NCBI GenBank assembly: GCA_036679645.1
Contig: JAZDCY010000056.1
Location: 75,911 to 139,910 of the forward strand
DNA from: Gemmatimonadota bacterium
GTDB taxonomy: Bacteria; Gemmatimonadota; Gemmatimonadetes; Gemmatimonadales; GWC2-71-9
Reading direction: 5' to 3'
Length of the DNA stretch: 64,000 nt
Shown here: in pieces, positions 1 to 64,000 of the stretch
Layout of the letters: each line of letters opens with the position of its first letter
Numbering within the stretch: position 1 is the first letter of the stretch
Program-made: the position numbers and the translations under genes
The notes under the pieces: generated by a model
What the model saw: only the letters and a program-made list of their open reading frames with translations
Databases searched by the model: none
What the model was told of the DNA's origin: nothing

Positions 1-166
1 GCGCCACGGCCACGGCCTTCTCCTGTGCCAACCGAAGGGCGTGGGCCCTGGGCGCTTCACCCTGTGCCGGTGTTTCGTCCAGTTGGGCGGGATCGACCTC
101 GTGGGCAATCCCCAGTTTCGTCAACAACTCGGTCCGTCGTGGAGACCTCGATGCCAGAACGATCAT
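1..166 (-). CDS. maf: Maf-like nucleoside triphosphate pyrophosphatase, 5' part only (gene runs off the left edge)
   Basis: Manual minus-strand translation from ATG at 166..164 gives [55 protein letters not shown]. This carries the ASxSPRRxELL N-terminal signature of Maf. There is an ATGA start/stop overlap with dtd. It is absent from the ORF track because the window edge truncates it. Confidence 0.6.
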
Positions 167-600
167 CGTTCCAGCAGCAAGGTGACGGGCCCGTCGTTCA
201 CCAGTGCGACATCCATCATCGCTCCAAAGGTACCCGTTGCCACCTCCACACCCAGCAGTCGCAGGCGCTGCGCGAAACGCTCGCAGAGCGGCCGCGCCAC
301 GTCGGGAGGAGCGGCATGCACGAATGACGGCCGCCGGCCCTTTCGTGCATCGCCATAGAGTGTGAACTGCGAGACCACGAGCACCCCACCGCCTACATCG
401 ACCAGCGATCGGTTCAGCTTGCCTTCGTCATCGGGGAAGAGGCGAAGCGTGAGGATCTTCTCCGCCATCCAGTCGGTCTCGCCCGGACCGTCGCTGTGGG
501 TGATGCCGACCAGCGCCAGGTAGCCCCGCCCAACAGCGCCGACAACGTGACCGTCCACGGTGACGGAGGCTAGGGCGACGCGTTGGAGGACCACCCTCAC
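163..600 (-). CDS. dtd: D-aminoacyl-tRNA deacylase
   Basis: 145-aa ORF beginning MRVVLQRV, with [17 protein letters not shown]. Size and motifs match the Dtd family end to end. Confidence 0.9.
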
Positions 601-657
601 CTCACCGCCCCGACCCCGCCCCCCAGCCCGGTGGAAAGGCGGAAAGCCTTCCCGGCA

Positions 658-2484
658 TCACTCGACCGTTACCGACTTCGCGAGATTCCTCGGTTTGTCG
701 ACGTCACAGCCGCGCAGGACCGCAATGTGATACGCCAGCAGTTGCAACGGGAGCACCGTCAGAATGGGTGTCAACGAATCGATCGTGTGGGGAATGGCAA
801 TGTAGTGATCGGCCAGTTCCGCGATCTCGTCGTCGCCTTCGGTAATGACGGCAATGATCTGGCCGCGCCGGGCGCGGACCTCCTGCACGTTGGAGACGAT
901 CTTCTGATGGACGCTATCGCGCGGAGCTACCACCACTACCGGCATCTGCTCGTCGATCAGCGCAATGGGACCGTGTTTCATTTCCGCTGCGGGATACCCT
1001 TCCGCGTGGATATACGAGATCTCCTTGAGTTTCAACGCGCCCTCGAGCGCCACCGGGAAGTTGTACCCGCGCCCCAGGTAGAGAGCGTTGGGGACGTCGG
1101 CGAGCCCGCGGGCCAGCTCTTGGATGGCACCGCCCTGCCGCAAGACACGCTCGATCTGGTCGGGAAGCTGCTGGAGCGCAGAGACAATCTCGCGACCCTG
1201 GAGAACCGAGAGTGACCGAAGGCGCCCAATCCGCAGCGTCAGCAAGGCAAGCGCCGTTACCTGACACGTAAAGGCCTTGGTACTCGCCACGCCGATCTCC
1301 GGACCGGCGTGCAGGTAGATCCCGCAATCGGTTTCGCGAGCGATGGTACTGCCAACCACGTTCACGATCCCGGCCGTGCGCGCCCCACGTTGTTTGGCTT
1401 CCCGAATCGCGGCGAGCGTGTCCGCCGTCTCTCCGCTTTGGGAGATCCCGATGACGAGCGTTTTCTCGTCGAGGATGGGATTGCGGTACCGAAACTCCGA
1501 GGCGTACTCGACTTCCACGGGAATCCGCGCCAGCTCCTCCAACAGGTACTCGCCGATCAACGCTGAATGCCAGGACGTGCCGCAAGCCGTGAGCACAATA
1601 CGGTCGATCGCCAGGAGTTCGTCGTCGGACATGGTGATGCCGCCAAGGCGGGCGGTGCCCTCGCCCTCGAGCAGGCGTCCCCGCATCGTGTCGCGCACGC
1701 TGGCGGCCTGCTCCATGATTTCCTTCATCATGAAGTGGTCGTAGCCGCCGCGCTCGACCGTTTCCTGATCCCACTCGATGATGTTCACCGCCTTGTCGAC
1801 CTTCGCGGTGTCGAGATCCAGAATCTGGTAGCCATCGGGCTGCAAAACGGCCACCTCGCCATCGTCCAGGTAAACCACGGACCGAGTGTGCTCGAGCAGC
1901 GCAGCGGCGTCGGACGCGACAAAGTTCTCGCCATCACCCAGCCCTACCAGGATTGGCGAGCCCTTTCGCGCAGCGACGAGCGTGTCGGGATTGCGCGCTG
2001 AGATGACAGCCAGACCGTATGCACCCTCGACCAGGCGGAGCGCGGCTACAACCGCATCTTCCAGAAACTCGCAGTGGTACTCCTCAATCAGGTGCGCAAG
2101 CACCTCGGTGTCGGTTTGCGAGCGGAAGGTGTGGCCACGTTGGGCCAGCATCAGCCGCAGTTCGCTGGCGTTCTCGATGATGCCGTTATGCACGAGCGCG
2201 ATGGTCCCGCCACAGTCGGTGTGCGGGTGCGCGTTCGCCTCGGAGGGGACGCCATGCGTGGCCCATCGCGTGTGAGCGATCACCGTGTGCCCGTCAGGAA
2301 ACGACCCGTTGAGATGCCGCTCGAGCGCGGCAATCCGCCCTTCCGCCCTTTCGACCACGAGCGTCTTGTCCGCCACTGCCGCCAGACCGGCGGAGTCGTA
2401 ACCCCGGTACTCGAGAGTCTTCAGAGCCTCGATCGCAAGGTGTGCGCCGTTCCTGCGACCAACATATCCAACAATTCCACACAT
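658..2484 (-). CDS. glmS: glutamine--fructose-6-phosphate aminotransferase
   Basis: 608 aa. It has the N-terminal MCGIVGY nucleophile Cys, a tandem SIS region and the C-terminal KPRNLAKSVTVE typical of GlmS. Confidence 0.95.
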   Translation of the reverse strand: MCGIVGYVGRRNGAHLAIEALKTLEYRGYDSAGLAAVADKTLVVERAEGRIAALERHLNGSFPDGHTVIAHTRWATHGVPSEANAHPHTDCGGTIALVHNGIIENASELRLMLAQRGHTFRSQTDTEVLAHLIEEYHCEFLEDAVVAALRLVEGAYGLAVISARNPDTLVAARKGSPILVGLGDGENFVASDAAALLEHTRSVVYLDDGEVAVLQPDGYQILDLDTAKVDKAVNIIEWDQETVERGGYDHFMMKEIMEQAASVRDTMRGRLLEGEGTARLGGITMSDDELLAIDRIVLTACGTSWHSALIGEYLLEELARIPVEVEYASEFRYRNPILDEKTLVIGISQSGETADTLAAIREAKQRGARTAGIVNVVGSTIARETDCGIYLHAGPEIGVASTKAFTCQVTALALLTLRIGRLRSLSVLQGREIVSALQQLPDQIERVLRQGGAIQELARGLADVPNALYLGRGYNFPVALEGALKLKEISYIHAEGYPAAEMKHGPIALIDEQMPVVVVAPRDSVHQKIVSNVQEVRARRGQIIAVITEGDDEIAELADHYIAIPHTIDSLTPILTVLPLQLLAYHIAVLRGCDVDKPRNLAKSVTVE

Positions 2485-2498
2485 AGGATTCCCTTGGC

Positions 2499-3860
2499 TT
2501 AGGTGCCGGCGATCGCTTCACGGGCCGCGGCGACGAGATCGTCTGCAGCCTCACGCGTGGGCGCCTCGGCAATGAGCCGAACGATGGGCTCGGTACCCGA
2601 CGGGCGGATGTGCACCCACCGGTCCGGCCACGCGAGGCGTAGCCCATCCTGTCGGTCGCGCTCGGCATCCGGATACTGCTGCTCGAGGTGCTTGTACACC
2701 GGCTGCAGGTCTCCGCCCCGCGGCGCCTTGGCCTTCACGATCGCGTACCGAGGTCGGCTCTCGACCCGTCCCGCTATGGTACTGCCGTCGGCGGCCAGGA
2801 GATCGAGCACCAGGGCAGCCGCCAGTGGGGCGTCGCGCCCGAGATGGAGGACCGGAAGCATCACGCCTCCGTTCCCCTCACCACCGATGACTGCCCCAGC
2901 TGCCTGCATAGCGCGGGCCACGTTCGCCTCGCCCACCGGTGCCCGGGCCACAGACGCCCCGTAGGCGTTCGCCGCATCGTCCACGACCAGCGAGGTCGAG
3001 AGATTCACGACGACCGGGCCGGGCCCCCGCCGGAGCACGTTCTCTACCGCGAACGCGAGTGTGTAGTCCTCTCCGATCGGCGTGCCCATGCCATCGACCA
3101 GGGCAAGCCGGTCCACGTCTGGATCCACCGCCATCCCAAGATTGGCTCCGACCCGACGTACCTCGTCGCCCAATCGCCCTAGGTGCTCCGGGACCGGCTC
3201 AGGGGACCTCGGGAAAAGACCATCGGTTTCGAGGTCGATTCCGACCACCGTGCATCCCAAAGCATCGAGCAGCCTGGGCATTGTGGTGCCACCGGCTCCG
3301 CGCACACAATCGAGAGCGACTGTAAAGTGTTGTGACCTAATGGCTTCCGTGTCGACATACGAGAGGTCGAGGATCTGACTTAGGTGCCGCTCGATCGCAT
3401 CACCATCGGGCACTATTTCGCCAATCCCGTCCCACCCCACCCGCGGAATCGTTCCGTCCGCCCCATCGACCACCTTGCGACCAGTCTCGGCGTCGAGGAA
3501 AAGACCGTCCGCCCCGACGAACTTCAGGGCATTCCACTCGATGGGGTTGTGGCTTGCCGTGATGATTATCGCGCCACCAGCACCATGGTGCTCGACGGCC
3601 AACTGCGCTGTGGGCGTGGGAATCATGCCGCAATCGATTACGCGGCATCCGACAGACTGGAGGCCGGTCCGTGCGGCGGCCGCGAACATGGGCCCGGAGG
3701 TCCGCGAATCGCGCGCGAGCACCACGGCCGGCCGGCCCGCATCCTGGGCTAGCACGCCGAATGCCGCCGCGTAGCGCGCGACGATATCGGGGGTGAGATC
3801 GGTGCCGACGATACCGCGTACGCCGGACACGGAGATGATCAGAGTCGAATTGCCGGGCAT
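2499..3860 (-). CDS. glmM: phosphoglucosamine mutase (phosphohexomutase family)
   Basis: 453 aa with the active-site ITASHNPIEWNALKF (phosphoserine loop) and an SVSGVRGIVG N-terminus. It lies 14 nt upstream of glmS on the same strand. Confidence 0.8.
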   Translation of the reverse strand: MPGNSTLIISVSGVRGIVGTDLTPDIVARYAAAFGVLAQDAGRPAVVLARDSRTSGPMFAAAARTGLQSVGCRVIDCGMIPTPTAQLAVEHHGAGGAIIITASHNPIEWNALKFVGADGLFLDAETGRKVVDGADGTIPRVGWDGIGEIVPDGDAIERHLSQILDLSYVDTEAIRSQHFTVALDCVRGAGGTTMPRLLDALGCTVVGIDLETDGLFPRSPEPVPEHLGRLGDEVRRVGANLGMAVDPDVDRLALVDGMGTPIGEDYTLAFAVENVLRRGPGPVVVNLSTSLVVDDAANAYGASVARAPVGEANVARAMQAAGAVIGGEGNGGVMLPVLHLGRDAPLAAALVLDLLAADGSTIAGRVESRPRYAIVKAKAPRGGDLQPVYKHLEQQYPDAERDRQDGLRLAWPDRWVHIRPSGTEPIVRLIAEAPTREAADDLVAAAREAIAGT

Positions 3861-3877
3861 TCCTGCCCTTGAAGGAA

Positions 3878-5059
3878 TTAGCCGGTGGCAGGAACCGCAA
3901 TACCCGCGCCAGCCAGGCGGCGCGGCAGACGGCGCCAGGCCCGCCGTGGCGTCGCGATGGGCAGGATACCTATCTCCGGATAAGCGGCGACGAACGTAGC
4001 CACGATCGTCTGGTCGAACTGGGCCCCGCTGTTGGCGCTGAGTTCTCTCAGTGCGGTATCTGGGCTCATGCTCGGACGGTACGACCGAACGGTCGTCATC
4101 GCATCAAAGGCATCGACAACCGACACCAGCCTCGCGTTGAGGGGAATCTCCTCACCCTTCAGCCCGTCGGGCAGGCCGCGGCCGTCCATCCGCTCGTGGT
4201 GAGACCTGACCGTGCCGAGGACAGCCGGCACGTCCCGCAGAAGCGGAGCCATGATACGCGCCCCGATCACCGTGTGTTGCATGATGTAGCGGTATTCCTC
4301 CTCGCTGAGGGCGCCCTGTTTGTTCAGGATGGCCTCCGACACGCCGATCTTGCCCACGTCGTGCAGTTCCGCGCCCAGCTCCACGAGCTGCACCTCGTCT
4401 TCCTCGAAACCAAGCCGGCGGGCCACGGCCCCGGCGTATGCGGCGACCCGCGTCGAGTGGCCCTGCGTGTACTGGTCCTTGGCCTCGAGCGCGTGTACGA
4501 TGCTCTGAATGCCCTCGAGGAATAGCTCCTCAATGCGCAACCCCTGCTGCTGCACGAGTTCTGTGAGGCGGCGCTGATAACGCTGGTTTTCTAGCACCAG
4601 CCGCCGTTTCTCGGCCGCCTGAAGGACGCGGGCGTGAACCTCCTCGAGCTGAAACGGTTTGGCGATATAGTCATAGGCCCCTCGCCGCAGGCACCCGACA
4701 GCTGTCTCGACGTCGGACACGCCGGTTATCATGATCACGGCTACGTCCGGGTAGACTCGCCGCACCCGCTCGAGTAGCTCGATGCCGTTCATTTCCGGCA
4801 TCCGGACATCCGAGAGCACGACGTCGATGTCGGTGGAATCGAGGATCCCCAACGCCTGCCTCCCGGAAGAGGCTGCGATGCAGTCGTGCCCGAGTGCGCG
4901 GAGCGAGCCGAGAAGCGCGGATCGCAGCGTGGGATGGTCGTCGACGACCAGGCACTTGATCCCGGTCGCCGCCGCGCACGGGTGGGTCGGAGGTCGCGCC
5001 TTCTCAGACGCTCGCTTGCCGGTGGAAGAGCGCTCGATGTAGCTTCTCCCGTCACTCAC
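3878..5059 (-). CDS. response regulator with HD-GYP domain (c-di-GMP phosphodiesterase type)
   Basis: Receiver domain: KCLVVDDHP...DVVLSDVRMPEMNG. HD-GYP domain: HSTRVA, ELHDVGKIG, HHERMDGRGLPDGL. The ORF track extends to 5305, but that extension overlaps the divergent PLP gene. I chose the in-frame GTG at 5059, which follows GGAGG (5074..5070). The start remains uncertain. Confidence 0.8.
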   Translation of the reverse strand: MSDGRSYIERSSTGKRASEKARPPTHPCAAATGIKCLVVDDHPTLRSALLGSLRALGHDCIAASSGRQALGILDSTDIDVVLSDVRMPEMNGIELLERVRRVYPDVAVIMITGVSDVETAVGCLRRGAYDYIAKPFQLEEVHARVLQAAEKRRLVLENQRYQRRLTELVQQQGLRIEELFLEGIQSIVHALEAKDQYTQGHSTRVAAYAGAVARRLGFEEDEVQLVELGAELHDVGKIGVSEAILNKQGALSEEEYRYIMQHTVIGARIMAPLLRDVPAVLGTVRSHHERMDGRGLPDGLKGEEIPLNARLVSVVDAFDAMTTVRSYRPSMSPDTALRELSANSGAQFDQTIVATFVAAYPEIGILPIATPRRAWRRLPRRLAGAGIAVPATG

Positions 5060-5077
5060 GCTTCGGCGACCTCCTAG

Positions 5078-6253
5078 ATGGCACGCGTATACGACGAGGA
5101 TCTCCAGTTCGGCTTCAGCACGCGCAGCGTGCATGCCGGTCAGCGACCCGATGCGGTCTCGGGGGCAATCATGCCGCCCATCTATCAGACCTCGACCTAC
5201 GTCCAGGATGGTCTGGGGCGACACAAGGGATTCGAGTACGCGCGTACCCGAAACCCGACCCGGGATGTGCTGGAACGCAACATCGCGGCGTTGGAAGGTG
5301 GGCAATACGGTCTCGCCTGGTCTTCCGGTCTCGCCGCGACCGACGCGGTCCTGAAGCTATTATCGGCCGGGGACCACACTATCTGTGGCGAGAACGTCTA
5401 CGGTGGCACGCACCGGCTCATGGAGCAGGTTTTTCGGCCGCTCGGACTCACCTTCTCATTTGTAGACACGAGGGACGTCGAGCACGTTGAGGCCGCCATC
5501 GGGTCCACCACCCGGATGGTATTCATAGAGACCCCGACCAACCCGATGATGCGGCTCGCCGACCTGTCGGCCATCGGCGAGTTGACCCGCGCGAAGGGTC
5601 TCATGTTCGTGGTGGACAACACGTTTGCCACCCCGTACCTGCAGCGCCCGCTCGAGTTTGGGGCCGACCTGGTGCTGCACTCCACGACCAAGTATCTGAA
5701 CGGTCACAGCGACATGGTCGGTGGAGTGATAGTCACGTCGGACGCCGACCTGGCCGACCGGCTCGCCTTTCTCCAGAACGCGGCCGGGGCGATCCCGGGC
5801 CCGATGGACTGCTGGCTGGCACTGCGCGGCACCAAGACGCTGGCGCTGCGGATGCGCCAGCACGACAGCTCGGGGCGCCAGATCGCGGCCTGGCTGGACG
5901 CGCACCCGAAGGTGGAAACGGTCTACTACCCAGGACTCGAGAGCCATCCCCAGTACGAGCTCGCCTGCCGTCAGATGCGGGGGTTCGGCGGGATGGTATC
6001 GCTGGAACTCGGTTCGCTGGAACGGGCACGTGCCTTTGCCGAAGGCACGAAGATCTTCTCCCTGGCCGAGTCCCTGGGGGGAGTGGAGAGCCTCATTGGC
6101 CATCCTGCCAGCATGACACATGCGTCCGTGCCGAAAGAGATGCGGGAGGCCATGGGACTCACTGACGGGCTCGTCCGACTCTCGGTGGGCATCGAAGAGC
6201 TGGACGATCTGCTGGCCGATCTGGAACAGACGATCAGTGGGATGGATGGTTGA
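5078..6253 (+). CDS. Cys/Met-metabolism PLP enzyme (cystathionine gamma-synthase/lyase family)
   Basis: 391 aa. Family-typical N-terminus FSTRSVHAGQ...PIYQTSTY and PLP-lysine motif STTKYLNGHSD. Confidence 0.85.
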   Translation: MARVYDEDLQFGFSTRSVHAGQRPDAVSGAIMPPIYQTSTYVQDGLGRHKGFEYARTRNPTRDVLERNIAALEGGQYGLAWSSGLAATDAVLKLLSAGDHTICGENVYGGTHRLMEQVFRPLGLTFSFVDTRDVEHVEAAIGSTTRMVFIETPTNPMMRLADLSAIGELTRAKGLMFVVDNTFATPYLQRPLEFGADLVLHSTTKYLNGHSDMVGGVIVTSDADLADRLAFLQNAAGAIPGPMDCWLALRGTKTLALRMRQHDSSGRQIAAWLDAHPKVETVYYPGLESHPQYELACRQMRGFGGMVSLELGSLERARAFAEGTKIFSLAESLGGVESLIGHPASMTHASVPKEMREAMGLTDGLVRLSVGIEELDDLLADLEQTISGMDG

Positions 6254-6360
6254 CCGATGAACCCTGCCAAATTCCGTCTCGCTGAAACCGGCCTTTCAGC
6301 TTTGCGTATGGTTTTGCAGGAAGCAGCAGAACCTCAACACCACGGTTTCCGGAGGCACTC

Positions 6361-7371
6361 ATGAGCGAAGCCACAGGTACTCCCACGGCCCGGCCGCGGG
6401 TAGTCCTGAAGGAGATCGCGCCAGACGCTTGGGAGCACTCGGCGGACCGCGCTGCGCTGAATGCGCTGCGCAAGGTTCCCGGGTTCGACGAGGCGGTCAA
6501 GCGCGTCTTTGGCTTTTTTGGCGAGCGCGGCATCCGCCTCATGTTCCAGGCGAACGCCGTCCGCGTTGGTCCCAAGCAGTTCCTCAAACTGCACCAGCTT
6601 CTGACCGAGGCGTGCGTGACCATGGACTGGGACGACCCGCCAGAGCTGTACGTCACCCAGACCCCCATGGTGAACGCCGGTGCGGTCGGGTTCGAGCATC
6701 CCTTCATTGTGATCAACTCGGGCGCGGTGAGCTTGCTCAACGACGACGAGATGCGCGTGCTGATCGGGCACGAGCTCGGGCACGTGATGAGCGGTCACGC
6801 GTTGTATCGGACGATCACGATCCTGATCCTGATGCTCGGGTTCCAGAACTTGCCCTTCCTGGCCGGTATCGCACTGATGCCCATCAAGCTGGCCCTGCTC
6901 GAGTGGTATCGGAAAAGCGAGCTATCGGCCGATCGCGCCGGCTTGCTCGCGAGCCAGGACCCTGACTCCTCGAAACGGCTGTTCCTCAAGTTCGCCGGTG
7001 GCGGTGACATGGAGCAGATGAACCTCGAGGCCTTCATGGAGCAGGCCCAGGAGTACGAAGAGAGTGGTGGCCCCCTCGATGCCATCTACAAGATCCTCAA
7101 CACCATGGGGATGACCCATCCGTTCAGCACGCTGCGCGCTGCTGAGGTGCAGCGGTGGATCGAGTCGGGAACGTACGAGGAGATCCTGGGCGGGACCTAC
7201 GAGCGTCGCGGGGCTGAGCAACAACAGGCGCACTCGTACGCGGGCGACCTGAAGGATGCCGCCACCCACTACGGGCAGGAAGTGAAGGACGTGGCGTCAT
7301 CAGTCACCGACGCCGCCAAGCGGGCGGCCGAAGCATTCACCTCGGCCTTCAAGGACTCCCGCAAGGAGTGA
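6361..7371 (+). CDS. M48-family zinc metallopeptidase
   Basis: 336 aa. HExxH in LIGHELGHVMSGHALY, followed by a hydrophobic segment and ELSADRAG, as in M48/HtpX-like peptidases. Confidence 0.8.
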   Translation: MSEATGTPTARPRVVLKEIAPDAWEHSADRAALNALRKVPGFDEAVKRVFGFFGERGIRLMFQANAVRVGPKQFLKLHQLLTEACVTMDWDDPPELYVTQTPMVNAGAVGFEHPFIVINSGAVSLLNDDEMRVLIGHELGHVMSGHALYRTITILILMLGFQNLPFLAGIALMPIKLALLEWYRKSELSADRAGLLASQDPDSSKRLFLKFAGGGDMEQMNLEAFMEQAQEYEESGGPLDAIYKILNTMGMTHPFSTLRAAEVQRWIESGTYEEILGGTYERRGAEQQQAHSYAGDLKDAATHYGQEVKDVASSVTDAAKRAAEAFTSAFKDSRKE

Positions 7372-8639
7372 GGGTCCTAGTTGTCGGCGGGGGCGGCCGC
7401 GAGCACGCTCTCTGCTGGGCGCTGCGGTCCGGCGCTGAGATCTTCTGCGCTCCCGGCAACGCCGGTACCGACAACCACGCCACGAATCTGGCCGTAGACG
7501 TCTCCGATCACGATGCGGTGATCGAGACGATCGTTTCCCACCACATAGATCTCACTGTAGTGGGCCCCGAGGCGCCGCTGGCGGCGGGGCTCGCCGACCG
7601 TCTGGCGGCCGCCGGCCGGGCGGTGTTCGGGCCCTCGGCAGGAGCTGCGCAGATCGAGGCATCAAAAGCATTCGCCAAGAGGGTCATGACGGACGCCGGC
7701 GTTCCAACGGCGGCCGCGGCGGTCTTTACGAACGCAGATAAGGCCATCGGATACATCAGAGGACATGATGAGCCCTTGGTCGTGAAGGCGTCCGGGCTCG
7801 CAGGTGGCAAGGGTGCCGTCGTCTGCCAGACGCGGGCGGAAGCCATCGCCGCCGCCACCGCCATGTTCGGTGGCCGCTTCGGGGACGCCGGAGCGGAGGT
7901 CGTCGTGGAAGATCTTCTCGTGGGCGAGGAACTGTCGGTCTTCGCGCTGACCGACGGCGAGCAGTGCTGTCTCCTCCCCGCGTCGCAGGATCACAAGCGG
8001 ATCGGCGAAGGTGACACGGGACCCAACACCGGCGGGATGGGGGCCTACGCGCCCGTGTCGATCGCGACCCCGGATCTCATGGCGCGGGTTGAGCGAGAGG
8101 TCATCCTCCCTACCTTACGGCAACTGAGCGAGCTGGGCACCCCGTATCGCGGCGTGCTGTACGCCGGCCTCATGATCTCGCCGGCCGGCGACCTGTCCGT
8201 GATCGAGTTCAATTGCCGATTCGGCGATCCCGAGACGCAGGTAGTCCTGCCGGTCATCGAGGGCGACCTGCTGGATCAACTCTGGCGTATCGGCGCAGGC
8301 GAGGACTGGACCCCGCCGAAGCTTCCCGCGGCACGAGCGGCAGTCACGACGGTCGTGGCCGCGGCCGGGTATCCGGACACACCTGAGAAGGGCGCCGTCA
8401 TCAACATCCCGCGAATCACCCCGGACGACACTGTGCTCTTTCACGCTGGCACCGGTAAGGACGCGGACGGAACGCTGCGCGTCTCCGGCGGGCGGGTACT
8501 GTGTGCCACCGGGTTCGGACCGACCGTGGCGCAGGCGGCTGAAGCGAGTCGCACGCTCGCAGACGCGATCGAATTCGAGGGCGCGCAATACCGGCGCGAC
8601 ATCGCCTGGCGAGAGGTCGCCCGTGCCGGAGTTGCCTGA
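7368..8639 (+). CDS. purD: phosphoribosylamine--glycine ligase
   Basis: 423 aa with an MRVLVVGGGGREHAL N-terminus and PurD ATP-grasp core. GTGA overlap with the upstream stop. Confidence 0.95.
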   Translation: MRVLVVGGGGREHALCWALRSGAEIFCAPGNAGTDNHATNLAVDVSDHDAVIETIVSHHIDLTVVGPEAPLAAGLADRLAAAGRAVFGPSAGAAQIEASKAFAKRVMTDAGVPTAAAAVFTNADKAIGYIRGHDEPLVVKASGLAGGKGAVVCQTRAEAIAAATAMFGGRFGDAGAEVVVEDLLVGEELSVFALTDGEQCCLLPASQDHKRIGEGDTGPNTGGMGAYAPVSIATPDLMARVEREVILPTLRQLSELGTPYRGVLYAGLMISPAGDLSVIEFNCRFGDPETQVVLPVIEGDLLDQLWRIGAGEDWTPPKLPAARAAVTTVVAAAGYPDTPEKGAVINIPRITPDDTVLFHAGTGKDADGTLRVSGGRVLCATGFGPTVAQAAEASRTLADAIEFEGAQYRRDIAWREVARAGVA

Positions 8640-9474
8640 AGTCGAGACCATCGTTCGCGACCTCGCCCCACGCATCACCGGCCGTACGCTCACCAACCCC
8701 AGGCTCCATCACACCAACGTGCTCCGCCGCGTGTCGCGCGCCCGCTTACTGCGTACGCTGCGACGAAATGTGATCGCCGGCATCTCACGCCGGGCGAAGC
8801 ACATGGTGATACTGCTCGAGAGCGGGCACCGCGTGGTCATTCAGCCACGGATGACCGGCTCGCTGGTGGTCTACGAGCGGCGTCTGCGAGCGGCCGAGCG
8901 CCGTTACGCGGTGCTGCAGGCCGGCCTGGGGGCGGGCCGGTCTCTGGTCTTTAGCGACATACGCCGTCTCGGCACGATAGAACTCTTGGATGAGAAGGGG
9001 TGGCAGTCCTATACTGCTGGCATTGGGCCCGAACCACTCGACGACGATTTCGACGTCGCTGCCTTTCGAGCGCGGATTCACGGGAGCCGTCAGGCGATCA
9101 AGAAAGTGCTCATGGACCAGCGAAAAATCGCCGGGGTGGGAAACATCTACGCCAACGAGGCGCTCTTCCGCGCCGGCATCGATCCTTCGCGACGCGCCGA
9201 CCGTGTGGACCGCGCTGCGGCTACGCGCCTCCATGGGGCCGTGCGCGAGGTGCTGTCCGAAGCCCTCGCCGCCCGCGGAACCACGCTCCGCGACTACAGG
9301 ACCGGCACCGGCGGCAAGGGGTCTTTCCAATTCGCCCTCCAGGTGTACGGCCGCGCCGGGGAGCCGTGCGTGCGTTGCGGCACCGCGCTGGCGGTTACGC
9401 ACGAGATCGACGGTCGGCAGACGACCTTCTGCTGGCGCTGTCAGGGTGGTCGGAGTCCGACGGAGCGCACGTGA
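8623..9474 (+). CDS. mutM: formamidopyrimidine-DNA glycosylase
   Basis: The in-frame GTG at 8623 gives VPELPEVETIVRDL, the Fpg catalytic N-terminus. There is a C-terminal zinc finger CVRCG...FCWRCQ. The ORF-track start at 8503 is an extension overlapping purD. Confidence 0.9.
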   Translation: MPELPEVETIVRDLAPRITGRTLTNPRLHHTNVLRRVSRARLLRTLRRNVIAGISRRAKHMVILLESGHRVVIQPRMTGSLVVYERRLRAAERRYAVLQAGLGAGRSLVFSDIRRLGTIELLDEKGWQSYTAGIGPEPLDDDFDVAAFRARIHGSRQAIKKVLMDQRKIAGVGNIYANEALFRAGIDPSRRADRVDRAAATRLHGAVREVLSEALAARGTTLRDYRTGTGGKGSFQFALQVYGRAGEPCVRCGTALAVTHEIDGRQTTFCWRCQGGRSPTERT

Positions 9475-10490
9475 AGGTAGCCGTCGTGTTCGATACTCCC
9501 AGCGCGGGGTGGACGCACGACGATTTCATCAAGGAGGTAGTCGCCCAAGTCGAGGAACCCGAGTATGAGATCGCCGAAGCGTTGCTCGCTTACGAGTACG
9601 ACGTCCGGCTGATCGGTGTTCACGACGATCTCCATGCGCTCGCGGAGCAACTCGCCGAGTACGATCCCGATCTCGTGTTCAACTGCGCGGAGGGATTCCA
9701 CGAGCAACCCAACCTAGACTACGTTTTTCCCGCCATCTTCGAAGCCGAGGGATACCGGTACACCGGCGCCCCCCCGGCTGGGCTGTTGTTGACGCGGAAC
9801 AAGGCGATGCACAAGAAGGTGCTCGCGTACCACGGCATCAGCGTGCCGGCGTTCAGGACATGGCGACTGACAGAGAACATCGATGGCCCACCAGACGATC
9901 TGCGGTTCCCGTTGATCGTCAAGCCGCTCGGGGAAGACGCGTCCGCCGGTATCTCTCAGGCGTCGGTCGTGTCCACGCCTGACGCGCTGGCAGAGCGCGT
10001 CGCGTTCGTTCACGAGAAATTCTCGCAGCCCGCGATTGCCGAAGAGTTCGTCGAGGGACGTGAGTTGTACGTGAGCATGGTTGGCAACGGTGACGGGGTC
10101 CAGATCCTCCCCATCATCGAGATGGTCTTCGACAAGGAGTTGACGAAACCCGAGGAACGGATCGCCACGAGGAGCGCTAAGTGGAATGTGCCGTACCGTA
10201 CGCGGAAGGGCATAAAGAACGTGTTTGCACGACCGCTCGCGCAGGTTACACAGCGGCGCATCGACGAAGTCTGTCGCACGGCGTTTCGTGCGCTGTGGCT
10301 CCACGACTACGCGCGATTCGACGTCCGCGTGAGTCCCGACAACGAGGTCTGGGTCATCGAGGCAAATGCGAATCCGTTCATCAGCTTCGGACATGACATG
10401 GCCAACTCCGCGGAGAAAGCGGGTATGGACTACTACGCCTTCATCGACCGGATCGTCCGGGAAGCGATGAGCCGGTATGAAGCGGCGTAG
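9471..10490 (+). CDS. ATP-grasp ligase, D-alanine--D-alanine ligase-like family
   Basis: GTG at 9471 (GTGA overlap with the mutM stop) gives VKVAVVFDTPS. ATP-grasp motifs: FPLIVKPLGEDASAGIS, EEFVEGRELYVSMVGN, ARFDVRV...VWVIEANANP. Confidence 0.75.
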   Translation: MKVAVVFDTPSAGWTHDDFIKEVVAQVEEPEYEIAEALLAYEYDVRLIGVHDDLHALAEQLAEYDPDLVFNCAEGFHEQPNLDYVFPAIFEAEGYRYTGAPPAGLLLTRNKAMHKKVLAYHGISVPAFRTWRLTENIDGPPDDLRFPLIVKPLGEDASAGISQASVVSTPDALAERVAFVHEKFSQPAIAEEFVEGRELYVSMVGNGDGVQILPIIEMVFDKELTKPEERIATRSAKWNVPYRTRKGIKNVFARPLAQVTQRRIDEVCRTAFRALWLHDYARFDVRVSPDNEVWVIEANANPFISFGHDMANSAEKAGMDYYAFIDRIVREAMSRYEAA

Positions 10491-11484
10491 GCGGCGGCGT
10501 GCGCCGTTCCCGCATCCCGAGCTGCGCTGCGAGTGCGGCGAGGAGCTGAAGCGCTACTGGCCCCACTGCCCCCGCTGTGCACGACGGCAACTCTGGCGGG
10601 ACGCGGGCGGCGTGACCGGCGCAGAGTGCTACAAGTGCGGCTGGGTCGTGTCCGACGCCGCATGGTTCTGCCCCTGGTGCGGCACAGACATCTTCGAGGA
10701 AGGAGTGTCGGTCGAGCATCCGTTGAAGGCCCCGAAGGGCTTTCGCTTCTCGGCCCAGTGCGACTGGCGCTGCGGGGGCGGGGTCGAGCACCCCATGTCG
10801 TACTGTCCCTGGTGTGGACGCGAACAGGAATGGAGTGATGAGGAATTCGATGGGGAGTGCCCGCACTGCGATCGCGGAGTCAACGACTGGATGGACCACT
10901 GTCCCTGGTGCGGCCAGGACGCCACCGGACAAGTACTCATTCCCCGCGCCTTACGGAACGTGCGCCAGTTGCTGCGCGTGTCTGGCATCAAGAATTGGGG
11001 ATATCGCGTGCTGCTGCGGCCGGGTATGTCCGGTGTCGACCCCAAGGCGCCCAAGATCATCGAGATCGAGCGTGCGTACGTTACCGGACACCAACGACGC
11101 GATGAAATCGAGTGGTCCATGCTCGTCGGGCTCATCTGTCACGAGCTGGGCCACAGTTTTCTCTTCCACCACTGGCGCTGGGCGCGGTCACCGGATTTCG
11201 TCAAGGCGTTCGGTGAGGTGGACAAGCGCTATCGTGTTCGCGACGAAGCGTGGGTAGACTTCCAGCGGCGGCGCGTCACGACCACGCGACCCAACTTCGT
11301 CACGTCCTACGCCGCCAATCACCCGGAAGAAGACTTCGCCGAGACGTTCCGGTTCTACGTTACCCGACGCGGGAAGATGCGCGAGTTGCTCGCCGAGATG
11401 GGACAGAAACGGAAGGCTGTCGTAGTGTACGAGAAATTCCTCGCGCTCCATCACTACATCCGGTGGCTACGGGGCTGGCGATGA
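10477..11484 (+). CDS. four tandem zinc ribbons fused to a predicted HExxH zinc metallopeptidase domain
   Basis: 335 aa with four CxxC(or CxC)-x10-11-CxxC units: CECG..CPRC, CYKCG..CPWCG, CDWRCG..CPWCG, CPHCD..CPWCG. These are followed by ICHELGHSF and HPEEDFAETF. The start overlaps the ATP-grasp stop by 14 nt. Confidence 0.7.
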   Translation: MKRRRRRRAPFPHPELRCECGEELKRYWPHCPRCARRQLWRDAGGVTGAECYKCGWVVSDAAWFCPWCGTDIFEEGVSVEHPLKAPKGFRFSAQCDWRCGGGVEHPMSYCPWCGREQEWSDEEFDGECPHCDRGVNDWMDHCPWCGQDATGQVLIPRALRNVRQLLRVSGIKNWGYRVLLRPGMSGVDPKAPKIIEIERAYVTGHQRRDEIEWSMLVGLICHELGHSFLFHHWRWARSPDFVKAFGEVDKRYRVRDEAWVDFQRRRVTTTRPNFVTSYAANHPEEDFAETFRFYVTRRGKMRELLAEMGQKRKAVVVYEKFLALHHYIRWLRGWR

Positions 11485-12578
11485 GCGCACCGGTGCTCCC
11501 GCTCGTTGATACCGGCCGCCTGAAGCGGCGGGTCGCGGCACTCGCAGAGAACCGGCCCGGCATCTACCGGATGCTCGATCCGACTGGACAGGTGATCTAC
11601 GTCGGCAAGGCCAAGCGCGTTCGTGCGCGCCTGCTGTCGTATTTCAACGCAAGCTATCCCGAGGACAAGGCCGCCCGTATCCTGTTCGCCACAGATGACA
11701 TCCAGTGGAACTACACCGCGTCGGAGTTCGCGGCCCTCCTTGGCGAGTTGCGGCAGATCCAACGCCATCGTCCTCGTTTCAACGTGCGCATGAACCGCCC
11801 GCGCCGGGTTGCATTTGTCAAGATTTCGGGCACCCCGGCGCCGAAACTGTTCGTTGGGAACGCGCCCACATCACCGGACGTGCGCCACTACGGGCCGTTC
11901 ATGTCGGCGAGCCGTCTCAAAGACGCTATTCGCGAGCTGAACCTGCAACTCGGACTGCGAGACTGCGCCCTGAACATGCCGATCACGTATTCCGAGCAGG
12001 GAGACCTCTTCACGTCGGACCACCCGGCAGGCTGCCTGCGGTATGAGCTGGGGAGCTGTACGGGACCATGCGGCGGTTTCGTGAGCGAGCCGGACTACAT
12101 GCAGCGTGTCGAGACCGCGCTCGCGTTTCTCGAGGGCCGCGCGATCTCGCCCATCGACGCGATCGTGCAGCAGATGAACCGAGCGAGCCGAAAGAAGGAC
12201 TACGAGCTGGCAGCGCGTTGGCGTGACCGGTTCGAGGCTTTGGAGTGGCTGTTTGCCGAGGGCAACCGCGTGCGCGCAGCGATCGACGGATTGAGCTTCG
12301 TGTACACCGACACGGGCACGTATGGCGACGATCGGGTCTACGTTATCAAACGAGCGACCGTACGAGCCAGCGCACCGGCACCCCACACGCCGATCGAGAC
12401 CGCAGCCTTTCGCGCGCTAGTGGCAGCGCACACAGGCTCGGAGACCGGTGCTGGACCGCTCCCCCCCAACGCAATCGACGAGGTCGTGCTCTTGTTGAGT
12501 TGGTTCCGGCGCCATCCCTCGGCTCTGCGCCACACGGTACCGCTGGAGGCGTGGCTCGATCAGCACGCCGAGGCGTGA
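11481..12578 (+). CDS. GIY-YIG nuclease, UvrC N-terminal-half homolog (Cho-like)
   Basis: ATG at 11481 (ATGA overlap) gives MSAPVLPL...PGIYRMLDPTGQVIYVGKAKRVRARLLSYF, the GIY-YIG motif. A UVR-like helix (ELAARWRDRFEALEWL) follows. At 366 aa it lacks the C-terminal UvrC endonuclease/HhH half. Confidence 0.75.
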   Translation: MSAPVLPLVDTGRLKRRVAALAENRPGIYRMLDPTGQVIYVGKAKRVRARLLSYFNASYPEDKAARILFATDDIQWNYTASEFAALLGELRQIQRHRPRFNVRMNRPRRVAFVKISGTPAPKLFVGNAPTSPDVRHYGPFMSASRLKDAIRELNLQLGLRDCALNMPITYSEQGDLFTSDHPAGCLRYELGSCTGPCGGFVSEPDYMQRVETALAFLEGRAISPIDAIVQQMNRASRKKDYELAARWRDRFEALEWLFAEGNRVRAAIDGLSFVYTDTGTYGDDRVYVIKRATVRASAPAPHTPIETAAFRALVAAHTGSETGAGPLPPNAIDEVVLLLSWFRRHPSALRHTVPLEAWLDQHAEA

Positions 12579-12588
12579 GACACGTGCC

Positions 12589-13566
12589 ATGCTGATCTCG
12601 TCCCTGCTCGCGATCGCCGGATTGGCGCTGCTCGTGGGTGGAGGACACTATCTCGTCGAGGGAGCAACGCGGCTGTCGCTGCGTGCGCGAATCTCGCCGA
12701 CCGTGATCGGCCTGACGGTCGTGGCACTCGGGACGAGCATGCCCGAATTGGCTGTGAGCCTCGAGGCGGCGATCCGCGGCAATACCGACATCTCGTACGC
12801 CAACGTCGTCGGGTCCAACATCTTCAACGTCGCCGCCGTACTCGGGATCGCCGCACTGATCGCGCCGATACCCGTCCAGGGACGGATGCTCAAGATCGAG
12901 TATCCGTTCATGATCGCGGTCCTGATTCTTTGTCTTGTGATGGCAGGCAACGACACGGTGAGCCACCTCGATGGTGCCATCTTCGTCTTGGTGCTCGGCG
13001 CATCGCTCATCGCCCTGATTCGCTGGTCGCGATCGCAACCCCCCGATGAAGAGACCATCGAACTGGAGCGGGAGTACGCCGCGCACGTCGGCCTGACGGA
13101 TCGGCGCGCGGTCGCCCGAGCATGGCTCGTCAACATAGTCATGATCGCGGCCGGGATCGCTCTGCTGGCCGGCGGTGCTGCGCTCCTGATTCGGGGTGCG
13201 ATCGATATTGCGACACGCTTTCACGTCACACATCGGGTCATCGGGCTCACCCTGGTGGCCGGTGGTACGAGCCTTCCCGAACTCGCCGCCAGCGTCACCG
13301 CGGCGGTTAAGGGACGCCCCGGCCTCGCACTTGGCAACATCGTGGGTTCCAACATCTTCAACGTGCTGTCGATATTGGGCATCACGTCACTGATCCGCGA
13401 GATTCCGGTAAACCCGACCGCCGTATCACTCGACAACTGGGTGATGGTTGGCCTCGCGCTGCTGCTGTTCGTGTTCCTTGCCGTGGGCAAACGACTTACG
13501 CGTATCGAGGGAGGCGTAATGTTGGCGCTGTTCGTGGCGTATATGACCCGGGTCGTTGCGACGTAG
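12589..13566 (+). CDS. Ca2+/cation antiporter (CaCA family, YrbG-like)
   Basis: 325 aa, multi-TM, with duplicated alpha-repeat motifs GTSMPELAVS and GTSLPELAAS. Confidence 0.85.
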   Translation: MLISSLLAIAGLALLVGGGHYLVEGATRLSLRARISPTVIGLTVVALGTSMPELAVSLEAAIRGNTDISYANVVGSNIFNVAAVLGIAALIAPIPVQGRMLKIEYPFMIAVLILCLVMAGNDTVSHLDGAIFVLVLGASLIALIRWSRSQPPDEETIELEREYAAHVGLTDRRAVARAWLVNIVMIAAGIALLAGGAALLIRGAIDIATRFHVTHRVIGLTLVAGGTSLPELAASVTAAVKGRPGLALGNIVGSNIFNVLSILGITSLIREIPVNPTAVSLDNWVMVGLALLLFVFLAVGKRLTRIEGGVMLALFVAYMTRVVAT

Positions 13567-13641
13567 TCGGGTGACGGTTGCCCTAACATTCTCCGCGACC
13601 AATCCGTAGTACTATCATCACGACTCTTCCGAGGGACCTTC

Positions 13642-14076
13642 ATGTTGAGAACCGTCTTGTCTACCGCTGCGGGCCTGGGGCTCGCGCTCACGCTCGCACA
13701 GCCTACAGTGGCACAGGAGGATGAGAGCCAGGGCCACTCGCACCCAGTCATCGGGCAGTGGGAGCTGTCGTTCGAGACCCCGCGCGGATCACAGACCATG
13801 ACCCTCACGTTCGAGCTGGACGGAGAGACGCTCAAGGGAACGGCCGAGACGCGACGTGGCACCGTGGAGTTGCGGGACGTGCGCTATGAAGGCAACGAAC
13901 TCGGATTCTCCGTCCCGTTCGGGGGCAGGGGAGGCAGAGGTGGGGGCCGGGGCGGGGGCCAGGGATTCGCTCTCCAGTTCGTGGGCACGATCGATGGTGA
14001 CATGATGGAAGGGAAGCTCCGCATGCCACGCGGTAACAACGAAGCACCGTGGACCGCCACACGGGTGGCCACCTGA
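13642..14076 (+). CDS. small secreted protein with a Gly/Arg-rich insert, function unknown
   Basis: 144 aa. Signal peptide MLRTVLSTAAGLGLALTLAQPTVAQ. Contains the low-complexity segment FGGRGGRGGGRGGGQGF. Confidence 0.6.
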   Translation: MLRTVLSTAAGLGLALTLAQPTVAQEDESQGHSHPVIGQWELSFETPRGSQTMTLTFELDGETLKGTAETRRGTVELRDVRYEGNELGFSVPFGGRGGRGGGRGGGQGFALQFVGTIDGDMMEGKLRMPRGNNEAPWTATRVAT

Positions 14077-14127
14077 TCATCACGGGCTCACCAACGAGGC
14101 CGTTCTCCCCCGACAACGGATTCCATT

Positions 14128-17100
14128 ATGATCCACCGACGCCTCTCGCCGGTCGTGACCGTGTTCCTCGCGGCAGCGGCGACCTCCGCGCACGCCCAGG
14201 TCAGCCAACCTCTCGATTCCACCACGATGAGCGCATTCCGGTGGCGAGCCATCGGCCCAGCCTCTATGAGCGGCCGCATCACGGACGTCGAGGGCATTCC
14301 GAGCCCTTCGAAGACGTTCTTCATAGCGGCGGCAAGCGGTGGCATCTGGAAGACGACCAATGCCGGCACAACGTTCCGCCCCGTGTTCGATCACGAGCGC
14401 GTGATCTCCATGGGCGACATCGCGATCGCCCCGAGCGACACGATGATCGTCTGGGCCGGGACGGGCGAGGAGGATTCCCGCAACTCGATCTCGCCGGGCG
14501 GCGGGATCTACAAGTCGATCGACGGTGGCCTCACGTGGACCCTGATGGGACTCGAGGCCACCCAGCAGATCGGGCGCATCGTGATTCACCCAACGAATCC
14601 AGACGTCGTCTACGTCGCGGCTCTGGGCCACGTTTGGGGTCCAAATCCTGAACGCGGTTTGTACAAGACGACCGACGGCGGCGAGACCTGGGAGTTGATC
14701 AAGTTCATCAGCGACCGGGCGGGCTTTGTGGATGTTGCGATGCATCCCAACAACCCGGACATCCTGTTCGCCTCGAGCTGGGAACGGGTACGCGGTCCGT
14801 ATTTCCTACGGAGTGGCGGACCTGGGAGCGCCTTGTGGAAGACGACCGACGGTGGGGCCAACTGGACCGAGGTTCGCGGGAACGGTTTCCCCGAGACCAT
14901 GCTCGGACGCATTGGGATCGCCATCGCGCCGAGCAACCCGGACATCGTGTACGCCCTGGTCGAGGCCGATTCCACCGAGGGCGGGGGTGGGTTGCTGTCA
15001 GGACTTTATCGCTCCGAAGACGCTGGGGGCTCATGGGAGCGCATGAGCGAGCGCGATTCGCGGCCGTTCTACTACTCGCAGGTCCGCGTCGACCCGCAGA
15101 ACCCCGATCGCGTCTACTGGTCGTCCGGCCCGGTGAATTTCTCCGATGACGGCGGCAAGACCGTCCGCAACGCGACCGTAGGGATTCACGTCGACCACCA
15201 TGCCATGTGGATCGACCCCACCGACCCGGAACACTTCATCGTCGGGAACGACGGTGGCGTGTCGCAGACATGGGACCGTGGCGGAAACTACCGCACGCTA
15301 AACGTCATGCCGCTCGGCCAGTTCTACGCGGTCAGTTACAACATGGAGGTACCCTACCGCGTCTGCGGCGGCTTGCAGGACAACGGCTCGTGGTGCGGGC
15401 CGAGTCGGCGCTCCCGTGGTGCCATCACAAACGAGCACTGGTCCTACATCAGCGGCGGGGACGCGCCTGAATCTGGCAACCGGCAATCAGTCGCGGCTGC
15501 AGAAGCCCGACTGGCGGCAGCGGTACACCACGTACGAAGATTCCGTCATCATCGAACTGCCGGATACGACGCAGCGGCCCAATCGCCAGCAGCGTCGTCG
15601 TATCGAGAGCTTCCGCCAGCAGCAGCACGCCGATTCGGTCAACATGGCGTTGCGCTGGAACTGGAGCACGCCCTTTTTCATCTCCGAGCACTCGCCCACT
15701 ACGTTCTACGCCGGTGCGAGTCGCGTGCTGAAGTCCACGAACCGCGGTGAGGGGCTCTATCCCATTTCACCCGACCTCACGACACAGGACGCCGAGCGCA
15801 TTCGCATCAGCACCGAGACGACCGGTGGGATCACGCGAGACGTCACGAACGCCGAAACGCATAGCACGATAACCGCGCTGGCGGAATCGCCGATCCGTCC
15901 GGGACTGCTCTATGCCGGCACAGACGACGGGAACGTCTGGCTCACGCGAAATGATGGCGGTGACTGGGACGAATTAACCGGTCGGTTCCCCGGCGTTCCG
16001 GCAAAGACGTGGGTGAGCCGTATCGAGCCGTCGCATCACGACTCGGCGGCATTTTATGTCTCGTTCGACGGTCACCGGGAGAACGATTTTGCGCCGTACG
16101 TGTACGTGACGCACGATTTTGGCGCGACGTTCCGGTCGATCGCCAACGATCTTCCAACTGGCGGCCCCAATTTCATTCACGTCATCCGGGAAGATCCGCA
16201 CAATGCCGATCTCCTGTTTGTCGGCACCGACGTCGGCGTCTATGTATCGACAGATCGCGGCGCGTCGTGGCAGCGTTTCATGGAAGGTCTCCCGACGGTG
16301 CCCGTGCACGATCTCAAGATTCACCCACGGGATCGCGAGCTGATCGCGGGGACGCACGGGCGCTCGATCTGGATCGTCGATATCGCAACTCTCGAGCAGC
16401 TCACCAACGAGGTGCTGGCGGCGGACGCCTACCTGTTTGAGCCGAAGACCGCGTATCAGTACAACTCACCGCCGCGGGGCGGGCAGAACTACGGTCACGA
16501 CGTCTTCGAAGCCCAAAGCCCCCGGTATGGGGCGGAGATCGTGTACCGTCGCACGAGCGGGGAGCGCCGCACGCAGACACCCATCGTCATCACGAACGTG
16601 ATGGGCGATACGGTGCAGACGCTGCAGGGACCCGGCACGCCGGGTATCCATCGGGTGACGTGGAACTTTCGCGGTGCGCCGGCGCCCAGGGACCCGCTCT
16701 CGCCATCCCAGCAGCGCGACTCGGTGTTGTTCCTGCGGCGGCTCGATGTCGTGTTCGACTCCGTCGCAGAGGCCGGGACACCGCGCCAGATGCTGGATCG
16801 GATCCGGAACGGTATCGCCTCCGGCAACACGGACCAGCTGCGCCGCCTTGCGGGCTTTGGTGGCGGGGGTGGCGGCGGTGCCTTTGGCCGTGGGCAGAGG
16901 AATCCAGGTCAGTTCAATGAGCGACCCGGTGAGTCGCGGGCCCGCGGGCAACGTGGACCGGGCGCGCGCGGCGGCGGTCAGGGCGGTGCTCGTGCAGCGG
17001 GAGGTCAGGGTGAACCTTCGGGAGGTGCCGGCGGCGGGTTTGCGGGTGCGGGTCGCGAGATGATGCGGGACATCTTCCGGCTGTTCCGTCGGGATCGAGA

Positions 17101-17308
17101 ACTGCGCCGGTACAGTTCCGCGTTCGGCCTTGGTGGGTTCGGATTCGGGGGCCGCGGGCGCGGGGGCGGCGGCGGCTCGTTGGTCGAGACCGGTGACTAT
17201 CTCGTGAGCGTCACGATCGACGACGAGACGATGCGGCGCGTGCTGCGCGTGGAGCGCGTGTCCGGTGGCCGCAACGGGGGCGTGGCGTTCGAGGAGGAGG
17301 AGCGATAG
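14128..17308 (+). pseudogene. sortilin/VPS10-type BNR (Asp-box) beta-propeller protein, reading frame broken near 15460 (pseudogene or assembly error)
   Basis: ORFs 14128..15750 and 15416..17308 carry consecutive parts of one family. The first has a signal peptide, GGIWKTTNAGTTF and GGLQDNGSWCGP...ISGGD. The second has RLNLATGNQSRLQKPDW...VLKSTNRGE...VHDLKIHPRD. The total length of 3181 nt is not a multiple of 3. Confidence 0.7.
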
Positions 17309-17337
17309 GCCACCCCCAAGAAACGATTCCCATCAAG

Positions 17338-17372
17338 ACGCGGGGGCGCAGGACGGCCCCCGCGTTTGTTGT
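17338..17372 (+). terminator. rho-independent terminator candidate after the BNR gene
   Basis: ACGCGGGGGC (17338-47) pairs with GCCCCCGCGT (17356-65) around an 8-nt loop. It is followed by TTGTTGTGT. Confidence 0.6.
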
Positions 17373-17539
17373 GTGGCAACGCGATACACCACGCACTGAA
17401 CGGCGAGCTTGCAGAAAGCATGTGTGCGTCCCACCTTATTCCAATCCGTCCGAGAGGTTCGGTTCTTGAGCGTGGCTGTGCGATTAAGTCTTCGGTCCCG
17501 ACGTGCCTGCCCGTCGTTGGTGCACGTGCCCCGGTCAGC

Positions 17540-17980
17540 ATGACCACCCAGCACGGGTTTACCCTGATCGAGCTCTTGATCGTAGTCGCGATCATCGGGT
17601 TGCTCGTGCTGATGGCCACACCACGGATCGGCATCGTGCTGGTCGGGCAAAGCGTTCACTCCGCGCGCGATGCGTCGATCGGCATGCACGGCAGGGCCCG
17701 CGCGGCTGCTGTCCAGCGCGGTCAGTCGACCCGGTTGGTGATCAGCGGGAACACCCTGCTCATCCGCAGCGAGCATCCCGTCACCGGAGCGGTCGATACC
17801 GTTGGCCCGGTGCGAGACCTCTTTGACCAGTACAGAGTCACCGTGACCTCGAGTCGAGACTCGCTCGTTTTCGATCCGCGAGGTTTGGGAAACGATGGTG
17901 GACCGACGGTCATCACGGTCACCCGGGGTGTGCACGCGGACACAATCGTCATCAGCACATGGGGCAGGATTCTAAAGTGA
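17540..17980 (+). CDS. type IV minor pilin, GspH/FimT-like
   Basis: ATG at 17540 gives MTTQHGFTLIELLIVVAIIGLL, the prepilin cleavage/methylation motif G|FTLIE. 146 aa. Confidence 0.75.
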   Translation: MTTQHGFTLIELLIVVAIIGLLVLMATPRIGIVLVGQSVHSARDASIGMHGRARAAAVQRGQSTRLVISGNTLLIRSEHPVTGAVDTVGPVRDLFDQYRVTVTSSRDSLVFDPRGLGNDGGPTVITVTRGVHADTIVISTWGRILK

Positions 17981-18324
17981 AGGGCTCCGACGGATTCACA
18001 CTCGTGGAGGTCCTCGTCGCGATGCTGATCCTGACGATCGGGATCATTGCCCTCATCGGATCGTCTGCCCTCGTGACGCGCATGATCACCCAGGGGCAGA
18101 TCTTCAGCGAGGCAAGCGCGTTGGCTGCGCAGCGGATCGAGACTTTGCGGAGCGGCGGCTGCGCTGGCATGGGTAGCGGCACTGCAGTCGATGGCCCGTA
18201 TGCGCTCTCATGGACCGTGGTCCCGATCGCTGACGGGAAGGTGCAACGTGTCGAGCTTACCGTAACGATGCCCACTCGCCGCGGGACGACCGACCGGGTC
18301 TTTGCCACCGCTGTCCTGTGTTGA
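17959..18324 (+). CDS. type IV minor pilin, PilV-like
   Basis: GSDGFTLVEVLVAMLILTIG prepilin motif. The start is either ATG 17959 or GTG 17977 (GTGA overlap with the upstream stop). Confidence 0.7.
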   Translation: MGQDSKVKGSDGFTLVEVLVAMLILTIGIIALIGSSALVTRMITQGQIFSEASALAAQRIETLRSGGCAGMGSGTAVDGPYALSWTVVPIADGKVQRVELTVTMPTRRGTTDRVFATAVLC

Positions 18325-19196
18325 TACACATTGAGAACGAACGCGGGTTCACGCTCATCGAGCTCCTGATATCCCTGGTGCTGGCCTCGCTGATCGGTAC
18401 GGCGATCATCAAGACACTCACTGACAGCCAGCAGCTGTACCGAGCGCAGACGGAACGCTCGAGCATGAACAGCAACACACGGATGGCGACGGCGATCCTT
18501 CCTGCCGAGATGCGCGAGCTGAGCGCGACGGACACCATTGGCGGTGACATCACGGCGATGTCGCTCACCGACATCACCTTCAAAGCCATGCGGGGCCTGT
18601 TTTTCACCTGCACCGCACCGGCGGATGGAGGAGCGACGGGCACCGTCGTGCTCTGGGGTACGCGGTCATTCGGAGTGCGCACCGACATCGACGGTGCACG
18701 GGATTCGGTGGTCATCTTCGTGGAGGGTGACTCCAGTACGGCGACAGACAACTACTGGTTGCACGCGGGTGTGACCGGCACCCCCGCCATTGGAACGGCG
18801 TGTCCCGGAGGGGCGGCCAGCATCACGGTGAGTCTGAGCAGTGTCCGACCCATCGGCGGCCTCGGCGGGGTCACTCCCGGCGGCCCGCTGCGCAGTTTCG
18901 AGATGATCCGGATCGCCGCCTACGCCGATGCCCTCGGTGATCGGTGGCTAGGAGCGCAACTGTACAGTGCAGGCGCCTGGGGCGCGATCGAACCGATACT
19001 CGGGCCGCTCGCCCCATCAGGGCTGCAGCTCACCTACTTCAACGCCGCGGGAGCCCCGACCACCTCCGTGGACTCCGTCGCCCGAATCGGGCTCGTCGTC
19101 ATCGGGCAGACATCGATCCCCGTGCGGGGGACGGGTGGGATGCGGCGAGCCGTGGACACGCTGATCACCGCCGTCGCCCTACGGAACAATCGATGA
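18318..19196 (+). CDS. type IV minor pilin, PilW-like
   Basis: ENERGFTLIELLISLVLASLIG prepilin motif. The 292-aa size and gene order match PilW. Confidence 0.7.
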   Translation: MLIHIENERGFTLIELLISLVLASLIGTAIIKTLTDSQQLYRAQTERSSMNSNTRMATAILPAEMRELSATDTIGGDITAMSLTDITFKAMRGLFFTCTAPADGGATGTVVLWGTRSFGVRTDIDGARDSVVIFVEGDSSTATDNYWLHAGVTGTPAIGTACPGGAASITVSLSSVRPIGGLGGVTPGGPLRSFEMIRIAAYADALGDRWLGAQLYSAGAWGAIEPILGPLAPSGLQLTYFNAAGAPTTSVDSVARIGLVVIGQTSIPVRGTGGMRRAVDTLITAVALRNNR

Positions 19197-19217
19197 GAGA
19201 CGGCTAGGGGTTTTGCC

Positions 19218-20336
19218 ATGAAATCACTCCGGCAAGAACGGGGTGTCGCGCTGGTGATAGCTGTATTCGCCCTCGTGGTCATCGGGACGCTGGTGGCCGC
19301 CGCGTTCTTCATAGGTGTGCAACAGCAACGCGTCGGGCGAAACACGTTGACGTTCCAGCAGGCGCTGTCCGCGGCCGAAGAGGGCTTGACGATGCAGGTC
19401 TCCAATTGGAACAGCACCACGTACAACGCGATGGCGATCGGTGACTCCGTAACGTTCACGGGAACGCTGCCGGGAAACGCGGCCTGGTATCGCGGCACGC
19501 TCACCCGGCTGAACCCGATGCTCTACTTCATCCGATCGGAAGGGTTCAGCGCCGATAGTCTCTCGCGCCAGCACGTGGGGTTGCTGATCCGACTCCGTCC
19601 ACTCGAGCTGCAGATCAACGCCGCGCTCGAGACACAGGGCAGAACGGAACTCAGCGGCAGCGCGTTCCTCGACGGCAGCGACGGGGTGCCTGCCGGTTGG
19701 ACCTGCCCACCGGCCGGACCCGCACGCCCCGGGATCCGCATGACGGACTCGACGGAGCTGATCACCCGGGGCGGCTGCAGGGGCTGGGCCTGCCTGACCG
19801 GTGATCCGAAGGTCGAGGAAGATCCGACCATCGACAGCACGTCCCTCATGACCTTTGGGGACGCCGATTTTTCCGACCTCCGACAGTTCGCCAGCAAGAT
19901 CCTGCCGCCCGCGACCTATACGGGCGTCGCGCCTGTCGTGGCCGGTGGCGAGTGCGTGACGTCGGAGATCAAGAACTGGGGAGAACCGCTGGCGCCCGGT
20001 TCCCCCTGTGCGGACTATTTCCCGTTCCTCTATGCCGACGGCAGTATCTCGGTCAACGGCGTTAGGGGCCAGGGCGTGTTGGTAGTGGCAGGCGACCTCA
20101 ACGTGCAAGGCGGGTTCGAGTTCTTCGGGCCCGTCATAATACTGGGGCGGCTTTCCACGCAGGGAATCGGCGGCCACTTCACGGGGGGAGTCATTGCGGG
20201 AAACGTGTCTCTCGATCGGAACCAGATCGCTGGCGCCGCCAGCGCCGCCTACTCGAGCTGCGCGCTGGCCAGGGCGCTCATCGGATCGGCGGTCGCCCGC
20301 CCTCTCGACGAGCGAAGCTGGGCAAACCTCTACTAG
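19218..20336 (+). CDS. PilX-like pilus assembly protein
   Basis: N-terminal RGVALVIAVFALVVIGTLVAAAFF...QAL.AAEEGL resembles the PilX N-terminal domain. It sits directly after the PilW-like gene. Confidence 0.65.
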   Translation: MKSLRQERGVALVIAVFALVVIGTLVAAAFFIGVQQQRVGRNTLTFQQALSAAEEGLTMQVSNWNSTTYNAMAIGDSVTFTGTLPGNAAWYRGTLTRLNPMLYFIRSEGFSADSLSRQHVGLLIRLRPLELQINAALETQGRTELSGSAFLDGSDGVPAGWTCPPAGPARPGIRMTDSTELITRGGCRGWACLTGDPKVEEDPTIDSTSLMTFGDADFSDLRQFASKILPPATYTGVAPVVAGGECVTSEIKNWGEPLAPGSPCADYFPFLYADGSISVNGVRGQGVLVVAGDLNVQGGFEFFGPVIILGRLSTQGIGGHFTGGVIAGNVSLDRNQIAGAASAAYSSCALARALIGSAVARPLDERSWANLY

Positions 20337-20380
20337 CGTGCTCGACCAAGCGTTTCTGACCCAGATGGACAGTTCGGGAG

Positions 20381-21259
20381 GTGGCGCCTAGCTTCGCCCT
20401 TATGGATGCACCCCACCTCATCATCTCGAACCCGCCGCATGACGCGGGGGATCTGCGACCGGTAGCCCCCTGCTTCGGCCTCAGCGTGGCCGAAGTCAGG
20501 ATGAAAACGAACTACCGGGTGCCGGAGATCTGGTTCGCGGAAAGAGATCCGCACGAGGTCGAGCCGATCAACGCACTGCTCACCGAAGCCGGCCTAAAGA
20601 CCGTCGTCCGGACACAGATGGACCTCGCCCAAGTTCCGCCGCAAACCCAGGTCGAGTCCTTTTCGTTTGCCGAGACGGGTTTGGTTGCTCGTTGGGACGA
20701 TAGCGAAGTGACCATACCATACGACGCCGAAACTATCGCCGTGTTCTGCCAGCCGGGTGGAGATGTCGCGGAATCGGAGTCGAGCGGCCGCGGTCTCTCG
20801 GCACGGTTGTCTCACGGCAGCGCCTACACCGGCACACACGGCCGATCCAGCCTGTCGTCGCTCGCGTCACAACTCTCCGCGACGCATAGCTCGACCTTTC
20901 TGGATCTTTACGTGGCCCTCGACGGTGATTTGCAGCGAATCTCGTTCGTCGAGGCGACGGTCGACTTCGCGGGGTTGCACATGCGGCTCCCGCGAGCGAC
21001 GGACAACATGGTGATGTTCGTTGCCGAATGCGAAGATCGGTTTACCAACGCCCAGTTTGACCGACGCCTCGTTGGCATGCTGCTACGCAAGCGGCGGACG
21101 GCACCCACGCAGCCGCCGCCACAAACGTCTGGGCAACGGCGCCGTCTCTCTTTTGCCACGCCGGCGTTGACCGATCTGCTCGAGAAGGTCTCGGATGATT
21201 TGAAGGACGCGTCTCAGCCGGATTTCTCGTCCCGACTGGTCTATCTGACGAAGCGGTAG
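20381..21259 (+). CDS. hypothetical protein
   Basis: 292-aa ORF on the same strand, 44 nt after the PilX-like gene. I recognise no signal peptide or motif. An alternative start exists at the MDAPHL Met. Confidence 0.5.
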   Translation: MAPSFALMDAPHLIISNPPHDAGDLRPVAPCFGLSVAEVRMKTNYRVPEIWFAERDPHEVEPINALLTEAGLKTVVRTQMDLAQVPPQTQVESFSFAETGLVARWDDSEVTIPYDAETIAVFCQPGGDVAESESSGRGLSARLSHGSAYTGTHGRSSLSSLASQLSATHSSTFLDLYVALDGDLQRISFVEATVDFAGLHMRLPRATDNMVMFVAECEDRFTNAQFDRRLVGMLLRKRRTAPTQPPPQTSGQRRRLSFATPALTDLLEKVSDDLKDASQPDFSSRLVYLTKR

Positions 21260-21269
21260 AGGCATTTGA

Positions 21270-21804
21270 TCGCGGCTAAAGCCGCGGCTCGGCTGGTGTC
21301 ACTAAAGTGACGTTAGGGCGGTGGAATGATGATGGTCGCGCGCGGCCGGGATCGCATCCTACACGTATGCGTGACCGGATCTTCGTGCACATCGCGTGGA
21401 CCACCCGAGATCGAGAGCGGACGATGGATCGGCGTGTGGCGGCGTTCCTCGTCGAGGCACTGCCGATCATCGCGAGACAGGAACGCGCGGTCATCCTCGA
21501 GATCGGGATAGTCCGGACCCACCTCCACCTACTCGTTCGACTACATCCAACAACGACGATACCCCGCTTGATGCAGCGGATGAAGGGCGGTACGTCGATT
21601 GTGGCCAACCGGGACGGGATCGCCACGCGCGAGCTGCGTTGGGCCAAGGGCTACAACATCGACTCGGTCAATCCACGAGGCCTCGAGACGGTCCGTCTCT
21701 ATATCCGCAACCAGGCCCTGCGTCACCCCGACGAGGCAATCCCTGACTGGAGCCCCCCACACGTCGCTTCAGCGACATCAGCCGAGTCGCGGCTTTAGCC
21801 GTGG
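21270..21804 (+). mobile_element. RAYT unit: IS200/IS605-type Y1 transposase gene bracketed by inverted 43-bp REP-like double hairpins
   Basis: The reverse complement of 21270..21312 matches 21762..21804 at 36 of 43 positions (counted by hand). Each arm holds two hairpins: GTCAC-TAAA-GTGAC / GTCGC-TTCA-GCGAC and CGCGGC-TAAA-GCCGCG / GCGGC-TTTA-GCCG. Confidence 0.75.
21307..21798 (+). CDS. REP-associated tyrosine transposase (IS200/IS605 Y1 family)
   Basis: HUH motif in VRTHLHLLV and catalytic-Tyr region RLYIRNQALRHP. The likely true start is ATG 21367 (MRDRIFVHIAWTT). The stop codon TAG (21796-98) sits in the loop of the right terminal hairpin. Confidence 0.8.
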   Translation: MTLGRWNDDGRARPGSHPTRMRDRIFVHIAWTTRDRERTMDRRVAAFLVEALPIIARQERAVILEIGIVRTHLHLLVRLHPTTTIPRLMQRMKGGTSIVANRDGIATRELRWAKGYNIDSVNPRGLETVRLYIRNQALRHPDEAIPDWSPPHVASATSAESRL

Positions 21805-21841
21805 AAACCCGGCGGCGAAAACCCTATCTTCTTCCGGACCC

Positions 21842-24448
21842 GTGACCTCCACCGACCGTCTCAAGACCGCCCTCGCCAACCGCTACAAGATTGAGCGGGA
21901 GATCGGCAGTGGCGGCATGGCGACGGTCTACCTCGCCGAGGACCTGAAGCATCACCGTCAGGTGGCGGTGAAGGTGTTGCGCCCCGATCTCGCCGCCACG
22001 CTCGGCCCCGAGCGGTTCATTCGCGAGATCGAGACGGCCGCGCGACTCGAGCACCCGCACATCCTGACACTCATCGACTCGGGTGAGGCGGACGGATTTC
22101 TCTTCTTCGTCATGCCGTTCGTCCGGGGCGAGTCGCTGCGCGAGAAGTTGAACCACGGTGAACTCCCCATTAGCGAGGCCGTGCGCATTCTCCGGGACGT
22201 GGCCGATGCCCTGGCCTACGCGCACGGCGAGGGCCTCATCCACCGCGATGTGAAACCCGACAACGTGCTGCTTTCCGGTCATCACGCAGTCATCACAGAT
22301 TTCGGCGTAGCCAAGGCCGTGAGCGAGGCAACGGGACGCCAGCATATCACGACCGCGGGCGTGGCACTTGGGACGCCTACGTACATGGCACCGGAACAAG
22401 CGTCTGCCGACCCCAACGTCGACCATCGTGCCGATATCTACGCCCTCGGGTTGCTCGCCTATGAGATGCTGACAGGTAGCCCGCCGTTTACAGGACCGAC
22501 GCAGCAGGCCGTGCTGGCGGCGCACATCACGCAAGCGCCGGCGCCGGTGACCGATATGCGCGAGGCCATTCCTGCTGCGCTGGCCGAGTTGGTGATGAAG
22601 TGCCTCGAGAAGAAGCCCGCCGATCGCTGGCAGCGCGCGGAGGACATTCTCACCCGGCTCGATGTGGCGGCTACGCCCAGCATGGGCGTCACGCCCACGG
22701 ATACGCGACCCATCCAGGCCATGCCCGCTGGGCGCACCCGGAGAAACGCCGCCATTCTGGGGGGCGCGGTCGTCGTCGCGGCCGTGGCGGTCGGGGTGAT
22801 CCTGCTTCCGGACGGCGGCTCCCCGTTGGTGCAGGACCGCGTCGTCGTCGGCCTATTCGAGAACGAAACCGGTGACGCGGCGCTCGACCCGATCGGGAAG
22901 ATGGCGGCCGACTGGATCACGCAGGGACTCCAGCGGACGGGGTCTGTCGATGTGATCGCATCCCCGACGGCGCTCCAGGCATCGAACTACGTGCGCGCCG
23001 AGTTGGAGGCGGGACGCGTGGCCGATCCCGTCGAAGCATTGGCGCGCGAAACGCGGGCAGGAATGGTCGTCTCAGGCACCTACTATCGGGACGGTAACAA
23101 CATCCGTCTCCAAGTGCAGATCACAGACGCCGCGCGCGGGAAGTTGATCGGCACGCTCGACCCCGTGATCCGCCACCAAGACTCCGTAACCAGCGGCATC
23201 GAGGCGGTACGCGAGCGTGTCATGGGACTGCTGGCCGTCACCTTGGACGAACGGATCGCCGGTGGGGCCGTGGCGACGGCTCGCCCCCCAACATTCGAAG
23301 CGTACCGCGCGTTCAACGATGGGCTCGAGCGGTACCTCGCGAACAGCAGTGACTCTAGCGCCGCGGCCGCGTTCCACCTCGCGTTCGAGCGGGACACCTC
23401 GTTCCTCGTACCGCTGATCTACGCGGCGCTAGTAGAGCGCAACGCCGGCAGGTACGACGAAATGGATGCGACGACCCGCATCCTCGAGGCGCGTCGCGCC
23501 GAGTTGTCCGACTACCATCAGGCGTGGGTGGATTACAACCGCGCGCGTGTCGACGGAGACAATGAAGCGGCGTATCGCCATATCCGAAGGGCTGCCCAGC
23601 TCGCGCCGGGGTCGAAATCCGTTTACAACACGGCGTTCATTGCCGTGGAGACCAACAGGCCACGGGCCGCACTAGAACGACTCGCACAGCTGGATCCGGA
23701 GCGCGCCCCAATGCGCGGGTGGAGGGACTACTGGCAGGTATTTACCGGGGCAAACCATTTGGTGGGAGAGTTCTCAGCCGAGCTAGAGGCAGCGCGGCGC
23801 GGCAAAATACAGTATCTCGACGCACCCGTTTTTCTGTACTCGGAACTCGTCGCGCTCGCAGCACTCGGGCAACTCGACACGCTCTTGGCACTCATGCCGG
23901 AGGCGGCGGCGAGCACGTCACCCGCCGAGTGGGCGGAACGGCTGAACGGCGTCGTCAACGAAGTTGCTGCCCACCAGCCTGACCGTGCGGGGCCCATGGT
24001 GGATAGCGCCGTTGCCTGGTTTGAGCGCAGGCCGGAACGCGAGCGCTCGGAGCAGTGGTACCGCAACCAGTACCAATTGGCGCTGGCGCGTGCGGGCCGG
24101 CTCGAAGAGAGCAAGGCGATCCTCCAGGACCTCGCGCGGGAGTACCCCGACCAATGGAGTCTGCGCGCGAATCTGGGCGTCCTCACAGCGCACATGGGCG
24201 GCCGCGCTGCAGCGGAGGACCTGTCCGACTGGCTCGCGCAACTCGACCTGCCGCACCTGCGCGGCGCGCACACCGCATGGCGCGCGAGAATCGCGGCGTA
24301 TCTGGACCAACCGGAGGTCGCAGTTCAACTGCTGCGTCAGTCAATTCGCGAGGGGCAGTCCTATTTGTGGATGCACCGCGATCCCGCCTTCGTGGAAGGA
24401 CTCGCCAATTACACTCCTTTTCAGGAGTTGTTGCGACCAAAGGGGTAG
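21842..24448 (+). CDS. Ser/Thr protein kinase with a TM segment and a large extracytoplasmic/TPR-like C-terminal region
   Basis: GTG at 21842. Kinase motifs: GSGGMATVYLA, VAVKVL, HRDVKPDNVLL, DFGVAK, GTPTYMAPE. TM segment: AAILGGAVVVAAVAVGVILL. The ORF-track start at 21599 overlaps the RAYT gene. Confidence 0.85.
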   Translation: MTSTDRLKTALANRYKIEREIGSGGMATVYLAEDLKHHRQVAVKVLRPDLAATLGPERFIREIETAARLEHPHILTLIDSGEADGFLFFVMPFVRGESLREKLNHGELPISEAVRILRDVADALAYAHGEGLIHRDVKPDNVLLSGHHAVITDFGVAKAVSEATGRQHITTAGVALGTPTYMAPEQASADPNVDHRADIYALGLLAYEMLTGSPPFTGPTQQAVLAAHITQAPAPVTDMREAIPAALAELVMKCLEKKPADRWQRAEDILTRLDVAATPSMGVTPTDTRPIQAMPAGRTRRNAAILGGAVVVAAVAVGVILLPDGGSPLVQDRVVVGLFENETGDAALDPIGKMAADWITQGLQRTGSVDVIASPTALQASNYVRAELEAGRVADPVEALARETRAGMVVSGTYYRDGNNIRLQVQITDAARGKLIGTLDPVIRHQDSVTSGIEAVRERVMGLLAVTLDERIAGGAVATARPPTFEAYRAFNDGLERYLANSSDSSAAAAFHLAFERDTSFLVPLIYAALVERNAGRYDEMDATTRILEARRAELSDYHQAWVDYNRARVDGDNEAAYRHIRRAAQLAPGSKSVYNTAFIAVETNRPRAALERLAQLDPERAPMRGWRDYWQVFTGANHLVGEFSAELEAARRGKIQYLDAPVFLYSELVALAALGQLDTLLALMPEAAASTSPAEWAERLNGVVNEVAAHQPDRAGPMVDSAVAWFERRPERERSEQWYRNQYQLALARAGRLEESKAILQDLAREYPDQWSLRANLGVLTAHMGGRAAAEDLSDWLAQLDLPHLRGAHTAWRARIAAYLDQPEVAVQLLRQSIREGQSYLWMHRDPAFVEGLANYTPFQELLRPKG

Positions 24449-24468
24449 CTGGAAACGCGTCTGTGCTC

Positions 24469-24993
24469 CTACTGAAACCTCCTCACATTCCTCCCCCCCG
24501 AACCCCTACCCAGCTTCTCCTCCAGCGTCACCAACCGCGCCCGCGGCGGGATACCCGGCTCCAGCTCCATGAGGCCGATAGACGGCAACGCCTTGAGTCG
24601 CGACCGGCCCGACGCACCGGGGTTCATGACCGTCACCGTATCGTCCAGGAACTCCAGCACCGGCTCGTGCGTGTGGCCGTAGACCAGGATGTCGGCTTCG
24701 GGAAACTCGCGACGCAACGTATCGGGATCGAGCTGGCCAAACTGATCGCCGTGCGTGACCGTGATGTAGCAACCGTCCAGCTCCAGCTTGGCAATCCGCG
24801 GACAGCGGTCGCGAACGTCGAATCCGTCGGTATTGCCGTAAACAGCCGTGACGGGCGCGATCGTTTCCAATTCCGCGAGCAACTCGGCCGGCCCTATGTC
24901 GCCGGCATGCAGGATATGATCCACTTCCTCGAACATCTCGAAGATGCCGGGACGCAGCACACCGTGCGTGTCGGCGAGGATACCTAAGCGCAT
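24469..24993 (-). CDS. YfcE/MJ0936-type metallophosphoesterase
   Basis: 174 aa with MRLGILADTHG, HAGDIG, GNTDG, THGDQ and VYGHTHEP motifs. Confidence 0.85.
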   Translation of the reverse strand: MRLGILADTHGVLRPGIFEMFEEVDHILHAGDIGPAELLAELETIAPVTAVYGNTDGFDVRDRCPRIAKLELDGCYITVTHGDQFGQLDPDTLRREFPEADILVYGHTHEPVLEFLDDTVTVMNPGASGRSRLKALPSIGLMELEPGIPPRARLVTLEEKLGRGSGGRNVRRFQ

Positions 24994-25175
24994 CCCGTCA
25001 CTGACCTCGGCGGTTGGGTGTTGGTGTTTGGTGCGGATGCGTCGGCGGCTTCTTGGGCGACGGCCGCCGCACCCGCTGAGGGCGGGACTTCTTCACGGGC
25101 CCGGTCTTGGTCGACCCTGCCCTCTCCCCCCCACCCACCACTACGCGTCTAGGCGTCTTCGCGTCCCCCTGTCAA

Positions 25176-25263
25176 CTGAGCATCTGAGCACCTGAGCACC
25201 TGAGCACCTGAGCGTCTGAGCACCTGAGCGTCTGAGCAGCTGAGCGCCTGAGCACCTGAGCGT
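25176..25263. repeat. 8-bp tandem repeat, 11 copies (consensus CTGAGCAC)
   Basis: Read directly: ctgagcat, ctgagcac x3, ctgagcgt, ctgagcac, ctgagcgt, ctgagcag, ctgagcgc, ctgagcac, ctgagcgt. The array ends exactly at the ubiE-like stop codon (25264-66). Confidence 0.95.
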
Positions 25264-26007
25264 CTACACGGCACCCCAGTGCACCGCCACGATCCCCATC
25301 GTCAGCCGCTCGTACCCCACATCCTGAAACCCCGTATCCTCCATCAATCTCGCCAGATCGTCCGGCGCGGGAAAGCGCAACACGGACTGTGGCAGATACG
25401 TATAGGCTTCTCTATGTTTCGACACGATTCGTCCGATCAGCGGAAGCACGCGCCGGAAGTAGAAGAGGTAGACCGGACGGATCGGCCACGCGCTGGGCGT
25501 CGTGAACTCGAGAATGACGGCTCGCGCGCCTGGTTGCAACACCCGCCGCAGCTCTGTGAACCCCGACCGGAGGTCGACGAGATTCCGCACGCCGAATCCG
25601 ACGGTCACTCCGGCGAACGACGCATCCGGAAACGGGAGCTGCAGCGTGTCGGCACCAACCGGCTCCAAGCCCGGTACCTTGCCTCGACCCAGCTGCAGCA
25701 TAGGGACGACAAAGTCGGCGCCCACCACCCGACCGCTGAAGCCATCGCGTCGCGCCAGCTCGGCCGCGAGATCGAGTGTCCCCGCGCACGCGTCGAGATA
25801 GGTGCCGTCCGGCACACGCTCCCAGCCCAGCCGATCGACCGCGCGGCGGCGCCATCTCTTGTCGACGTTGAGGCTCAGGAGATGGTTGAGCAGGTCGTAC
25901 CGCGGAGCGATGGCGGTGAACATGTTCCGCACGTACGAACGCCTCTCGGCCGGCGGCAGCGGGGTCTCCACGGCAGGCGTCATGGGGCGGAAAGATACGA
26001 ACCGCAC
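25264..26007 (-). CDS. ubiE: demethylmenaquinone/ubiquinone C-methyltransferase
   Basis: MFTAIAPRYDLLNHLLSLNVDKRWRR plus the SAM-binding YLDACAGTLDL. The start may be the downstream Met (MTPAVE). Confidence 0.9.
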   Translation of the reverse strand: MRFVSFRPMTPAVETPLPPAERRSYVRNMFTAIAPRYDLLNHLLSLNVDKRWRRRAVDRLGWERVPDGTYLDACAGTLDLAAELARRDGFSGRVVGADFVVPMLQLGRGKVPGLEPVGADTLQLPFPDASFAGVTVGFGVRNLVDLRSGFTELRRVLQPGARAVILEFTTPSAWPIRPVYLFYFRRVLPLIGRIVSKHREAYTYLPQSVLRFPAPDDLARLMEDTGFQDVGYERLTMGIVAVHWGAV

Positions 26008-26024
26008 CGCGCACGTATCAACCG

Positions 26025-26630
26025 GTGACCACGCCGCTCCCGGAGCTCATCGAAGCCAGCGACCGCGACATCGTCATCGCGGCCCAGGAAGGCCGCGAGT
26101 CGGCATTCCGCGAGCTGATCCGGCGCTACCAGCGGCCCGTATTCTCGCTCATCTATCGCATGGTCCGGGACCGGGAGCTGGCCGAAGATCTGGCGCAGGA
26201 GACGTTCATCAAGGTCCTAAACGCGGTCGATTCCTACCGGCCGGAACACAAATTCTCATCGTGGATATTCAAGATCGCGAACAACGCGGCTATCGATCAG
26301 CTGCGGCGCCGCCAGCTCGATACGCTCTCGCTCGAGGGCGCTCCCGATGCAATCACGCAGGAACGGCAGGCGGCGACCGCCCTTCAGCTCAGCTCGGGTG
26401 GTGAATCCCCGCTGGACGAGCTGGAAGCGCGGGAGCTGGGATCGCAGATCGAAGCGGCGATAGCCCGGCTGAGACCGGAATACCGGGCATGTATCATCCT
26501 GCGACATGTCGAAGGGCGCCCTTACGATGAGATCGCCGAGACGCTAGGACTTCCTCTCGGCACGGTGAAGACCTACATCCACCGAGCCCGGGGAGAGCTG
26601 CGCGAATACCTCGACCCGCTGCGCGAGTGA
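26025..26630 (+). CDS. ECF-type RNA polymerase sigma factor
   Basis: 201 aa. Region 2: FRELIRRYQRPVFSLIYRMVRDRELAEDLAQETFIKV. Region 4: ILRHVEGRPYDEIAETLGLPLGTVKTYIHRAR. Confidence 0.9.
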   Translation: MTTPLPELIEASDRDIVIAAQEGRESAFRELIRRYQRPVFSLIYRMVRDRELAEDLAQETFIKVLNAVDSYRPEHKFSSWIFKIANNAAIDQLRRRQLDTLSLEGAPDAITQERQAATALQLSSGGESPLDELEARELGSQIEAAIARLRPEYRACIILRHVEGRPYDEIAETLGLPLGTVKTYIHRARGELREYLDPLRE

Positions 26631-26764
26631 CGGCCGCCGATGCCATCATCGAACCCGGATTTGTTGCAGAGAGGGACAAAGCATACAGAGGGGAATGTGA
26701 CAGAAATCACCCGCGGGAAACCTGTTGAAACCTCACGATCGGGACACCGTAATGGGGGGCAGAT

Positions 26765-27283
26765 ATGAACGACGATACTCGACATCCGACACCGCCCGGC
26801 GATACGCCGGCGCTGGACAGACTGCTGGCCGGCCTGGGGCGGCTGAGCCCCGGACGCGGCTTCGAGCAGAAGGTGCTGGCGCTCGTCCGCATCCCGCTGC
26901 CCAAATGGGCCTGGCGAATCCGTGAGACGTTTCGCGGGCTCACCTCAGGTCCTCGGGGCTGGGTCATTCTGGGAACGCTGTCGCTGGCAACCGCGACGGC
27001 GTGGTTCGGCACTGCGGCTTTTGCCTTCCGGTTTCGCCATGACGCGGAGCCGTACGTAAGCAGAGGCAGTGACATCCTCACAAGAATCGTCGAGCCGGTC
27101 TGGGGCGAGATGCTCGCCCTTGGTGCGGCTCAGCGTGATGCCTTTGGCAACTCCGTCACGAACGCGTTCGGGGGATTGGGAGTCTCCTGGCCGGTGCTCG
27201 CAATCGGCTACGGCGTGCTCGTCGTGGTCAGCGCGATCGGCCTCAGGCTCCTCATGAACCGGCACGCCAAGGTGGATGGTTAA
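26765..27283 (+). CDS. membrane protein downstream of the ECF sigma (possible anti-sigma, unproven)
   Basis: 172 aa with two hydrophobic segments (WVILGTLSLATATAWFGTAAFAF and VSWPVLAIGYGVLVVSAIGL). No zf-HC2 motif seen. Confidence 0.55.
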   Translation: MNDDTRHPTPPGDTPALDRLLAGLGRLSPGRGFEQKVLALVRIPLPKWAWRIRETFRGLTSGPRGWVILGTLSLATATAWFGTAAFAFRFRHDAEPYVSRGSDILTRIVEPVWGEMLALGAAQRDAFGNSVTNAFGGLGVSWPVLAIGYGVLVVVSAIGLRLLMNRHAKVDG

Positions 27284-28605
27284 CACTATGTGGCATAACA
27301 CTTTTCGTGGGTTCGTCGGCCTCGCGGCGGTTGCCGTTGTGGCTCCATCTGCGGCTGCGCAACGCGCCGAGGTCGTGGGATACTCCCTCTCGACATCGTC
27401 CCGGGAAGCGCTCCTCACCTTCCATCTGACCGATGGAGCGACGCTGCCGGTCGGCCTTGTCGGCGGTACGGTGCGGATCGGCGAGGCCGCCGTGGGCGGC
27501 TACTCCCCTGGCGGGCAGCTCGAGTCTCAGTGGCGTGCCTTCCTGAATCAGTCCGCGGTCCTGTCGACCGCCGAGCTAATCGCGGCGGTCCACGAATGGG
27601 CGCCGGATGGTCTGGGCGATGGCGACCGGGAATCTGCCGGGATGCTGCGCGAGCTGTTCGTCCAGCTCCAGGCGGCCGCGATTACCACCCGGTTTCCGGC
27701 GGTCCCGCCCGTCCCGCAGATAGCCGGTGTTGGCAAAGTCAACCCGGCGATGGCGGGGGAAATCGCTGACGATGTGGTTGTCGCGACCGAGCTGGCAACT
27801 CGCATTGCAGAGGCGGTCGCTGGGGCGAGCGAAGCCCGCGAGCGCGCGTCGGGGGCCAGGGCGCTGCGCGACCGGATTCGCAACACGGTGCGGACGCGCG
27901 TGCGCGGCAATACGCGGGATCGGGTTCAGCTTACATTCGGCGACCACGAGTCCCGGTCGGTCGGGGCCGTCGGACCCGTCGAAGCCGCCTGGCATGGGCT
28001 GCTTGGCGTCCTGGGAACGTTCGTGGCCCTGATGGGTGTGGGCTTTGGCGTGAGCTTCTTTGCCGACCGGCAGCTAGACGTCATGGCGGACACGGTGCAG
28101 AACTCGTTTGGCCGGTCGTTCTATGCTGGTGGGACTCACGCTCACCGTGATCGGCGTCCTGGTCATACCGATGGCGATAATAGCGTTCGTCGCCGCTCTG
28201 GCCGCTGCCGTCGCCGGCGGGTATCTGGCCGTCGCCCGGGTCGCCGGGGCCAAGTTCCTGTCCCGGAAACAACAGGACTACGGGGTCGAGGGTGCTGGCA
28301 TGTTGCGGTCCCTCGCCTACGGCGTCGGCATCCTCCTGGCCATCTGGCTCCCAGCCGTGCTCCTGGGGTCGGCACCGGTTGCCGGATCGATCCTGACATG
28401 GACTGCCGTTGCAGCCACGTGGGGACTGGCCACGACGGGCTTTGGCGCCGCCATTCTGACGCGCGGTGGTCTGCGCGGCACCTTTGGACAGCGGTTCGCG
28501 CCGCATGCAATCGCCCCCGATCACGTCTTCGCCGAACCTCTCGAAGACCCGCTGGCGACCAAGGTCGACACGGCCGAGTGGCTGGCAGAGGGAAGCCGGA
28601 AGTGA
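27276..28605 (+). pseudogene. secreted/multi-TM membrane protein with an apparent frame change near 28078..28125 (pseudogene or sequencing error)
   Basis: Frame 0 (27276 onward) reads as a signal peptide plus a sensible domain up to ...VSFFADRQLDVMADTVQNSFGRSF, then becomes Arg-rich nonsense. The next frame (ORF 28108..28605) continues with plausible TM helices MLVGLTLTVIGVLVIPMAIIAFVAALAAAV. That frame has a TAG at 28075-77. Confidence 0.5.
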
Positions 28606-29456
28606 GACGCCGCATCACGTTGCTGGCCAGCCTGGCCGTGCTTGCGACGGCTGGCTTGGCAAGCGCGCAGTCCTACCGCACGGTCGTGGAGTCACGACAG
28701 ATGAGTGGTGAGCGAGACCTGAGTGTGAGCATCGGGTTCGCGGTTGGGCACATCCTGGTCGCACCCGCGCAGGGCCGCGAGCTTTACCGGCTCTCGATGG
28801 TCTACGACGAGGATTTCTTCCGACCCGATGTCCGGTACCGTGAGTCTCGCAACCGGCTCCGGGCCGAGCTCGAGTCGCTCGGTCGGCACGGTCGCCAGGA
28901 CGCAGATCTGGACCAGCAGATCGACCTCGTCATCTCGCCATCGGTAGCGCTGGATCTGCATCTCAAGTTCGGCGCAGCGGAAGCGGATCTCGAGCTGGGC
29001 GGTCTGTCGCTCACGGAGGGACATATCGAGACCGGTGCGAGCGAAACAACCGTTCGCTTCTCCGCACCCAACCGCGCCGTCTGCGAGTCACTGCGATTTG
29101 AGGTCGGTGCCGCAGAGTTTGAAGCGCTGAATCTCGCAAACGCCCGCTGTCGCCTTATCAAGCTCTCCGCAGGCCTGGCTGAGATACTGCTCGACTTCAC
29201 CGGTGAGTGGAGTGACGCGATCGAGACCAAGGTGGACATCGAGATGGGGTTGGGTGAGGTCCGACTGCGCTTCCCCGAAGACCTCGGCGTCCGGATCCGG
29301 GTCGATCGGTTTCTCGTCAGCGTCGATCGCAACGGCTTCGACAAGCGCGGCTCGACCTACACGTCGCGCAACTGGGACGACGTGACTACACACATCGAGA
29401 TCGATATCGAGGCCGCACTCGGTAGCGTCGAAGTGGAGTGGGTGCCCAACCGGTAG
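28602..29456 (+). CDS. secreted repetitive beta-strand protein, function unknown (possible LiaF-C/toast-rack-like fold)
   Basis: GTG at 28602 (GTGA overlap) gives VRRRITLLASLAVLATAGLASAQ, a signal peptide. It is followed by repeated D/E-alternating strands (ALDLHLKFGAAEADLELG, VDIEMGLGEVRLRF, IEIDIEAALGSVEVEW). This is the last third of the 726-aa track ORF. Confidence 0.55.
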   Translation: MRRRITLLASLAVLATAGLASAQSYRTVVESRQMSGERDLSVSIGFAVGHILVAPAQGRELYRLSMVYDEDFFRPDVRYRESRNRLRAELESLGRHGRQDADLDQQIDLVISPSVALDLHLKFGAAEADLELGGLSLTEGHIETGASETTVRFSAPNRAVCESLRFEVGAAEFEALNLANARCRLIKLSAGLAEILLDFTGEWSDAIETKVDIEMGLGEVRLRFPEDLGVRIRVDRFLVSVDRNGFDKRGSTYTSRNWDDVTTHIEIDIEAALGSVEVEWVPNR

Positions 29457-29482
29457 GCACACCGCAGATCTGTGGACGAGTG

Positions 29483-29517
29483 AAGGCGCTCCGCGATCAC
29501 CGCGGGGCGCTTCTTGC
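29483..29517 (+). terminator. rho-independent terminator candidate
   Basis: GCGCTCCGCG (29486-95) pairs with CGCGGGGCGC (29501-10) with one G-U pair and the loop ATCAC. It is followed by TTCTTG. Confidence 0.5.
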
Positions 29518-29542
29518 ATCACCCTAGTATCTTCTTCCTCCC

Positions 29543-30526
29543 ATGTCGGTCACGATTCGACGCGCGGGCCCCGCCGATGCGGCAGCCCTGACGGCGATCG
29601 CCCTTGCGGCGAAATCACACTGGGGATACCCCGACGCCTGGCTCGCAGAGTGGCGACCGCAACTCACGCTCGCTCCCGACTACGTAACCCGTAATCCGGT
29701 GTTCGTCCTCGAAGAGTCACGGGAACCGGTCGGATTCTGCGCCCTCGCGCGTGAACCGGAACATTGGCTACTCGATCACCTGTGGGTGTCTCCCGCCGCG
29801 CACGGTCGTGGGTACGGACGCGCGCTGTTTCGACATGCCGTTTCGTACGCCGCCGCTGAAGCACCTGCGCTCGCGGTCCGCATCGAGTCCGATCCAAACG
29901 CCGAAGCGTTCTACGCCCACATGGGCGCACGGCGCACTAGCACCCACCCAGGGCCAGTGTGCGGACTGCCGCGCGAACTCCCCGTCCTCATCTATGAGAC
30001 CCAAATGATCATTTCACGACCCGCTCCCGACGAGTACGCCCCCTACTACGGCGGCTACATCGACCAGGTACCGGACGGTGACGTCTTGGACCTGTTGCAA
30101 CACCAGATCGGGCAGACGACCGACCTCATCTCGGGCGTAGCACCTGAGCGCGGCACATATCGTTATGCGCCGGAGAAATGGTGCCTCAACGACGTCCTCG
30201 GGCACCTTTGCGACACCGAGCGCGTTTTCACCTATCGGGCACTCCGCTTCAGCCGCGGCGATGCACAGGCACTGCCCGGCATGGAGCAAGACGACTACGT
30301 GACCGGAGCGAACTTCGCGGACCGCTCGACGGCGGACCTGCTGGAAGAACTCCAAACGGTTCGTGCCGCGACCATCACACTTTTGCGTTCGCTGACGCCC
30401 GAGATGCTCGCGCGGCGGGGCACGGCAAGCGATTGCCAGTTCACGGCCCGCGCCATTGCCTATGTCATTGCGGGACACGAGCGACATCATGTGCAGGTGC
30501 TCCGCGAACGCTACCTCGAACGCTGA
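29543..30526 (+). CDS. GNAT acetyltransferase fused to a DinB-family (DinB_2-like) domain
   Basis: The N-terminal ~155 aa are GNAT (HLWVSPAAHGRGYGRALFRHAV). The C-terminal ~170 aa are DinB-like (WCLNDVLGHLCDTERVF...IAGHERHHVQVL). It is a single ORF with no internal stop. Confidence 0.75.
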   Translation: MSVTIRRAGPADAAALTAIALAAKSHWGYPDAWLAEWRPQLTLAPDYVTRNPVFVLEESREPVGFCALAREPEHWLLDHLWVSPAAHGRGYGRALFRHAVSYAAAEAPALAVRIESDPNAEAFYAHMGARRTSTHPGPVCGLPRELPVLIYETQMIISRPAPDEYAPYYGGYIDQVPDGDVLDLLQHQIGQTTDLISGVAPERGTYRYAPEKWCLNDVLGHLCDTERVFTYRALRFSRGDAQALPGMEQDDYVTGANFADRSTADLLEELQTVRAATITLLRSLTPEMLARRGTASDCQFTARAIAYVIAGHERHHVQVLRERYLER

Positions 30527-30551
30527 ACGCCGAACCAAGGGAAGCCAACCC

Positions 30552-31733
30552 ATGGCGCAACTCCATCCGGGATCAAAGGATCGGCGTGCTCATGTCCGGC
30601 GTTGGGGCTGGACGCTCGCTGCGGGAGCGTTCGCCTGCGGGCCTTCGCTGGTTCCGACAGTGCCGGCCCCGGTGGTTCTTGCTGGAGCAATCGAGCACTC
30701 GGTCTTCTTCATCGGCGATGCCGGCGCTCCGGCCGTGCCCACCGATCCGGTCCTGATCGCCCTCCGCGCCGCGGCATCCGAGCACCCGGAGCGGAACAGC
30801 ATCGTATTTCTCGGAGACAACGTGTACCCCATGGGGATGCCGGTGCGGGACGATCCGTCCCGGCAGGAATCGGAGCGGCGGCTCCAGGCACAGATCGATG
30901 CCGTGCCGCAGGGCGCCCGGGGCATCTTCGTCATGGGGAACCACGACTGGATTCGCGGCCGCGAGGGCGGGTTGGCAGCCGTTCGGCGCCAACTGGCCTA
31001 CATCGCCGATGCCGGCCGACCACTCGTCGTTGCGGCACCGACCGGTGGCTGCCCCGGGCCCGCGGTGATCGACGTCAGCGCGCGACTGCGCCTGGTGATG
31101 CTCGGCACCCAATGGTGGCTCCACGGGAGCGAGCGGCCCTCCGACCCGGCCTCCGCGTGCATCGCCGACTCGGAAGCGGAGGTCACCGACTCGCTCCGCA
31201 CCGTCGTGCAAGCAGGTCCCGATCGCATCGTCTTGGTCGCCGGACACCACCCTTTGCGCTCAGGCGGGGTGCACGGCGGCAAGTTCGACTGGAAGGACCA
31301 CATCTTCCCGCTGCGAGTCTGGAAGTCGTGGCTCTGGTTACCGCTTCCGATTATCGGGTCGCTGTATCCGCTGGTGCGGGGATCTGGCTTCTCGGCGCAG
31401 GACCTGGGCTCGGGACGCTACCAGACGATGCGGGACTCGATCGTCGCCGCCTTTGGCAGCCATCCGCCGCTTGCGTATGCAGCGGGGCACGAGCACAATC
31501 TGCAGGTTCTGGACGGCATGGGAGCTCGCTATCTCCTCGTATCGGGAGCCGGCATCTACGATCACCTCAGCCAGGCATTCCGACTCGAGGGTTCACTGTA
31601 CGCGCGGGCCGCGAGCGGTTTCATCCGCATCGATCTCCTCCGAGATGGACGCGTTCGCCTCGCGGTGCTCTTGGCGGATGGAGACGGCCGGTTGACCGAG
31701 GATTTCTCGATGTGGCTGGAGGAGAACCGATGA
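30552..31733 (+). CDS. secreted calcineurin-like metallophosphoesterase
   Basis: ATG at 30552 with a hydrophobic N-terminus WTLAAGAFACGPS. Motifs: FFIGDAG, VFLGDNVYPMG, VMGNHDW, VAGHHPL, AAGHEHNLQV. Confidence 0.8.
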   Translation: MAQLHPGSKDRRAHVRRWGWTLAAGAFACGPSLVPTVPAPVVLAGAIEHSVFFIGDAGAPAVPTDPVLIALRAAASEHPERNSIVFLGDNVYPMGMPVRDDPSRQESERRLQAQIDAVPQGARGIFVMGNHDWIRGREGGLAAVRRQLAYIADAGRPLVVAAPTGGCPGPAVIDVSARLRLVMLGTQWWLHGSERPSDPASACIADSEAEVTDSLRTVVQAGPDRIVLVAGHHPLRSGGVHGGKFDWKDHIFPLRVWKSWLWLPLPIIGSLYPLVRGSGFSAQDLGSGRYQTMRDSIVAAFGSHPPLAYAAGHEHNLQVLDGMGARYLLVSGAGIYDHLSQAFRLEGSLYARAASGFIRIDLLRDGRVRLAVLLADGDGRLTEDFSMWLEENR

Positions 31734-34282
31734 GACGCAAGGTACCCGGCACGGCGCTCCTGTTGGCAGCCGTCTCAGTCGCGGGTCCCTCATCGACGCA
31801 TGCACAACAGCGCGATAGCGTCCGGATCGCGGCCGGCTCCCAATACGATGCAGGTGGGTTCCACCGCCTCCTGTTCGGCGGTGATTATCGCGACCTGTGG
31901 CGTACCCCGATCTCTGTGCTCATGCTCGACCTGGATACGGCGAGCGGCGGCCTCACACCGACGACCGCAGGTGGAGGATTCCAGACGAAGTCCCTGCGCT
32001 TCCGCGACGCGAACGGGTTCCTCTATGGATTTCGGTCGGTGGACAAGGACCCCGCCGTCCTGCCGGACGAGTTGGCCGGAACCTTCGTCGAGGACCTCGT
32101 ACGGGACCAGACAAGCTCGGCCCATCCTGCCGGCTCCGGAATCGTTCCACCGTTATTGGAGGCGGTGGGCATTCTCCACACGGAGCCCCGGCTCGTCGTC
32201 CTCCCCGACGACCCCAGGCTCGGTGTGTTCCGGGAACGCTTTGCCGGGACGTTGGGCTATTTCGAGCTGCGTGGAATTGTGGAACCCGGCGCGCAACGGT
32301 TCGCCAACGCGCTAGAGATTCTCGACAGCGACGACGTATACCCAATGGTGCGGCAGAGCCCGGCACATCGTATTGACACCCGCCAGTTTCTCACAGCACG
32401 GCTCATCGATCTCTTGATCGGCGATTGGGATCGTCACCGGGGCCAGTGGGGCTGGGCGCGCTTCGATGACGCAACCGTCACCTATTGGACTCCCATACCC
32501 GAGGACCGCGATCAGGCCTTTGCGCGCTTCGACGGCCTGTTCCTGTCGCTGGGACGGGCAGCGGCCCCGCAGCTCGTGAACTTCGGCGATGACTATCCCA
32601 ACATGGTGGGCCTCACGTGGAACGGGCGGGAGAGCGACCGGTGGTTTCTCGTCCAGCTGGAAAAATCCGTGTGGGATTCGGTGGCTGCCGCGGTGCAGGC
32701 GCGAATCACGGACGCGGTCATCGACGCCGCGGTCGCGGGCATGCCCGTCGAGTATCAGGCAATCGACGGCGACCGCATGCGCCGGGCGTTGCGCGCGCGC
32801 CGCGACAAACTGCTCGAGGCAACCGACCGGTTCTACCGCGTGATCGTGGGAGAGGTTGACCTCCACGCAACGGAGGCGGCGGAGTTCGTAACGATCGACC
32901 GACATGCCGACGGCAATGTGACCGTCGAGATCACCGAGCGTCGTCCCGGCGCAACTCCCTGGCTCCGCCGCACGTTCGACGCGAGCGAGACCAGCGAAAT
33001 ACGGCTCTATCTCTATGGCGGCAACGATCGCGTCGTCGTGCGCGGGGACGGGCGAGGCATTGGCTTGCGGATCATCGGAGGTGGGAGCGACGAGGTGGTG
33101 GATTCCTCGCGTGCCGGCGGCGTCAGGTTCTATGCGACGGGGGTCGATCGCACGAGTGGGCCCACCGGGGTGCAGGTGGACCGCCGCGTGTACACGCCAC
33201 CAGCCAAACGGTTCGAGAGGGAACTGCCGCCACGCGATTGGGGCCACCGCTGGATGCCGGTGCTCTGGGCCGGTGGCGGGCCCGACATCGGTGCATTCGC
33301 GGGATTCGGCGCGTTTGTAACTCGGTGGGGATTCCGCAAGCTGCCGTACACATATCGGATTCGCGTACGCGGTGGCTACGCCACGGCAGCAAGGGCATTC
33401 CGGACCGACCTGCTCGCGACGTTCTATCGCATGAATTCCCGGATCCACGGTGACGTGTACGTCCGTGCGTCCGGAATCGAGGTGCTACGCTTCCACGGTC
33501 TAGGAAACGAGACGCAGCTCGACCGCCCGGATGATTTTTACCGTGTCACCCAGGACCAATACACTATCCAGCCGACGGTCACCGTTCCGCTGGGAACCCC
33601 CGCGACAATCACGTTCGGGCCTCTCGCGACCATCAGCGATACCGAGGCGCAACCGAACCGGATCATCGATTCACTCCAATCACTCCAACCGTTATACGGG
33701 GCCGGACACTTCAGTCAGGTCGGATGGCAGACTAGCGTGAGGTTCGATACCCGGGACGTCGCGGCCGCGGCTTCGCGGGGGGTAGCCATCGACGTTGGCG
33801 GCTCGGTCTACCCCGAGCTGCTCGACGTGGTAACGACCTTTGGTGAGGCCCACGCCACGGCATCGACATATCTCTCCGTCGGTGGCCCGGGCGCGCCCGC
33901 AGCAACGCTTGCCCTCCGCGCCGGTGGAAAGAAAGTCTGGGGAACTTTCCCCTTCCACGAGGCCGCTTTCATAGGAGATGACGCGACGGTGCGCCTGGGC
34001 CGCCAAAATCGTTTCGGCGGTGACGCCGCCGCGTGGGGCAACGCGGAACTCCGGCTGCGGGTGGCAAAGATCTCCTTTCCCTTGCCGGGCCATTTCGGCC
34101 TGCTAGGCCTCGCGGACGCCGGACGCGTGTTCCTCGAGGGCGAATCGTCGGACGACTGGCATACGGCGTTCGGAGGCGGCATCTGGTTTTCCTTCCTCCA
34201 ACCGTCGAATACCATAAGCGCGGCGGTTGCGCACAATAGTGAAGACGTGCGGTTGTATGTACGGGCCGGGTTTGCTTACTGA
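31730..34282 (+). CDS. signal peptide + kinase-like (PI3/4K-like motif) region + Omp85/surface-antigen-type C-terminal beta-barrel
   Basis: ATG at 31730 (ATGA overlap with the phosphoesterase stop). Signal peptide: MRRKVPGTALLLAAVSVAGPSSTHAQ. Kinase-like motifs: LIDLLIGDWDRHRGQW and IPEDRDQAF. The C-terminus (FGGDAAAWGNAELRLRV...LADAGRVF...GGGIWFSF...RLYVRAGFAY) resembles an Omp85 barrel. The ORF-track start at 30602 is an out-of-frame overlap with the upstream gene. Confidence 0.7.
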   Translation: MRRKVPGTALLLAAVSVAGPSSTHAQQRDSVRIAAGSQYDAGGFHRLLFGGDYRDLWRTPISVLMLDLDTASGGLTPTTAGGGFQTKSLRFRDANGFLYGFRSVDKDPAVLPDELAGTFVEDLVRDQTSSAHPAGSGIVPPLLEAVGILHTEPRLVVLPDDPRLGVFRERFAGTLGYFELRGIVEPGAQRFANALEILDSDDVYPMVRQSPAHRIDTRQFLTARLIDLLIGDWDRHRGQWGWARFDDATVTYWTPIPEDRDQAFARFDGLFLSLGRAAAPQLVNFGDDYPNMVGLTWNGRESDRWFLVQLEKSVWDSVAAAVQARITDAVIDAAVAGMPVEYQAIDGDRMRRALRARRDKLLEATDRFYRVIVGEVDLHATEAAEFVTIDRHADGNVTVEITERRPGATPWLRRTFDASETSEIRLYLYGGNDRVVVRGDGRGIGLRIIGGGSDEVVDSSRAGGVRFYATGVDRTSGPTGVQVDRRVYTPPAKRFERELPPRDWGHRWMPVLWAGGGPDIGAFAGFGAFVTRWGFRKLPYTYRIRVRGGYATAARAFRTDLLATFYRMNSRIHGDVYVRASGIEVLRFHGLGNETQLDRPDDFYRVTQDQYTIQPTVTVPLGTPATITFGPLATISDTEAQPNRIIDSLQSLQPLYGAGHFSQVGWQTSVRFDTRDVAAAASRGVAIDVGGSVYPELLDVVTTFGEAHATASTYLSVGGPGAPAATLALRAGGKKVWGTFPFHEAAFIGDDATVRLGRQNRFGGDAAAWGNAELRLRVAKISFPLPGHFGLLGLADAGRVFLEGESSDDWHTAFGGGIWFSFLQPSNTISAAVAHNSEDVRLYVRAGFAY

Positions 34283-34354
34283 CACCCCGCCATCGCTGCT
34301 AGGAGGCCCGATGACGAGCCACATGGATTCGATCGAGACGCTGGGACCTAGGCC

Positions 34355-35987
34355 GTGGAGGTAGTGAGCGACCGGGTCCGACCACTCACCACGACATCCA
34401 CCAGCCAGCGCAGTTCCAGCGCGTGGACGTGGAGTCTGGCGTCGCTGCCACCGGATCTTCTCGAGCAATCGTGCAAGCGGATTGCCATCGTCGCGATGGT
34501 CTTTGCGGGGCTCTGGATGCTCCCTCTGGTTCTCAACCCGGTTGCGCTCCGATTCGCACCCGATGACCCGTTCGTGGCAGGCGCCGCGTGGCCCATGCCC
34601 GGCAGGTTAATCGCGGGACTCGGGCTCCTGCTGTCGCTGGGAATGGTCTTCGTGGCGGCCAAGCTGCACCCCGCACCCTCCGTGCTGTTGAACACTGGGC
34701 TCGGATTCGAGGTCGCAACGGCCCTGCTGATCGGGATTCTCAATCAGTGGCAGCCCGTCCTCGTTCCCGGCCGTGCCTCCTGGATATGCATCATCATTCT
34801 GATCTATCCCGCGATCGTACCCAATACACCCACCAAGACGTTCATCGCCGCGTTTGCTGCCGCGTCGATGGACCCGCTCGGGTTCGGGATTGCCATGGCG
34901 CGCGGCGCCGTCCCCGCGGGTGAATTCACCGCCTTCACCGCCCTGTGGTATTTCCTCCCGGCGTACCTGTGTGCGGCCCTTGCAGTAGTTCCGGTACACA
35001 TCATCCGGAAGCTCGGGCGACAGGTCAGCAAGGCCCGGGAGCTGGGCAGCTACCGCCTCGGCGAATCGATTGGGACAGGCGGGATGGGAGACGTCTACCG
35101 GGCGGAACATCGGCTGCTGGCACGACCAGCCGCGATCAAGCTGATTCGCCCCGCGCTCCTTTCCACAAGCCGCCGGGAGGCGACGGTGATCCTCGAGCGA
35201 TTCCGCCGCGAGGCCGAGGCGGCGGCGCTGTTGCGCTCCCCGCATACCATCGAACTCTACGATTTCGGCGTGGCCGAGGAAGGGACGTTCTACCTGGTAA
35301 TGGAGCTACTCGATGGACTCAGTTTCGAGGTGCTAGTCGAGCGATTCGGCCCGGTTCCGCCAGAACGCGCGGTGTATCTCATGCTCCAGGCCTGTGCCTC
35401 CCTGGCCGAAGCACATTCCACTGGTCTGATGCATCGTGACATCAAGCCATCCAATATCTTTACCAACCGTCTCGGGCTCGAGGTCGATTTCGTCAAAGTG
35501 CTCGATTTTGGCCTGGTCAAGGCAGACCCCGGAAACGGGGTCGAGCAATCGGACCGGCACGCCGGCGTTCATGGCGCCGGAGGTCGCGCTCGGCGAGGAG
35601 ACCGCCGACCACCGCCTCGACGTATACTCGCTTGGGGCGGTACTCTATTGGATGCTCACCGGTCAGCTTATCTTCGAGGCATCCAATCCGATCAAGATGA
35701 TGCACCGACACATTAGAGACCAGCCGACGCCACCGTCGCAACGTACGGAACTCGACATACCACCCGAGCTCGACGACCTCGTCATGGCGTGTCTCGCGAA
35801 AGACCCTGAAGCGCGACCCGCGAACGCCGCGGCACTCGCCCATGCACTCGCCGAGATCGAGTTCCAAGAGCCGTGGACCACTGAGCGGGCGGAGCGTTGG
35901 TGGGATATGCACGTTCCAGACTGCATGACCGCCGGCGGCCCGTGCGACCAGGGAACGCTGGTACCTGCGTTGTCAGTCGCCGGGTAG
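34355..35987 (+). pseudogene. membrane-anchored Ser/Thr protein kinase, frameshifted inside the activation segment (pseudogene or homopolymer error)
   Basis: ORF 34355..35716 carries about 6 TM helices, GTGGMGDVYRAEH, AAIKLI, HRDIKPSNIF and DFGLVKADP. ORF 35436..35987 continues ...TGTPAFMAPE...DVYSLGAVLYWMLTG...ACLAKDPEARP. The frames meet at a C4 run (35527-30) and a G4 run (35537-40). Confidence 0.75.
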
Positions 35988-35998
35988 TCTCCACGCAC

Positions 35999-37423
35999 AT
36001 GCGCCGCGCCCTCCGAACCACCGTCGGCCTTACGGCGCTCCTTCTCGCGGGTCGTATTCCGATCATCGCGGCACAAGAGGCCGACACGGCCCGGCTTCGG
36101 AACATTCTCGATCTCAGTACGTCCCTGGAGACGCTCTCCACTCGGATAGCCCCGGCCGTCGTGCAGATCTTCACGACCGCCCTGGGACCCGTCGCGCCGG
36201 GATCCGGCGCCCAGCGAGTGGGTCTCCAACGGCGAGGTGGTTCCGGTTTCGTCCTGACATCGGACGGGTATATCCTGACGAACGCCCATGTGGTAGCGGG
36301 AGCACGCTCAGTACAGGTCCTGCTCGCACAGGCTGCCGCGCCCGATGCGCCCGGTCGGTCCGTCATACGGCCGGGGGGAAAGCGAGTGACCGGTACGGTT
36401 GTGGGGGCCGATTCAGAAACGGACTTGGCGCTCATCAAGATAGATGAGACCAATCTGCCGTTTCTCCAGTTTGGCGATTCGGACGAACTGGGCCCCGGGA
36501 ACCTCGTACTCGCCTTCGGAAGCCCCCTTGGTTTGGAGACCTCGATCAGTCTAGGCATCGTGAGCGCCGTGGGGCGGCAGCTGCGGCCGGAAAGCCCTAT
36601 GGTCTATATCCAGACAGATGCACCAATCAATCCTGGAAACAGCGGCGGTCCCCTCGTGGACACACGGGGACGTGTCATTGGCATCAACACGCTGATCCTC
36701 TCGCAGTCGGGCGGCAGCGAAGGCGTGGGCTTCGCGGTACCAAGCAACATCGCACGGAGCGTCTACGGGCAGCTCCGCAGTGCCGGGCATGTACGCCGCG
36801 GTATCGTCGGAGCCAACGTGCAGACGATCGACGTGGTCATGGCGGACGCACTTCGCCTTACGCAGGATTGGGGCGCGATCGTGACCGATGTGTTTCCGCG
36901 TTCCCCCGCCCAACAGGCGGGGCTGCAGGTGGGTGACATCATCGTCTCCCTCGATGGAAAGCCCATGGAGAACGGGCGCCAGTTCGACGTCAACGTCTAT
37001 CAACGCGCCGCGGGCGACATCATCCGTCTCGACGTGCGGCGCAACCTCCAGCGGCTCTCCCTGCAGGTGCGCGTGGTTGAGCGCGACCGCGACCCGAATC
37101 GCTTCGCGGATATGGCTCGCTCCGAAGAAAATCTGGTGCGTCGGCTCGGCATACTGGCCCTCGACGTGACGCCGGCCATTGCACGGCAGATGCCCTGGCT
37201 GCGCATGCAGACCGGCGTCGTCGTGGCCGCGCTTGCCGCCGACGTTCCGCGCATCGAGACCGGTCTCCGGGCAGGTGATGTGATTCATGCCGCGAACGGC
37301 GCCGCGGTCACGTCGCTCGCGATGCTGGCGGCGTTCCTCAACCAGTTGGACGTGGGCGATGCGGTGGTGCTGCACGTCGGCCGGTTCGGACGTCTTCGGT
37401 TCGTTGCATTCCGCATCGAGTAG
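35999..37423 (+). CDS. DegP/HtrA-family periplasmic serine protease with two PDZ domains
   Basis: ATG at 35999 gives the signal peptide MRRALRTTVGLTALLLAG. Catalytic triad context: TNAHVV, DLALIK, GNSGGPLVD. Two PDZ-like regions follow. Confidence 0.9.
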   Translation: MRRALRTTVGLTALLLAGRIPIIAAQEADTARLRNILDLSTSLETLSTRIAPAVVQIFTTALGPVAPGSGAQRVGLQRRGGSGFVLTSDGYILTNAHVVAGARSVQVLLAQAAAPDAPGRSVIRPGGKRVTGTVVGADSETDLALIKIDETNLPFLQFGDSDELGPGNLVLAFGSPLGLETSISLGIVSAVGRQLRPESPMVYIQTDAPINPGNSGGPLVDTRGRVIGINTLILSQSGGSEGVGFAVPSNIARSVYGQLRSAGHVRRGIVGANVQTIDVVMADALRLTQDWGAIVTDVFPRSPAQQAGLQVGDIIVSLDGKPMENGRQFDVNVYQRAAGDIIRLDVRRNLQRLSLQVRVVERDRDPNRFADMARSEENLVRRLGILALDVTPAIARQMPWLRMQTGVVVAALAADVPRIETGLRAGDVIHAANGAAVTSLAMLAAFLNQLDVGDAVVLHVGRFGRLRFVAFRIE

Positions 37424-38819
37424 ACGCGCCCTGCGGTGCGCGTTCTCGACACTCCTGCTGTGTACGACATCAGGCGCGGCAACAGCCCAAACTCACGACG
37501 GTTCCGGCAACAGCTATTGGGGAACCATACCACCACCGCACGATTCGGTAAGCGCGGTATTCGCCAGCGGGCCACGCCCCGTCTGGGAAACCGTCTTGCT
37601 CGTCCCATACTGGATCATGGGACTCCCGCTACGACTCCTCGCGGTCGGCGTCGGGGAAGGTGTCGAGTCCCTCGACGAGTCGGGCATTGCCAGTACGGTG
37701 GGTGGCTGGCTGGGTCCACGCACCGGACCGTTCGGGGTCGTCGTCAGCGCGCGGGCCGGCGGATTGAGTGGCGTCGGAGGCGGAGTGGCCGTTGAGCACA
37801 CGGAGCTGTTCAATCGACCGGGTACCGCATTTCGCGGGCGGGTAGCCGGTACGTTCATCGGTGACTTTCGCGCGAGCGGCGCGGTGCGAGTCCCCTTCTC
37901 GGAACGCAGCCTGCTCGACGTGGGCACTGGGTATCGATTTCGCAACAGGGTTCGCTACTTCGGTATCGGGCCCGAGCGCGGCGCTGAGGACGAATCGATA
38001 TTCCGCCAACGTACATGGTGGCTGGGAGGCGAGGTCACCGGCGGCTGGGGAGATCAGATCACCGCGACCGCCAGCCTCGTGTTTACGAGTGTCAAGCCAC
38101 TCGACGCGCGTGAACAGGACCAGAACAGCGACGACCCGCCTATCACCGTACGCTACGCAGACTCCCTGCCACCTGGCTTTGGCGAGACCTCTAACGGCAT
38201 GGCTCTGGGGGCGGAGATCATGCACCAGGACGCGACGGATACTGGTAGGCCGATGAGTGGCGGTATCCGTCGTGCCATAGTCGGCTACTTTCGTGGGACC
38301 GGCGGCGAGACGACCGAGTTCTGGAACGTACGGGGAGAGCTGCAGCAGTTCGTGCCGCTGTGGTATCGACATCACGTACTCGCCCTTCGGCTGGCGACCT
38401 CGTGGATGCAGCAGATTGGCGACGCGCCCATTCCGTTCACTCGCCTCATCTCGAACGACGATCCGGACCTCCTGCGCGGCTTCGACGACTTTCGCTGGCG
38501 CGACCGTGGGCTCGCGGTGCTGTCAGCGGAGTACCGCTGGCCGTTGTGGGCGTATGAGCGTGCGCAAGGTGCGGGCCTCGACTTCTACCTGCTCACAGAT
38601 GTGGGACAGGTCTTCAGCGACTTCGACGACATCCGCGGAGAGAACCTGACATTCTCGTATGGCGCCGGCCTGCGACTCGTCACTGCAGCGGGCTTCGCGC
38701 TGCGCATCGAGTATGCGCTCAGCAACGAGGACGTGGCGTTCCGCCTGCGTGGCGATCAGATCTTCCAGACCTTCCGAGGGGCGCTCTACCATGGACGCGA
38801 ACCGAACCCCGCGCGCTAG
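37404..38819 (+). CDS. Omp85/surface-antigen-like outer-membrane beta-barrel protein
   Basis: Proposed TTG start at 37404 gives (M)HSASSRRALRCAFSTLLLCTTSGAATAQ, a signal peptide. The C-terminus LRGFDDFRWRDRGLAVLSAEYRWPL...LLTDVGQVF...FSYGAGLRLV...ALRIEYA is typical of Omp85-type barrels. The start codon is uncertain. Confidence 0.6.
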   Translation: MHSASSRRALRCAFSTLLLCTTSGAATAQTHDGSGNSYWGTIPPPHDSVSAVFASGPRPVWETVLLVPYWIMGLPLRLLAVGVGEGVESLDESGIASTVGGWLGPRTGPFGVVVSARAGGLSGVGGGVAVEHTELFNRPGTAFRGRVAGTFIGDFRASGAVRVPFSERSLLDVGTGYRFRNRVRYFGIGPERGAEDESIFRQRTWWLGGEVTGGWGDQITATASLVFTSVKPLDAREQDQNSDDPPITVRYADSLPPGFGETSNGMALGAEIMHQDATDTGRPMSGGIRRAIVGYFRGTGGETTEFWNVRGELQQFVPLWYRHHVLALRLATSWMQQIGDAPIPFTRLISNDDPDLLRGFDDFRWRDRGLAVLSAEYRWPLWAYERAQGAGLDFYLLTDVGQVFSDFDDIRGENLTFSYGAGLRLVTAAGFALRIEYALSNEDVAFRLRGDQIFQTFRGALYHGREPNPAR

Positions 38820-40473
38820 GCTCGTCTCGCTGGCTGCGGGCGCGCTCCTGGTTTCCGCTTCGGGAGCGCTGCTCACGCCGTTGCGCGACGCTCCCGTCGC
38901 GTGGTACGCGGATGATATGCGCAACATAGCGGAACCCGCGGAACGCGAGCCGCACATCGTCCGCGCGGCGATCGACGCCACGCTATTCAGGCCGTTCGGT
39001 CGCTTCTTCCATCCCGGGCGGCTTGTCCGTCGGGTCGGTACTGCATTTGGAGGAGATCATGTTCCGGCCGCGGCGAACCTCAATGCGCTGGACGAGGTCC
39101 CGAATTCGAGTTGGTTCACGAATCGCCTCGGGCTCTTCCCGAGCGCTCCCGCCGTCGCCGCGCGGGGCCCAGCGGTGGGTGAAGGTCCATCAGCCCCGTG
39201 GACGGTGATTCGCCCGAAGACGCAAGGTGTGACACCAGGGTTCGATATTCGGGACGCCAACGGACAGGTCTGGGTCATCAAGTTCGACGTTGCAGGATTC
39301 CCCTCGATGTCCACAGCCGCAGGGGTCATCGCGGGGCGGATCTTCCATGCGGCGGGGTACAACGTGCCTGACGATCGGGTCGTAACGTTCACGCGCGACC
39401 AGCTCCAGGTCTCGCCCGATGCCGAGATGCGCGAGGGTGACGACCGCCGTCAAATGACCCATGCCGATCTGGACGAGCTACTGGCGCGCGTGGAGCGCAA
39501 TCCGGACGGGAGCTGGCGCGCTCTCGCGAGCAGGTTCCTTTCCGGTACGCCGGTTGGGCGCTTCGACTGGCGAGGACGGAGGCGAGACGATCCCAACGAT
39601 CGGGTCAACCATGAGAACCGACGTGAGATTCGCGGTCTAGCGGTCTTCGCCGCGTGGCTCTGCCACTACGACACCAAGCAGGGGAACACGCTCGACATGT
39701 ACGTCGAGGAAGATGGGCGTCGCTTCGTCCGTCACTACCTCATCGACTTTGCCTCCACCCTTGGGGCGGGCGGGACCGGTCCCTTCCCCGCCGCCTGCTA
39801 CGAGTACTCATTCGATTTCGGTGCTTCGTTCCTCCGTGTCCTGTCACTGGGCGTCTACCAGGACCCCTGGCGGCGGCTCGAGCGTCCCGAGGGGCTCGAT
39901 GAGATTGGATACTACGAGAGCGAGGTCTTCTCCCCTCGCGGGTTCAAGCCACTCGAGCCGAACGCCGCCTTCGCCAATCTGACGGATCGGGATGGCTATT
40001 GGGCAGCGAAAATCATATCAGCGTTCACGGACGCGCACCTGGAAGCGATGGTTGCGGGGGGACGCTACCGCACGCCGGAGGCGGCGCGTTGGATGCGGCG
40101 CGTGCTGGCAGAGCGGCGCGACGAGATCGTGCGGTACTGGTTCAGCCGGGTACCACCGCTGGATTTCTTCACGTACCATGACGGGACAGTGCGATTTCAC
40201 GATCTCGGGACGAGAAGCGGGATCTTTTCGGGGTCCGAGACGCGTTACCGTCTGAGGGTGGCCTACGCGACGCCGACGCGCGACCTTGGTCCCACGACCG
40301 ACTGGCTCGAACTCGAGCGGACGGAGACGGCGCTCTCGCAGATCGCAATCCCGGGCACCCCGGAGCCGTTCATAGCGATCGAGACCCAGCTCACACGGGG
40401 GGCGCGCTGGAGCCATTCGGTGACCGTGTTCATCGCGGCCGCGAGCGGGCGCGTTGTTGCGCTCGAACGATAG
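38791..40473 (+). CDS. signal/anchor-bearing protein with protein-kinase-like motif set, function unknown
   Basis: ATG at 38791 gives MDANRTPRARLVSLAAGALLVSASGALL. It carries RDANGQVWVIKF (beta3-Lys-like), CHYDTKQGNTL (DxKxxN-like) and HYLIDFASTLG (DFG-like) in canonical order. It overlaps the barrel gene end by 29 nt. Confidence 0.55.
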   Translation: MDANRTPRARLVSLAAGALLVSASGALLTPLRDAPVAWYADDMRNIAEPAEREPHIVRAAIDATLFRPFGRFFHPGRLVRRVGTAFGGDHVPAAANLNALDEVPNSSWFTNRLGLFPSAPAVAARGPAVGEGPSAPWTVIRPKTQGVTPGFDIRDANGQVWVIKFDVAGFPSMSTAAGVIAGRIFHAAGYNVPDDRVVTFTRDQLQVSPDAEMREGDDRRQMTHADLDELLARVERNPDGSWRALASRFLSGTPVGRFDWRGRRRDDPNDRVNHENRREIRGLAVFAAWLCHYDTKQGNTLDMYVEEDGRRFVRHYLIDFASTLGAGGTGPFPAACYEYSFDFGASFLRVLSLGVYQDPWRRLERPEGLDEIGYYESEVFSPRGFKPLEPNAAFANLTDRDGYWAAKIISAFTDAHLEAMVAGGRYRTPEAARWMRRVLAERRDEIVRYWFSRVPPLDFFTYHDGTVRFHDLGTRSGIFSGSETRYRLRVAYATPTRDLGPTTDWLELERTETALSQIAIPGTPEPFIAIETQLTRGARWSHSVTVFIAAASGRVVALER

Positions 40474-40483
40474 GGAGAATCAG

Positions 40484-41980
40484 ATGGCTACGAACGCTTC
40501 GCGGGATGGCCAAGCAAGCGCCGTAGATCGTTTTCTGCGCCTGTTCACAGAGGTGCGGGGCGGCGAGAGCACGACGGCGCTGCTGCTCGCGCTCAATGTT
40601 TTCTTGTTCCTGATGGCCTACTCTGTCATAAAAGTGCTCCGAGAACCCCTCATCCTGGCCGGTGGGGGAGACACGCTGAGCGGCGCCCAGCTCAAGGCGT
40701 ACACGGCCGCCGGCTCGGTGTTGCTGTTGGCGGTCATCGTCCCCCTGTACGGGGAACTCGCCGGCCGCGTTCCCCGGCGCCGTTTGATCAATATCGTAAG
40801 TGCGATATTCGTGCTGGCGCTCGGCGGATTCTTCCTGCTGGCCCAAACCGGTCTTAGCGTCGGGATTCCCTTCTTCATCTTCGTCGCGATCTTCAGCGTG
40901 ATGATCATCGCCCAGTTCTGGGCGTTCGCGAACGACGTCTATACGGAAGAGGAAGGAAAACGCCTCTTCCCCATCGTGGGCTTTGGTATGTCGGCTGGAG
41001 CGATCGCCGGGGTGTCGGTTACAATAGCGCTCGAACCGCTGGGGCTCAACGTGCTCTTTCTCCTCTCGGCCGGGGTGCTCGTCCTGGCTACCGCGATGAC
41101 CAACCTGATCGACCACCGCGAGCGACGCCGCACCGAAGCAACCGTACCGGATGCCATGACGAGTGGATTCCTGCCGGCGGCGACGGGGCAGTTCCGTGCG
41201 GCGACGGGAGAACTCAAGGCCACCGCCGAGAGTGAGGAGTACCAACGTGAGACCGGCACCTTCCGGACGGTCAAGCCCGGACAATCCATCGAGGAGACCG
41301 AGAAGGAACAGATCGAAAGCACCGCGGGCGCCTTCGCCCTGGTCTTCCGCAACCGGTACCTGCTCCTCATAGCACTCCTGGTCATGCTACTGAACTGGGT
41401 CAACACGAACGGGGGGTTCTTCCTGGATGACTTCATCACGCGGAGCGCGGAAGCGACCGTGGCCGACAATCCCCAAAGCGACCTCAGCACGGGTGAAATC
41501 ATAGGTTCGTTCTACGCACGATTCTATTTGGTCGTGAACATCGCCACGCTCTTGATCCAGGGCTTTGCGGTATCGCGCATCATCAAGTACTTCGGTGCAC
41601 GAGGAGCGATCCTCTTTCTGCCGATCATCGCGCTTGGCGCGTACACGCTCGTGGCCTTCATCCCAGTGCTGGCCGTCGCACGGTGGGCCAAGACCGCGGA
41701 GAACAGTATCGATTACTCACTCAACAACACGGTGCGCAACGTGCTGTTCCTGCCGACGACGCGGGAGGAGAAGTACAAGGGCAAGCAGGTCACGGACGCC
41801 TTCTCCCAGCGCGCCGGCGATGTCCTGAGCTCCGCGACGGTGTTCGTGCTGACGGGCCTGCTGGGCTTTGGAGGAATCGCCCTCGTGTACCTCAACATCC
41901 CGCTGGTGATCATCTGGCTGATCATCGCGGTGGCACTCGGGCGCCGGTACGGACGCCTCGCGGCCGCAACGGGGACCTAG
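40484..41980 (+). CDS. TLC-family (ATP/ADP-translocase-like, Npt-type) transporter
   Basis: ATG at 40484 follows AGGGAGA. About 12 TM. The motif QFWAFANDVYTEEEGKRLFPIVGFGMSAG is typical of TLC/NTT proteins. Confidence 0.8.
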   Translation: MATNASRDGQASAVDRFLRLFTEVRGGESTTALLLALNVFLFLMAYSVIKVLREPLILAGGGDTLSGAQLKAYTAAGSVLLLAVIVPLYGELAGRVPRRRLINIVSAIFVLALGGFFLLAQTGLSVGIPFFIFVAIFSVMIIAQFWAFANDVYTEEEGKRLFPIVGFGMSAGAIAGVSVTIALEPLGLNVLFLLSAGVLVLATAMTNLIDHRERRRTEATVPDAMTSGFLPAATGQFRAATGELKATAESEEYQRETGTFRTVKPGQSIEETEKEQIESTAGAFALVFRNRYLLLIALLVMLLNWVNTNGGFFLDDFITRSAEATVADNPQSDLSTGEIIGSFYARFYLVVNIATLLIQGFAVSRIIKYFGARGAILFLPIIALGAYTLVAFIPVLAVARWAKTAENSIDYSLNNTVRNVLFLPTTREEKYKGKQVTDAFSQRAGDVLSSATVFVLTGLLGFGGIALVYLNIPLVIIWLIIAVALGRRYGRLAAATGT

Positions 41981-44262
41981 TCGGCCTCGGACCGCCGTTT
42001 CTTGCGGAGTGCCTCGAGGTCTATCACGATCGAGGCGTTCGACTGCAGCAGGTCATTCAACACCGTATCGGCCGAACGGCGTTCGGTGGTCTGCTTCCGC
42101 GTATCCTCGAGAAACGGCCACAGGGCCTTGCGAATTTCATCCGGCAGCGCACTCTCCAGGTATTCGAGCGCGGTGCCGCGGAGGTGCGCGTCTTCCGTAT
42201 GCAGGCCCCGGAACGCGATCTTGAGCGGCTGACGGGGCAAGACGAGCGCAAGCATCGTAAACACGTGCTCGAGGCTGCGATTCGCTCGCTGTCGCAGCAT
42301 CTCATCCATGACCGGAGACCAGGACTCGTCTTCCATCTGATCCAGGATGCGATGGCTCTTCCACACCCCCTGATCGACGGCAACCTCACTGAGCACCGCC
42401 TCCTCCACCCGTTGCCGGCTGATGACCAGCTTGGGATTCCGATCCAGGAGGCGTGACAGAGCGCGGCCACAGCGGTACCTCACCTCGAAGCGCGAGTCGC
42501 GCAGCGCGCTCAGAAGCCCATCCACGGCGCGCCGATTGGGGCATGACGCGAGGACGAGCGGAAGCCGCCGCCGCACGGCGAAGTCCTCATCGGGATCGAG
42601 CAGCCGATCGCACAATTGCCCGGTCGCGCGTGGTGCGACGTCGCGCAGGGTCGCAATAACGTCCTGAGCCACAGCGTCCCACGCGAGTAGCGGCACCGCA
42701 TATGCGACGAGTGAGAGCGGGAACGGGCGGGTCGCGAGCACTCTGCGAACCGCGGTCGCGTCGCGAGACCGCAACTCGCCGATCTGCGCGAATTCCGGCG
42801 TGAGGGTGACCGCCGACGGCGAGGACCGCGCCGGCACCGCCGGCCGCTGCGCAGATGCGCGGACCTCTTTCAATGCCGGTCCGCTCGTATCGAATAGCGT
42901 CATACCCAACGCCCCGGCCGTCTGCAGCAATGCCGTGCGGGTAGCCGCCTCGCGCGCCTCAGCGAGATCCAACTGCCCTGCGCGCGATAGAAGACTCCGT
43001 TCCAGGGCCTTCACGTAACCGCGCTGCAGACGAATGGCGAGCATGGCACCAACGAGTGACACGGCGATCGTGAGTCCCAACAGGACTCCGGTCACCGCGC
43101 CGACCGCGACCGCGACGATGGTAACCTGAACGATCGCGCCCCCGATCACATCTCCGAGCCGAACCGCGCCGACGTCTACCAATACCTTGGTCGCGCGTTT
43201 CTGGCGCGGGGCGAGCGGAGCGAACAGCATCTCGTAGCCGGCTCGGTATAGCCCGTTCCGCATCACAGACTCGGCGCCCCGGACACCGATGATCATGCCG
43301 AGCCGGGGCGCGACGAGCGCAGCCGCTCCACCGAGCGCTATGGTTGAGGGAAGGAGAGCAACCGTACGCCCGAGTCCCAACCGCTCCAGCGACAGGCGAC
43401 TTCCGACCGCCTGCACGATCACCGTGAGAAGGGCGACGCCGGTATAGAACACCGCAAAGAAACGCAGCAGGGATTCCCCACTGCCGAACGACGCGGTCGC
43501 GCGCGCCTTGAACACGTAGTCGATGAGTCCTTCGCCAATCGTCGTGACGAGTACGAGTGCGACCAGACCACGCAGGTATCCTGTTCGAGCCAGGAGCTTG
43601 ACGCCGGCGAACGTGCTCTTCTCGGTGCGGGCTCCTGCGCGTACCGCGACACCGCCGCCGCGACGCACTCCTAGGACCGTTACCGCACACAGGACGTGCA
43701 GTGCGGCGAGGATTGGAAGCATGGCGGTTATCGAAAGGAGCGCAGCGGATCGTTCGGCGAGAATTCCCCCAAGCAGCCCACCAACGGTACCACCCGCCGC
43801 TATCCGTCCGATCTGACGTTTCGCCGTACGCGGGTCGAAGCGCTCGCTCACGATCGACCAGAAACCGGAGATCAGGACCGCACCGAGACCGGAGAAGTGG
43901 AAGTACACGGCAACCGCGACCGGCCGGCGGAAGGTATCCACGAACATCCACTCCGTGAGGAGCAGCGCACCGCTCACCAGGAACGCCAGCGGGACCACCC
44001 GTGCCGGGCCGAGCGTCATCAGGACGCGCGTCGTGCCAAACGCGAGCAACACCGACACCACCGCCGCGGCCATGACCATCGCCGGCAACGCCGAGATATC
44101 GAAGCTCGACAGGAACAGCGCGTCACGAGTCGCCTTGGCTGCCATCTGGAAGGCGATCATGACGGTGGCCGTCAGCGTCGCAGCAAAAACCGCGGAACGG
44201 AGATCCCGATCAGCGGTGATGGTCAGGCTCCGATGGGGCAGGTGTGAGGGTGACAGGCACAC
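41977..44262 (-). CDS. TLC-like transporter fused to a C-terminal HEAT-repeat domain
   Basis: 761 aa. The N-terminal multi-TM half has GFWSIVSERFDPRTAKRQIGRIAAGGTVGG, paralogous to the neighbouring transporter. The C-terminal ~300 aa have HEAT-like repeats (RRLPLVLASCPNRRAVDGLLSALRDSRFEVRYRCGRALSRL). The exact start is uncertain, because the first 53 nt overlap the upstream remnant ORF. Confidence 0.75.
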   Translation of the reverse strand: MCLSPSHLPHRSLTITADRDLRSAVFAATLTATVMIAFQMAAKATRDALFLSSFDISALPAMVMAAAVVSVLLAFGTTRVLMTLGPARVVPLAFLVSGALLLTEWMFVDTFRRPVAVAVYFHFSGLGAVLISGFWSIVSERFDPRTAKRQIGRIAAGGTVGGLLGGILAERSAALLSITAMLPILAALHVLCAVTVLGVRRGGGVAVRAGARTEKSTFAGVKLLARTGYLRGLVALVLVTTIGEGLIDYVFKARATASFGSGESLLRFFAVFYTGVALLTVIVQAVGSRLSLERLGLGRTVALLPSTIALGGAAALVAPRLGMIIGVRGAESVMRNGLYRAGYEMLFAPLAPRQKRATKVLVDVGAVRLGDVIGGAIVQVTIVAVAVGAVTGVLLGLTIAVSLVGAMLAIRLQRGYVKALERSLLSRAGQLDLAEAREAATRTALLQTAGALGMTLFDTSGPALKEVRASAQRPAVPARSSPSAVTLTPEFAQIGELRSRDATAVRRVLATRPFPLSLVAYAVPLLAWDAVAQDVIATLRDVAPRATGQLCDRLLDPDEDFAVRRRLPLVLASCPNRRAVDGLLSALRDSRFEVRYRCGRALSRLLDRNPKLVISRQRVEEAVLSEVAVDQGVWKSHRILDQMEDESWSPVMDEMLRQRANRSLEHVFTMLALVLPRQPLKIAFRGLHTEDAHLRGTALEYLESALPDEIRKALWPFLEDTRKQTTERRSADTVLNDLLQSNASIVIDLEALRKKRRSEAD

Positions 44263-44566
44263 CGGCGCGCACGTCTAGCGCCAACGCGGCCGATCCATCA
44301 CGCACGGCAATCTCGACGGTGCCGTTAGATCCGACGAAGGCCAGCAATGCCCCGACCACCAGATGAACCGTCCCTTTGGAAAACCGTTGCCAACTGCGCG
44401 CCAAGAGGTACGTAGCCGAAGACACATCACCCAGCGAGAGATCATGCGTAATGTCTACGAAGCGGATCGTGGGATCGATGCCGAGCATGGCGGCCTTCAT
44501 CTCGGCCACGTAGGCATCGGCGGTGCCGAAATAAGTGAGGAGGGTGACGAGCGGCACTCCGCTCAA
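44210..44566 (-). pseudogene. internally deleted remnant of a SAM hydroxide adenosyltransferase (DUF62) family gene
   Basis: 118 aa. The family N-terminus (VTLLTYFGTADAYVAEMKAAMLGIDPTIRFVDITHDL...GTVHLVV) joins directly to the family C-terminus (GALLAFVGSNGTVEIAVRDGSAALALDVRAGVPVTL). Full-length members are more than twice this size (from memory). Confidence 0.6.
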
Positions 44567-44570
44567 CGGA

Positions 44571-45683
44571 TCACCCCGTCACAATGGGGAGGGAGATCGA
44601 GCGGCCCGCCTTCTTCTTCACCGCTCGCGCCATCTCGAGCAATGCCACCGCAGCGGCAGATTCGGGTTCCGCCACGACAATGGGTGTCCCGCTGTCGCCA
44701 AGGTTTGGCAAGCCAGCCTGCAGCGGAATCTGCCCCAGGAGGGGTACACCAACTTCCCGGGCAAGGCGCTCGCCGCCACCCGAGAGAAAGATCTCGGTAC
44801 GTTCTCCACAGTGGGGGCACGCGAAGTAGCTCATGTTCTCCACGATCCCCAACACGGGCACGCCAACGCGATCGAACATCTTCGCGCTGCGCAACGCGTC
44901 ACCGATTGCAACCTCCTGCGGGGTCGTGACGATGACCGCCCCGGTGAGCTGGATCGCCTGCGCCAGTGAGAGCTGCGCATCGCCCGTACCAGGCGGCATG
45001 TCGACGATCAGGTAGTCGAGCACGCCCCATAGCACGTCGCGCAGAAACTGCTGGATCACCTTCGTAATGATGGGACCGCGCCAGATTGCCGGCTGGTCGC
45101 GCTCAATCAGTAGTCCCAACGAAATAAGCTTCAGGCCGTGCGCCTCGAGCGGCACGATCTTGTCGCCCGACACGACGGGACGCTCGGTTACACCAAACAT
45201 GCGTGGGATATTCGGGCCGTAGACGTCTGCGTCCATCAGGCCGACCGTGGAGCCGGCGGCGGCGAGCGCAGTGGCCAGGTTCGCCGCGATGGTCGATTTA
45301 CCGACACCGCCCTTGCCAGACGACACCGCGATGATCTTGCCCAGGTCGCCAGCCTCGGCCGGCTGCGGCCCCGCCGGCTGGGCCGGCCCCGGTCCCGCAA
45401 CGGGCTGAGCGCCGCTAGGTGGCGCCGGTGCCGCCGCCCCCTGCGGCTCAACCACGTCTATCCGAACGGCGGTGACGCCATCGACCTGCTGCACCGCACG
45501 CCTGGCCTCCCGCACGAGCGACGCGGGCTCCTCGCGCCCCAAGGCGAACGTGAACGACACGACCCCATCGTCGGAGACGCTGAGCTGTTGCACCATCCCC
45601 GCCGAGATGACGTCGTTGTTGACGCGCTGGCTGCGAACGTTGGTCAGGGCGCCAGCGACGCGGGCCTCGAGAGTGTTTGGCAT
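44571..45683 (-). CDS. apbC: Mrp/ApbC-family Fe-S cluster carrier ATPase
   Basis: 370 aa. N-terminal DUF59-like region, deviant Walker A IAVSSGKGGVGKST, and a CPHCG motif. Confidence 0.9.
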   Translation of the reverse strand: MPNTLEARVAGALTNVRSQRVNNDVISAGMVQQLSVSDDGVVSFTFALGREEPASLVREARRAVQQVDGVTAVRIDVVEPQGAAAPAPPSGAQPVAGPGPAQPAGPQPAEAGDLGKIIAVSSGKGGVGKSTIAANLATALAAAGSTVGLMDADVYGPNIPRMFGVTERPVVSGDKIVPLEAHGLKLISLGLLIERDQPAIWRGPIITKVIQQFLRDVLWGVLDYLIVDMPPGTGDAQLSLAQAIQLTGAVIVTTPQEVAIGDALRSAKMFDRVGVPVLGIVENMSYFACPHCGERTEIFLSGGGERLAREVGVPLLGQIPLQAGLPNLGDSGTPIVVAEPESAAAVALLEMARAVKKKAGRSISLPIVTG

Positions 45684-45692
45684 GAGGCTAAT

Positions 45693-46736
45693 CTAGACGC
45701 TCAGCGTCTCGCGGGCCGCCTCGAGCACCTTCGCCTGGACATCTCCCATCGACCCTTTCAGGGAGGCCCCGGCAGCCTTGGGATGTCCACCGCCCCCAAA
45801 CCGACCGGCGAGAACGGTGACGTCGACGGCACCGACCGACCGAAACGACACCTTGATGCGCCCGTTGTCGATTGCACGGAACAACATGGCCAGGCGAACA
45901 CCGTCGATGGAACGTGGGAACTCGACGGCCCCCTCGAGCTCTTCTGCCGAGACACCGTGTCGCTCAAACGCGCCGCTCGGCACCGTGATCCACGCCAACC
46001 CCGGAGGCAACTCGACGACGAGCGTTTCCAGGACCTCCGCGAGCAGGCGAAGTCGGCCTTCGGGGGCCGACGCGTACACCCGCGTGTAGATCTCTTCGGC
46101 GCTCAGTCCCTGCGAGAGGAGATCTGCCGCCACGTGAAGCGCGCGCGGCGTCGTATTACTGAAGCGGAACCCACCGGTGTCGGTGAGGATCGCGATGTAC
46201 AGCGCCAGCGCAGCCGGCCGCGGCAGCTCCCAGCCCGCCGTGCGCGCCAGGTCGTAGACAAGCTCACCCGTGGCACTCGCCGCAGAGTCCACGAGCCGCG
46301 GCCCCGATGGCAGCACGCCGTCACTGGTGTGGTGGTCGATGCACGCCACGGGCACGCTGAGCCGTCTGAGACGGTCCGCCAGGTGTCCCAACCGCCCGGC
46401 GTCGGAGATGTCGAGCACGATCACGAGATCCGCTCGATCCAGCTCCTTCACTGCCTTCGCGGACCGGTCCGCGCCGTTCGTCCCGTCGAGCAGAAATGTG
46501 TAGCGCTGCGGAAAGGGGGTCGGATTGGCGATGGTGACGTTCGCGCCCAGACGATCCAGGAGGTGCCACATGGCCACACCGCTCCCGGCGCCGTCACCGT
46601 CGGCGTTGACGTGCGTCGTAAGCACGACGCGCATCCCCGGGCGGATCGCCTCGACGATTGCTGCCGCACCGGCCCGCCGCGACGTGGGCACCTCGAAGGT
46701 CCCGACGGGCAGAGACGAAGATTCATTGCTCGGCAT
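45693..46736 (-). CDS. nrnA: DHH-family phosphoesterase (NrnA-like oligoribonuclease/pAp phosphatase)
   Basis: Motifs HVNADGDGAGS, DHHTS and GGGHPKAAG. I chose the start at the internal Met (MPSNESS, ATG 46736), because the track ORF start at 46847 abuts the divergent symporter gene. Confidence 0.85.
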   Translation of the reverse strand: MPSNESSSLPVGTFEVPTSRRAGAAAIVEAIRPGMRVVLTTHVNADGDGAGSGVAMWHLLDRLGANVTIANPTPFPQRYTFLLDGTNGADRSAKAVKELDRADLVIVLDISDAGRLGHLADRLRRLSVPVACIDHHTSDGVLPSGPRLVDSAASATGELVYDLARTAGWELPRPAALALYIAILTDTGGFRFSNTTPRALHVAADLLSQGLSAEEIYTRVYASAPEGRLRLLAEVLETLVVELPPGLAWITVPSGAFERHGVSAEELEGAVEFPRSIDGVRLAMLFRAIDNGRIKVSFRSVGAVDVTVLAGRFGGGGHPKAAGASLKGSMGDVQAKVLEAARETLSV

Positions 46737-46846
46737 GGGTCCAACAATACCACGCCGCGGCACGAATGCGAAGCGACGCGGTGCCCTTGCACACGGGTGT
46801 CCGCCGCGCCCATCTTGGGACCTCCTCGACCCATCACGGGAGACCA

Positions 46847-48571
46847 ATGGACCAGTTCGAGAGCATTGTCGATTTCCTGAGCGACATCGTCTGGAGCTTG
46901 GGTATACCTGCCGGCGCCGAGGTGATCCCGATCGTCGTGATCGCCCTGATGGGCACGGGTATCTACCTCACGCTCAGACTCGGGTTCATCCAACTGCGTC
47001 ATCTGGGGCATGGCTTTGGCGTCACGTCGGGCAAGTACGATGACCCCAACGAGCCGGGCGACGTATCGCACTTTCAGGCCCTCACCACGGCGCTCTCTGC
47101 AACGGTCGGGATCGGGAACATCGCCGGTGTCGCCATCGCGATTCACTGGGGCGGTCCGGGTGCGCTGTTCTGGATGTGGATGACCGCGTTCCTCGGGATG
47201 GCCACCAAGTACTCCGAGGTCACTCTCGCCCAGCACTTCCGCAAGGTCGAGACCGATGGCGGACGGAGGCAGGGTACGGTATCAGGCGGCCCCATGTACT
47301 ACATCGAGCGCGGCCTGGGCACGCACTGGAAACCGCTCGCGGTGTTCTTCGCGGTGATGCTCGGCTTCACGGCGTTCCTGACCGGCAACGCCGTGCAGGC
47401 CAACACCGTGGCAGATACGATGAACACCGAATTCGGCATCCCGGCGTGGGTCACCGGGCTGATCACCGCGGGTGTCGTGTCCATGGTCATCATTGGTGGG
47501 ATCAGCCGTATTGGGAAAGTGACCGCTGTCGTCGCTCCGCTGATGGCGGCCGTCTACGTTACCGGCGCGCTCGCGATCATCGCGCTGCACGCAGATCAGG
47601 TCATTCCGACGCTTGGCCTGATCTTCCGCGAAGCGTTCAACCCCACGGCAGGCGTTGCGGGCACCGGTGTCGGCGCGGTCCTGGTCACCCTCATGTGGGG
47701 AGTACGACGAGGCCTGTTCTCCAACGAAGCGGGCCAGGGGTCCGCGCCCATTGCGCACGCGGCCGCCAAGACCGATGAGCCCGTGTCCGAGGGCGTCGTG
47801 GCGCTGCTCGAGCCGTTCATCGACACGATCGTGATCTGTTCGATGACCGGCCTCGTGATCATCATGACCGGCGTGTGGAACGAAGCGGTGCCGACCGAAC
47901 TGGTGCTCGACGGCGGCGATGAGTCGTTTGTCGAGGCCAGCGCGAACGGCCGGCACCTCGAGGTGGACGTAGCGACACCCATTCAGGTCGCCGATGGTCG
48001 CCAGTCGGGTGATGTGCGGTTCGCGTGGCACGAGGTCGAGGTGGAGCGCCTCTACATCGACTCGTCCATGACCCAGACGTTCACGGGTGTGATCCAACCG
48101 GAAACCGGCATCGCCGTCGACGCGGGGGGTCAGGAATACATGGCACTCTGGGGTGGCGCGGTGGAGAGCGGCGCGCCGCTCACGATGCTCGGATTCCAGC
48201 GCGGGCTGGGGACCGCAGGTCGCTTCATCGTGCTCATCAGCGTGCTGCTGTTCGCCATCTCGACCGCCATCTCGTGGAGCTACTACGGAGACCGGTGCGC
48301 CAACTATCTCTTTGGCGCGGGCGCGATTCTGCCTTACAAGATGGTCTTCGTCGGCATGCACTTCTTTGGTGCGGTGATCTCGCTCAACGTGATCTGGACG
48401 CTGGGGGATGTAGCACTGGGCATCGTGATCTTGCCAAACCTGCTGGCGCTCGTGCTCCTCTTCCCGAAAATCAAGGAGCTCACCAACAGCTACTTCCAGC
48501 GGAAACCGTGGTTGGAAAACCTCGAAGTGCACAAGAAGATCGTCGCAGCAAGAAAGAAAGGCGGCTCCTAA
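46847..48571 (+). CDS. alanine/glycine:cation symporter (AGCS family)
   Basis: ATG at 46847 follows GGGAGA. FQALTTALSATVGIGNIAGVAIAIHWGGPGALFWMW is a typical AGCS signature. Confidence 0.9.
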   Translation: MDQFESIVDFLSDIVWSLGIPAGAEVIPIVVIALMGTGIYLTLRLGFIQLRHLGHGFGVTSGKYDDPNEPGDVSHFQALTTALSATVGIGNIAGVAIAIHWGGPGALFWMWMTAFLGMATKYSEVTLAQHFRKVETDGGRRQGTVSGGPMYYIERGLGTHWKPLAVFFAVMLGFTAFLTGNAVQANTVADTMNTEFGIPAWVTGLITAGVVSMVIIGGISRIGKVTAVVAPLMAAVYVTGALAIIALHADQVIPTLGLIFREAFNPTAGVAGTGVGAVLVTLMWGVRRGLFSNEAGQGSAPIAHAAAKTDEPVSEGVVALLEPFIDTIVICSMTGLVIIMTGVWNEAVPTELVLDGGDESFVEASANGRHLEVDVATPIQVADGRQSGDVRFAWHEVEVERLYIDSSMTQTFTGVIQPETGIAVDAGGQEYMALWGGAVESGAPLTMLGFQRGLGTAGRFIVLISVLLFAISTAISWSYYGDRCANYLFGAGAILPYKMVFVGMHFFGAVISLNVIWTLGDVALGIVILPNLLALVLLFPKIKELTNSYFQRKPWLENLEVHKKIVAARKKGGS

Positions 48572-48635
48572 CCCCCTTCCTTCCGCAATCGGGCTCCGCG
48601 TCACATCTTAGGCTGTCCCCGCCAGGGAGTCTTCG

Positions 48636-49754
48636 ATGGAGCGTCGCGATTTCTTTCGTGCCGGGTTGGCGGCTAGCTTCGCCAGCCTCGGCGGCCCCGC
48701 CTCGGCCCTCGCGCTCGACCCGGTCGCAGCGCGCCGCCTCGGCCCGCTGCGTCTGAATTTCAACGAGAACGCGCTCGGCCTCTCAATGGCCGCTCGACGG
48801 GCCGTGATCGACGGTATCATGGAGGGCAATCGGTACCCCCACTCGGCCACGACCCCTCTCCTCGCGGCGCTTGCGCTGAAACACGACGTCCCGCCAGAGA
48901 GCATCGTGTTCGGAAACGGGTCCACTGAGATCCTGCGAATCGCGGTGAGCGCCCTTGGCGGTGCGGACGCAACCATCGTCCTCGCCGATCCCACGTTCGA
49001 GGACGTCCCTGGCTACTCCACGCCCTTTGGGCCTCGTCTGGAACGCATTCCGCTCGCGGGCGACTTCGCCCACGACATTCCCGCGATGCGCACACGAGCG
49101 GAAGCGGCCGACGGACCGGTATTGGTGTACATATGCAATCCGAACAATCCAACAGCTACGCTGACCGACTGCGACTCCATCGACGAGTGGATAGCACACG
49201 CACAGGACAACGTATACTTCCTCATTGACGAGGCGTACTTCGAGTACGTTAACAGCAGTCACTATCGCACGTCGGTGAAGTGGGTGGCGGACAAGCGCAA
49301 CGTACTGGTCGTGCGCACCTTCTCGAAGATCTACGCGATGGCCGGTATGCGCGTGGGGTACGGCATGGCACACCCGGAGACGGCTGCGAAACTCCGGGCC
49401 TACGTGACGCGGAACACACCGAATCACCTTGCCGGTGCCGCCGCTCTGGCCTCACTACAAGACGAGCACATGGTCCCACGCAGCCTCGAGAACAACCGGC
49501 GCTGTATGGAAATCGTCTTGGGTACGTTCGACGAACTCGGTATCGAGTACATACCGAGCCAGGCGAACTTCATGATGCACCGCGTGAGCGGTGATCTCGC
49601 GACGTACATCGAGCGCATGCTGGAACACGGCGTTCGCGTGGGCCGTCAGTTCCCGCCGATGCTCGGCTACAACCGACTCTCGATGGGATTGCCGGAAGAG
49701 ATGGAAACGTTTGTGGACGTCTTGCGGACGTTCAGGGAGAGAGGATGGGCGTGA
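48636..49754 (+). CDS. class-II PLP aminotransferase (HisC-like) with a twin-arginine signal peptide
   Basis: MERRDFFRAGLAASFASLGGPASALA gives an RRxFF Tat motif and an AxA site. PLP lysine context: RTFSKIYAMAGMRVGY. Also NPNNPT. Confidence 0.8.
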   Translation: MERRDFFRAGLAASFASLGGPASALALDPVAARRLGPLRLNFNENALGLSMAARRAVIDGIMEGNRYPHSATTPLLAALALKHDVPPESIVFGNGSTEILRIAVSALGGADATIVLADPTFEDVPGYSTPFGPRLERIPLAGDFAHDIPAMRTRAEAADGPVLVYICNPNNPTATLTDCDSIDEWIAHAQDNVYFLIDEAYFEYVNSSHYRTSVKWVADKRNVLVVRTFSKIYAMAGMRVGYGMAHPETAAKLRAYVTRNTPNHLAGAAALASLQDEHMVPRSLENNRRCMEIVLGTFDELGIEYIPSQANFMMHRVSGDLATYIERMLEHGVRVGRQFPPMLGYNRLSMGLPEEMETFVDVLRTFRERGWA

Positions 49755-49755
49755 G

Positions 49756-49828
49756 GATTACAGATTACAGATTGGAGATTGGAGATTGGAATCGCCAATC
49801 TCTAATCGCCAATCGCTAATCTATAATC
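49756..49828. repeat. AT-rich heptad-repeat palindrome: 5 GATTNNA units facing 5 inverted units
   Basis: GATTACA x2 and GATTGGA x3 (49756-49790) face CCAATCT, CTAATCG, CCAATCG, CTAATCT, ATAATC. Hand pairing of 49756-89 with 49795-828 gives 29 Watson-Crick pairs plus 1 G-T in 34 positions, with the loop AATCG. Confidence 0.85.
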
Positions 49829-49831
49829 GAT

Positions 49832-52576
49832 ATGAGTGACATCACTGAGCGACTCACGGTCGCCATTGCCGACCGCTACAAGATCGAGTCCCACCTCGGC
49901 CAGGGTGGGATGGCGACCGTCTACCTGGCGCACGACGTCAAGCACGACCGCAAGGTCGCGCTCAAAGTATTGCGCCCCGAGTTGGCCGCCGTGATCGGCG
50001 CCGAGCGGTTCCTGCAGGAGATCAAGGTCACCGCCAACCTGCAGCACCCCAACATCCTGGCGCTCTACGATTCCGGCGAGGCGGACACGTTCCTCTACTA
50101 CGTCATGCCCTATATCGAGGGCGAGTCGTTACGCGACAAACTCGAGCGTGAGAAGCAGCTCGCCATCGAAGATGCCATCGAGATCACCCGTGGTGTCGCC
50201 GCAGCGTTGGACTACGCCCATCGGCAGGGCGTGATCCATCGGGACATCAAGCCAGAGAACATCCTGCTGCATGATGGCCGACCCGTGGTCGCGGATTTTG
50301 GCATAGCGTTGGCGGTGAGCGCGGCGGCGGGCGGCCGGATGACGGAAACGGGGCTCTCGCTCGGCACGCCGCATTACATGAGTCCCGAGCAGGCCACGGC
50401 GGAGAAGGACATCACGAACCGGTCGGATGTCTACTCGTTGGGGTGTGTGCTGTACGAGATGCTGGCAGGCGATCCGCCCTACACGGGAAGCACCGCGCAG
50501 GCGATCGTGGCGAAGGTGATCACGGAAAAGGCGGCGCCCGTGACCGCCATCCGCGATACGGTGCCGCCGCACGTCGCCGCCGTGGTGCAGAAAGCGCTCA
50601 GCAAGCTCCCAGCGGATCGTTTCTCGACCGCGGCGACGCTCGCCGAGGCGCTCGTACGTCCCTCTCTGCTGGATGCCGACCGCCTATCGGTGACCGTGAG
50701 CGCGGGCGAGCCGTCGCGGCAGCGAATGCCTCGCGCGGTCTGGCTGCTCGCAGCCGCGCTCGTCGTCATGACGGCCGTGACCGGATGGGCGTTGTTGCGA
50801 TCGCCTGAGTTACCGGTGGTGCGCCTCACGATTGGGATCCCGCAAGAACAGCAGCGCATTCTATATGGCGGCATCAACCTCACCCCCCCGCGGGTCGCAC
50901 TGACACCGGATGGATCGAGTCTCATCTACGTGGGCGTGGAAGAGAACTACACGGGTGTGGCCGTGTCCGGCTCCAGGACCCTGAGTGTGCGGTCGCAGCT
51001 CTGGTTCCGGCCGCTCGATGAATTGGAGGCGCGACCCATGCCGGGCACGCAAAACGGGTGGGCACCGGAGGTGTCACCGGACGGGGAGGAGTTCGTCTTC
51101 ACCGTGTTCGGCGAGGGCCAGGCGCAGGTCAAGATCGCGGCGTTCTCCGGCGGTCCTCCATTGACGGTGGCGGCATCCGGTGTCGGTTCGTCAGCGTCCT
51201 GGGGGACTGATGGCCACGTCTACTTCGTGGATGAGTCTGGAGTCGGCGTGCGGCGCGTGCCTCTCGGCGGAGGACCGGTCGAAGTCGTAACCACACTTGC
51301 TCCATTCCCCGATGGTGCCCGGCTCATGTGGCCCCACGTCCTCCCGGGGGCCCGAGGAGCCATCGCGACCGTCGGAACTCAGGCCCAATCTCGCCTGGCG
51401 AGTCACGAGCTTCATGCCATCGACTTCGCCTCCGGCACGTCGACTCCGCTCGTGGTTGGCGTGTACGGGATATACAGCCCTTCCGGGCACATTGTCTACG
51501 TAACGGCCGACGGGGTGTTGATGGCTGTGCCGTTTGACGTCGACGGGTTGCGCACGACAGGTCGGCCCACGGCGCTTGTGCAAGGAGTGGACTACCGCAA
51601 CAACGGGGCGAGTGACATCACAATCTCGAGCACGGGGACGCTGATCTACGCCACGGAAGGACTCAATGCTCCGGAGATCGCCGTCTGGGTCGATCGGACC
51701 GGGCGCGTCGAGCCCGTCGATCCTGGGTGGGCTGGTGAGCTCGAGTTCGAGGGCCTGGCGCTTTCCCCCGATGGATCCCGCTTGGCGGTCGAACTCGTCG
51801 CGGGCGGGCGCGGCGACATCTGGATCAAGCAACTCGACCGCGGGCCCCTATCGCGCCTCAGCTTCGAAGGCACGGACAATCGCACGCCGGCGTGGAGCCC
51901 CGATGGGCTGTCGGTATTGTACCTGTCTCTCGTCGAAGAGGGCGGGTGGGAGCTGCTCATGAGACGGTCCGACGGCAGTGGCGAGGCCGAGCGGCTGCCC
52001 TCACCCCAGGGCAGGGTTCGCGAGGCAGTGTGGACGCCCGACGGGACTTCCCTGGTTGCGGCCGTATCGGGCCCGACCGGCGACGATGTGCTTCTCCTCC
52101 GTCTCGACACAGAGAGCTCCTGGACCGCAATTCTCGACGGAGCCGACGACGAATACCAGCCAGCCGTCTCACCGGACGGCCGTTGGCTCGCCTACGTCTC
52201 GGAGGAATCAGGACAACCTGAGGTTTATGTCCGCCCCTTCCCCAACACGGCCGGTGGGAAGTGGCAGATTTCTACGAGTGGCGGACTCGAGCCGTTGTGG
52301 AGCGCGGACGGCCGCGAGCTCTACTACCGCACCTTCGGCGGTAGCACGGTCTGGGCCGCGTCGATGACCGGCGGGCCGGCGGGCGCGGTACGCCGCGAAT
52401 TGTTCAGCATCCCAGATGGGGTTTACGAAAACAATCCGCGGAACAAGCTCCACGCGCTCACGCCGGACGGCCGCCGCTTCATCATGATCAATCAGACGGG
52501 CGAGGGCGACCTTTCCGGAGATCTCGTGTTCGTACAGAATTTCTTTGCTGAGCTGAAGGAGAAGACCGCAAGGTGA
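49832..52576 (+). CDS. Ser/Thr protein kinase + TM + TolB-like (PD40/WD40-like) beta-propeller
   Basis: 914 aa. Kinase motifs: GQGGMATVYLAHD, VALKVL, HRDIKPENILL, DFGIA, GTPHYMSPE. TM segment: AVWLLAAALVVMTAVTGWALL. Repeated SPDG propeller motifs. Confidence 0.85.
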   Translation: MSDITERLTVAIADRYKIESHLGQGGMATVYLAHDVKHDRKVALKVLRPELAAVIGAERFLQEIKVTANLQHPNILALYDSGEADTFLYYVMPYIEGESLRDKLEREKQLAIEDAIEITRGVAAALDYAHRQGVIHRDIKPENILLHDGRPVVADFGIALAVSAAAGGRMTETGLSLGTPHYMSPEQATAEKDITNRSDVYSLGCVLYEMLAGDPPYTGSTAQAIVAKVITEKAAPVTAIRDTVPPHVAAVVQKALSKLPADRFSTAATLAEALVRPSLLDADRLSVTVSAGEPSRQRMPRAVWLLAAALVVMTAVTGWALLRSPELPVVRLTIGIPQEQQRILYGGINLTPPRVALTPDGSSLIYVGVEENYTGVAVSGSRTLSVRSQLWFRPLDELEARPMPGTQNGWAPEVSPDGEEFVFTVFGEGQAQVKIAAFSGGPPLTVAASGVGSSASWGTDGHVYFVDESGVGVRRVPLGGGPVEVVTTLAPFPDGARLMWPHVLPGARGAIATVGTQAQSRLASHELHAIDFASGTSTPLVVGVYGIYSPSGHIVYVTADGVLMAVPFDVDGLRTTGRPTALVQGVDYRNNGASDITISSTGTLIYATEGLNAPEIAVWVDRTGRVEPVDPGWAGELEFEGLALSPDGSRLAVELVAGGRGDIWIKQLDRGPLSRLSFEGTDNRTPAWSPDGLSVLYLSLVEEGGWELLMRRSDGSGEAERLPSPQGRVREAVWTPDGTSLVAAVSGPTGDDVLLLRLDTESSWTAILDGADDEYQPAVSPDGRWLAYVSEESGQPEVYVRPFPNTAGGKWQISTSGGLEPLWSADGRELYYRTFGGSTVWAASMTGGPAGAVRRELFSIPDGVYENNPRNKLHALTPDGRRFIMINQTGEGDLSGDLVFVQNFFAELKEKTAR

Positions 52577-55221
52577 GCGACATTACGGAGCGCCTTTCCA
52601 CCGCGATCGCCGATCGCTACAAGATCGAGTCCCACCTCGGCCAGGGTGGGATGGCGACCGTGTATCTGGCGCACGACGTCAAGCACGACCGCAAGGTCGC
52701 GCTCAAAGTATTGCGCCCCGAGTTGGCCGCCGTGATAGGCGCCGAGCGCTTCTTGCAGGAGATCAAGGTCACCGCCAACCTGCAGCATCCGCACATCCTG
52801 CCGCTGCACGACTCCGGCGAAGCCGACACGTTCCTCTATTACGTGATGCCCTACATCGAGGGCGAGTCGTTGCGCGACAAGCTCGACCGTGAGAAGCAAC
52901 TCGGCATCGAGGACGCCATCGACATCACCAAGAACGTGGCCGCAGCGTTGGACTACGCGCACCGTCAGGGTGTGATCCATCGTGACATTAAGCCCGAAAA
53001 CATCCTGCTGCATGACGGGCAGGCGCAGGTGGCGGACTTCGGGATCGCGCTGGCGGTAAGCGAGGCGAGCGGGAATCGTCTGACGGAGACGGGCCTCAGC
53101 ATCGGGACGCCGCACTACATGAGCCCCGAGCAGGCAATGGGCGACCGCGAGCTCGACTCGCGTAGCGACGTCTACTCGTTGGGCGCCATGCTGTACGAGA
53201 TGCTGACCGGCGATCCGCCGTACACCGGGAGCACCGCGCAGGCGATCGTGGCAAAGGTGATCACGGAGAAGGCGCCACCGGTGACGGCCATTCGGGATAC
53301 GGTCCCGAGCCACGTTGCGGCGGCAGTTGAGAAATCGCTCAGCAAGCTGCCGGCGGATCGGTTCACGACGGCGGCCGATTTCGCGGTCGCCCTGTCCCAA
53401 CAGGCCGTAGCACCTGTTGCGGCCGCAGGCACCGGGACTGCCGGCGTGACGGGCGACGCCCAAACGTGGACCCTCACGCTGCCGAAGATCGACGTGCGGC
53501 GCGCAGTTCCGTGGGTACTGGTAGCCGCCATGGCTGTAGCGACCTGGTGGTTTGCAAGCCGACCGGCACCAGTCCAGCGCATCGTACGCCTACACGTCGC
53601 GCTCCCGGAGGACGCCGCACTCGGCGACGCCCTCAACGGCCGCTCGATTGCGCTGTCACCGGACGGGTCGCAGATCGTGTACGTCGGCGACGGTGGCCAA
53701 CTCTACCTGCGGCGCCTCGACCAGCTAGAAGCACGTCCGCTGCCCGGAACCTCGAACGCGCACACCCCCTTCTTCTCACCGGACGGTGCGTGGGTGGGCT
53801 ACAGCCAACCGCCCGACCTGAAGAAGGTCGCACTGGCGTGGGGTCCCCCGCTCACAATCGGCGCGGCGCCCAACTTGCGCGGAGCGAGTTGGACGCCTGA
53901 AGGGACAATCGTGTTCGCGCCGACGAATGCCAGTGGGCTCCTGCGCGTGTCAGACGGAGGGGGAACACCCGATACGCTGACGCGAGCCGATTCCGCGGGC
54001 GGCTCGGACCGGTTGCCGCAGGTACTGCCTGGCGGGCGGGCAATACTTTTCACGCATTGGGTGAGTTCGGTAGACGATTCGTACACCGCCGTCCTCGATA
54101 CGAGGACTGGCGAAACCACACGACTCCTCGCGGGCGTTGACGCACGCTATGTCGCAACCGGTCACCTGGTGTACGCGACCGCGGACGGTTCTCTGCTGGC
54201 GGTGCCGTTCGATGTGAATCGGCTCGAGGTCACTGGTAACCCGGTCGCGCTTCTCGAAGGAGTAACGGTCAAGGCAAGTGCCGTTGCAGAAGTCGCGATC
54301 GCAGGTGATGGAACGCTGCTCTATGTCTCGGGCCTCGCGACCGAGCGGAACCTCATTGCCGCGGATCGCCGGGGCGTGCAGCGTATCTTGGTCGAGGAAC
54401 TCAACGCCGCCGGGAGCCCACGTGTTTCGCCGGACGGTCGCCACATCGCGTTGAGGCTCGTAGTCGACGGCAACACGGACATTTGGATCTTCGATGTGAG
54501 CCAAGGGACCCTTTCTCGTCTCACTTTCGAAGGAAACAACGACTACCCGGTGTGGTCGCTCGATGGCCGTTACGTGTATTTCGGTTCCGCCCGCCAAGAA
54601 CGCGATCGTGATATTTACCGACGTGCCGCCGACGGCAGCGGCGCGATCGAGGAGGTGCTGATCCGGGATGGGTCCCAGTGGGAGTTCCTCCCCGTGCGCG
54701 GAGACAGCCTCTTCGTGTTCCGGGAAGGGTCGCCGACTGGCGGTCGCGATATCTGGGTTGGCCGAACCGACGGGTCCGATTTCACACCATATGTGGCAAC
54801 CGAGTTCAACGAGCGCGCTCCCGCGATCTCACCGGACGGCCGATGGCTGGCGTACACCTCGAATGAATCCGGGGTCGACGAGATCTACGTCAGGGAGTTC
54901 CCCGAGCCCAGCGGTCGCTGGCAAGTGTCCACGGACGGCGGGGTCGACGCCGTATGGGCCGTGTCCGGTAGCGAGATTTATTATCGCGACGGTCAACGGC
55001 TCATCGCAGTTCCCATGTCGGCCAACCCAACGCCGACCTTCGGGCAACGTGAGACTCTCTTCGAATGGCGTGCCACCGGCAACAGCCAGCATGCCCAGTA
55101 CGACATCAACTCCGCGACCGACGAGTTCGTGGCGCTCGTTCCCAGGGGCGATTCGAACGCGGAGATGATCGTGGTGCTGAACTGGTTCGAGGAGCTTCGG
55201 GCACGAACCGGCAGCAACTGA
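52573..55221 (+). CDS. Ser/Thr protein kinase + TM + TolB-like beta-propeller (tandem paralog)
   Basis: 882 aa. GTG start in a GTGA overlap with the upstream stop. The N-terminal ~120 aa are nearly identical to the upstream kinase. Confidence 0.85.
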   Translation: MSDITERLSTAIADRYKIESHLGQGGMATVYLAHDVKHDRKVALKVLRPELAAVIGAERFLQEIKVTANLQHPHILPLHDSGEADTFLYYVMPYIEGESLRDKLDREKQLGIEDAIDITKNVAAALDYAHRQGVIHRDIKPENILLHDGQAQVADFGIALAVSEASGNRLTETGLSIGTPHYMSPEQAMGDRELDSRSDVYSLGAMLYEMLTGDPPYTGSTAQAIVAKVITEKAPPVTAIRDTVPSHVAAAVEKSLSKLPADRFTTAADFAVALSQQAVAPVAAAGTGTAGVTGDAQTWTLTLPKIDVRRAVPWVLVAAMAVATWWFASRPAPVQRIVRLHVALPEDAALGDALNGRSIALSPDGSQIVYVGDGGQLYLRRLDQLEARPLPGTSNAHTPFFSPDGAWVGYSQPPDLKKVALAWGPPLTIGAAPNLRGASWTPEGTIVFAPTNASGLLRVSDGGGTPDTLTRADSAGGSDRLPQVLPGGRAILFTHWVSSVDDSYTAVLDTRTGETTRLLAGVDARYVATGHLVYATADGSLLAVPFDVNRLEVTGNPVALLEGVTVKASAVAEVAIAGDGTLLYVSGLATERNLIAADRRGVQRILVEELNAAGSPRVSPDGRHIALRLVVDGNTDIWIFDVSQGTLSRLTFEGNNDYPVWSLDGRYVYFGSARQERDRDIYRRAADGSGAIEEVLIRDGSQWEFLPVRGDSLFVFREGSPTGGRDIWVGRTDGSDFTPYVATEFNERAPAISPDGRWLAYTSNESGVDEIYVREFPEPSGRWQVSTDGGVDAVWAVSGSEIYYRDGQRLIAVPMSANPTPTFGQRETLFEWRATGNSQHAQYDINSATDEFVALVPRGDSNAEMIVVLNWFEELRARTGSN

Positions 55222-55237
55222 GTTGTGACGGGACCAT

Positions 55238-56797
<1,560 letters not shown>

Positions 56798-56817
56798 TCA
56801 CAGAATCAAGCGGAGCG

Positions 56818-57240
56818 CTACTCCCCGGATTCGTCCACCTTTGCGGGCGTGTCGATGTCGGGCGGTGTCTCGGTAGCTGCCGCACTCGGCGCCGCATCCG
56901 GGACCGGCGCGGCTTCGGAGGCATCTGCGGCCGTCTTCCCCAACTCTTCCACCGCCGCACGTCCCGCGCCTGCCAGCTTGTCCAACGCCTTGGTCGCCGA
57001 GTCCATTGCGGACACGGTCCCGCGAATCGCCGCCGCGGGGAGTCGGCCCGCGCGCATGGTGTCTTCGACGCCTTCCGCGATCCGGTCGATGACAGACGCC
57101 TTGTGTTCGCCGGTGCCGTACTTGGTCTCGAGGAACTCCGCGTAATCGAGGACCTGGTATCCTTGCTCGTCCTTCAGGTTGGCTAGTCGCCGCTGAATGC
57201 GCTTCATCAGAAGTTCGTTCATTGCATCGTCACCTTCCAT
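56818..57240 (-). CDS. hypothetical protein, disordered Ala/Pro-rich C-terminus
   Basis: 140-aa ORF. Its ATG overlaps the stop of the upstream SH3-repeat gene by 1 nt (TGATG). No firm family assignment. Confidence 0.5.
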   Translation of the reverse strand: MEGDDAMNELLMKRIQRRLANLKDEQGYQVLDYAEFLETKYGTGEHKASVIDRIAEGVEDTMRAGRLPAAAIRGTVSAMDSATKALDKLAGAGRAAVEELGKTAADASEAAPVPDAAPSAAATETPPDIDTPAKVDESGE

Positions 57241-58262
57241 CAGTGTTGGTTGGCCATGAGATCGACCAACTCCAAGACGGGGTTGCCAAGGTAATGCGAC
57301 CGCCCGGTACGGACGCGGCCGATGATTGTGATCTCCACCAGCGGCTCGAGCGCCTCCACTTCCGCAACCCGGTCATCGGGCAGGATGACATACACAAAAC
57401 CGCGTTCCGGAACCGGTCCCCGTGCCAGCAGGTAGCGACTGCCCGCCGGAATCTCTCGGCGTAACTCGTCCGACGCCGGAACCGCGATGTATTGGAGCGT
57501 CCACTGTAGCAGTTGCCCCTCGAAATCCTGCGGGCGGCTGCGCACCTCCGTTCCCGTGACGCCCGCGAGCACGTCACCGCCCCCGGTATCGAGTTCGGTC
57601 GCGCGCACCCACCCATCTACCTGTACGCGCACCCACTCGCCCGACCGCGATACAACGCGAACCGAGGCTCCGGGACGGATGTGCCCCACCGAGTCCCCGT
57701 CCGCCGTGCGCAGCAGACCCGTCTCGCCCGCCACGCGAGCGCGGTCGAGCGTTGCGCCAGACGGGCGTGGAGCCGCCGTTCCGCCTCTAGGAGATGCGGC
57801 GGCCGTCGCGACCGGCTCGAGTGATCGCTTCCACATCCAACCCAAGCGGCGCACTCTGATCCAGTCACCCTGCCGCGCCAACTCCTCCATGAGGAACCCG
57901 TTCAGGAGCTGCGCCAACACCGGTCCGTTGGGCCGGGCGCGCAGGTTCTCACCGTTGGCCGCACTCACGCGCAGATCGAAGCCGCCGCGGGTGTCGGGCC
58001 GGACCGATTGGGACCAAATCCACCCCTCGAGGGTTACCTGCATCCAGTTACTGCGCTCGTCACGGACGATGAGTTGGGTCCCACGACTGACGCGCGCCAG
58101 GAGCCGCCCGGTCGCTTGCGGATCGAGCCGGAAGTTCTCCGCCCGGGCCGCACGATATCGCTCTTGCGCCGGAGCGGGCCGAGAGCCGGCAACCGAGAGC
58201 ACAGCAACCAGTGCCAGTGAGGCTGGAAGCGCTCGGGGGAGGTAGCTACATTCTTTCATCAC
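57240..58262 (-). CDS. secreted protein with bacterial SH3-like repeats
   Basis: Signal peptide LPASLALVAVLSVAGSRPAPAQ. Three repeats of the pattern ...NLRA.P...V...L..G....V......WV.V...GW.W. Confidence 0.6.
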   Translation of the reverse strand: MMKECSYLPRALPASLALVAVLSVAGSRPAPAQERYRAARAENFRLDPQATGRLLARVSRGTQLIVRDERSNWMQVTLEGWIWSQSVRPDTRGGFDLRVSAANGENLRARPNGPVLAQLLNGFLMEELARQGDWIRVRRLGWMWKRSLEPVATAAASPRGGTAAPRPSGATLDRARVAGETGLLRTADGDSVGHIRPGASVRVVSRSGEWVRVQVDGWVRATELDTGGGDVLAGVTGTEVRSRPQDFEGQLLQWTLQYIAVPASDELRREIPAGSRYLLARGPVPERGFVYVILPDDRVAEVEALEPLVEITIIGRVRTGRSHYLGNPVLELVDLMANQH

Positions 58263-58297
58263 CGATAGTTAGCTCATTCTAGGAGAACCCTCTCGCG

Positions 58298-59002
58298 ATG
58301 TCAAAGTGGCTCTCCCCGCTGCTCCTCACGTTGTTGGTTCCCACCGGCGCCTCAGCGCAGGTGGGGCACGATCCGGCCCATTCCCCGTACCGGGATATCC
58401 GCAACCGCACCAGTTTCATCGCGACGGCGTGGCGCGTGACCGGTGGGGGCGGCAGCCTCGATATCGGTCCGCGGTCCGGCGAGGGTCTGGGTCTCCGGTA
58501 CGAGATGCGTCTGACCGGCCCGAGCGACACGTTCTTCGAGGTCGCGTGGACCCGCCTCGAACGGAAGGTCATCGATCCCGACGGAGCGGAAGCGGACCGG
58601 GTTTCAGGTCCGGTGGACCAGTCCGTCGTCTTTGTGGGCTCGGGACTCAGCGTGTTGTTGGGCGGCGACAAGACGTGGAACGGTCTCGCACCCTATGTCG
58701 GCGGTTCGCTGGGTCTTGCCTTCGGAAGCGACGTCGCGTCCGACTCGAGTGGGTTCACCTTCAACGCGAAGTTGGTGAGCGGCCCGCACGCCGGCTTACG
58801 ATGGTACGCCACGCGTGCGCTCTCGTTCCGCCTCGAGGGACGCCTGCTCTTTTGGCAGCTGAAGTACCCCAGCCGTTTCTTCGCCGATCCTCTCCGGGCT
58901 CCCGGCGATTCTCCGGTGCTCAACCTGGCAACGGACCCCGACTCGGAGTGGACGTCGCATCCGACGCTCACCATCGCCGTGGGGTACGCCCTGCGGCTCT
59001 AA
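58298..59002 (+). CDS. putative small outer-membrane beta-barrel protein
   Basis: Signal peptide MSKWLSPLLLTLLVPTGASAQ. Alternating-hydrophobicity strands end in TLTIAVGYALRL. It lies 3 nt upstream of the ABC permease gene. Confidence 0.5.
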   Translation: MSKWLSPLLLTLLVPTGASAQVGHDPAHSPYRDIRNRTSFIATAWRVTGGGGSLDIGPRSGEGLGLRYEMRLTGPSDTFFEVAWTRLERKVIDPDGAEADRVSGPVDQSVVFVGSGLSVLLGGDKTWNGLAPYVGGSLGLAFGSDVASDSSGFTFNAKLVSGPHAGLRWYATRALSFRLEGRLLFWQLKYPSRFFADPLRAPGDSPVLNLATDPDSEWTSHPTLTIAVGYALRL

Positions 59003-59005
59003 CGC

Positions 59006-59710
59006 GTGGACTTCATCGCCGACGGATTCCGGCGTGGTGCACAACTTGTCGCGACCGGAGACGCCGAGGTCTTCGGCATTGCGTTGCTGTCGTTTCGGGT
59101 CGCCGTCGTCGCCACCATTCTCTCGTGTTTCATCGGCATTCCAGTCGGATTCGTCGTGGGAACGACCCGTTTTTGGGGACGCCGCGCGGCGATTACCGCG
59201 CTCAACACGATGCTGGCGTTTCCGACGGTCGTCGTAGGACTCCTCGTGTGGGGCCTGTTGGCGCGCGGCGGGCCGCTGGGCGGGATGGGCCTTCTCTACA
59301 CGTGGTGGGCCATCGTGATCGCGGAGGTCGTGCTCGCCGTACCGATCGCGGCGGCGCTCACCGCTGCAGCCGTTCAGGGTATCGACCCGCGCGTACGGCG
59401 CACGGCCATGACACTCGGGGCTGGGCCGTGGCGGGTTCACTGGACGGTGGCCCGTGAGGCACGTTATGCCCTGGGTGCCGCCGTGGTCGTCGCCTTCGGC
59501 CGGGTGCTGGCCGAGGTCGGGGCGGCGATGATCGTGGGCGGCAACATCCGTCACCACACCCGTACGCTCACGACTGCCGTGGCGCTCGCGACCTCACAGG
59601 GAGACTTCGCGTTGGCGATGGCGGTGGGTCTCGTGCTGATCTCCATTGCGCTCACCGTGAACGTCCTTCTCCAGATGCTGCAGGCGCGTGGTGATGCTGC
59701 AGGCGCGTAA
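59006..59710 (+). CDS. ABC transporter permease, tungstate/molybdate (TupB/ModB-like) type
   Basis: 234 aa with about 5-6 TM. AITALNTMLAFPTVVVGL and MTLGAGPW...GRVLAEVGAAMIVGGNI resemble oxoanion-type permeases. Substrate is inferred from the neighbouring Moco genes. Confidence 0.7.
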   Translation: MDFIADGFRRGAQLVATGDAEVFGIALLSFRVAVVATILSCFIGIPVGFVVGTTRFWGRRAAITALNTMLAFPTVVVGLLVWGLLARGGPLGGMGLLYTWWAIVIAEVVLAVPIAAALTAAAVQGIDPRVRRTAMTLGAGPWRVHWTVAREARYALGAAVVVAFGRVLAEVGAAMIVGGNIRHHTRTLTTAVALATSQGDFALAMAVGLVLISIALTVNVLLQMLQARGDAAGA

Positions 59711-60689
59711 CCTCACCCAACGGCGTGCCGGTCGTTCGGTCATCGATATTGCGGAGCTCGATCTTCCGCCCGGCACCGGAACTGCCATCGTGGGCCCCAA
59801 CGGGTCGGGGAAGAGCACGTTGCTCCGCCTGCTTGCGTTCGTCGACACACCAACTGGAGGGTCACTGACCTTCGAGGGGCGGCCGATTCGAACGCGCGCC
59901 GACCGGAAGACGGCGCGCCGTGCCGTAACGCTGGTCGAGCAACACCCGCTGCTGTTCGACGTGACGGTGCAAGCGAACCTGCGCTACCCACTCGCCCTGC
60001 GCCGGCTCGACCCCTCGGAGATCGACCGTCGCATTGCCGCGAGCCTCGAGGCGCTCGGCGCCGCGCATCTGCGCCATCGGCCCGCCCGCGCCCTCTCGGG
60101 CGGCGAGACGCAGCGCGTCGCCCTCGCGCGGGCCCTGGCCCTGCAACCGCGCCTCCTGCTGCTGGACGAGCCGCTCAGCGCCGCCGACCGGTCGGCCACT
60201 GCCCTGCTGGCCGCTGCCCTCGGGCAGCTCCTGGCCGAGGGCACCACCGTCTGTTTCACCTCGCACCAGCTGGAGGACGCCTACCGTTGGGCGGACCGGG
60301 TCGTTGCGCTCACCGACGGCCGCATCACCGGCGTCACGCCAGAAAACCTGTTTCGGACGGACCTTCCCGCCGGGTACGGATCGAAGACGGTGCGCGCCGG
60401 TCCGCTCGAGCTGATCGTGGTGACGGATCTCACTGGCCCGGCAACCGTACTCATTCCACCGGACGACATCGTCGTGAGCACGCAGCGTTTCGAGTCGAGC
60501 GCCCGCAATCAGTTCGCCGGTAAGATCATCCGTCTGGCTGACGACGGGCACGGGCGCGTGTCGCTCACCGTAGATGTCGGAACGGATCTGATCGTGCGGA
60601 TCACCCCCGCCGCCCTCGCCGATCTGGGGCTCGGGCTCGGATCTGAGGTCATGCTCTCGGTCAAGGCGATGGCCGTGCAGGTGATCTGA
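59688..60689 (+). CDS. ABC transporter ATPase with a C-terminal TOBE/Mop-like domain
   Basis: Walker A GPNGSGKST, signature LSGGETQRV, Walker B LLLLDEP. The C-terminal ARNQFAGKIIRL...VDVG..L.VRIT...LGL..G..V.LSVKA is TOBE-like. Confidence 0.85.
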   Translation: MVMLQARNLTQRRAGRSVIDIAELDLPPGTGTAIVGPNGSGKSTLLRLLAFVDTPTGGSLTFEGRPIRTRADRKTARRAVTLVEQHPLLFDVTVQANLRYPLALRRLDPSEIDRRIAASLEALGAAHLRHRPARALSGGETQRVALARALALQPRLLLLDEPLSAADRSATALLAAALGQLLAEGTTVCFTSHQLEDAYRWADRVVALTDGRITGVTPENLFRTDLPAGYGSKTVRAGPLELIVVTDLTGPATVLIPPDDIVVSTQRFESSARNQFAGKIIRLADDGHGRVSLTVDVGTDLIVRITPAALADLGLGLGSEVMLSVKAMAVQVI

Positions 60690-60709
60690 CCGGCGAGTAG
60701 ATTGCTAGC

Positions 60710-61135
60710 GTGCCGACCGCCCGTCTGACCCGCATCGTGCCTTTCAGCGCGGCGCACCGCTACTATCGGCCCGAGTGGTCAGACGAGCGCAACGACGAGG
60801 TGTTCGGTCTATGCGCGCGCGAGCACGGACACGGGCACAATTACCGCTGTCACGTAACGGTGAGCGGTCCCGTGTCGGAGGAGACGGGCATGCTCGTGGA
60901 CCTGGCGACGCTCGATGGTCTCCTGGACGAGGAGATCCGCCAGCCATTCGATCATCGGCATCTGAACCACGATGTTGCCGAGTTCGCGTTTGGGAAACGG
61001 ATTCCCACCGCGGAGGCGCTGGCAATCTACGTCTGGGACCGACTGACGCCGCGCTTGCCTACCACCATCAGCCTGGAAACCGTCCGGATCGAGGAGGATC
61101 ACGATCTCTACGCCGAGTACCATGGCGAGCCCTGA
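60710..61135 (+). CDS. queD: 6-carboxytetrahydropterin synthase / 6-pyruvoyl-tetrahydropterin synthase family
   Basis: 141 aa with FSAAHRY and LCAREHGHGHNY (the Cx3HGH QueD-type motif). Confidence 0.85.
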   Translation: MPTARLTRIVPFSAAHRYYRPEWSDERNDEVFGLCAREHGHGHNYRCHVTVSGPVSEETGMLVDLATLDGLLDEEIRQPFDHRHLNHDVAEFAFGKRIPTAEALAIYVWDRLTPRLPTTISLETVRIEEDHDLYAEYHGEP

Positions 61136-61883
61136 CCCGGTACCGACGCGCAAGCGCGGCGGCCGCTTGGCGCATCACGCGCTAGTGGACGAGGTTCCCG
61201 TGTGGCTCGAGATCAATGGCACCCCGACCGTGACCTGGATGTGCACACCGGAGCTGCTCGAGGAGTTGGCAATCGGTTGGCTCCACGGTGAGGGATACAT
61301 CCGATCCACTGATGACGTCGTGAGTTTGCGACCGTGCGCGACCGACCTCGGCTTCTGGGCGGACGTGAGTAGTGATCTGGTAGACGCAGTGCGCGCGGAA
61401 GACCGGACACCCGTACTGGCTTCGGGCTGTGGGTCGGTTTCGATCATGTTGGCCGATCCGTCCACGCAGTCGCGCCAGGATGTACGCGGCCCCGCGCCCG
61501 ACACGGCGTCATTGCGCGGATTGTTCAAGCAAGTTTTTGCGCGGGGCGAACGGTATCAGACGACCGGCGGGATTCATGCGGCCGCTCTGACCGACGGCGA
61601 GGCGCTCTTCCACCACGCGGAGGACATCGGCCGGCACAACGCCGTAGACAAGGTAATCGGCGCCGCCCTGTTGGACCGTCGCAACGTCGTGGGGCTCGGG
61701 CTTCTCGTGACTGGGAGGATCTCCGCGGAGCTGGCGTTCAAGGCCGCACGGGCGGGGTTGGACTGGGTCGCCACCCCATCGGTCCCGTCAACGCTCGCGG
61801 CGCGGGTCGCCGCGCGCGCCGGTATGTACCTCGTGGGCCGGGCAGTGAGCGGGACTCCCCACGTGCACCATCCGCACGCGTGA
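61122..61883 (+). CDS. fdhD: formate dehydrogenase accessory sulfurtransferase
   Basis: 253 aa with CTPELLEELAIGWLHGEGYI, the SGCGS loop, GGIHAAAL and GRHNAVDKVIG. Confidence 0.85.
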   Translation: MASPDPVPTRKRGGRLAHHALVDEVPVWLEINGTPTVTWMCTPELLEELAIGWLHGEGYIRSTDDVVSLRPCATDLGFWADVSSDLVDAVRAEDRTPVLASGCGSVSIMLADPSTQSRQDVRGPAPDTASLRGLFKQVFARGERYQTTGGIHAAALTDGEALFHHAEDIGRHNAVDKVIGAALLDRRNVVGLGLLVTGRISAELAFKAARAGLDWVATPSVPSTLAARVAARAGMYLVGRAVSGTPHVHHPHA

Positions 61884-62485
61884 CCGTACGTGGCGCGGTG
61901 CTCGCCGGCGGGAAGGCCAGTCGCTACGACGGGCGGCCCAAGGGACTCGAGCGTGTCGGTGGCGAGCGTATCCTCGACCGTGTCATCGCGGCCATGAAGA
62001 TCGCGGTCGGGACACCGCCTCTCCTGATCGCGAACGCCGAGGACGCGAAAACCTGGAGATCCGATCTGACAATCATGGCCGATCTCCGACCCGATTGCGG
62101 CAGCCTGGGTGGTCTCTACACGGCCGTAGGCGCGGGAAGCGAACCCGTGCTCACAGTGGCCTGGGATATGCCGTTCGTGCCGCCGGAGTTGCTCAAGGCG
62201 CTCATCGACGGGGCCGAGGGATACGACGTCTTCCTCCCCGAAAGCGGCGGACGCCGAGGGGTGGAACCATTATGCGGTGTCTACGGTCCCAACTGCGGGG
62301 ATGCAATACAGCTATCGCTCGACGACGAAGATTTTCGGGCAATCGGGTTCCACCGCGCGGTGCGCGTGGGAACCCTCCCGCTCGAGACGGTGTCGTCCTT
62401 TGGCGATCCGGAGACGCTGTTTTTCAACGTGAACTCGACTGAAGACCTCAAAACTGCAGAGGAGCTGTGGCGCCAACTCGCATGA
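61880..62485 (+). CDS. mobA: molybdenum cofactor guanylyltransferase
   Basis: GAVLAGGKASRYDGRPKGL N-terminal motif. GTGA overlap with the fdhD stop. Confidence 0.85.
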   Translation: MTVRGAVLAGGKASRYDGRPKGLERVGGERILDRVIAAMKIAVGTPPLLIANAEDAKTWRSDLTIMADLRPDCGSLGGLYTAVGAGSEPVLTVAWDMPFVPPELLKALIDGAEGYDVFLPESGGRRGVEPLCGVYGPNCGDAIQLSLDDEDFRAIGFHRAVRVGTLPLETVSSFGDPETLFFNVNSTEDLKTAEELWRQLA

Positions 62486-63003
62486 TGTCCGTCATCGGAC
62501 GGAAGAACGCCGGGAAGACCACGCTCGTGGTTGCGCTCGCGCAGGAGTACGCACGTCGCGGCCGCAAGGTGGCAACGATCAAGCACGGACACCACCCGAC
62601 CGTGCTTGACCAGGAGGGAAAAGACACCTGGCGTCACTACCATGAAGGGAAAGCCTTCCAGACGCTAATCGAGTCACCCGGCGAGAGAGCACTCTTCGAG
62701 CGTACCGACGAGGAGGCAAGCCCGCTCGTTCTGGCCAGGCGGTACATGAGCAACGCGGACGTCGTCATTGTCGAGGGCTTCAGTCAGCACGAGATCCCGA
62801 AGATCGAGGTGTATCGCAAGAGCGAGCACCCCACGCCGATCTTCGACGAGGCGAAACACGATCCGTCACAGTGGATCGCGATACTGGTCGACGACCGAAC
62901 CCTCCGGTTCCCTTTCCCGGTGTTTTCCTTCGGCGATACGAGTTGGTTCAACAACCTCGCCCACGTCGCCTGGAGCCGTGCCATGGTGCTCGACGCCGAG
63001 TAG
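62482..63003 (+). CDS. mobB: molybdopterin-guanine dinucleotide biosynthesis adaptor protein
   Basis: ATG at 62482 (ATGA overlap). MMSVIGRKNAGKTTLVVAL P-loop and VATIKHGHH. Confidence 0.85.
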   Translation: MMSVIGRKNAGKTTLVVALAQEYARRGRKVATIKHGHHPTVLDQEGKDTWRHYHEGKAFQTLIESPGERALFERTDEEASPLVLARRYMSNADVVIVEGFSQHEIPKIEVYRKSEHPTPIFDEAKHDPSQWIAILVDDRTLRFPFPVFSFGDTSWFNNLAHVAWSRAMVLDAE

Positions 63004-63004
63004 C

Positions 63005-64000
63005 ATGCGTTCTCCCGGCCAGGCGGCCCGTGACATCCTCGAACACATCAACGCGCTCGCCGTCGAGCGACTCCCGATTCCGGAAGCGCTCGGGCGGGTT
63101 GCGGCGGCGGATGTCTCCAGTCCCATAGATCTCCCGCCGTGGGACAACTCGGCTATGGATGGTTACGCCGCCCGGAGCACGGACCTCACGGGCGCCGCCA
63201 CGGGAGCGCCCGCACCGGAACTCCGCGTTGTCGAGGTGATACCAGCCGGCGCGTTCCCGTCACGGGCGCTCCGGCCAGGTGAGTGCAGCCGCATCTTCAC
63301 GGGCGCACCGCTACCGGACGGATCGGATACGGTGATCCGTCAGGAGGATGTCACTGACCTCGATGCGGGACGTGTTCGCATCAACGATCTCCGTGACGTC
63401 GGACGTAACGTGCGGCGCCACGGGGAGGACATCGAGCGAGATCACATCGTCATCGAGCAGGGCACGCCAATCGACCCGGCGCACGTGGGCTTGCTCGCTT
63501 CGATCGCGCAGCTGGACGTGCCGGTCTACCGGAAGCCGAAAGTCGCGATTCTGGGTTCCGGCGACGAGATCGTCGACCTCGACGAGCGCGATGCGATCTT
63601 GCGGGGACGCAAGATTGCGTCGTCGAACACGTACACGCTCGTCGCCATGATCGCGCAGGCGGGTGCTACGGCCACCAACCTCGGGATCGCGCGAGACGAT
63701 CCCGCGGACCTGCGGGCTCGCCTTGCCGGTGCGGCCGACGCCGATCTACTCGTGACGTCTGCCGGTATCAGCGTCGGCGAGCACGACCACATGCGGACCG
63801 TACTCGAGGACATGGGCGCCGATCTCAAGTTCTGGCGATTGGGCATGCGACCGGGAGCGCCGGTGGGGTTCGGCATCGTCGATGCCACCCCCTGGATTGG
63901 TTTGCCGGGAAACCCGGTCAGCACCATGGTCACATTCGAGCTGTTTGCGCGGCCGGCGATCCGCAAAATGCTGGGCCACCGCGCATTGTTCCGCCGGACA
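63005..64000 (+). CDS. moeA: molybdopterin molybdenumtransferase, 5' part (runs off the right edge)
   Basis: Manual translation from ATG 63005 gives MRSPGQAARDILEHINALAVERLPIPEALGRVAAADVSSPIDLPPWDNSAMDGYA...IFTGAPLPDGSDTVIRQED. The frame stays open to the window end, so it is absent from the ORF track. Confidence 0.85.
   Translation, partial: MRSPGQAARDILEHINALAVERLPIPEALGRVAAADVSSPIDLPPWDNSAMDGYAARSTDLTGAATGAPAPELRVVEVIPAGAFPSRALRPGECSRIFTGAPLPDGSDTVIRQEDVTDLDAGRVRINDLRDVGRNVRRHGEDIERDHIVIEQGTPIDPAHVGLLASIAQLDVPVYRKPKVAILGSGDEIVDLDERDAILRGRKIASSNTYTLVAMIAQAGATATNLGIARDDPADLRARLAGAADADLLVTSAGISVGEHDHMRTVLEDMGADLKFWRLGMRPGAPVGFGIVDATPWIGLPGNPVSTMVTFELFARPAIRKMLGHRALFRRT

What the first reader, a model, noticed from the sequence alone, without database searches (positions are those of the whole stretch)
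31730..34282. Fusion protein: degenerate kinase-like N-terminal region on an Omp85-type barrel, translationally coupled to a secreted phosphoesterase
The 850-aa product starts inside the stop codon of the phosphoesterase gene (ATGA at 31730-33).

- Residues ~225-265 read LIDLLIGDWDRHRGQW...IPEDRDQAF (nt ~32420-32521). This resembles the GDRHxxN catalytic loop and IDFG metal-binding loop of PI3/4-kinase/HipA-like enzymes. However, the Asn is replaced, and the upstream beta3 position is Arg (LYGFRSV), suggesting a degenerate or repurposed site.
- The last ~290 aa have Omp85-like strand patterns and end in the aromatic ...RAGFAY.

A barrel carrying this N-terminal domain in place of POTRA repeats is unusual.
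Basis: partly seen in the sequence, partly recalled or inferred. Interest (0 to 1): 0.65.

Follow-up and report, generated by a model that had tools for sequence, protein, structure and literature searches.

The report
Kinase-like domain on Omp85 barrel
This gene encodes an outer-membrane barrel protein that carries a HipA/CtkA-type kinase-like domain with an intact-looking active site; it sits in an operon with a lipoprotein phosphatase and points to an unstudied phosphate-transfer system in the bacterial envelope, where ATP is not supposed to be available.

Summary
ORF 31730-34282 (850 aa) starts in an ATGA overlap with the upstream Metallophos gene.

It encodes four parts:
- a signal peptide;
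- a protein-kinase-like (PKL) domain, aa ~30-375. Its best fold matches are CtkA, HipT/HipA, CotH and PI4K-II;
- an all-beta spacer;
- a POTRA-less 16-stranded Omp85 barrel.

The site is not degenerate. D234, H236, Q239, D259, D261, K106 and the GGGxQT loop are invariant or nearly so in 83 species-level homologs.

The family is large. It has more than 2800 proteins in 321 species genomes, mostly Gemmatimonadota. The upstream phosphoesterase is a lipoprotein, closest to purple acid phosphatases.

The key new finding is that the two genes are the split form of ~1200-1300-aa Metallophos-PKL-Omp85 proteins. These are widespread in Bacteroidota and match the "Metallo" Omp85 subfamily of Heinz & Lithgow 2014. 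I found no Pfam or NCBIfam annotation, and no paper in the library searched, that recognises their kinase-like middle domain.

Conserved neighbours are a membrane Ser/Thr kinase, two TLC-family (ATP/ADP-transporter-like) proteins, DUF4956 and a phytase-like propeller.

Most likely this is an outer-membrane-anchored, periplasm-facing phosphotransferase/phosphoesterase pair. Its substrate and phosphoryl donor are unknown. It is a new variant of a known kind.

The parts
30549..31733 (+). Upstream partner gene: a lipoprotein metallophosphoesterase (Metallophos, PF00149). The ORF opens at TTG 30456. ATG 30549 gives ...RRWGWTLAAGAFAC|GPS, with the lipobox Cys at nt 30633-30635.
   Evidence: Pfam PF00149, E 1.7e-5 and above the gathering score. 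At least 38/44 homologs carry a lipobox. The best solved relatives are purple acid phosphatases, E 0.002. It is 38% identical over 340 aa (E 2e-67) to the N-terminal domain of the fused Larkinella protein P0397.
31718..31733 (+). Translational-coupling junction: GGAGGAG (31718-31724), a 5-nt spacer, then ATGA (31730-31733), where the start of the barrel gene overlaps the stop of the phosphoesterase gene.
   Evidence: Sequence. In 32 loci with a same-strand upstream Metallophos gene, the nearest in-frame start lies -47 to +16 nt from its stop. Eight of them have a 4-nt overlap.
31730..34282 (+). The whole gene, 850 aa plus stop. The product contains no cysteine.
   Evidence: An identical protein, P0001, is on record, and more than 2800 full-length homologs were found.
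31730..31804 (+). Sec-type signal peptide, aa 1-25 (MRRKVPGTALLLAAVSVAGPSSTHA|QQ).
   Evidence: Read from the sequence; no predictor was run. This region has low pLDDT in the model.
31817..32854 (+). Protein-kinase-like (PKL) domain of the HipA/CtkA/PI4K-II type, aa ~30-375.
   Evidence: AlphaFold model of aa 27-380: pLDDT 79, pTM 0.82. Foldseek against PDB: CtkA at E 8.8e-7, then bacterial Ser/Thr kinases 7vkb/7vkc, CotH, HipT, HipA, PI4K-II alpha and Fam20C. PDB profile search: CtkA is the best hit, E 0.01. No Pfam or NCBIfam family matches.
31967..31993 (+). Gly-rich loop AGGGFQTKS (aa 80-88), collinear with the HipA loop VAGAQEKT.
   Evidence: G82, G83, Q85 and T86 are 81-83/83 conserved. 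HipA sequence for comparison.
32045..32047 (+). K106, in RSVDKDP. Inferred to be the nucleotide-binding Lys, the equivalent of HipA K181 in HIIKLP.
   Evidence: Conserved in 83/83 homologs. It lies at the end of predicted strand 98-106. The role is inferred.
32420..32449 (+). Catalytic-loop motif GDWDRHRGQW (aa 231-240). D234 corresponds to CtkA D155 and HipA D309. Q239 takes the place of the loop Asn.
   Evidence: HMMER alignment to CtkA 3akj. The hhalign register with HipA is the same but not significant. W233, D234, R235, H236, Q239 and W240 are conserved in 83/83.
32498..32521 (+). DFG-like metal-binding segment PEDRDQAF (aa 257-264), collinear with HipA TPFYD332IISAF and CtkA ...PIYD179.
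   Evidence: D259 and D261 are conserved in 83/83. Collinearity shown.
32855..33214 (+). All-beta spacer domain (aa 376-495). It has short, regularly spaced strands with GGxD-type repeats and looks beta-solenoid-like. It is not a POTRA domain.
   Evidence: Secondary structure of the model shows strands only, with no helices. No Pfam family of any kind (so no POTRA family) matches at E<=10 in the N-terminal 495 aa, and no POTRA family is among the 15 families matched at E<=1 by the 45 homologs.
33245..34279 (+). 16-stranded Omp85 barrel (aa 506-850). It contains an L6-like TVRLGRQNRFGGD (nt 33986-34024), a BamA-like LADAGRVF (nt 34109-34132) and a C-terminal aromatic signal ...RAGFAY.
   Evidence: R755, R761, G764, D796 and G798 are invariant in the 45-sequence alignment A1.
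34355..35987 (+). Associated neighbour: a membrane Ser/Thr kinase, with an N-terminal hydrophobic region (apparently multi-pass; read from the sequence, no predictor run) followed by a Pkinase domain. It is read in two frames in this window.
   Evidence: Pfam Pkinase, E 9e-24. A strong homolog lies within ~5 kb of the target in about 20 related loci, directly downstream in most. It is present in 10 of 42 loci with good flanks.
40454..41980 (+). Associated neighbour: a TLC-family (ATP/ADP-transporter-like) MFS protein.
   Evidence: PF03219 at 45.6 bits against a cut-off of 21. All 9 homologs tested pass the cut-off. The match to TIGR00769 is weak. It is a neighbour of the target in 18 loci, including Latescibacterota.
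41977..44262 (-). Associated neighbour: a TLC-family transporter with C-terminal HEAT repeats.

Best explanation
The gene encodes an outer-membrane protein with four parts: a Sec signal peptide, a HipA/CtkA-type protein-kinase-like domain, an all-beta spacer, and a POTRA-less 16-stranded Omp85 barrel.

Together with the translationally coupled upstream lipoprotein metallophosphoesterase, it is the two-gene (split) form of the single-chain Metallophos-PKL-Omp85 proteins of Bacteroidota. Those proteins are the 'Metallo' Omp85 subfamily.

Proposed operation:
- The barrel serves as a membrane anchor or scaffold.
- Both enzyme modules face the periplasm at the inner face of the outer membrane.
- The kinase-like domain, whose catalytic-type residues are under strict selection, transfers a phosphoryl (or nucleotidyl) group to an envelope substrate. 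That substrate could be a protein Ser/Thr, by analogy with HipA and CtkA, or a lipid head group, by analogy with PI4K-II and the PlpD precedent.
- The purple-acid-phosphatase-like lipoprotein removes or processes that phosphate.

Shown: the architecture, the folds, residue invariance, the lipobox, the gene coupling, the fusion in other phyla, and the neighbourhood.

Inferred: the periplasmic orientation, catalytic activity, the writer/eraser relationship, and the donor supply.
For: Architecture and folds:
-.
- The best structural matches of the N-terminal domain are all kinases. CtkA is best at E 8.8e-7, followed by HipT, HipA, CotH and PI4K-II alpha.
- CtkA is also the best sequence-profile hit in PDB, aligned exactly on the catalytic loop.

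Residue conservation:
- T86, R102, K106, D126, D227, W233, D234, R235, H236, Q239, W240, W253, D259, D261, D303, R304, R357 and R358 are invariant in 83 species-level homologs of 48-75% identity.
- The same motifs are kept at 33-36% identity in Bacteroidota: DWDRHxxQW in 118/120.

Link to the phosphoesterase:
- ATGA overlap plus a Shine-Dalgarno-like site.
- Overlap or a gap of at most 16 nt in all 32 same-strand loci.
- Metallophos is adjacent in 26/42 well-flanked loci.
- Single-chain lipobox-Metallophos-PKL-Omp85 proteins exist, with no second signal peptide at the junction.
- 1541 hits were found. The best 120 are ~1180-1340 aa, most carry PF00149 and/or PF01103, and 116 cover 93-99% of the query.
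- The window phosphoesterase matches the N-terminus of such a protein at E 2e-67.

Orientation: the topology of a 16-stranded Omp85 barrel places an N-terminal extension in the periplasm. The enzymatic N-domain of PlpD was shown experimentally to be periplasmic (PMC11116518).
Against: - No activity, nucleotide binding or localisation was tested.
- Fold-match TM-scores are modest, at 0.4-0.5.
- No Pfam or NCBIfam kinase model matches. The HipA hhalign is not significant, E 0.75.
- The loop Asn is a Gln.
- The periplasm is generally held to lack ATP, so the donor is unexplained.
- The coordinates of the models could not be inspected, so the nucleotide pocket and the position of the N-domain relative to the barrel were not checked.
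- Invariance would also be expected of a non-catalytic ligand-binding site.
Confidence: 0.55

Rival explanations
1. Pseudokinase scaffold. The kinase-like domain is non-catalytic. It replaces POTRA as a docking platform for the phosphoesterase lipoprotein or for client proteins, much as BAM lipoproteins dock on BamA. The only chemistry is phosphoester hydrolysis.
For: The canonical Asn is replaced by Gln. No kinase profile matches. ATP is not expected in the periplasm. Heinz & Lithgow describe Omp85 proteins with other non-POTRA N-terminal domains, such as WD40 (PMC4104836). The partner is a lipoprotein, like BamB-E.
Against: Pseudokinases typically lose the catalytic Asp, the DFG Asp or the Lys. 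Here all are invariant across phyla, together with the Gly-rich loop.
Confidence: 0.2
2. Export device. The barrel works like a type V (PlpD/TpsB-like) transporter. It moves the kinase-like domain, the phosphoesterase, or both to the cell surface, for phosphate scavenging or for action on external targets.
For: Three of 45 homologs give weak ShlB/FhaC Pfam hits, and several fused relatives do too. CtkA is reported as a cell-translocating kinase (title of PDB entries 3akj-3akl). Neighbours include phytase-like propellers and a phosphatase, which suggests phosphate acquisition.
Against: There is no POTRA, no TPS domain and no helical linker. The one enzyme-Omp85 fusion whose topology has been determined (PlpD) keeps its enzyme domain in the periplasm (PMC11116518). 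[quoted passage not shown]
Confidence: 0.12
3. Lipid-directed enzyme pair. The domain is a lipid kinase, PI4K-II-like, that phosphorylates inner-leaflet outer-membrane lipids or LPS precursors. The Metallophos partner is the matching lipid phosphoesterase, LpxH-like.
For: PI4K-II alpha is among the fold matches, E 8.6e-4. Anchoring at the membrane by a barrel mirrors PlpD, a phospholipase whose loss alters membrane lipids (PMC11116518). One fused homolog is auto-named LpxH by JGI. There are many invariant Arg residues.
Against: The best matches are protein Ser/Thr kinases: CtkA, HipT and HipA. The LpxH name is an automatic annotation. No lipid-binding feature was tested.
Confidence: 0.2
4. Artefact: a mis-called or chimeric ORF created by assembly error or read-through.
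For: The window is GC-rich and has many long spurious ORFs, such as 30602-34282 and 32312-33448(-).
Against: The full length is conserved in more than 2800 proteins and 321 species genomes. The protein is identical in an independent assembly. The whole chain gives a confident model.
Confidence: 0.01

Closest known systems
'Metallo' Omp85 subfamily (PF00149 + Omp85 barrel), Heinz & Lithgow 2014, PMC4104836
   Same: It is homologous over all parts. The Bacteroidota proteins, ~1180-1280 aa, align with the 1335-aa fused relative P0189 over 93-99% of its length in 116 of the best 120 hits. They carry the same DWDRHxxQW, GGGxQT and PxDRDxAF motifs. The window phosphoesterase matches their N-terminal domain at E 2e-67.
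   Different: Here the phosphoesterase is a separate, translationally coupled lipoprotein gene. The 2014 survey called PF00149 a metalloprotease and did not recognise the ~450-aa middle region, which I identify as a kinase-like domain plus a beta spacer. No function is known for either form.
PlpD (patatin-like Omp85, 'type Vd')
   Same: An enzyme domain sits N-terminal to a 16-stranded Omp85 barrel. The barrel is probably used as a scaffold, with the enzyme in the periplasm (PMC11116518).
   Different: PlpD has a patatin lipase and one POTRA domain. This protein has a kinase-like domain, an all-beta spacer and no POTRA.
CtkA (H. pylori, PDB 3akj) and HipA/HipT toxin kinases
   Same: They are the best fold and profile matches. 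The Gly-rich loop, Lys, catalytic loop (D-x-H) and metal-binding Asp are collinear.
   Different: There is no match to the HipA_C or HipA_2 Pfam models. Gln replaces the loop Asn. The protein is exported and membrane-anchored, and there is no HipB or toxin-antitoxin context.
CotH kinase - polyphosphate polymerase - DUF4956 gene clusters of Gram-positive bacteria (10.1101/768473)
   Same: An atypical kinase-fold protein outside the cytoplasm is associated with a DUF4956 membrane protein. DUF4956 is adjacent in 11/42 loci. CotH is among the fold matches.
   Different: The kinase family is different. No polyphosphate polymerase gene was seen in the three loci with gene and Pfam tables (L001-L003). 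The other loci were screened only for chosen marker proteins, which did not include one. In this window DUF4956 is absent.
BamA/TamA and 'noNterm' Omp85 proteins
   Same: 16-stranded barrel, an L6 Arg motif, a DxG strand motif and a C-terminal aromatic signal.
   Different: There are no POTRA domains, and nothing points to a role in OMP assembly.

Membership tests
Omp85 superfamily | 16-stranded transmembrane beta-barrel of the BamA type | tested here: met
   The model has 16 strands at aa 506-846, pLDDT 84. Foldseek against BamA, TamA and Sam50 gives E 2.5e-11 to 1e-9, and TM ~0.6 against barrel-only chains.
Omp85 superfamily | Match to curated family profiles (PF01103, NCBIfam Omp85) | tested here: inconclusive
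   PF01103 gives 23.2 bits against a gathering score of 24. 31 of 45 homologs match at E<=1, best 1.8e-7. NF047779 gives E 3.8e-17 but 62.9 bits, below its cut-off of 200.
Omp85 superfamily | [quoted passage not shown] | tested here: not met
   No Pfam family of any kind (so no POTRA family) matches the N-terminal 495 aa at E<=10, and no POTRA family is among the 15 families matched at E<=1 by the 45 homologs. Region 376-505 is predicted all-beta, which is incompatible with the beta-alpha-alpha-beta-beta POTRA fold.
Omp85 superfamily | Loop-6 (V/I)RG(F/Y) motif and the conserved DxG strand motif | tested here: inconclusive
   TVRLGR with invariant R755, and LADAGRVF with invariant D796 and G798, resemble VRGF and FFDAGNV of BamA. 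The BamA motifs are recalled from knowledge, not aligned here.
Omp85 superfamily | C-terminal aromatic beta-signal | tested here: met
   The protein ends in ...YVRAGFAY. The family consensus is AGFAF, with Y843 and G847 invariant.
'Metallo' Omp85 subfamily (PF00149 + barrel) | Metallophos domain and Omp85 barrel in one polypeptide | tested here: not met
   In the window they are two genes joined by an ATGA overlap. Fused forms exist elsewhere.
'Metallo' Omp85 subfamily (PF00149 + barrel) | Homology of all constituent domains | tested here: met
   P0189 and Bacteroidota proteins align over 93-99% of the P0189 query in 116 of the best 120 hits. The PKL motifs are shared. The Metallophos domains match at E 2e-67.
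HipA/CtkA-type protein-kinase-like enzymes | Bilobal protein-kinase-like fold | tested here: met
   All top Foldseek matches are kinases. CtkA is best, E 8.8e-7, probability 1.0, TM 0.40-0.52.
HipA/CtkA-type protein-kinase-like enzymes | Catalytic-loop Asp and His (D-x-H) | tested here: met
   D234 and H236 are aligned to CtkA D155 and H157 and are conserved in 83/83 homologs.
HipA/CtkA-type protein-kinase-like enzymes | Catalytic-loop Asn at +5 (metal ligand) | tested here: not met
   Gln239 is present in 83/83 species-level homologs and in the Bacteroidota forms. One metagenome homolog in alignment A2 reads DRHRGNW.
HipA/CtkA-type protein-kinase-like enzymes | Metal-binding Asp after the catalytic loop (DFG equivalent) | tested here: met
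   D259 (and D261) are conserved in 83/83. They are collinear with HipA D332 and CtkA D179. The register is uncertain by one residue.
HipA/CtkA-type protein-kinase-like enzymes | Gly-rich loop G-x-Q-x-K and a downstream Lys | tested here: met
   AGGGFQTK against HipA VAGAQEK, and RSVDK106DP against HipA HIIK181LP. Q85, T86 and K106 are 81-83/83 conserved, and K87 is K or R in 67/83.
HipA/CtkA-type protein-kinase-like enzymes | Match to HipA_C, HipA_2 or PI3_PI4_kinase sequence profiles | tested here: not met
   No Pfam hit for the N-terminal 495 aa at E<=10, and none in 45 homologs. The hhalign to E. coli HipA gives E 0.75.
HipA/CtkA-type protein-kinase-like enzymes | Phosphotransferase activity | not testable with these tools
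   Needs biochemistry.
Type Vd autotransporter (PlpD-like) | Patatin passenger plus POTRA plus Omp85 barrel | tested here: not met
   Only the barrel is shared.
Two-partner secretion transporter (TpsB) | Two POTRA domains and a TPS-domain cargo gene | tested here: not met
   There is no POTRA. The neighbour is a Metallophos lipoprotein, not a TpsA. ShlB hits occur only in 3/45 homologs and are weak.

The most novel reading that the evidence does not exclude
The locus is part of a true extracytoplasmic, nucleotide-dependent phosphorylation system. An outer-membrane-anchored HipA-like kinase and a lipoprotein phosphatase write and erase phosphate on envelope proteins or lipids. The conserved neighbouring TLC-family (ATP/ADP-exchanger-like) transporters, or DUF4956 proteins in other lineages, deliver the phosphoryl donor (ATP or polyphosphate) into the periplasm.
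Probability: 0.15. Interest if true: 0.9.

Novelty: new variant of a known kind. Interest (0 to 1): 0.68.

Why it matters
Omp85 proteins are known as machines for protein insertion and secretion. HipA-like kinases are known as cytoplasmic toxins. The periplasm is regarded as free of ATP.

This family has thousands of members across Gemmatimonadota, Bacteroidota, Latescibacterota and others. It places a kinase-fold domain with a strictly conserved active site, plus a phosphatase, at the outer membrane. That would mean one of two things:
- regulated phosphorylation chemistry occurs in the envelope, with an unknown donor supply; or
- the kinase fold has a new, non-kinase use.

It also reinterprets the 'Metallo' Omp85 subfamily, which was mislabelled a metalloprotease and has an unannotated ~450-aa centre. 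The fused form appears to occur in cultured Bacteroidota, judging by the species-level source names of the hits (Larkinella, Chitinophaga, Arcicella). The hypothesis could therefore be tested there if genetic tools exist.

Tried and rejected
- **Sequence profiles for the N-terminal domain.** Pfam and NCBIfam on the N-terminal 495 aa and on 45 homologs gave no kinase, POTRA or other family.
- **Fold search with the full-length model.** It returned only barrel matches. A second model of the N-domain alone was therefore made.
- **hhalign of the N-domain profile to E. coli HipA.** The register on the catalytic loop was right, but the match was not significant, E 0.75.
- **Test for a split paralog.** I asked whether the downstream secreted 560-aa protein (38791-40473) is a paralog of the kinase-like domain. 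BLASTP and hhalign found only a short shared helical motif, E 0.003-0.005, probability 7%. Homology is not shown. Its own HxDxKQxN...DFAS motifs suggest a separate kinase-like family.
- **Comparison of the two barrels in the window.** No significant similarity by BLASTP.
- **Representative-library search.** It gave family size (3244 clusters) but listed only close relatives. One long hit, P0189, led to the fusion.
- **Promoter and terminator scan.** Uninformative in this GC-rich DNA.
- **Riemerella metallophosphoesterase in the literature.** It is a T9SS effector and unrelated.
- **Artefact or chimera explanation.** Rejected on conservation.

Full report
**1. Observation**

The ORF at 31730-34282 (+) encodes 850 aa. 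Its ATG overlaps the TGA of the upstream ORF (ATGA at 31730-31733). A GGAGGAG Shine-Dalgarno-like site lies 5 nt upstream.

The upstream product carries a Metallophos domain (PF00149). The protein ends in ...RAGFAY and contains no cysteine.

An identical protein is on record, and an independent assembly carries the same gene pair.

**2. The C-terminal part is an Omp85 barrel**

- Pfam PF01103 scores 23.2 bits, just under its cut-off of 24. NCBIfam NF047779 (Omp85 family) gives E 3.8e-17.
- 31 of 45 homologs hit PF01103.
- An AlphaFold2 model built on 45 homologs has pLDDT 84.1 and pTM 0.81. It shows 16 strands between aa 506 and 846.
- Foldseek against the PDB returns BamA, TamA and Sam50 at E down to 2.5e-11.
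- Conserved TVRLGR (R755) and LADAGRVF (D796, G798) resemble the loop-6 and DxG motifs of BamA. I recalled the BamA motifs from knowledge; the invariance is.

**3. No POTRA**

The N-terminal 495 aa match no Pfam family at E<=10. No POTRA family is among the families matched by 45 homologs. The segment between the N-terminal domain and the barrel (aa 376-505) is predicted to be strands only. That is incompatible with the POTRA fold. It looks like a short beta-solenoid with GGxD-type repeats.

**4. The N-terminal domain is kinase-like, of the HipA/CtkA type**

A profile of the family against all PDB sequences finds CtkA of H. pylori as the best hit, at E 0.03 and then 0.01. The alignment falls exactly on DTLLGNFDRHNGNWGFLR against DLLIGDWDRHRGQWTWARF.

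A separate model of aa 27-380 has pLDDT 79 and pTM 0.82. Searched against the PDB, it returns only kinases at the top:
- CtkA, E 8.8e-7, TM 0.40-0.52;
- two bacterial Ser/Thr kinases, 7vkb and 7vkc;
- CotH, HipT and HipA;
- PI4K-II alpha and Fam20C.

Read against E. coli HipA, the motifs are collinear:

| HipA | This protein |
|---|---|
| SVAGAQEK | TTAGGGFQTK |
| HIIK181LP | RSVDK106DP |
| LIGATD309GHAKN | LIGDWD234RHRGQ |
| TPFYD332IISAF | TPIPED259RDQAF |

The hhalign to HipA finds this same register but is not significant, E 0.75. So this is a new, very divergent family of the HipA/CtkA/PI3-4K 'DRH' clade. It is not a member of the existing Pfam families.

**5. The site is conserved, not degenerate**

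I compared 83 species-level homologs recovered from GTDB genomes, at 48-75% identity. T86, R102, K106, D126, D227, W233, D234, R235, H236, Q239, W240, W253, D259, D261, D303, R304, R357 and R358 are identical in every one.

The Gln that replaces the canonical loop Asn is universal in these 83 species-level homologs. One metagenome homolog in alignment A2 has Asn there (DRHRGNW).

So is K106, four residues later, at the end of the same predicted strand.

This pattern fits a working active or ligand-binding site. I cannot distinguish catalysis from binding with these tools.

**6. Size and spread of the family**

- More than 2800 proteins with E<=0.001. The best 120 are nearly all full-length (11 shown are 100-86%, 50-66% for the rest).
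- 3244 clusters at 50% identity for the N-domain alone.
- 321 species genomes. The best 80 are mostly Gemmatimonadota (Gemmatimonadales, Longimicrobiales), with some Latescibacterota, Krumholzibacteriia and Vicinamibacteria.
- Sources name them 'hypothetical protein' or 'BamA/TamA family outer membrane protein'.

**7. The partner gene**

The phosphoesterase has a lipobox in at least 38 of 44 homologs. In the window it reads ...LAAGAFAC|GPS. Its nearest solved relatives are purple acid phosphatases, at a weak E of 0.002.

A homolog is adjacent in 26 of 42 loci with good flanks. In all 32 loci where it lies upstream on the same strand, the next gene starts between -47 and +16 nt of its stop. Eight of them have a 4-nt overlap.

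**8. The decisive link: a fusion**

One long hit of the representative search, P0189 (1335 aa), has the following in a single chain:
- a lipobox;
- Metallophos, aa 69-266;
- the kinase-like domain, aa 480-834;
- an Omp85 barrel, aa 1084-1297.

A low-complexity linker joins the phosphoesterase to the kinase-like domain, with no second signal peptide.

Searching with P0189 finds 1541 proteins. The best 120 are about 1180-1340 aa, and 116 of them cover 93-99% of the query. Apart from four close relatives (66-86%), they are 32-36% identical. Most carry PF00149 and/or PF01103.

They are named 'metallophosphoesterase', 'Calcineurin-like phosphoesterase' or 'BamA/TamA family'. They come from Bacteroidota such as Larkinella, Chitinophaga, Catalinimonas, Arcicella, Flammeovirgaceae and Cyclobacteriaceae.

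They keep the kinase-like motifs:
- xDWDRHxxQW in 118/120;
- GGGxQT in 103/120;
- PxDRDxAF in 95/120.

The window's phosphoesterase aligns with the N-terminal domain of the Larkinella arboricola protein at 38% identity, E 2e-67.

These proteins have the architecture of the 'Metallo' Omp85 subfamily of Heinz & Lithgow 2014. That survey read PF00149 as a metalloprotease and did not describe the middle region (PMC4104836).

The window therefore holds the split, two-gene form of that subfamily. The new element is that the whole subfamily contains a conserved kinase-like domain. I found no paper describing a kinase-like domain on an Omp85 barrel.

**9. Neighbourhood**

Besides the phosphoesterase, related loci carry:
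- a DUF4956 membrane protein, in 11/42 loci;
- a phytase-like / SdiA-regulated beta-propeller, in 8/42;
- a membrane Ser/Thr kinase, in 10/42;
- two TLC-family transporters, in 9/42.

39 of 42 loci have at least one of these.

The kinase and the TLC-like genes stay next to the target while their order and orientation change. This holds in Latescibacterota and Krumholzibacteriia loci as well (L047, L053, L064, L066, L067).

All nine TLC-like homologs tested pass the PF03219 gathering score, at 27-61 bits. They match the NTP/NDP-exchanger model TIGR00769 only weakly, so their substrate is open.

DUF4956 is reported next to CotH kinase and a polyphosphate polymerase in Gram-positive Pel loci (10.1101/768473). 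That is a second case of this membrane protein accompanying an atypical kinase fold.

**10. How it most likely works**

Shown:
- an exported protein with a C-terminal Omp85 barrel;
- an N-terminal kinase-fold domain with invariant catalytic-type residues;
- a coupled lipoprotein phosphoesterase, which in other phyla is part of the same chain.

Inferred:
- Because a 16-stranded Omp85 barrel has both termini in the periplasm, the enzyme modules face the periplasm at the outer membrane. The enzymatic N-domain of PlpD was shown to be periplasmic (PMC11116518).
- The kinase-like domain transfers phosphate (or a nucleotide) to an envelope protein or lipid.
- The phosphoesterase reverses or processes the modification.
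- A donor must be supplied from the cytoplasm. The TLC-like transporters or DUF4956 proteins are candidates, but this is only a hypothesis.

Rivals are a non-catalytic scaffold, an export device, a lipid-specific pair, and an artefact. The artefact is excluded.

**11. Verdict**

The fusion, the coupling and the absence of POTRA are right. 'Degenerate' is not supported, and the architecture is not rare.

It is a new variant of a known kind: a split form of the Metallophos-Omp85 subfamily, together with recognition of an unannotated HipA/CtkA-like domain in that whole subfamily. Interest 0.68.

Noticed in passing
window 37287-38819 (+), 38791-40473 (+), 40454-41980 (+): A second barrel-plus-kinase-like system lies downstream. 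It consists of an Omp85 barrel gene, then an overlapping gene for a secreted 560-aa protein, then an overlapping TLC-like transporter gene. The 560-aa protein has invariant HxDxKQxN...DFAS and K164 motifs and more than 3200 homologs, with no Pfam family. The order Ser/Thr kinase - HtrA - Omp85 - this protein - TLC/HEAT is conserved in two distant genomes. Homology to the target's kinase-like domain is not shown. Only a short shared helical motif, TDxxI(D/E)AxV...RRDxL, was found, hhalign E 0.005.
   Followed up: partly
window 41977-44262 (-): A 761-aa TLC-family transporter with C-terminal HEAT repeats. It is a conserved neighbour of both kinase-like systems. Its substrate is unknown.
   Followed up: partly
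window 34355-35987 (+): The membrane Ser/Thr kinase directly downstream is read in two overlapping frames here (34355-35716 and 35436-35987). An independent assembly of the same organism calls one 551-aa gene (L086). This is possibly a frameshift or an assembly error in the window.
   Followed up: no
L001 4589-7705 (-); L003 4953-8013 (+); other loci: In part of the family the phosphoesterase travels with a 290-aa phytase-like / SdiA-regulated beta-propeller and a 340-aa DUF4956 membrane protein. Some of the propellers have a lipobox. The group is either in one operon with the barrel gene or divergent from it. In the literature DUF4956 accompanies CotH kinase and a polyphosphate polymerase (10.1101/768473).
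   Followed up: partly
window 29543-30526 (+): A GNAT acetyltransferase fused to a DinB-family domain ends 23 nt before the phosphoesterase gene. A homolog lies upstream of the target in four related loci (L004, L021, L023, L024).
   Followed up: no
window 27276-29456 (+): This 726-aa ORF looks composite. It has an Arg/Pro-rich middle typical of an out-of-frame read in GC-rich DNA, and only its last ~100 aa match a family (LiaF-like C-terminal domain, below the gathering score). The real gene is probably much shorter.
   Followed up: no
window 35897-37423 (+): A DegP/HtrA-type periplasmic protease (Trypsin_2 plus two PDZ domains) sits between the Ser/Thr kinase and the second Omp85 gene. It is conserved there in L085 and L004.
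   Followed up: no

Follow-up and report, generated by a model that had tools for sequence, protein, structure and literature searches.

Proteins of the Omp85 superfamily usually work together with lipoproteins or with partner domains in the periplasm (PMC4104836, PMC11358297), and the partners in the published ten-subfamily classification are POTRA, patatin, peptidase/WD40 or metalloprotease domains, or none. The 'noNterm' subfamily is known from Heinz and Lithgow 2014 (PMC4104836) and from Leptospira paralogs (PMC11358297), and a kinase, whether as partner or as domain, is mentioned in neither paper. An Omp85 barrel beside or fused to an enzymatic partner is also seen in type Vb (FhaC/FHA, ShlB/ShlA) and type Vd (PlpD) systems. 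Among the kinases relevant here, the Fam20 family has been described as a distant relative of HipA (PMC6829671), and CtkA of H. pylori is one of the HipA-like atypical Ser/Thr kinases. We analyzed a 64,000-nucleotide stretch of DNA (the window) from a Gemmatimonadota bacterium in which an Omp85-type barrel gene is directly followed by a gene for an exported kinase-like protein, here called kinL (Table 1).

Table 1. Positions of the genes and motifs discussed in the text.
Feature	Position	Strand	Details
Calcineurin-like metallophosphoesterase gene	30456..31733	+	Pfam Metallophos 2.1e-5; overlaps start of fused gene by 4 nt
Fused relative	31730..34282	+	850 aa; signal peptide, kinase-like N-domain ~30-373, beta-solenoid 375-484, Omp85 barrel 506-846
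GDWDRHRGQW, fused catalytic-loop motif	32420..32449	+	D232, D234, R235 and H236 119/119; Q239 114/119, Asn in other 5
PEDRDQAF, candidate metal-binding Asp of fused protein	32498..32521	+	D259, R260 and D261 119/119
DegP/HtrA periplasmic protease gene	35897..37423	+	Trypsin_2 and two PDZ; TIGR02037 1.1e-105
Barrel gene	37404..38819	+	471 aa; Omp85 without POTRA; TTG start
kinL	38791..40473	+	Exported protein-kinase-like protein, 560 aa; ATG start
Overlap of barrel stop and kinL start	38791..38819	+	29 nt, read from sequence
K164 (VIKF), candidate beta3 ATP-binding lysine	39280..39282	+	Lys in 81/81; end of predicted strand 160-164
CHYDTKQGNTL, catalytic-loop-like (H292, D294, K296, N299)	39661..39693	+	Residues 291-301
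HYLIDFASTLG, DFG-like (D319)	39733..39765	+	Residues 315-325; after strand 310-317
TLC/NTT-like transporter gene	40454..41980	+	Overlaps kinL stop if TTG start; Pfam TLC 5.7e-12
Second TLC-like transporter gene, C-terminal HEAT repeats	41977..44262	-	Convergent; Pfam TLC 1.5e-6, HEAT_2 1.2e-5

Reading the barrel gene from its TTG codon gave a signal-peptide-like N-terminus (SRRALRCAFSTLLLCTTSGAATAQ), an N-terminal periplasmic stretch, the barrel (~125-451) and, at the C-terminus, a conserved tail of 20 residues. With this start the reading frame overlapped the degP stop (37423) by 20 nt; an in-frame ATG at 37356 is an alternative start with which the degP overlap would be larger. The protein matched the Pfam Omp85 model (PF01103, E 8.9e-13, 48.9 bits against a cut-off of 24) and NCBIfam Omp85_fam (3.3e-16), and its family profile matched BamA in the PDB (4k3c, E 9.9e-5). 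The L6-type (V/L)RG(F/Y) motif was conserved as LLRGF, and R358 and G359 did not vary among 30 sequences. By both the model match and the L6 motif the protein is an Omp85-superfamily barrel, as the earlier note had thought. A Pfam search found no POTRA family at E <= 0.1, and just ~95 residues separate the signal peptide from the barrel; judged by POTRA domains in this search, the protein would not belong to the BamA, TamA or TpsB subfamilies. It is like 'noNterm' proteins in its 16-strand-type barrel, its conserved L6 RGF motif and the lack of a detectable POTRA domain. Unlike them, it has a conserved N-terminal stretch of ~95 residues and the conserved tail, and a kinase-like gene invariably lies 3' of it.

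In 74 of 75 evaluable loci the gene immediately upstream of kinL was the barrel gene; the loci cover Gemmatimonadota, Eisenbacteria, Krumholzibacteriota, Latescibacterota, Zixibacteria and Calditrichia, and this order was also found in distant representatives. The overlap between the two genes suggests translational coupling. A start codon allowing the identical overlap was present in 35 of 73 related loci, and most of the others overlapped by 1-23 nt or were spaced by <30 nt. These observations support a conserved two-gene unit whose products act together. The earlier note had proposed such a joint action, and the overlaps that it described, of kinL with the barrel gene and of the barrel gene with degP, were both read from the sequence. 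As obligatory partner of a POTRA-less Omp85 protein, kinL adds a kinase-like domain to the known periplasmic partners of the superfamily and gives a concrete partner for testing the poorly understood 'noNterm' proteins.

The kinL protein was divided into a signal peptide (~1-26), a conserved N-terminal extension of low model confidence (~30-135), a kinase-like core (~136-370), a helical region (~390-455) and a C-terminal beta-sandwich (459-560). No family in Pfam, NCBIfam or PADLOC matched it; Pfam HipA_2 covered the N-lobe at E 0.13 (12 bits against a cut-off of 27) and was seen in 2 of 36 members. The AF2 model of kinL (pLDDT 75, pTM 0.79, core blocks 70-92) was compared with the PDB using Foldseek. 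Fam20C (E 1.2e-4), CtkA (5.7e-4) and PI4KII-alpha (1.3e-3) were matched with probabilities of 0.99-1.0, Rio2 and HipT were matched as well, and kinase-fold proteins made up nearly all of the top 50, with modest TM-scores of 0.25-0.30 on the query and 0.53 on CtkA as target. Going by this predicted structure, the fold of kinL is protein-kinase-like but atypical, and of HipA/CtkA/Fam20 type. Segment 38-112 was strongly conserved yet low in pLDDT, which fits folding on a partner. The family is very large (3684 clusters at 50% identity, 1194 of them with E <= 1e-30) and is without a Pfam, NCBIfam or literature description. Signal peptides occurred family-wide, lipoboxes were found in divergent members and one member carries a fused domain of the PAP2 acid-phosphatase type. 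The hosts belong to free-living soil and sediment phyla.

CtkA is an exported kinase, as kinL is predicted to be, and was its best target-normalised match. The two have the kinase-like fold in common, but sequence similarity stayed below the thresholds of Pfam HipA_C and HipA_2 for both kinL and the fused family described below. The loop of kinL is HxDxKxxN (ePK-like) as compared to DRHxxN in CtkA and HipA. Only kinL has the conserved extension of 100 residues, the C-terminal beta-sandwich and an obligatory Omp85 partner, and it is not a toxin-antitoxin component. Fam20C gave the best Foldseek E-value, with a likeness at fold level only (~10% identity, TM 0.25-0.32); unlike Fam20C, kinL has bacterial hosts, has no conserved cysteines or disulfides and is paired with Omp85, for which Fam20 has no counterpart. 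Secretory-pathway kinases such as Fam20C receive luminal ATP through an ATP/ADP exchanger. By analogy to Fam20C, kinL would act topologically outside the cytosol and would need imported ATP, for which the linked TLC-like gene may be compared.

Conservation of the catalytic-like residues was counted in 81 kinL sequences from several phyla. The three motifs quoted in the earlier note were present and in canonical order, although CHYDTKQGNTL begins at 39661 and not, as given there, at ~39664. D294 and N299 were found in 81/81 sequences, H292 in 80/81, and K296 was Lys in 75 and Arg in 6. In the DFG-like motif H315, D319 and G325 were present in all 81, 67 sequences had Ala and 12 had Gly at position 321, and the consensus of the wider family reads literal DFG and HxD. 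The AF2 model placed CHYDTKQGNTL directly after helix 278-290 and before hairpin 300-317, and K164, D294, N299 and D319 occupied the positions of the kinase beta3 Lys, catalytic loop and DFG Asp. The kinase-like reading of the earlier note was thus borne out in the model, in which the motifs map onto a kinase-like active site. Given the invariance of its Lys, Asp-x-Lys-x-x-Asn and Asp-Phe-Ala/Gly residues, kinL most likely works as a phosphotransferase.

The window also encodes a protein with a putative kinase-like domain and an Omp85 barrel in one chain. Its AF2 model (pLDDT 84.7, pTM 0.80) gave BamA and TamA as top Foldseek matches; barrel matches filled the list, and a kinase fold of the N-domain was not confirmed by this search. 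The earlier note had taken the barrel gene and kinL as a split version of this architecture and kinL as a paralog of the fused protein, pointing to the pentapeptide RDANG in kinL residues 151-165 (FDIRDANGQVWVIKF, nt 39241-39285) and fused residues 89-103 (LRFRDANGFLYGFRS). Comparison by hhalign showed homology of the two barrels (probability 97.3%, E 2e-11, 125-451 of the 37404 barrel against 525-847 of the fused protein). Between kinL and the fused protein BLASTP gave no match, and a kinL HMM had no significant match among 119 fused proteins. A remote but collinear similarity emerged in profile-profile comparison (score 37.4, P 4.5e-4, probability 33%), as compared to 16.1 +/- 2.3 (maximum 25.3) for 60 column-shuffled controls, and hhalign paired GDWDRHRGQW with YDTKQGN of kinL. 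Only the comparison of profiles showed this similarity, at a remote level, and close paralogy was not upheld. RDANG was one of three exact 5-mers common to the two proteins (with TAFGG and RLRVA); shuffled versions of kinL had on average 0.81 such 5-mers in common with the fused protein, and 54% of them had one or more. In the fused family the consensus is RGADG, with Gly at position 93 in 111/119 sequences, and only the copy in this genome reads RDANG. As a chance-level match the pentapeptide does not support paralogy.

The fused family has an invariant set of its own, DRHxGQ...DRD (R102, K106, D234-R235-H236, Q239 and D259-R260-D261, each 119/119 or 114/119), and the earlier contrast between a kinL with complete motifs and a fused copy without them had to be dropped. 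In the AF2 model PEDRDQAF follows the second strand of hairpin 240-257, which is the position of the DFG Asp. The fused catalytic loop (LIDLLIGDWDRHRGQWGWAR) aligned with that of CtkA (VADTLLGNFDRHNGNWGFLR), residue by residue over CtkA 146-176, with GDWDRHRGQW against GNFDRHNGNW; the HipA/CtkA type is G-x-x-D-R-H-x-x-N. The fused-family profile matched CtkA across this loop at E 0.058, and no Pfam kinase family matched in the fused family. Domain order is opposite in the two forms, the kinase preceding the barrel in the fused protein and the barrel gene preceding the kinase gene in the pair, and the architecture is fixed within each. The fused and paired forms are two old and distinct families, with no recent fission or fusion, and not whole and split versions of one architecture. 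The fused gene was found in the kinL neighbourhood in loci L003, L004, L005 and L081. Its arrangement with the metallophosphoesterase gene recurred in L004 and L083, with a nearby copy in L082.

The transporter gene that follows kinL scored 45.6 bits for Pfam TLC (cut-off 21) and matched the NCBIfam NTP/NDP exchange transporter at 7.8e-10, with 38 bits against a cut-off of 387. Its only PDB match was the plastid ADP/ATP carrier NTT1 (9j3j, E 8.6e-5). It resembles the TLC/NTT transporters (Rickettsia Tlc1, Chlamydia Npt1, plastid NTT1) in these matches, but is very distant in sequence, its hosts are free-living and the second copy in the window carries HEAT repeats. Of 68 loci, 44 had a TLC-like homolog no more than 3.5 kb downstream of kinL (adjacent in 27) and 24 had none in the flank, the closest relative L001 included; one was also beside the fused gene in L081. 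The HEAT-type transporter was found in 27 of 80 loci, a DegP gene upstream of the barrel in 18/80 and Hanks-type Ser/Thr kinases in 32/80, and in L044 a metallophosphoesterase gene follows kinL.

We lean towards reading 37404-40473 as an envelope phosphotransferase module made up of the barrel and kinL. The Sec signal peptide would take kinL across the inner membrane, as a lipoprotein in some lineages, and kinL would remain periplasmic and act at or on the partner barrel, perhaps in a physical complex. This placement matches the fused family, in which a related barrel bears a distantly related kinase-like domain, covalently attached, on its N-terminal and thus periplasmic side. The substrate phosphorylated by kinL may be an outer-membrane protein or a lipid or glycan phosphate, and linked exported phosphatases would reverse the modification. 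The co-encoded TLC/NTT-like transporter or transporters would exchange nucleotide across the inner membrane, and ATP is possibly fed to kinL by this route. Against this reading stand the porins, through which ATP would leak from the periplasm, the modest TM-scores, the lack of an identified alpha-C Glu equivalent, the great distance of the TLC-like proteins from characterised nucleotide transporters and the loci with no TLC-like gene in the flank. To our knowledge the working assumption is a periplasm without ATP-driven enzymes; if kinL is active and the TLC-like transporter supplies nucleotide, nucleotide-dependent envelope phosphorylation would take place against this general view. This would also bear on whether the eukaryotic secretory kinases (Fam20, HipA-related) have exported bacterial counterparts. 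A wider proposal is periplasmic ATP-dependent phosphorylation in bacteria of the Gemmatimonadota and neighbouring phyla, with Fam20/HipA-like kinases on separate or fused Omp85 barrels, ATP exported by a TLC-type exchanger and metallophosphoesterase or PAP2 enzymes in opposition. It is speculative and we consider it unlikely, but if true it would give prokaryotes a counterpart to the secretory-pathway kinase system of eukaryotes.

A less probable, though credible, alternative is that the barrel translocates kinL over the outer membrane as in two-partner secretion, making kinL a surface or secreted effector kinase like CtkA and the fused protein a type Vd-like autotransporter counterpart. The order of barrel then cargo resembles shlB-shlA type operons (PMC5422565, PMC11358297), and separate and fused forms coexist as they do in TPS and PlpD. 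The nearest structural matches of kinL, Fam20C and CtkA, are secreted kinases, its conserved and poorly modelled N-terminus could serve as a recognition signal, and 2 of 37 fused-family members had a weak Pfam match to ShlB/FhaC (1.4e-4). In Pfam searches, however, neither the barrel nor the fused protein had a POTRA match, kinL gave no TPS (haemagglutination-activity) domain and a patatin domain was likewise absent. The kinL N-terminus leads to a kinase-like core, and the fused protein joins its domains by a beta-solenoid and lacks the passenger-POTRA-barrel layout of type Vd. Some kinL members are lipoproteins or carry the periplasmic-type PAP2 phosphatase domain, the family is known from free-living soil and sediment phyla, and linkage to a homolog of inner-membrane nucleotide transporters is hard to square with an extracellular enzyme.

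We give rather less weight to a non-catalytic role, in which kinL would be a pseudokinase scaffold that regulates or caps the barrel, for example in specialised OMP assembly or lipid handling. Pseudokinases usually lose the Lys/Asp/Asn/Asp catalytic residues, and Lys164, Asp294, Asn299 and Asp319 were fully invariant here; the literal DFG and HxD of the wider family consensus and the linkage to phosphatases and nucleotide-transporter homologs also argue against a scaffold. On the other side, no equivalent of the kinase alpha-C Glu was identified in kinL, the activation-segment region was poorly modelled and K296 varies, being replaced in the distant member P0330 (DCSARN). A scaffold would also suit the periplasmic partners usual for Omp85 proteins (PMC4104836, PMC11358297).

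Nucleotide scavenging, with the barrel admitting external nucleotides, kinL and phosphoesterases binding or interconverting them and the TLC-like transporter importing them, appears very improbable. Characterised TLC/NTT transporters do import nucleotides, metallophosphoesterases include periplasmic nucleotidases, and both the TLC linkage and the NTT1 match would suit this role. We know of no Omp85 barrel that acts as a small-molecule channel, though, and a protein/lipid-kinase-like fold with an HxDxKxxN loop differs from the nucleotide-kinase fold. The links to Hanks-type kinases and DegP also point away from nucleotide metabolism. That the barrel gene and kinL are chance neighbours and their resemblance to the fused protein a chance pentapeptide can practically be dismissed: the blank BLASTP and HMMER searches and the chance-level RDANG would fit, but chance pairing is refuted by the adjacency in several phyla, and both the profile-profile score above all shuffled controls and the barrel homology speak for a real relationship.

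kinL, our name for the exported 560-aa product of the gene that follows a standalone Omp85 barrel gene in the window (table), belongs to a large, unannotated family. Searches of Pfam, NCBIfam and PADLOC with kinL returned no family, and a defence-system reading was rejected for that reason. When 1.84 billion representatives were scanned in full with HMMER, 3684 kinL clusters at 50% identity reached E <= 1e-3 (2564 at E <= 1e-10 and 1194 at E <= 1e-30), with members nearly all of 540-610 aa; among scored candidates the family exceeded 3200 clusters at 90% identity. PDB sequence searches with kinL alone and with the kinL profiles A1 and A3 found no kinase match, the sole match being Ig-like and on the C-terminal domain. 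The structure of kinL was modelled with AlphaFold2 from 36 sequences (pLDDT 75, core 70-92, pTM 0.79) and, among the Foldseek matches listed, the PDB proteins that resembled it were almost exclusively of the kinase fold. The best was the Golgi casein kinase Fam20C (E 1.2e-4, probability 0.99-1.0), H. pylori CtkA was matched at 5.7e-4 with a TM of 0.53 on the target, and further matches were PI4KII-alpha, Hydra and zebrafish Fam20, Rio2 and HipT. The closest kinase relatives are the CtkA/HipA-like kinases and Fam20C, and Fam20 kinases have been described as distant relatives of HipA (PMC6829671). Neither kinL nor the family of the fused protein discussed below was placed in the HipA Pfam families when tested.

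Coordinates of the features discussed, in the window unless a locus of a relative (L number) is named
Feature	Position	Strand
ORF, 726 aa	27276-29456	
GNAT/DinB_2 ORF	29543-30526	
Metallophosphoesterase	30456-31733	+
Fused protein, 850 aa	31730-34282	+
Membrane Hanks-type Ser/Thr kinase, two frames	34355-35987	+
degP/htrA	35897-37423	+
Omp85 barrel, 471 aa	37404-38819	+
Barrel C-terminal tail, residues 452-471	38760-38819	
kinL, 560 aa	38791-40473	+
kinL segment, residues 38-112	38905-39126	
TLC-like transporter	40454-41980	+
Second TLC-like gene, C-terminal HEAT repeats (TLC-HEAT), convergent	41977-44262	-
Two barrel-kinL pairs of L041	3-2707; 6320-9626	-; +
SelO gene, L063	10274-11797	
PAP2 fusion P0330, L084	3628-5976	

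The motifs quoted for kinL in the earlier note are present (residues 151-165, 291-301 and 315-325), and its description of a kinase-like protein with ordered motifs was supported by invariant residues at the positions of the beta3 Lys, the catalytic loop and the DFG Asp. Across 81 sequences, from the window and 80 genomic loci with identity down to 37%, K164, D294, N299, D319, H315 and G325 were invariant (81/81), H292 was found in 80, and position 296 was Lys in 75 and Arg in 6. The catalytic loop comes after an alpha-E-like helix (278-290) in the AlphaFold model and the DFG Asp after a hairpin (300-317), and the consensus across the wider family is HYLxDFGxTLGS. A signal peptide was found at the N-terminus of every member examined, with a lipobox in two divergent ones. 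The invariant catalytic residues, the kinase-fold matches and the signal peptides together indicate that kinL is an exported protein with a predicted kinase-like fold and a complete predicted catalytic set. Residues 38-112 hold many invariant residues (W38, D42, P49, R52 and the motif NxLDEVPNSSWFTNRxG) and have an AlphaFold pLDDT below 50, which would fit a segment that folds solely on a partner, possibly the barrel.

The upstream protein matched Pfam Omp85 above threshold (E 8.9e-13), and its family profile, in which an L6-type LLRGF motif is invariant, matched the BamA barrel (E 9.9e-5). The barrel spans residues 125-451 by hhalign, and Pfam gave no POTRA match in the ~95 N-terminal residues before it. 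It fits the 'noNterm' class of Omp85 proteins, likewise without POTRA; neither the Omp85/TpsB classification (PMC4104836) nor the Leptospira noNterm study (PMC11358297) mentions a kinase partner. A conserved C-terminal tail, consensus GGLFHGRDPVPAR, extends past the last beta-strand motif of the barrel (DQIFQF) and is partly encoded where the kinL N-terminus is encoded in another frame, placing this stretch under dual-coding constraint.

Scanning 185,579 species-representative genomes gave 307 loci, of which 80 were kept; these came from Gemmatimonadota, Eisenbacteria, Krumholzibacteriota, Latescibacterota, Zixibacteria, Calditrichia and unclassified MAGs. Using tblastn, the barrel was detected directly upstream of kinL in 73 loci; a barrel HMM added two (L071 and L079) and removed a spurious 37-aa match (L039), giving 74. 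With five loci without upstream sequence left out, the barrel was upstream of kinL in 74 of 75 evaluable loci and was absent in L076 only. The two overlaps reported earlier for the window were confirmed, and they measure 20 nt between the barrel start and the degP stop and 29 nt between the kinL start and the barrel stop. The 29-nt overlap was available in 35 of the 73 loci, and the others mostly had a 1-23 nt overlap or a gap of a few bases. More distant kinL representatives (~32-36% identity) are likewise downstream of an Omp85-type gene (L084, L085/L086, L087 and L088). One locus, L041, carries besides its main pair a second, divergent barrel-kinL pair ~4 kb away on the opposite strand (kinL 41% and barrel 25% identical to the window proteins), which shows that barrel and kinL can be duplicated together. 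We read these data as the pairing of an Omp85 barrel with a protein of predicted kinase-like fold. A literature search on kinases paired with Omp85, on the supply of ATP to the periplasm and on new PKL families found no description of the kinL family or of the pairing, and the family is not covered in a 2026 survey of new kinase-like families.

The window also encodes a fused protein, of which kinL and its barrel had been taken as a split version. Its AlphaFold model (pLDDT 84.7, pTM 0.80) consists of an alpha/beta N-domain (~30-373), a beta-solenoid (375-484) and a barrel (506-846). Among the best 50 Foldseek matches listed, the full model returned only BamA/TamA barrels, because the barrel dominates, which leaves the sequence alignment to CtkA, the secondary-structure order and hhalign to suggest a kinase fold for the N-domain. 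The standalone barrel is homologous to the fused one (hhalign probability 97.3%, E 2e-11). BLASTP of kinL or the barrel against the fused protein gave nothing significant, and hmmsearch of 119 fused proteins with the kinL HMM reached a best E of 0.053, not significant for this small set. The alignment of kinL with the fused protein that the earlier note had proposed as a check was therefore not recovered by BLASTP or HMMER, but profile-profile comparison gave a remote match over 210 columns (kinL 176-448, fused 134-363). This signal rose as the kinL profile gained diversity, from 48 columns at 6% probability (P or E 0.0059) with the first shallow alignments to 12.6% (P or E 0.0023) with the window and 80 loci and 33% (P or E 4.5e-4, score 37.4) for the 210-column match, with ~130 representatives added. 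Scores were 16.1 +/- 2.3 (max 25.3) for 60 column-shuffled controls and 22.5 for the reversed profile.

hhalign paired YDTKQGN of kinL with WDRHRGQ (D294/D234, K296/H236, N299/Q239). Spacing was collinear: the catalytic Asp lies 136 residues after the turn Gly in kinL and 138 after it in the fused protein, and in both the metal Asp lies 25 residues further on. The fused catalytic loop LIDLLIGDWDRHRGQWGWAR aligned to CtkA VADTLLGNFDRHNGNWGFLR (profile E 0.058). The fused copy had been set apart as lacking the motifs of kinL, but its family has its own invariant set: R102, K106, D232, D234, R235, H236, D259, R260 and D261 in 119/119, and Q239 in 114/119. The collinear match, the CtkA-aligned loop and the invariant residues argue that kinL and the fused N-domain are both kinase-like, as predicted from profiles and models, and remotely related; both appear catalytically equipped. 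The pentapeptide RDANG (residue 154 of kinL, 92 of the fused protein) carries no such weight as evidence of paralogy. The two proteins have three exact 5-mers in common; when kinL was shuffled, the mean number in common with the fused protein was 0.81, and 54% of the shuffled versions had one or more, so the match is at chance level. The second position is Gly in 111 of 119 fused-family sequences, making the consensus RGADG, although the turn itself is structurally equivalent in the two AlphaFold models (strands 150-154/160-164 in kinL, 86-92/98-106 in the fused protein). The earlier observation thus stands, and its interpretation only in part.

In the full HMMER scan kinL-type proteins were essentially always standalone, while fused-type proteins are almost always ~790-875 aa, and domain order is reversed between the fused form and the barrel-kinL pair. 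The two are separate, stable families, and simple fission or fusion, and with it the split-version reading, was rejected on the grounds of the reversed order and fixed architectures. CP070716 carries both types (JSW43_13220 and JSW43_03565), and the two genes lie <10 kb apart in the window and three other loci (L003-L005).

Among loci with enough flank, a TLC-like gene lay within 3.5 kb downstream of kinL in 44 of 68 and was adjacent in 27. In the PDB its relatives are confined to plastid ATP/ADP carriers (E 8.6e-5), and it scores far under the NCBIfam cut-off for NTP/NDP exchangers. Hanks-type kinases were present in 32, degP in 18 and TLC-HEAT in 27 of the 80 loci. Downstream genes in loci without TLC were mixed (TPR, metallophosphoesterase, SelO, Hanks kinase or no Pfam match), and their inspection gave no second universal kinL partner. 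The window metallophosphoesterase is calcineurin-like with an exported-looking N-terminus, overlaps the fused gene start by 4 nt and is coupled to the fused gene also in L004 and L083; one lies downstream of kinL in L044, and in L081 the fused gene adjoins kinase-TLC-kinase. P0330, found on a single contig, joins a kinL-type domain to a C-terminal PAP2 (acid-phosphatase-type) domain that has PSGH and His/Asp motifs and is without a strong transmembrane segment; here too a barrel gene lies upstream, overlapping by 4 nt. This fusion is a lead to lipid/phosphate chemistry and a periplasmic location.

The analysis establishes the fold, the conservation of the catalytic residues, the export signals, and how the genes are coupled and what surrounds them. 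Beyond this, the pair prompts a hypothesis that is open to testing and could prove surprising, namely that phosphorylation takes place in the cell envelope. kinL would be periplasmic and docked to its barrel, because Omp85 barrels have their N-terminal side in the periplasm and the fused form has its kinase domain on that side; the lipoprotein and PAP2-fusion variants would fit. TPS-like secretion of kinL is an unlikely alternative to such docking. kinL may pass phosphate to an envelope substrate, and a role as a non-catalytic accessory, set beside its invariant catalytic residues, seems less probable still. The TLC-like exchanger would provide the ATP and recover ADP, and exported phosphoesterases could undo the modification; nucleotide scavenging we consider very improbable.

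The window has a GC content of ~65% and its nearest relatives are Gemmatimonadota metagenome-assembled genomes. The two TLC-like genes, both distant TLC/NTT-like, share 4 nt at their 3' ends, and in many genomes both are linked to the pair of barrel and kinL. In the Hanks-type kinase, Pkinase profile positions 1-147 fall in ORF 34355-35716 and 152-261 in ORF 35436-35987, with the frame shift near 35500-35555. Either a one-base indel (assembly error) is responsible or the gene is a pseudogene. Many related loci have intact homologues flanking the module. The SelO gene of L063 (one Krumholzibacteriia locus) is directly downstream of kinL, and SelO is a protein adenylyltransferase, also with a kinase fold. 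The 726-aa ORF has an Arg-rich, nonsense-looking middle and a family match at its C-terminus only (LiaF-like_C), and probably represents two genes, or else a single ORF produced by reading through a frame error. The ORF that follows has an N-terminal GNAT acetyltransferase domain and a C-terminal DinB_2 domain.

What the first reader, a model, noticed from the sequence alone, without database searches (positions are those of the whole stretch)
49756..49828. 73-bp AT-rich palindrome built from heptad repeats (GATTACA, GATTGGA) ending 4 nt before a kinase start codon
Five direct 7-bp units (GATTACA x2, GATTGGA x3) face five inverted units across the loop AATCG. This gives 29 Watson-Crick pairs and one G-T pair in 34 positions. 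The element fills the whole gap between the aminotransferase stop (49754) and the kinase ATG (49832), and it contrasts sharply with the GC-rich surroundings.

Its right arm contains TATAAT (49822-27) only 4 nt from the ATG. The element could therefore act as a terminator, as a start-site-occluding hairpin, or as a promoter giving a leaderless mRNA. The 7-bp periodicity also resembles iterated protein-binding sites. I cannot match it to a known element.
Basis: seen in the sequence. Interest (0 to 1): 0.6.

Follow-up and report, generated by a model that had tools for sequence, protein, structure and literature searches.

The report
Heptad-repeat hairpin between two genes
The 73-bp palindrome is real: it is an inverted pair of 7-bp simple-repeat arrays, a kind already described in Xanthomonas and Nostoc with no known function, and here it probably folds into an RNA hairpin that hides the start codon of the kinase gene downstream.

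Summary
Arms 49756-49789 and 49795-49828 form 29 Watson-Crick pairs plus 1 G-T in 34 positions, with loop AATCG. GATT is invariant in all 11 units. The RNA folds at -41 to -42 kcal/mol (z -6.4 to -8.5), and the element is unique in the 64 kb.

It lies one base after the stop codon of a class I/II aminotransferase and 3 bases before the ATG of a Ser/Thr kinase, in a Gemmatimonadota genome. The kind is already known: heptameric simple-sequence repeats in convergent inverted pairs, G-rich strand after stop codons, C-rich strand before start codons (Rehm 2015). This unit is AT-rich and cannot form a G-quadruplex.

Relatives with 87% and 70% identical aminotransferases carry a hairpin at the same junction, built from different units. 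A fourth genome keeps only the right-arm array ahead of a related kinase. More distant relatives lack the element.

My best mechanism, which is inferred, is an intercistronic RNA hairpin. It places stop and start codons at the stem base and makes kinase translation depend on upstream ribosomes or RNase III.

A terminator with a T tail and a leaderless promoter are not supported. A neutral slippage product and a protein-binding array remain live rivals. Verdict: new member of a known kind, moderate interest.

The parts
48636..49754 (+). Upstream gene: class I/II aminotransferase (sources name relatives histidinol-phosphate aminotransferase). Its stop codon TGA is at 49752-49754.
   Evidence: ORF list. 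Pfam PF00155, E = 2e-34. Source names of homologues.
49750..49753 (+). CGUG, overlapping the stop codon. In the predicted RNA it pairs with UAUG (49831-49834), which includes the kinase AUG, extending the stem base.
   Evidence: Minimum-free-energy structures.
49756..49789 (+). Left (5') arm: five GATTNNN units (GATTACA x2, GATTGGA x2, GATTGG). It is G-rich, with 11 G against 2 C.
49790..49794 (+). Loop AATCG. Its AATC is in phase with the right-arm array, as a sixth AATC unit.
49795..49828 (+). Right (3') arm: five NNNAATC units (CCAATC, TCTAATC, GCCAATC, GCTAATC, TATAATC). It is G-poor and forms the immediate 5' leader of the kinase. It aligns in the same 7-nt register with the arrays of L203 and L205; the alignment to L202 is looser.
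49822..49827 (+). TATAAT hexamer inside the last right-arm unit. Probably incidental: it is simply an AATC unit with TAT in front.
   Evidence: Sequence. No promoter match. Not conserved in relatives.
49832..52576 (+). Downstream gene: Ser/Thr protein kinase with PD40 beta-propeller repeats. No Shine-Dalgarno motif precedes its ATG.
   Evidence: Pfam PF00069, E = 7e-55, and PF07676. Upstream sequence.
52573..55221 (+). Second, paralogous kinase. Its start overlaps the first kinase's stop by 4 nt, so the genes form an operon-like block.

Best explanation
What it is (high confidence): a convergent, inverted pair of heptanucleotide simple-sequence-repeat arrays. (GATTNNN)5 is followed by (NNNAATC)5-6, inherited at the aminotransferase-kinase junction of one small Gemmatimonadota clade. 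The unit sequence and copy number turn over by slippage and by exchange between the arms.

How it most likely works (inferred):
1. The three co-directional genes are transcribed together, so the element is made as RNA and snaps into a 34-bp stem.
2. The stem puts the aminotransferase UGA at its 5' base and the kinase AUG at its 3' base. The AUG and the SD-less AAUC leader are sequestered.
3. The kinase is then translated only when the stem base is opened. This happens either by a ribosome terminating at the UGA, which unwinds the first 10-15 nt of the left arm and frees the AUG held next to it (translational coupling across the hairpin), or by RNase III cleavage of the long duplex.
4. The same stem can protect the 3' end of the upstream message.
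5. Changes in repeat number would retune kinase output.
For: Shown:
- Exact palindrome and a strong fold, with the AUG paired to the stop-codon region.
- No SD before the kinase ATG, while the aminotransferase and the second kinase have one.
- Hairpins at the same junction in L203 (aminotransferase 87% identical) and L202 (70%), built from different units but still folding at -34 to -45 kcal/mol.
- The sense strand folds 2.5-4.6 kcal/mol better than the antisense in all three loci.
- A distant relative (L180) has the aminotransferase followed after 12 nt by a kinase of the same family. The likely ancestral junction was therefore tight, a spacing typical of translationally coupled genes.
- Across 120 loci from many phyla, inverted heptad pairs sit mostly between co-directional genes. 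They often fill the gap to within 5 nt of both stop and start (L010, L023 twice, L070).
- G-rich arrays follow stop codons and C-rich arrays precede start codons. The same polarity was published for Xanthomonas and Nostoc (PMC4692102).

Precedent: in Haemophilus influenzae a transcribed heptameric repeat forms a long 5'-UTR hairpin. RNase III cleaves it, this controls expression, and the hairpin is needed for repeat-number change (PMC12721329).
Against: - No transcript data exist. Co-transcription, folding in vivo, coupling and RNase III cleavage are all inferred.
- L205 keeps the right-arm array (36 of 36 bases identical to L203 apart from one 7-nt indel) without a left arm and without a long hairpin. 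The right arm may therefore act on its own, in a sequence-specific way.
- The invariance of GATT with variable N3 is what a protein-binding array would also show.
- Rapid unit turnover and absence from more distant relatives fit a neutral repeat equally well.
- Abutment to the stop and start codons could simply follow from expansion inside an originally ~12-nt spacer.
- The sense/antisense energy difference is small, with n = 3.
Confidence: 0.4

Rival explanations
1. A non-adaptive by-product. Heptad-specific replication slippage, plus template switching between the arms, created and keeps reshaping a repeat inside a once-short spacer. It is tolerated and has only incidental effects on expression.
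For: - Unit sequence and copy number differ among the three hairpin loci.
- The element is absent from all relatives with 61% or lower aminotransferase identity, including L180 with the same gene pair.
- Heptamers are the commonest long simple repeats in many bacteria, and a polymerase-slippage origin has been proposed (Mrazek 2007, as cited in PMC4679880 and PMC4692102).
- No function was found for the Xanthomonas and Nostoc repeats (PMC4692102).
- The L202 kinase looks damaged (ATA in place of ATG, plus a frameshift) although the hairpin persists.
Against: - The element persists at one junction across divergence down to 70% amino-acid identity, in a lineage that is otherwise heptad-poor: about 4 period-7 arrays in 262 kb, 3 of them at this junction.
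- The AATC phase is kept in four genomes.
- The L203 and L205 arrays match at 36 of 36 bases, while third codon positions match at 25 of 41 and the spacer at 10 of 17.
- The strong polarity of such pairs (53 against 8) needs either selection or a directional mechanism.
Confidence: 0.28
2. A DNA-level array of binding sites. A regulator recognising GATT/AATC at 7-bp spacing (3 units = 2 helical turns) binds both arms head-to-head and controls the kinase promoter region. The palindrome reflects the symmetry of the binding sites, not RNA folding.
For: - GATT is invariant in 11 of 11 units, and every mismatch lies in N3.
- The (C/T)AATC core is conserved in phase in the window, L203, L205 and L202.
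- L205 keeps the right array alone, identical to L203.
- The element is an AT-rich island (38% GC) in a 65% GC genome.
Against: - The left arm of L203 has GAAT and GAGT in place of GATT, so the core is not strict.
- No second site occurs in 64 kb of the window or in 7.8 kb of L205, and no candidate regulator is encoded next to it.
- In heptad-rich genomes, units of many unrelated sequences show the same architecture and polarity. That argues against one sequence-specific protein.
- A 7-bp spacing places successive sites on different faces of the helix.
Confidence: 0.15
3. A transcript 3'-end element. The stem-loop ends or protects the aminotransferase mRNA, either as a terminator without a U-tract or as an exonuclease barrier after Rho termination, so the kinases are expressed at a lower level or separately.
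For: - A very stable stem starts 1 nt after the stop codon.
- G-rich arrays lie close behind stop codons, both in my sample (14 against 4) and in PMC4692102, where transcripts more often start or stop at such repeats.
- Stem-loops mark primary 3' ends of both Rho-independent and Rho-dependent terminators in many clades (PMC13613805).
- Intergenic stem-loops set operon stoichiometry in Clostridium (PMC4423207).
Against: - No T-run follows the stem, and the terminator scan finds nothing at the element.
- The stem is AT-rich, unlike intrinsic terminators.
- The kinase would then need a promoter in the 3 nt that remain, and none is detected.
- L205 has the right array without a hairpin.
Confidence: 0.12
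4. A promoter in the right arm (TATAAT at 49822-49827) that produces a leaderless kinase mRNA.
For: - A perfect TATAAT lies 4 nt before the ATG.
- The kinase lacks an SD motif.
Against: - No -35 or extended -10 element, and no hit in the promoter scan.
- The spacing is about 2-3 nt too short for transcription to start at the A of ATG (established knowledge of start-site selection).
- The hexamer is not conserved: L203 and L205 have TGCAAT(T/C), 19-20 nt from the ATG.
Confidence: 0.05

Closest known systems
Convergent ('tandemly inverted') heptameric SSR pairs of Xanthomonas (GGGAATC) and Nostoc (GGGGA(C/T)T), Rehm et al. 2015, PMC4692102
   Same: - 7-nt units that contain AATC/GATT.
- Two arrays on opposite strands in convergent orientation, able to form a stem-loop.
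- Intergenic, mostly between co-directional genes.
- The G-rich strand is the sense strand just after stop codons and the antisense strand just before start codons.
- Position is conserved between relatives while length and sequence vary.
- Function is unknown.
   Different: - The unit here is AT-rich with no G3 tracts, so no G-quadruplex is possible.
- It occurs once in 64 kb in a heptad-poor lineage, rather than about 180 copies per genome.
- The arms are directly adjacent (5-nt loop) and fill the whole gap between the stop and start codons.
hmw1A 5'-UTR (ATCTTTC)n hairpin of Haemophilus influenzae, Rapun-Araiz et al. 2025, PMC12721329
   Same: A heptameric SSR immediately upstream of a gene, transcribed, forming a long imperfect hairpin. 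This is the only case with a demonstrated mechanism: RNase III cleavage controls expression, and the hairpin is required for repeat-number change.
   Different: - There the right arm is a non-repeat G-rich stretch, not an inverted array.
- The element lies in a monocistronic 5' UTR behind its own promoter.
- It drives phase variation of an adhesin.
- None of these properties has been tested here.
TAACTGA heptamer repeats of marine Beggiatoaceae, MacGregor 2015, PMC4679880
   Same: Heptad arrays ending a few nucleotides before start codons in place of an SD, as with the AATC array here. My sample of 162 arrays shows a matching peak 2-5 nt before starts.
   Different: Those are direct repeats only (one inverted case in 170), consist of one fixed unit, and number hundreds of copies per genome.
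REP/BIME intercistronic palindromes of enterobacteria (own knowledge)
   Same: Works alike in outline: a transcribed intergenic hairpin inside an operon that can stabilise the upstream message and uncouple expression of the downstream gene.
   Different: REPs are dispersed multi-copy families with a conserved sequence and an associated RAYT transposase. This element is single-copy and made of tandem heptads.

Membership tests
Long simple sequence repeat (heptanucleotide SSR; Mrazek 2007 as cited in PMC4679880) | Head-to-tail tandem copies of a 5-11-nt unit, more than chance would give | tested here: met
   TRF reports period-7 arrays at 49756-49790 and 49790-49832. Eleven in-phase GATT units. 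The pattern gives 7 matches against 0.08 expected.
Long simple sequence repeat (heptanucleotide SSR) | Copy number and unit variation between relatives (slippage behaviour) | tested here: met
   L203, L202 and L205 have different unit numbers. L203 and L205 differ by exactly one 7-nt unit.
Convergent inverted heptamer-repeat pair (Rehm 2015, PMC4692102) | Two arrays of the same unit on opposite strands, convergent and close together | tested here: met
   Arms 49756-49789 and 49795-49828, 5 nt apart.
Convergent inverted heptamer-repeat pair (Rehm 2015, PMC4692102) | Polarity: the G-rich strand is the sense strand after a stop codon, and the C-rich strand is the sense strand before a start codon | tested here: met
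   The left arm has 11 G against 2 C and starts 1 nt after TGA. The right arm ends 3 nt before ATG. The same polarity holds in 53 of 61 pairs from other genomes that had unequal G and C counts (2 more pairs were tied).
Convergent inverted heptamer-repeat pair (Rehm 2015, PMC4692102) | G-quadruplex-forming unit (four or more G3 tracts) | tested here: not met
   The units are GATTACA and GATTGGA, and the longest G run is 2. This is the feature the authors emphasised, but their own non-G4 control repeats behaved alike.
Convergent inverted heptamer-repeat pair (Rehm 2015, PMC4692102) | Many copies per genome | tested here: not met
   One copy in 64 kb. Related Gemmatimonadota loci are heptad-poor. 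The whole genome was not available.
Intrinsic (Rho-independent) terminator | GC-rich stem followed by a T/U run | tested here: not met
   The stem is AT-rich and no T-run follows it. The scan found nothing at the element.
Sigma-70 promoter for a leaderless mRNA | -35 and -10 hexamers at 16-18 bp spacing, with the start codon at the transcription start | tested here: not met
   Only a -10-like TATAAT is present. No promoter match. It lies 4 nt from the ATG and is not conserved.
REP / MITE-type dispersed palindromes | A multi-copy dispersed family with a conserved sequence (plus terminal inverted repeats and target-site duplications for MITEs) | tested here: not met
   No second copy in the window or in L205. 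No flanking direct repeat is visible.
RNase III-processed SSR hairpin (hmw type, PMC12721329) | A transcribed heptamer SSR forming a long imperfect duplex next to the start of a gene | tested here: inconclusive
   The predicted duplex has 30 pairs over 34 positions with small internal loops. Transcription was not tested.
RNase III-processed SSR hairpin (hmw type, PMC12721329) | Cleavage by RNase III and dependence of expression on it | not testable with these tools
   Needs end mapping or an rnc mutant.
Any Rfam RNA family | A covariance-model match at or near the gathering score | tested here: not met
   The best hits are chance miRNA-hairpin matches at 16-22 bits against gathering scores of 61-83 bits.

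The most novel reading that the evidence does not exclude
Inverted heptad-repeat pairs may be a widespread, unrecognised device for gene junctions. The hairpin would hold a stop codon and the next start codon together at its base, so that an expandable repeat can sit between translationally coupled genes, with repeat number tuning the coupling. Alternatively, the strict polarity (G-rich arm always 5') could reflect a dedicated directional mechanism or factor shared by Acidobacteriota, Planctomycetota, Bacteroidota, Cyanobacteria, Gemmatimonadota and other phyla.
Probability: 0.12. Interest if true: 0.7.

Novelty: new member of a known kind. Interest (0 to 1): 0.35.

Why it matters
Heptamer repeats are the commonest long simple repeats in many bacteria, yet only one (hmw in Haemophilus) has a demonstrated mechanism.

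This locus is a clean natural test case. It is single-copy and sits exactly between a stop and a start codon. Three natural variants of the hairpin exist, plus one variant that lacks the left arm.

The locus shows that the architecture and polarity reported for G-quadruplex-type repeats also hold for an AT-rich unit that cannot form a quadruplex. That points away from quadruplexes and towards hairpin or leader function.

If the coupling or RNase III model holds, it would explain how these repeats are tolerated, or used, inside operons.

Tried and rejected
- Rfam scan of 49000-50500 at E <= 10: only chance miRNA-like hairpin hits.
- Promoter and terminator consensus scan: nothing at the element.
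- Search for further copies in the window (GATTGGAGATTGG with up to 3 mismatches; AATC-N3 x3): none outside the element.
- G-quadruplex reading: rejected, because no G run is longer than 2.
- RNA thermometer: rejected, because a stem of about -41 kcal/mol would not melt at physiological temperatures (inference).
- GATT-specific family: my genome-wide scan used GATT-N3 x5, so it could only find GATT arrays. The flanks of those loci hold 143 heptad arrays with unrelated units, so GATT itself is not special across bacteria.
- Orthologous junctions from 80 metagenome loci: the best were only 50-57% identical and none carried the element. The downstream 'kinase' in L124 proved to be a different 432-aa kinase, so most of these are not the same gene pair.
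- Kinase-based search for closer relatives: the nearest full-length kinases are 60-63% identical and lie in tandem kinase arrays. Only L205 has the heptad leader, and DNA for P0122 was not retrievable.
- Strand asymmetry through G-U pairs: one G-U and one C-A on each strand of the window element, so uninformative. The whole-fold comparison favours the sense strand only slightly.
- Shine-Dalgarno census of the window: uses crude longest-ORF starts, so I cite it only for the three genes at this locus.

Full report
**1. Observation**

Arms 49756-49789 and 49795-49828 are 34 nt long with a 5-nt loop, AATCG. They form 29 Watson-Crick pairs, one G-T pair and four mismatches.

Read as heptads, the left arm is GATTACA, GATTACA, GATTGGA, GATTGGA, GATTGG. 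The reverse complement of 49790-49828 is GATTATA, GATTAGC, GATTGGC, GATTAGA, GATTGGC, GATT. G-A-T-T is invariant in all 11 units, and every non-Watson-Crick position falls in the three variable bases.

The element has 38% GC against 65% for the window. As RNA it folds at -41.9 kcal/mol (z -6.4) or -41.3 kcal/mol (z -8.5), depending on the flanks included. No shuffle out of 200 folds as well.

It is the strongest short-loop inverted repeat in the window. It is also the only place with phased AATC or GATT, with 7 overlapping matches against 0.08 expected.

An independent Logan assembly reproduces the left arm and breaks inside it. Contigs from relatives span homologous hairpins. It is therefore not an assembly artefact.

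**2. Context**

The upstream ORF (48636-49754) is a class I/II aminotransferase. The downstream ORF (49832-52576) is a Ser/Thr kinase with PD40 repeats. A second kinase follows, and its start overlaps the first kinase's stop. Names attached to homologues place the genome in Gemmatimonadota.

The element starts 1 nt after TGA and ends 3 nt before ATG. The kinase has no Shine-Dalgarno motif, whereas the aminotransferase has GGAG 7 nt upstream of its start and the second kinase has an AGGAG.

In the predicted RNA, the CGUG that overlaps the stop codon pairs with UAUG, which includes the kinase AUG. Stop and start codons therefore sit opposite each other at the stem base.

**3. Relatives**

| Locus | Relation to the window | Junction |
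|---|---|---|
| L203 | aminotransferase 87% identical | Same junction: GATTGCA GAATGCA GAGTGCA GAATGCA GAATTCA GATTTGC / GACA / GATC TGCAATC ACTAATC TGCAATC TGGAATC TGCAATT, then 19 nt, then the ATG of the orthologous kinase (MSDITERL...). Folds at -39 to -45 kcal/mol. |
| L202 | aminotransferase 70% identical | GATTAGC GATTGGC GATTAGC GATT, a ~40-nt spacer, then TAATCAC TAATCTC AATC. Folds at -34 to -43 kcal/mol. Its kinase looks damaged (ATA for ATG, plus a frameshift). |
| L205 (GCA_022563595.1) | kinase 62% identical; the upstream gene is another kinase | Right array only: GATC TGCAATC ACTAATC TGCAATC TGCAATT. No long hairpin (z -1.15). |
| L204 | aminotransferase 61% identical | A different downstream gene; no element. 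|
| L180 | aminotransferase 55% identical | After 12 nt, a kinase of the same family (49% identical from residue 1); no repeat. |
| L206-L209 | kinases 55-61% identical | No heptad leader. |

The window, L203 and L205 right arms align in the same 7-nt register, and a (C/T)AATC core keeps its phase; L202 aligns only loosely. The two bases in front of the core differ between genomes. In the three hairpin loci the left arm changes to match.

The L205 array is identical to the L203 array at 36 of 36 aligned bases, apart from one 7-nt unit. By contrast the spacer matches at 10 of 17, the first 120 aligned coding bases at 98, and third codon positions at 25 of 41.

Across 262 kb of Gemmatimonadota sequence, period-7 arrays are rare, and three of the roughly four lie at this junction.

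The element is therefore a locus-specific, vertically persistent feature of one small clade. The hairpin is kept while its sequence turns over.

**4. The wider kind**

They come from Acidobacteriota, Planctomycetota, Bacteroidota, Cyanobacteria, Verrucomicrobiota, Chloroflexota, Patescibacteria, Gemmatimonadaceae and others. Many hits have an inverted partner array.

The scan could only find GATT arrays. In the flanks of those loci, period 7 is by far the commonest tandem period (255 merged arrays; the next most common is period 14 with 98). A further 143 arrays have unrelated units. GATT is thus one unit among many in heptad-rich genomes.

Three regularities emerged.
- **Polarity of inverted pairs.** All 20 exact GATT pairs read GATT-array then AATC-array. 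Among all period-7 pairs, the 5' arm is G-rich in 53 and C-rich in 8.
- **Orientation relative to genes.** Arrays read as NNNAATC end within 6 nt of a long-ORF start in 27 of 162 cases, against 4 of 162 in the other orientation, with a peak at 2-5 nt. Arrays read as GATTNNN begin within 6 nt of a long-ORF stop in 14 cases against 4.
- **Position of pairs.** Pairs lie mostly between co-directional genes and often fill the gap to within 5 nt on both sides, as in L010, L023 (twice) and L070. ORF calls here are crude.

**5. Literature**

This kind has already been described.
- Rehm et al. 2015 (PMC4692102) studied GGGAATC repeats in Xanthomonas and GGGGA(C/T)T repeats in Nostoc. They report 70-75 convergent inverted pairs per Xanthomonas genome. 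[quoted passage not shown] Positions were conserved while length and sequence varied between species. No function was identified.
- MacGregor 2015 (PMC4679880) describes TAACTGA repeats ending a few nucleotides before start codons in place of an SD.
- Both papers cite Mrazek 2007 for heptamers being the commonest long simple repeats, and for the slippage hypothesis.
- The only mechanistic case is the hmw 5' UTR of Haemophilus influenzae. There a transcribed (ATCTTTC)n forms a long hairpin that RNase III cleaves. The hairpin controls expression and is needed for repeat-number change (PMC12721329).
- Stem-loops also mark transcript 3' ends for both Rho-independent and Rho-dependent termination in many clades (PMC13613805).

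**6. Mechanism**

Shown: the structure, its position, its conservation pattern, and the lack of an SD, a -35 element or a T tail.

Inferred: the genes are co-transcribed, and the RNA forms the stem. The stem sequesters the AUG and the AAUC leader. A ribosome stopping at UGA unwinds the first 10-15 nt of the left arm (ribosome footprint, established knowledge) and so frees the AUG that the rest of the stem holds nearby. Alternatively, RNase III opens the duplex.

This model explains three things:
- why an insertion of about 65 nt into a formerly tight junction (12 nt in L180) is tolerated when it is palindromic;
- why the arms co-vary;
- why the sense strand folds slightly better than the antisense.

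L205 weakens the model, because the right array survives there unchanged without a partner. Either that array has its own sequence-specific role as a leader or a binding site, or gene conversion between paralogous kinase loci keeps it identical. I could not distinguish these two possibilities.

I give the RNA-hairpin model 0.40. The rivals score: neutral repeat 0.28; DNA binding-site array 0.15; 3'-end element 0.12; leaderless promoter 0.05.

**7. Verdict**

The element is a new member of a known but functionally unexplained kind. It is notable for its AT-rich unit that cannot form a quadruplex, for its single-locus persistence, and for its exact stop-to-start bracketing. Interest is moderate.

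Noticed in passing
window 25176-25265: A tandem array of about 11 octamers (CTGAGCAC / CTGAGCGT, period 8/16), with direct repeats only. It lies in the 270-nt gap between two minus-strand genes and abuts the stop codon of the gene at 25264-26007. A shorter CTACGCGT x3 array sits just before it, at 25141-25165.
   Followed up: partly
L122 290-393 and 1535-1640: A Gemmatimonadota relative (aminotransferase 56% identical) has a 16-nt-period array (CTGCCGTCTTGCTGTT x6.5) ending about 17 nt before the aminotransferase start. It also has an octamer-based hairpin (GACGGGAT... / ...ATCCCGGT) starting right after the stop codon. The architecture is the same as in the finding, but the period is 8.
   Followed up: partly
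L002-L121 (120 loci from many phyla): In genomes that carry GATT heptad arrays, period 7 dominates all tandem repeats, and units of many unrelated sequences occur. Inverted pairs almost always have the G-rich arm 5' (53 against 8). This generalises the polarity published for G-quadruplex-type repeats to units that cannot form a quadruplex.
   Followed up: partly
L203 1113-1157 versus L205 2446-2483: The right-arm arrays of two genomes are identical at 36 of 36 bases (one 7-nt indel). Adjacent spacer and third codon positions are only about 60% identical. This is either purifying selection or gene conversion between paralogous kinase loci; unresolved.
   Followed up: partly
L083 2946-3243: A higher-order repeat. 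GATTGCA/GATTGTT heptad arrays alternate with a copied ~35-nt unit (GTCCGGATCCCGACCGAGCAGGCACAGATAAATTGCA), giving a period of about 65-70 nt. It ends in an inverted TGCAATC array.
   Followed up: no
L049 3522-3655 (Fibrella aquatilis): A near-perfect palindrome of about 46-nt arms. Heptads (GATTGCG, GATTGGG, GATTTCG) continue into a unique stem segment, and the locus holds the structure between two minus-strand genes.
   Followed up: no
L035, L078, L119, L120: Long GGGATTA / GGGATTC arrays, some at contig ends. They resemble telomere-type TTAGGG-plus-one repeats and probably break assemblies.
   Followed up: no
window 49832-55221; L205, L206, L207: Kinase-PD40 genes occur as tandem paralogues: two in the window, and three or more in a row in relatives. 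Junctions range from overlapping to 160 nt.
   Followed up: no
L202 5214-5360: The kinase orthologue behind the L202 hairpin has ATA where the others have ATG, and an apparent frameshift about 120 nt into the gene. It is either a pseudogene or a low-coverage assembly error.
   Followed up: no
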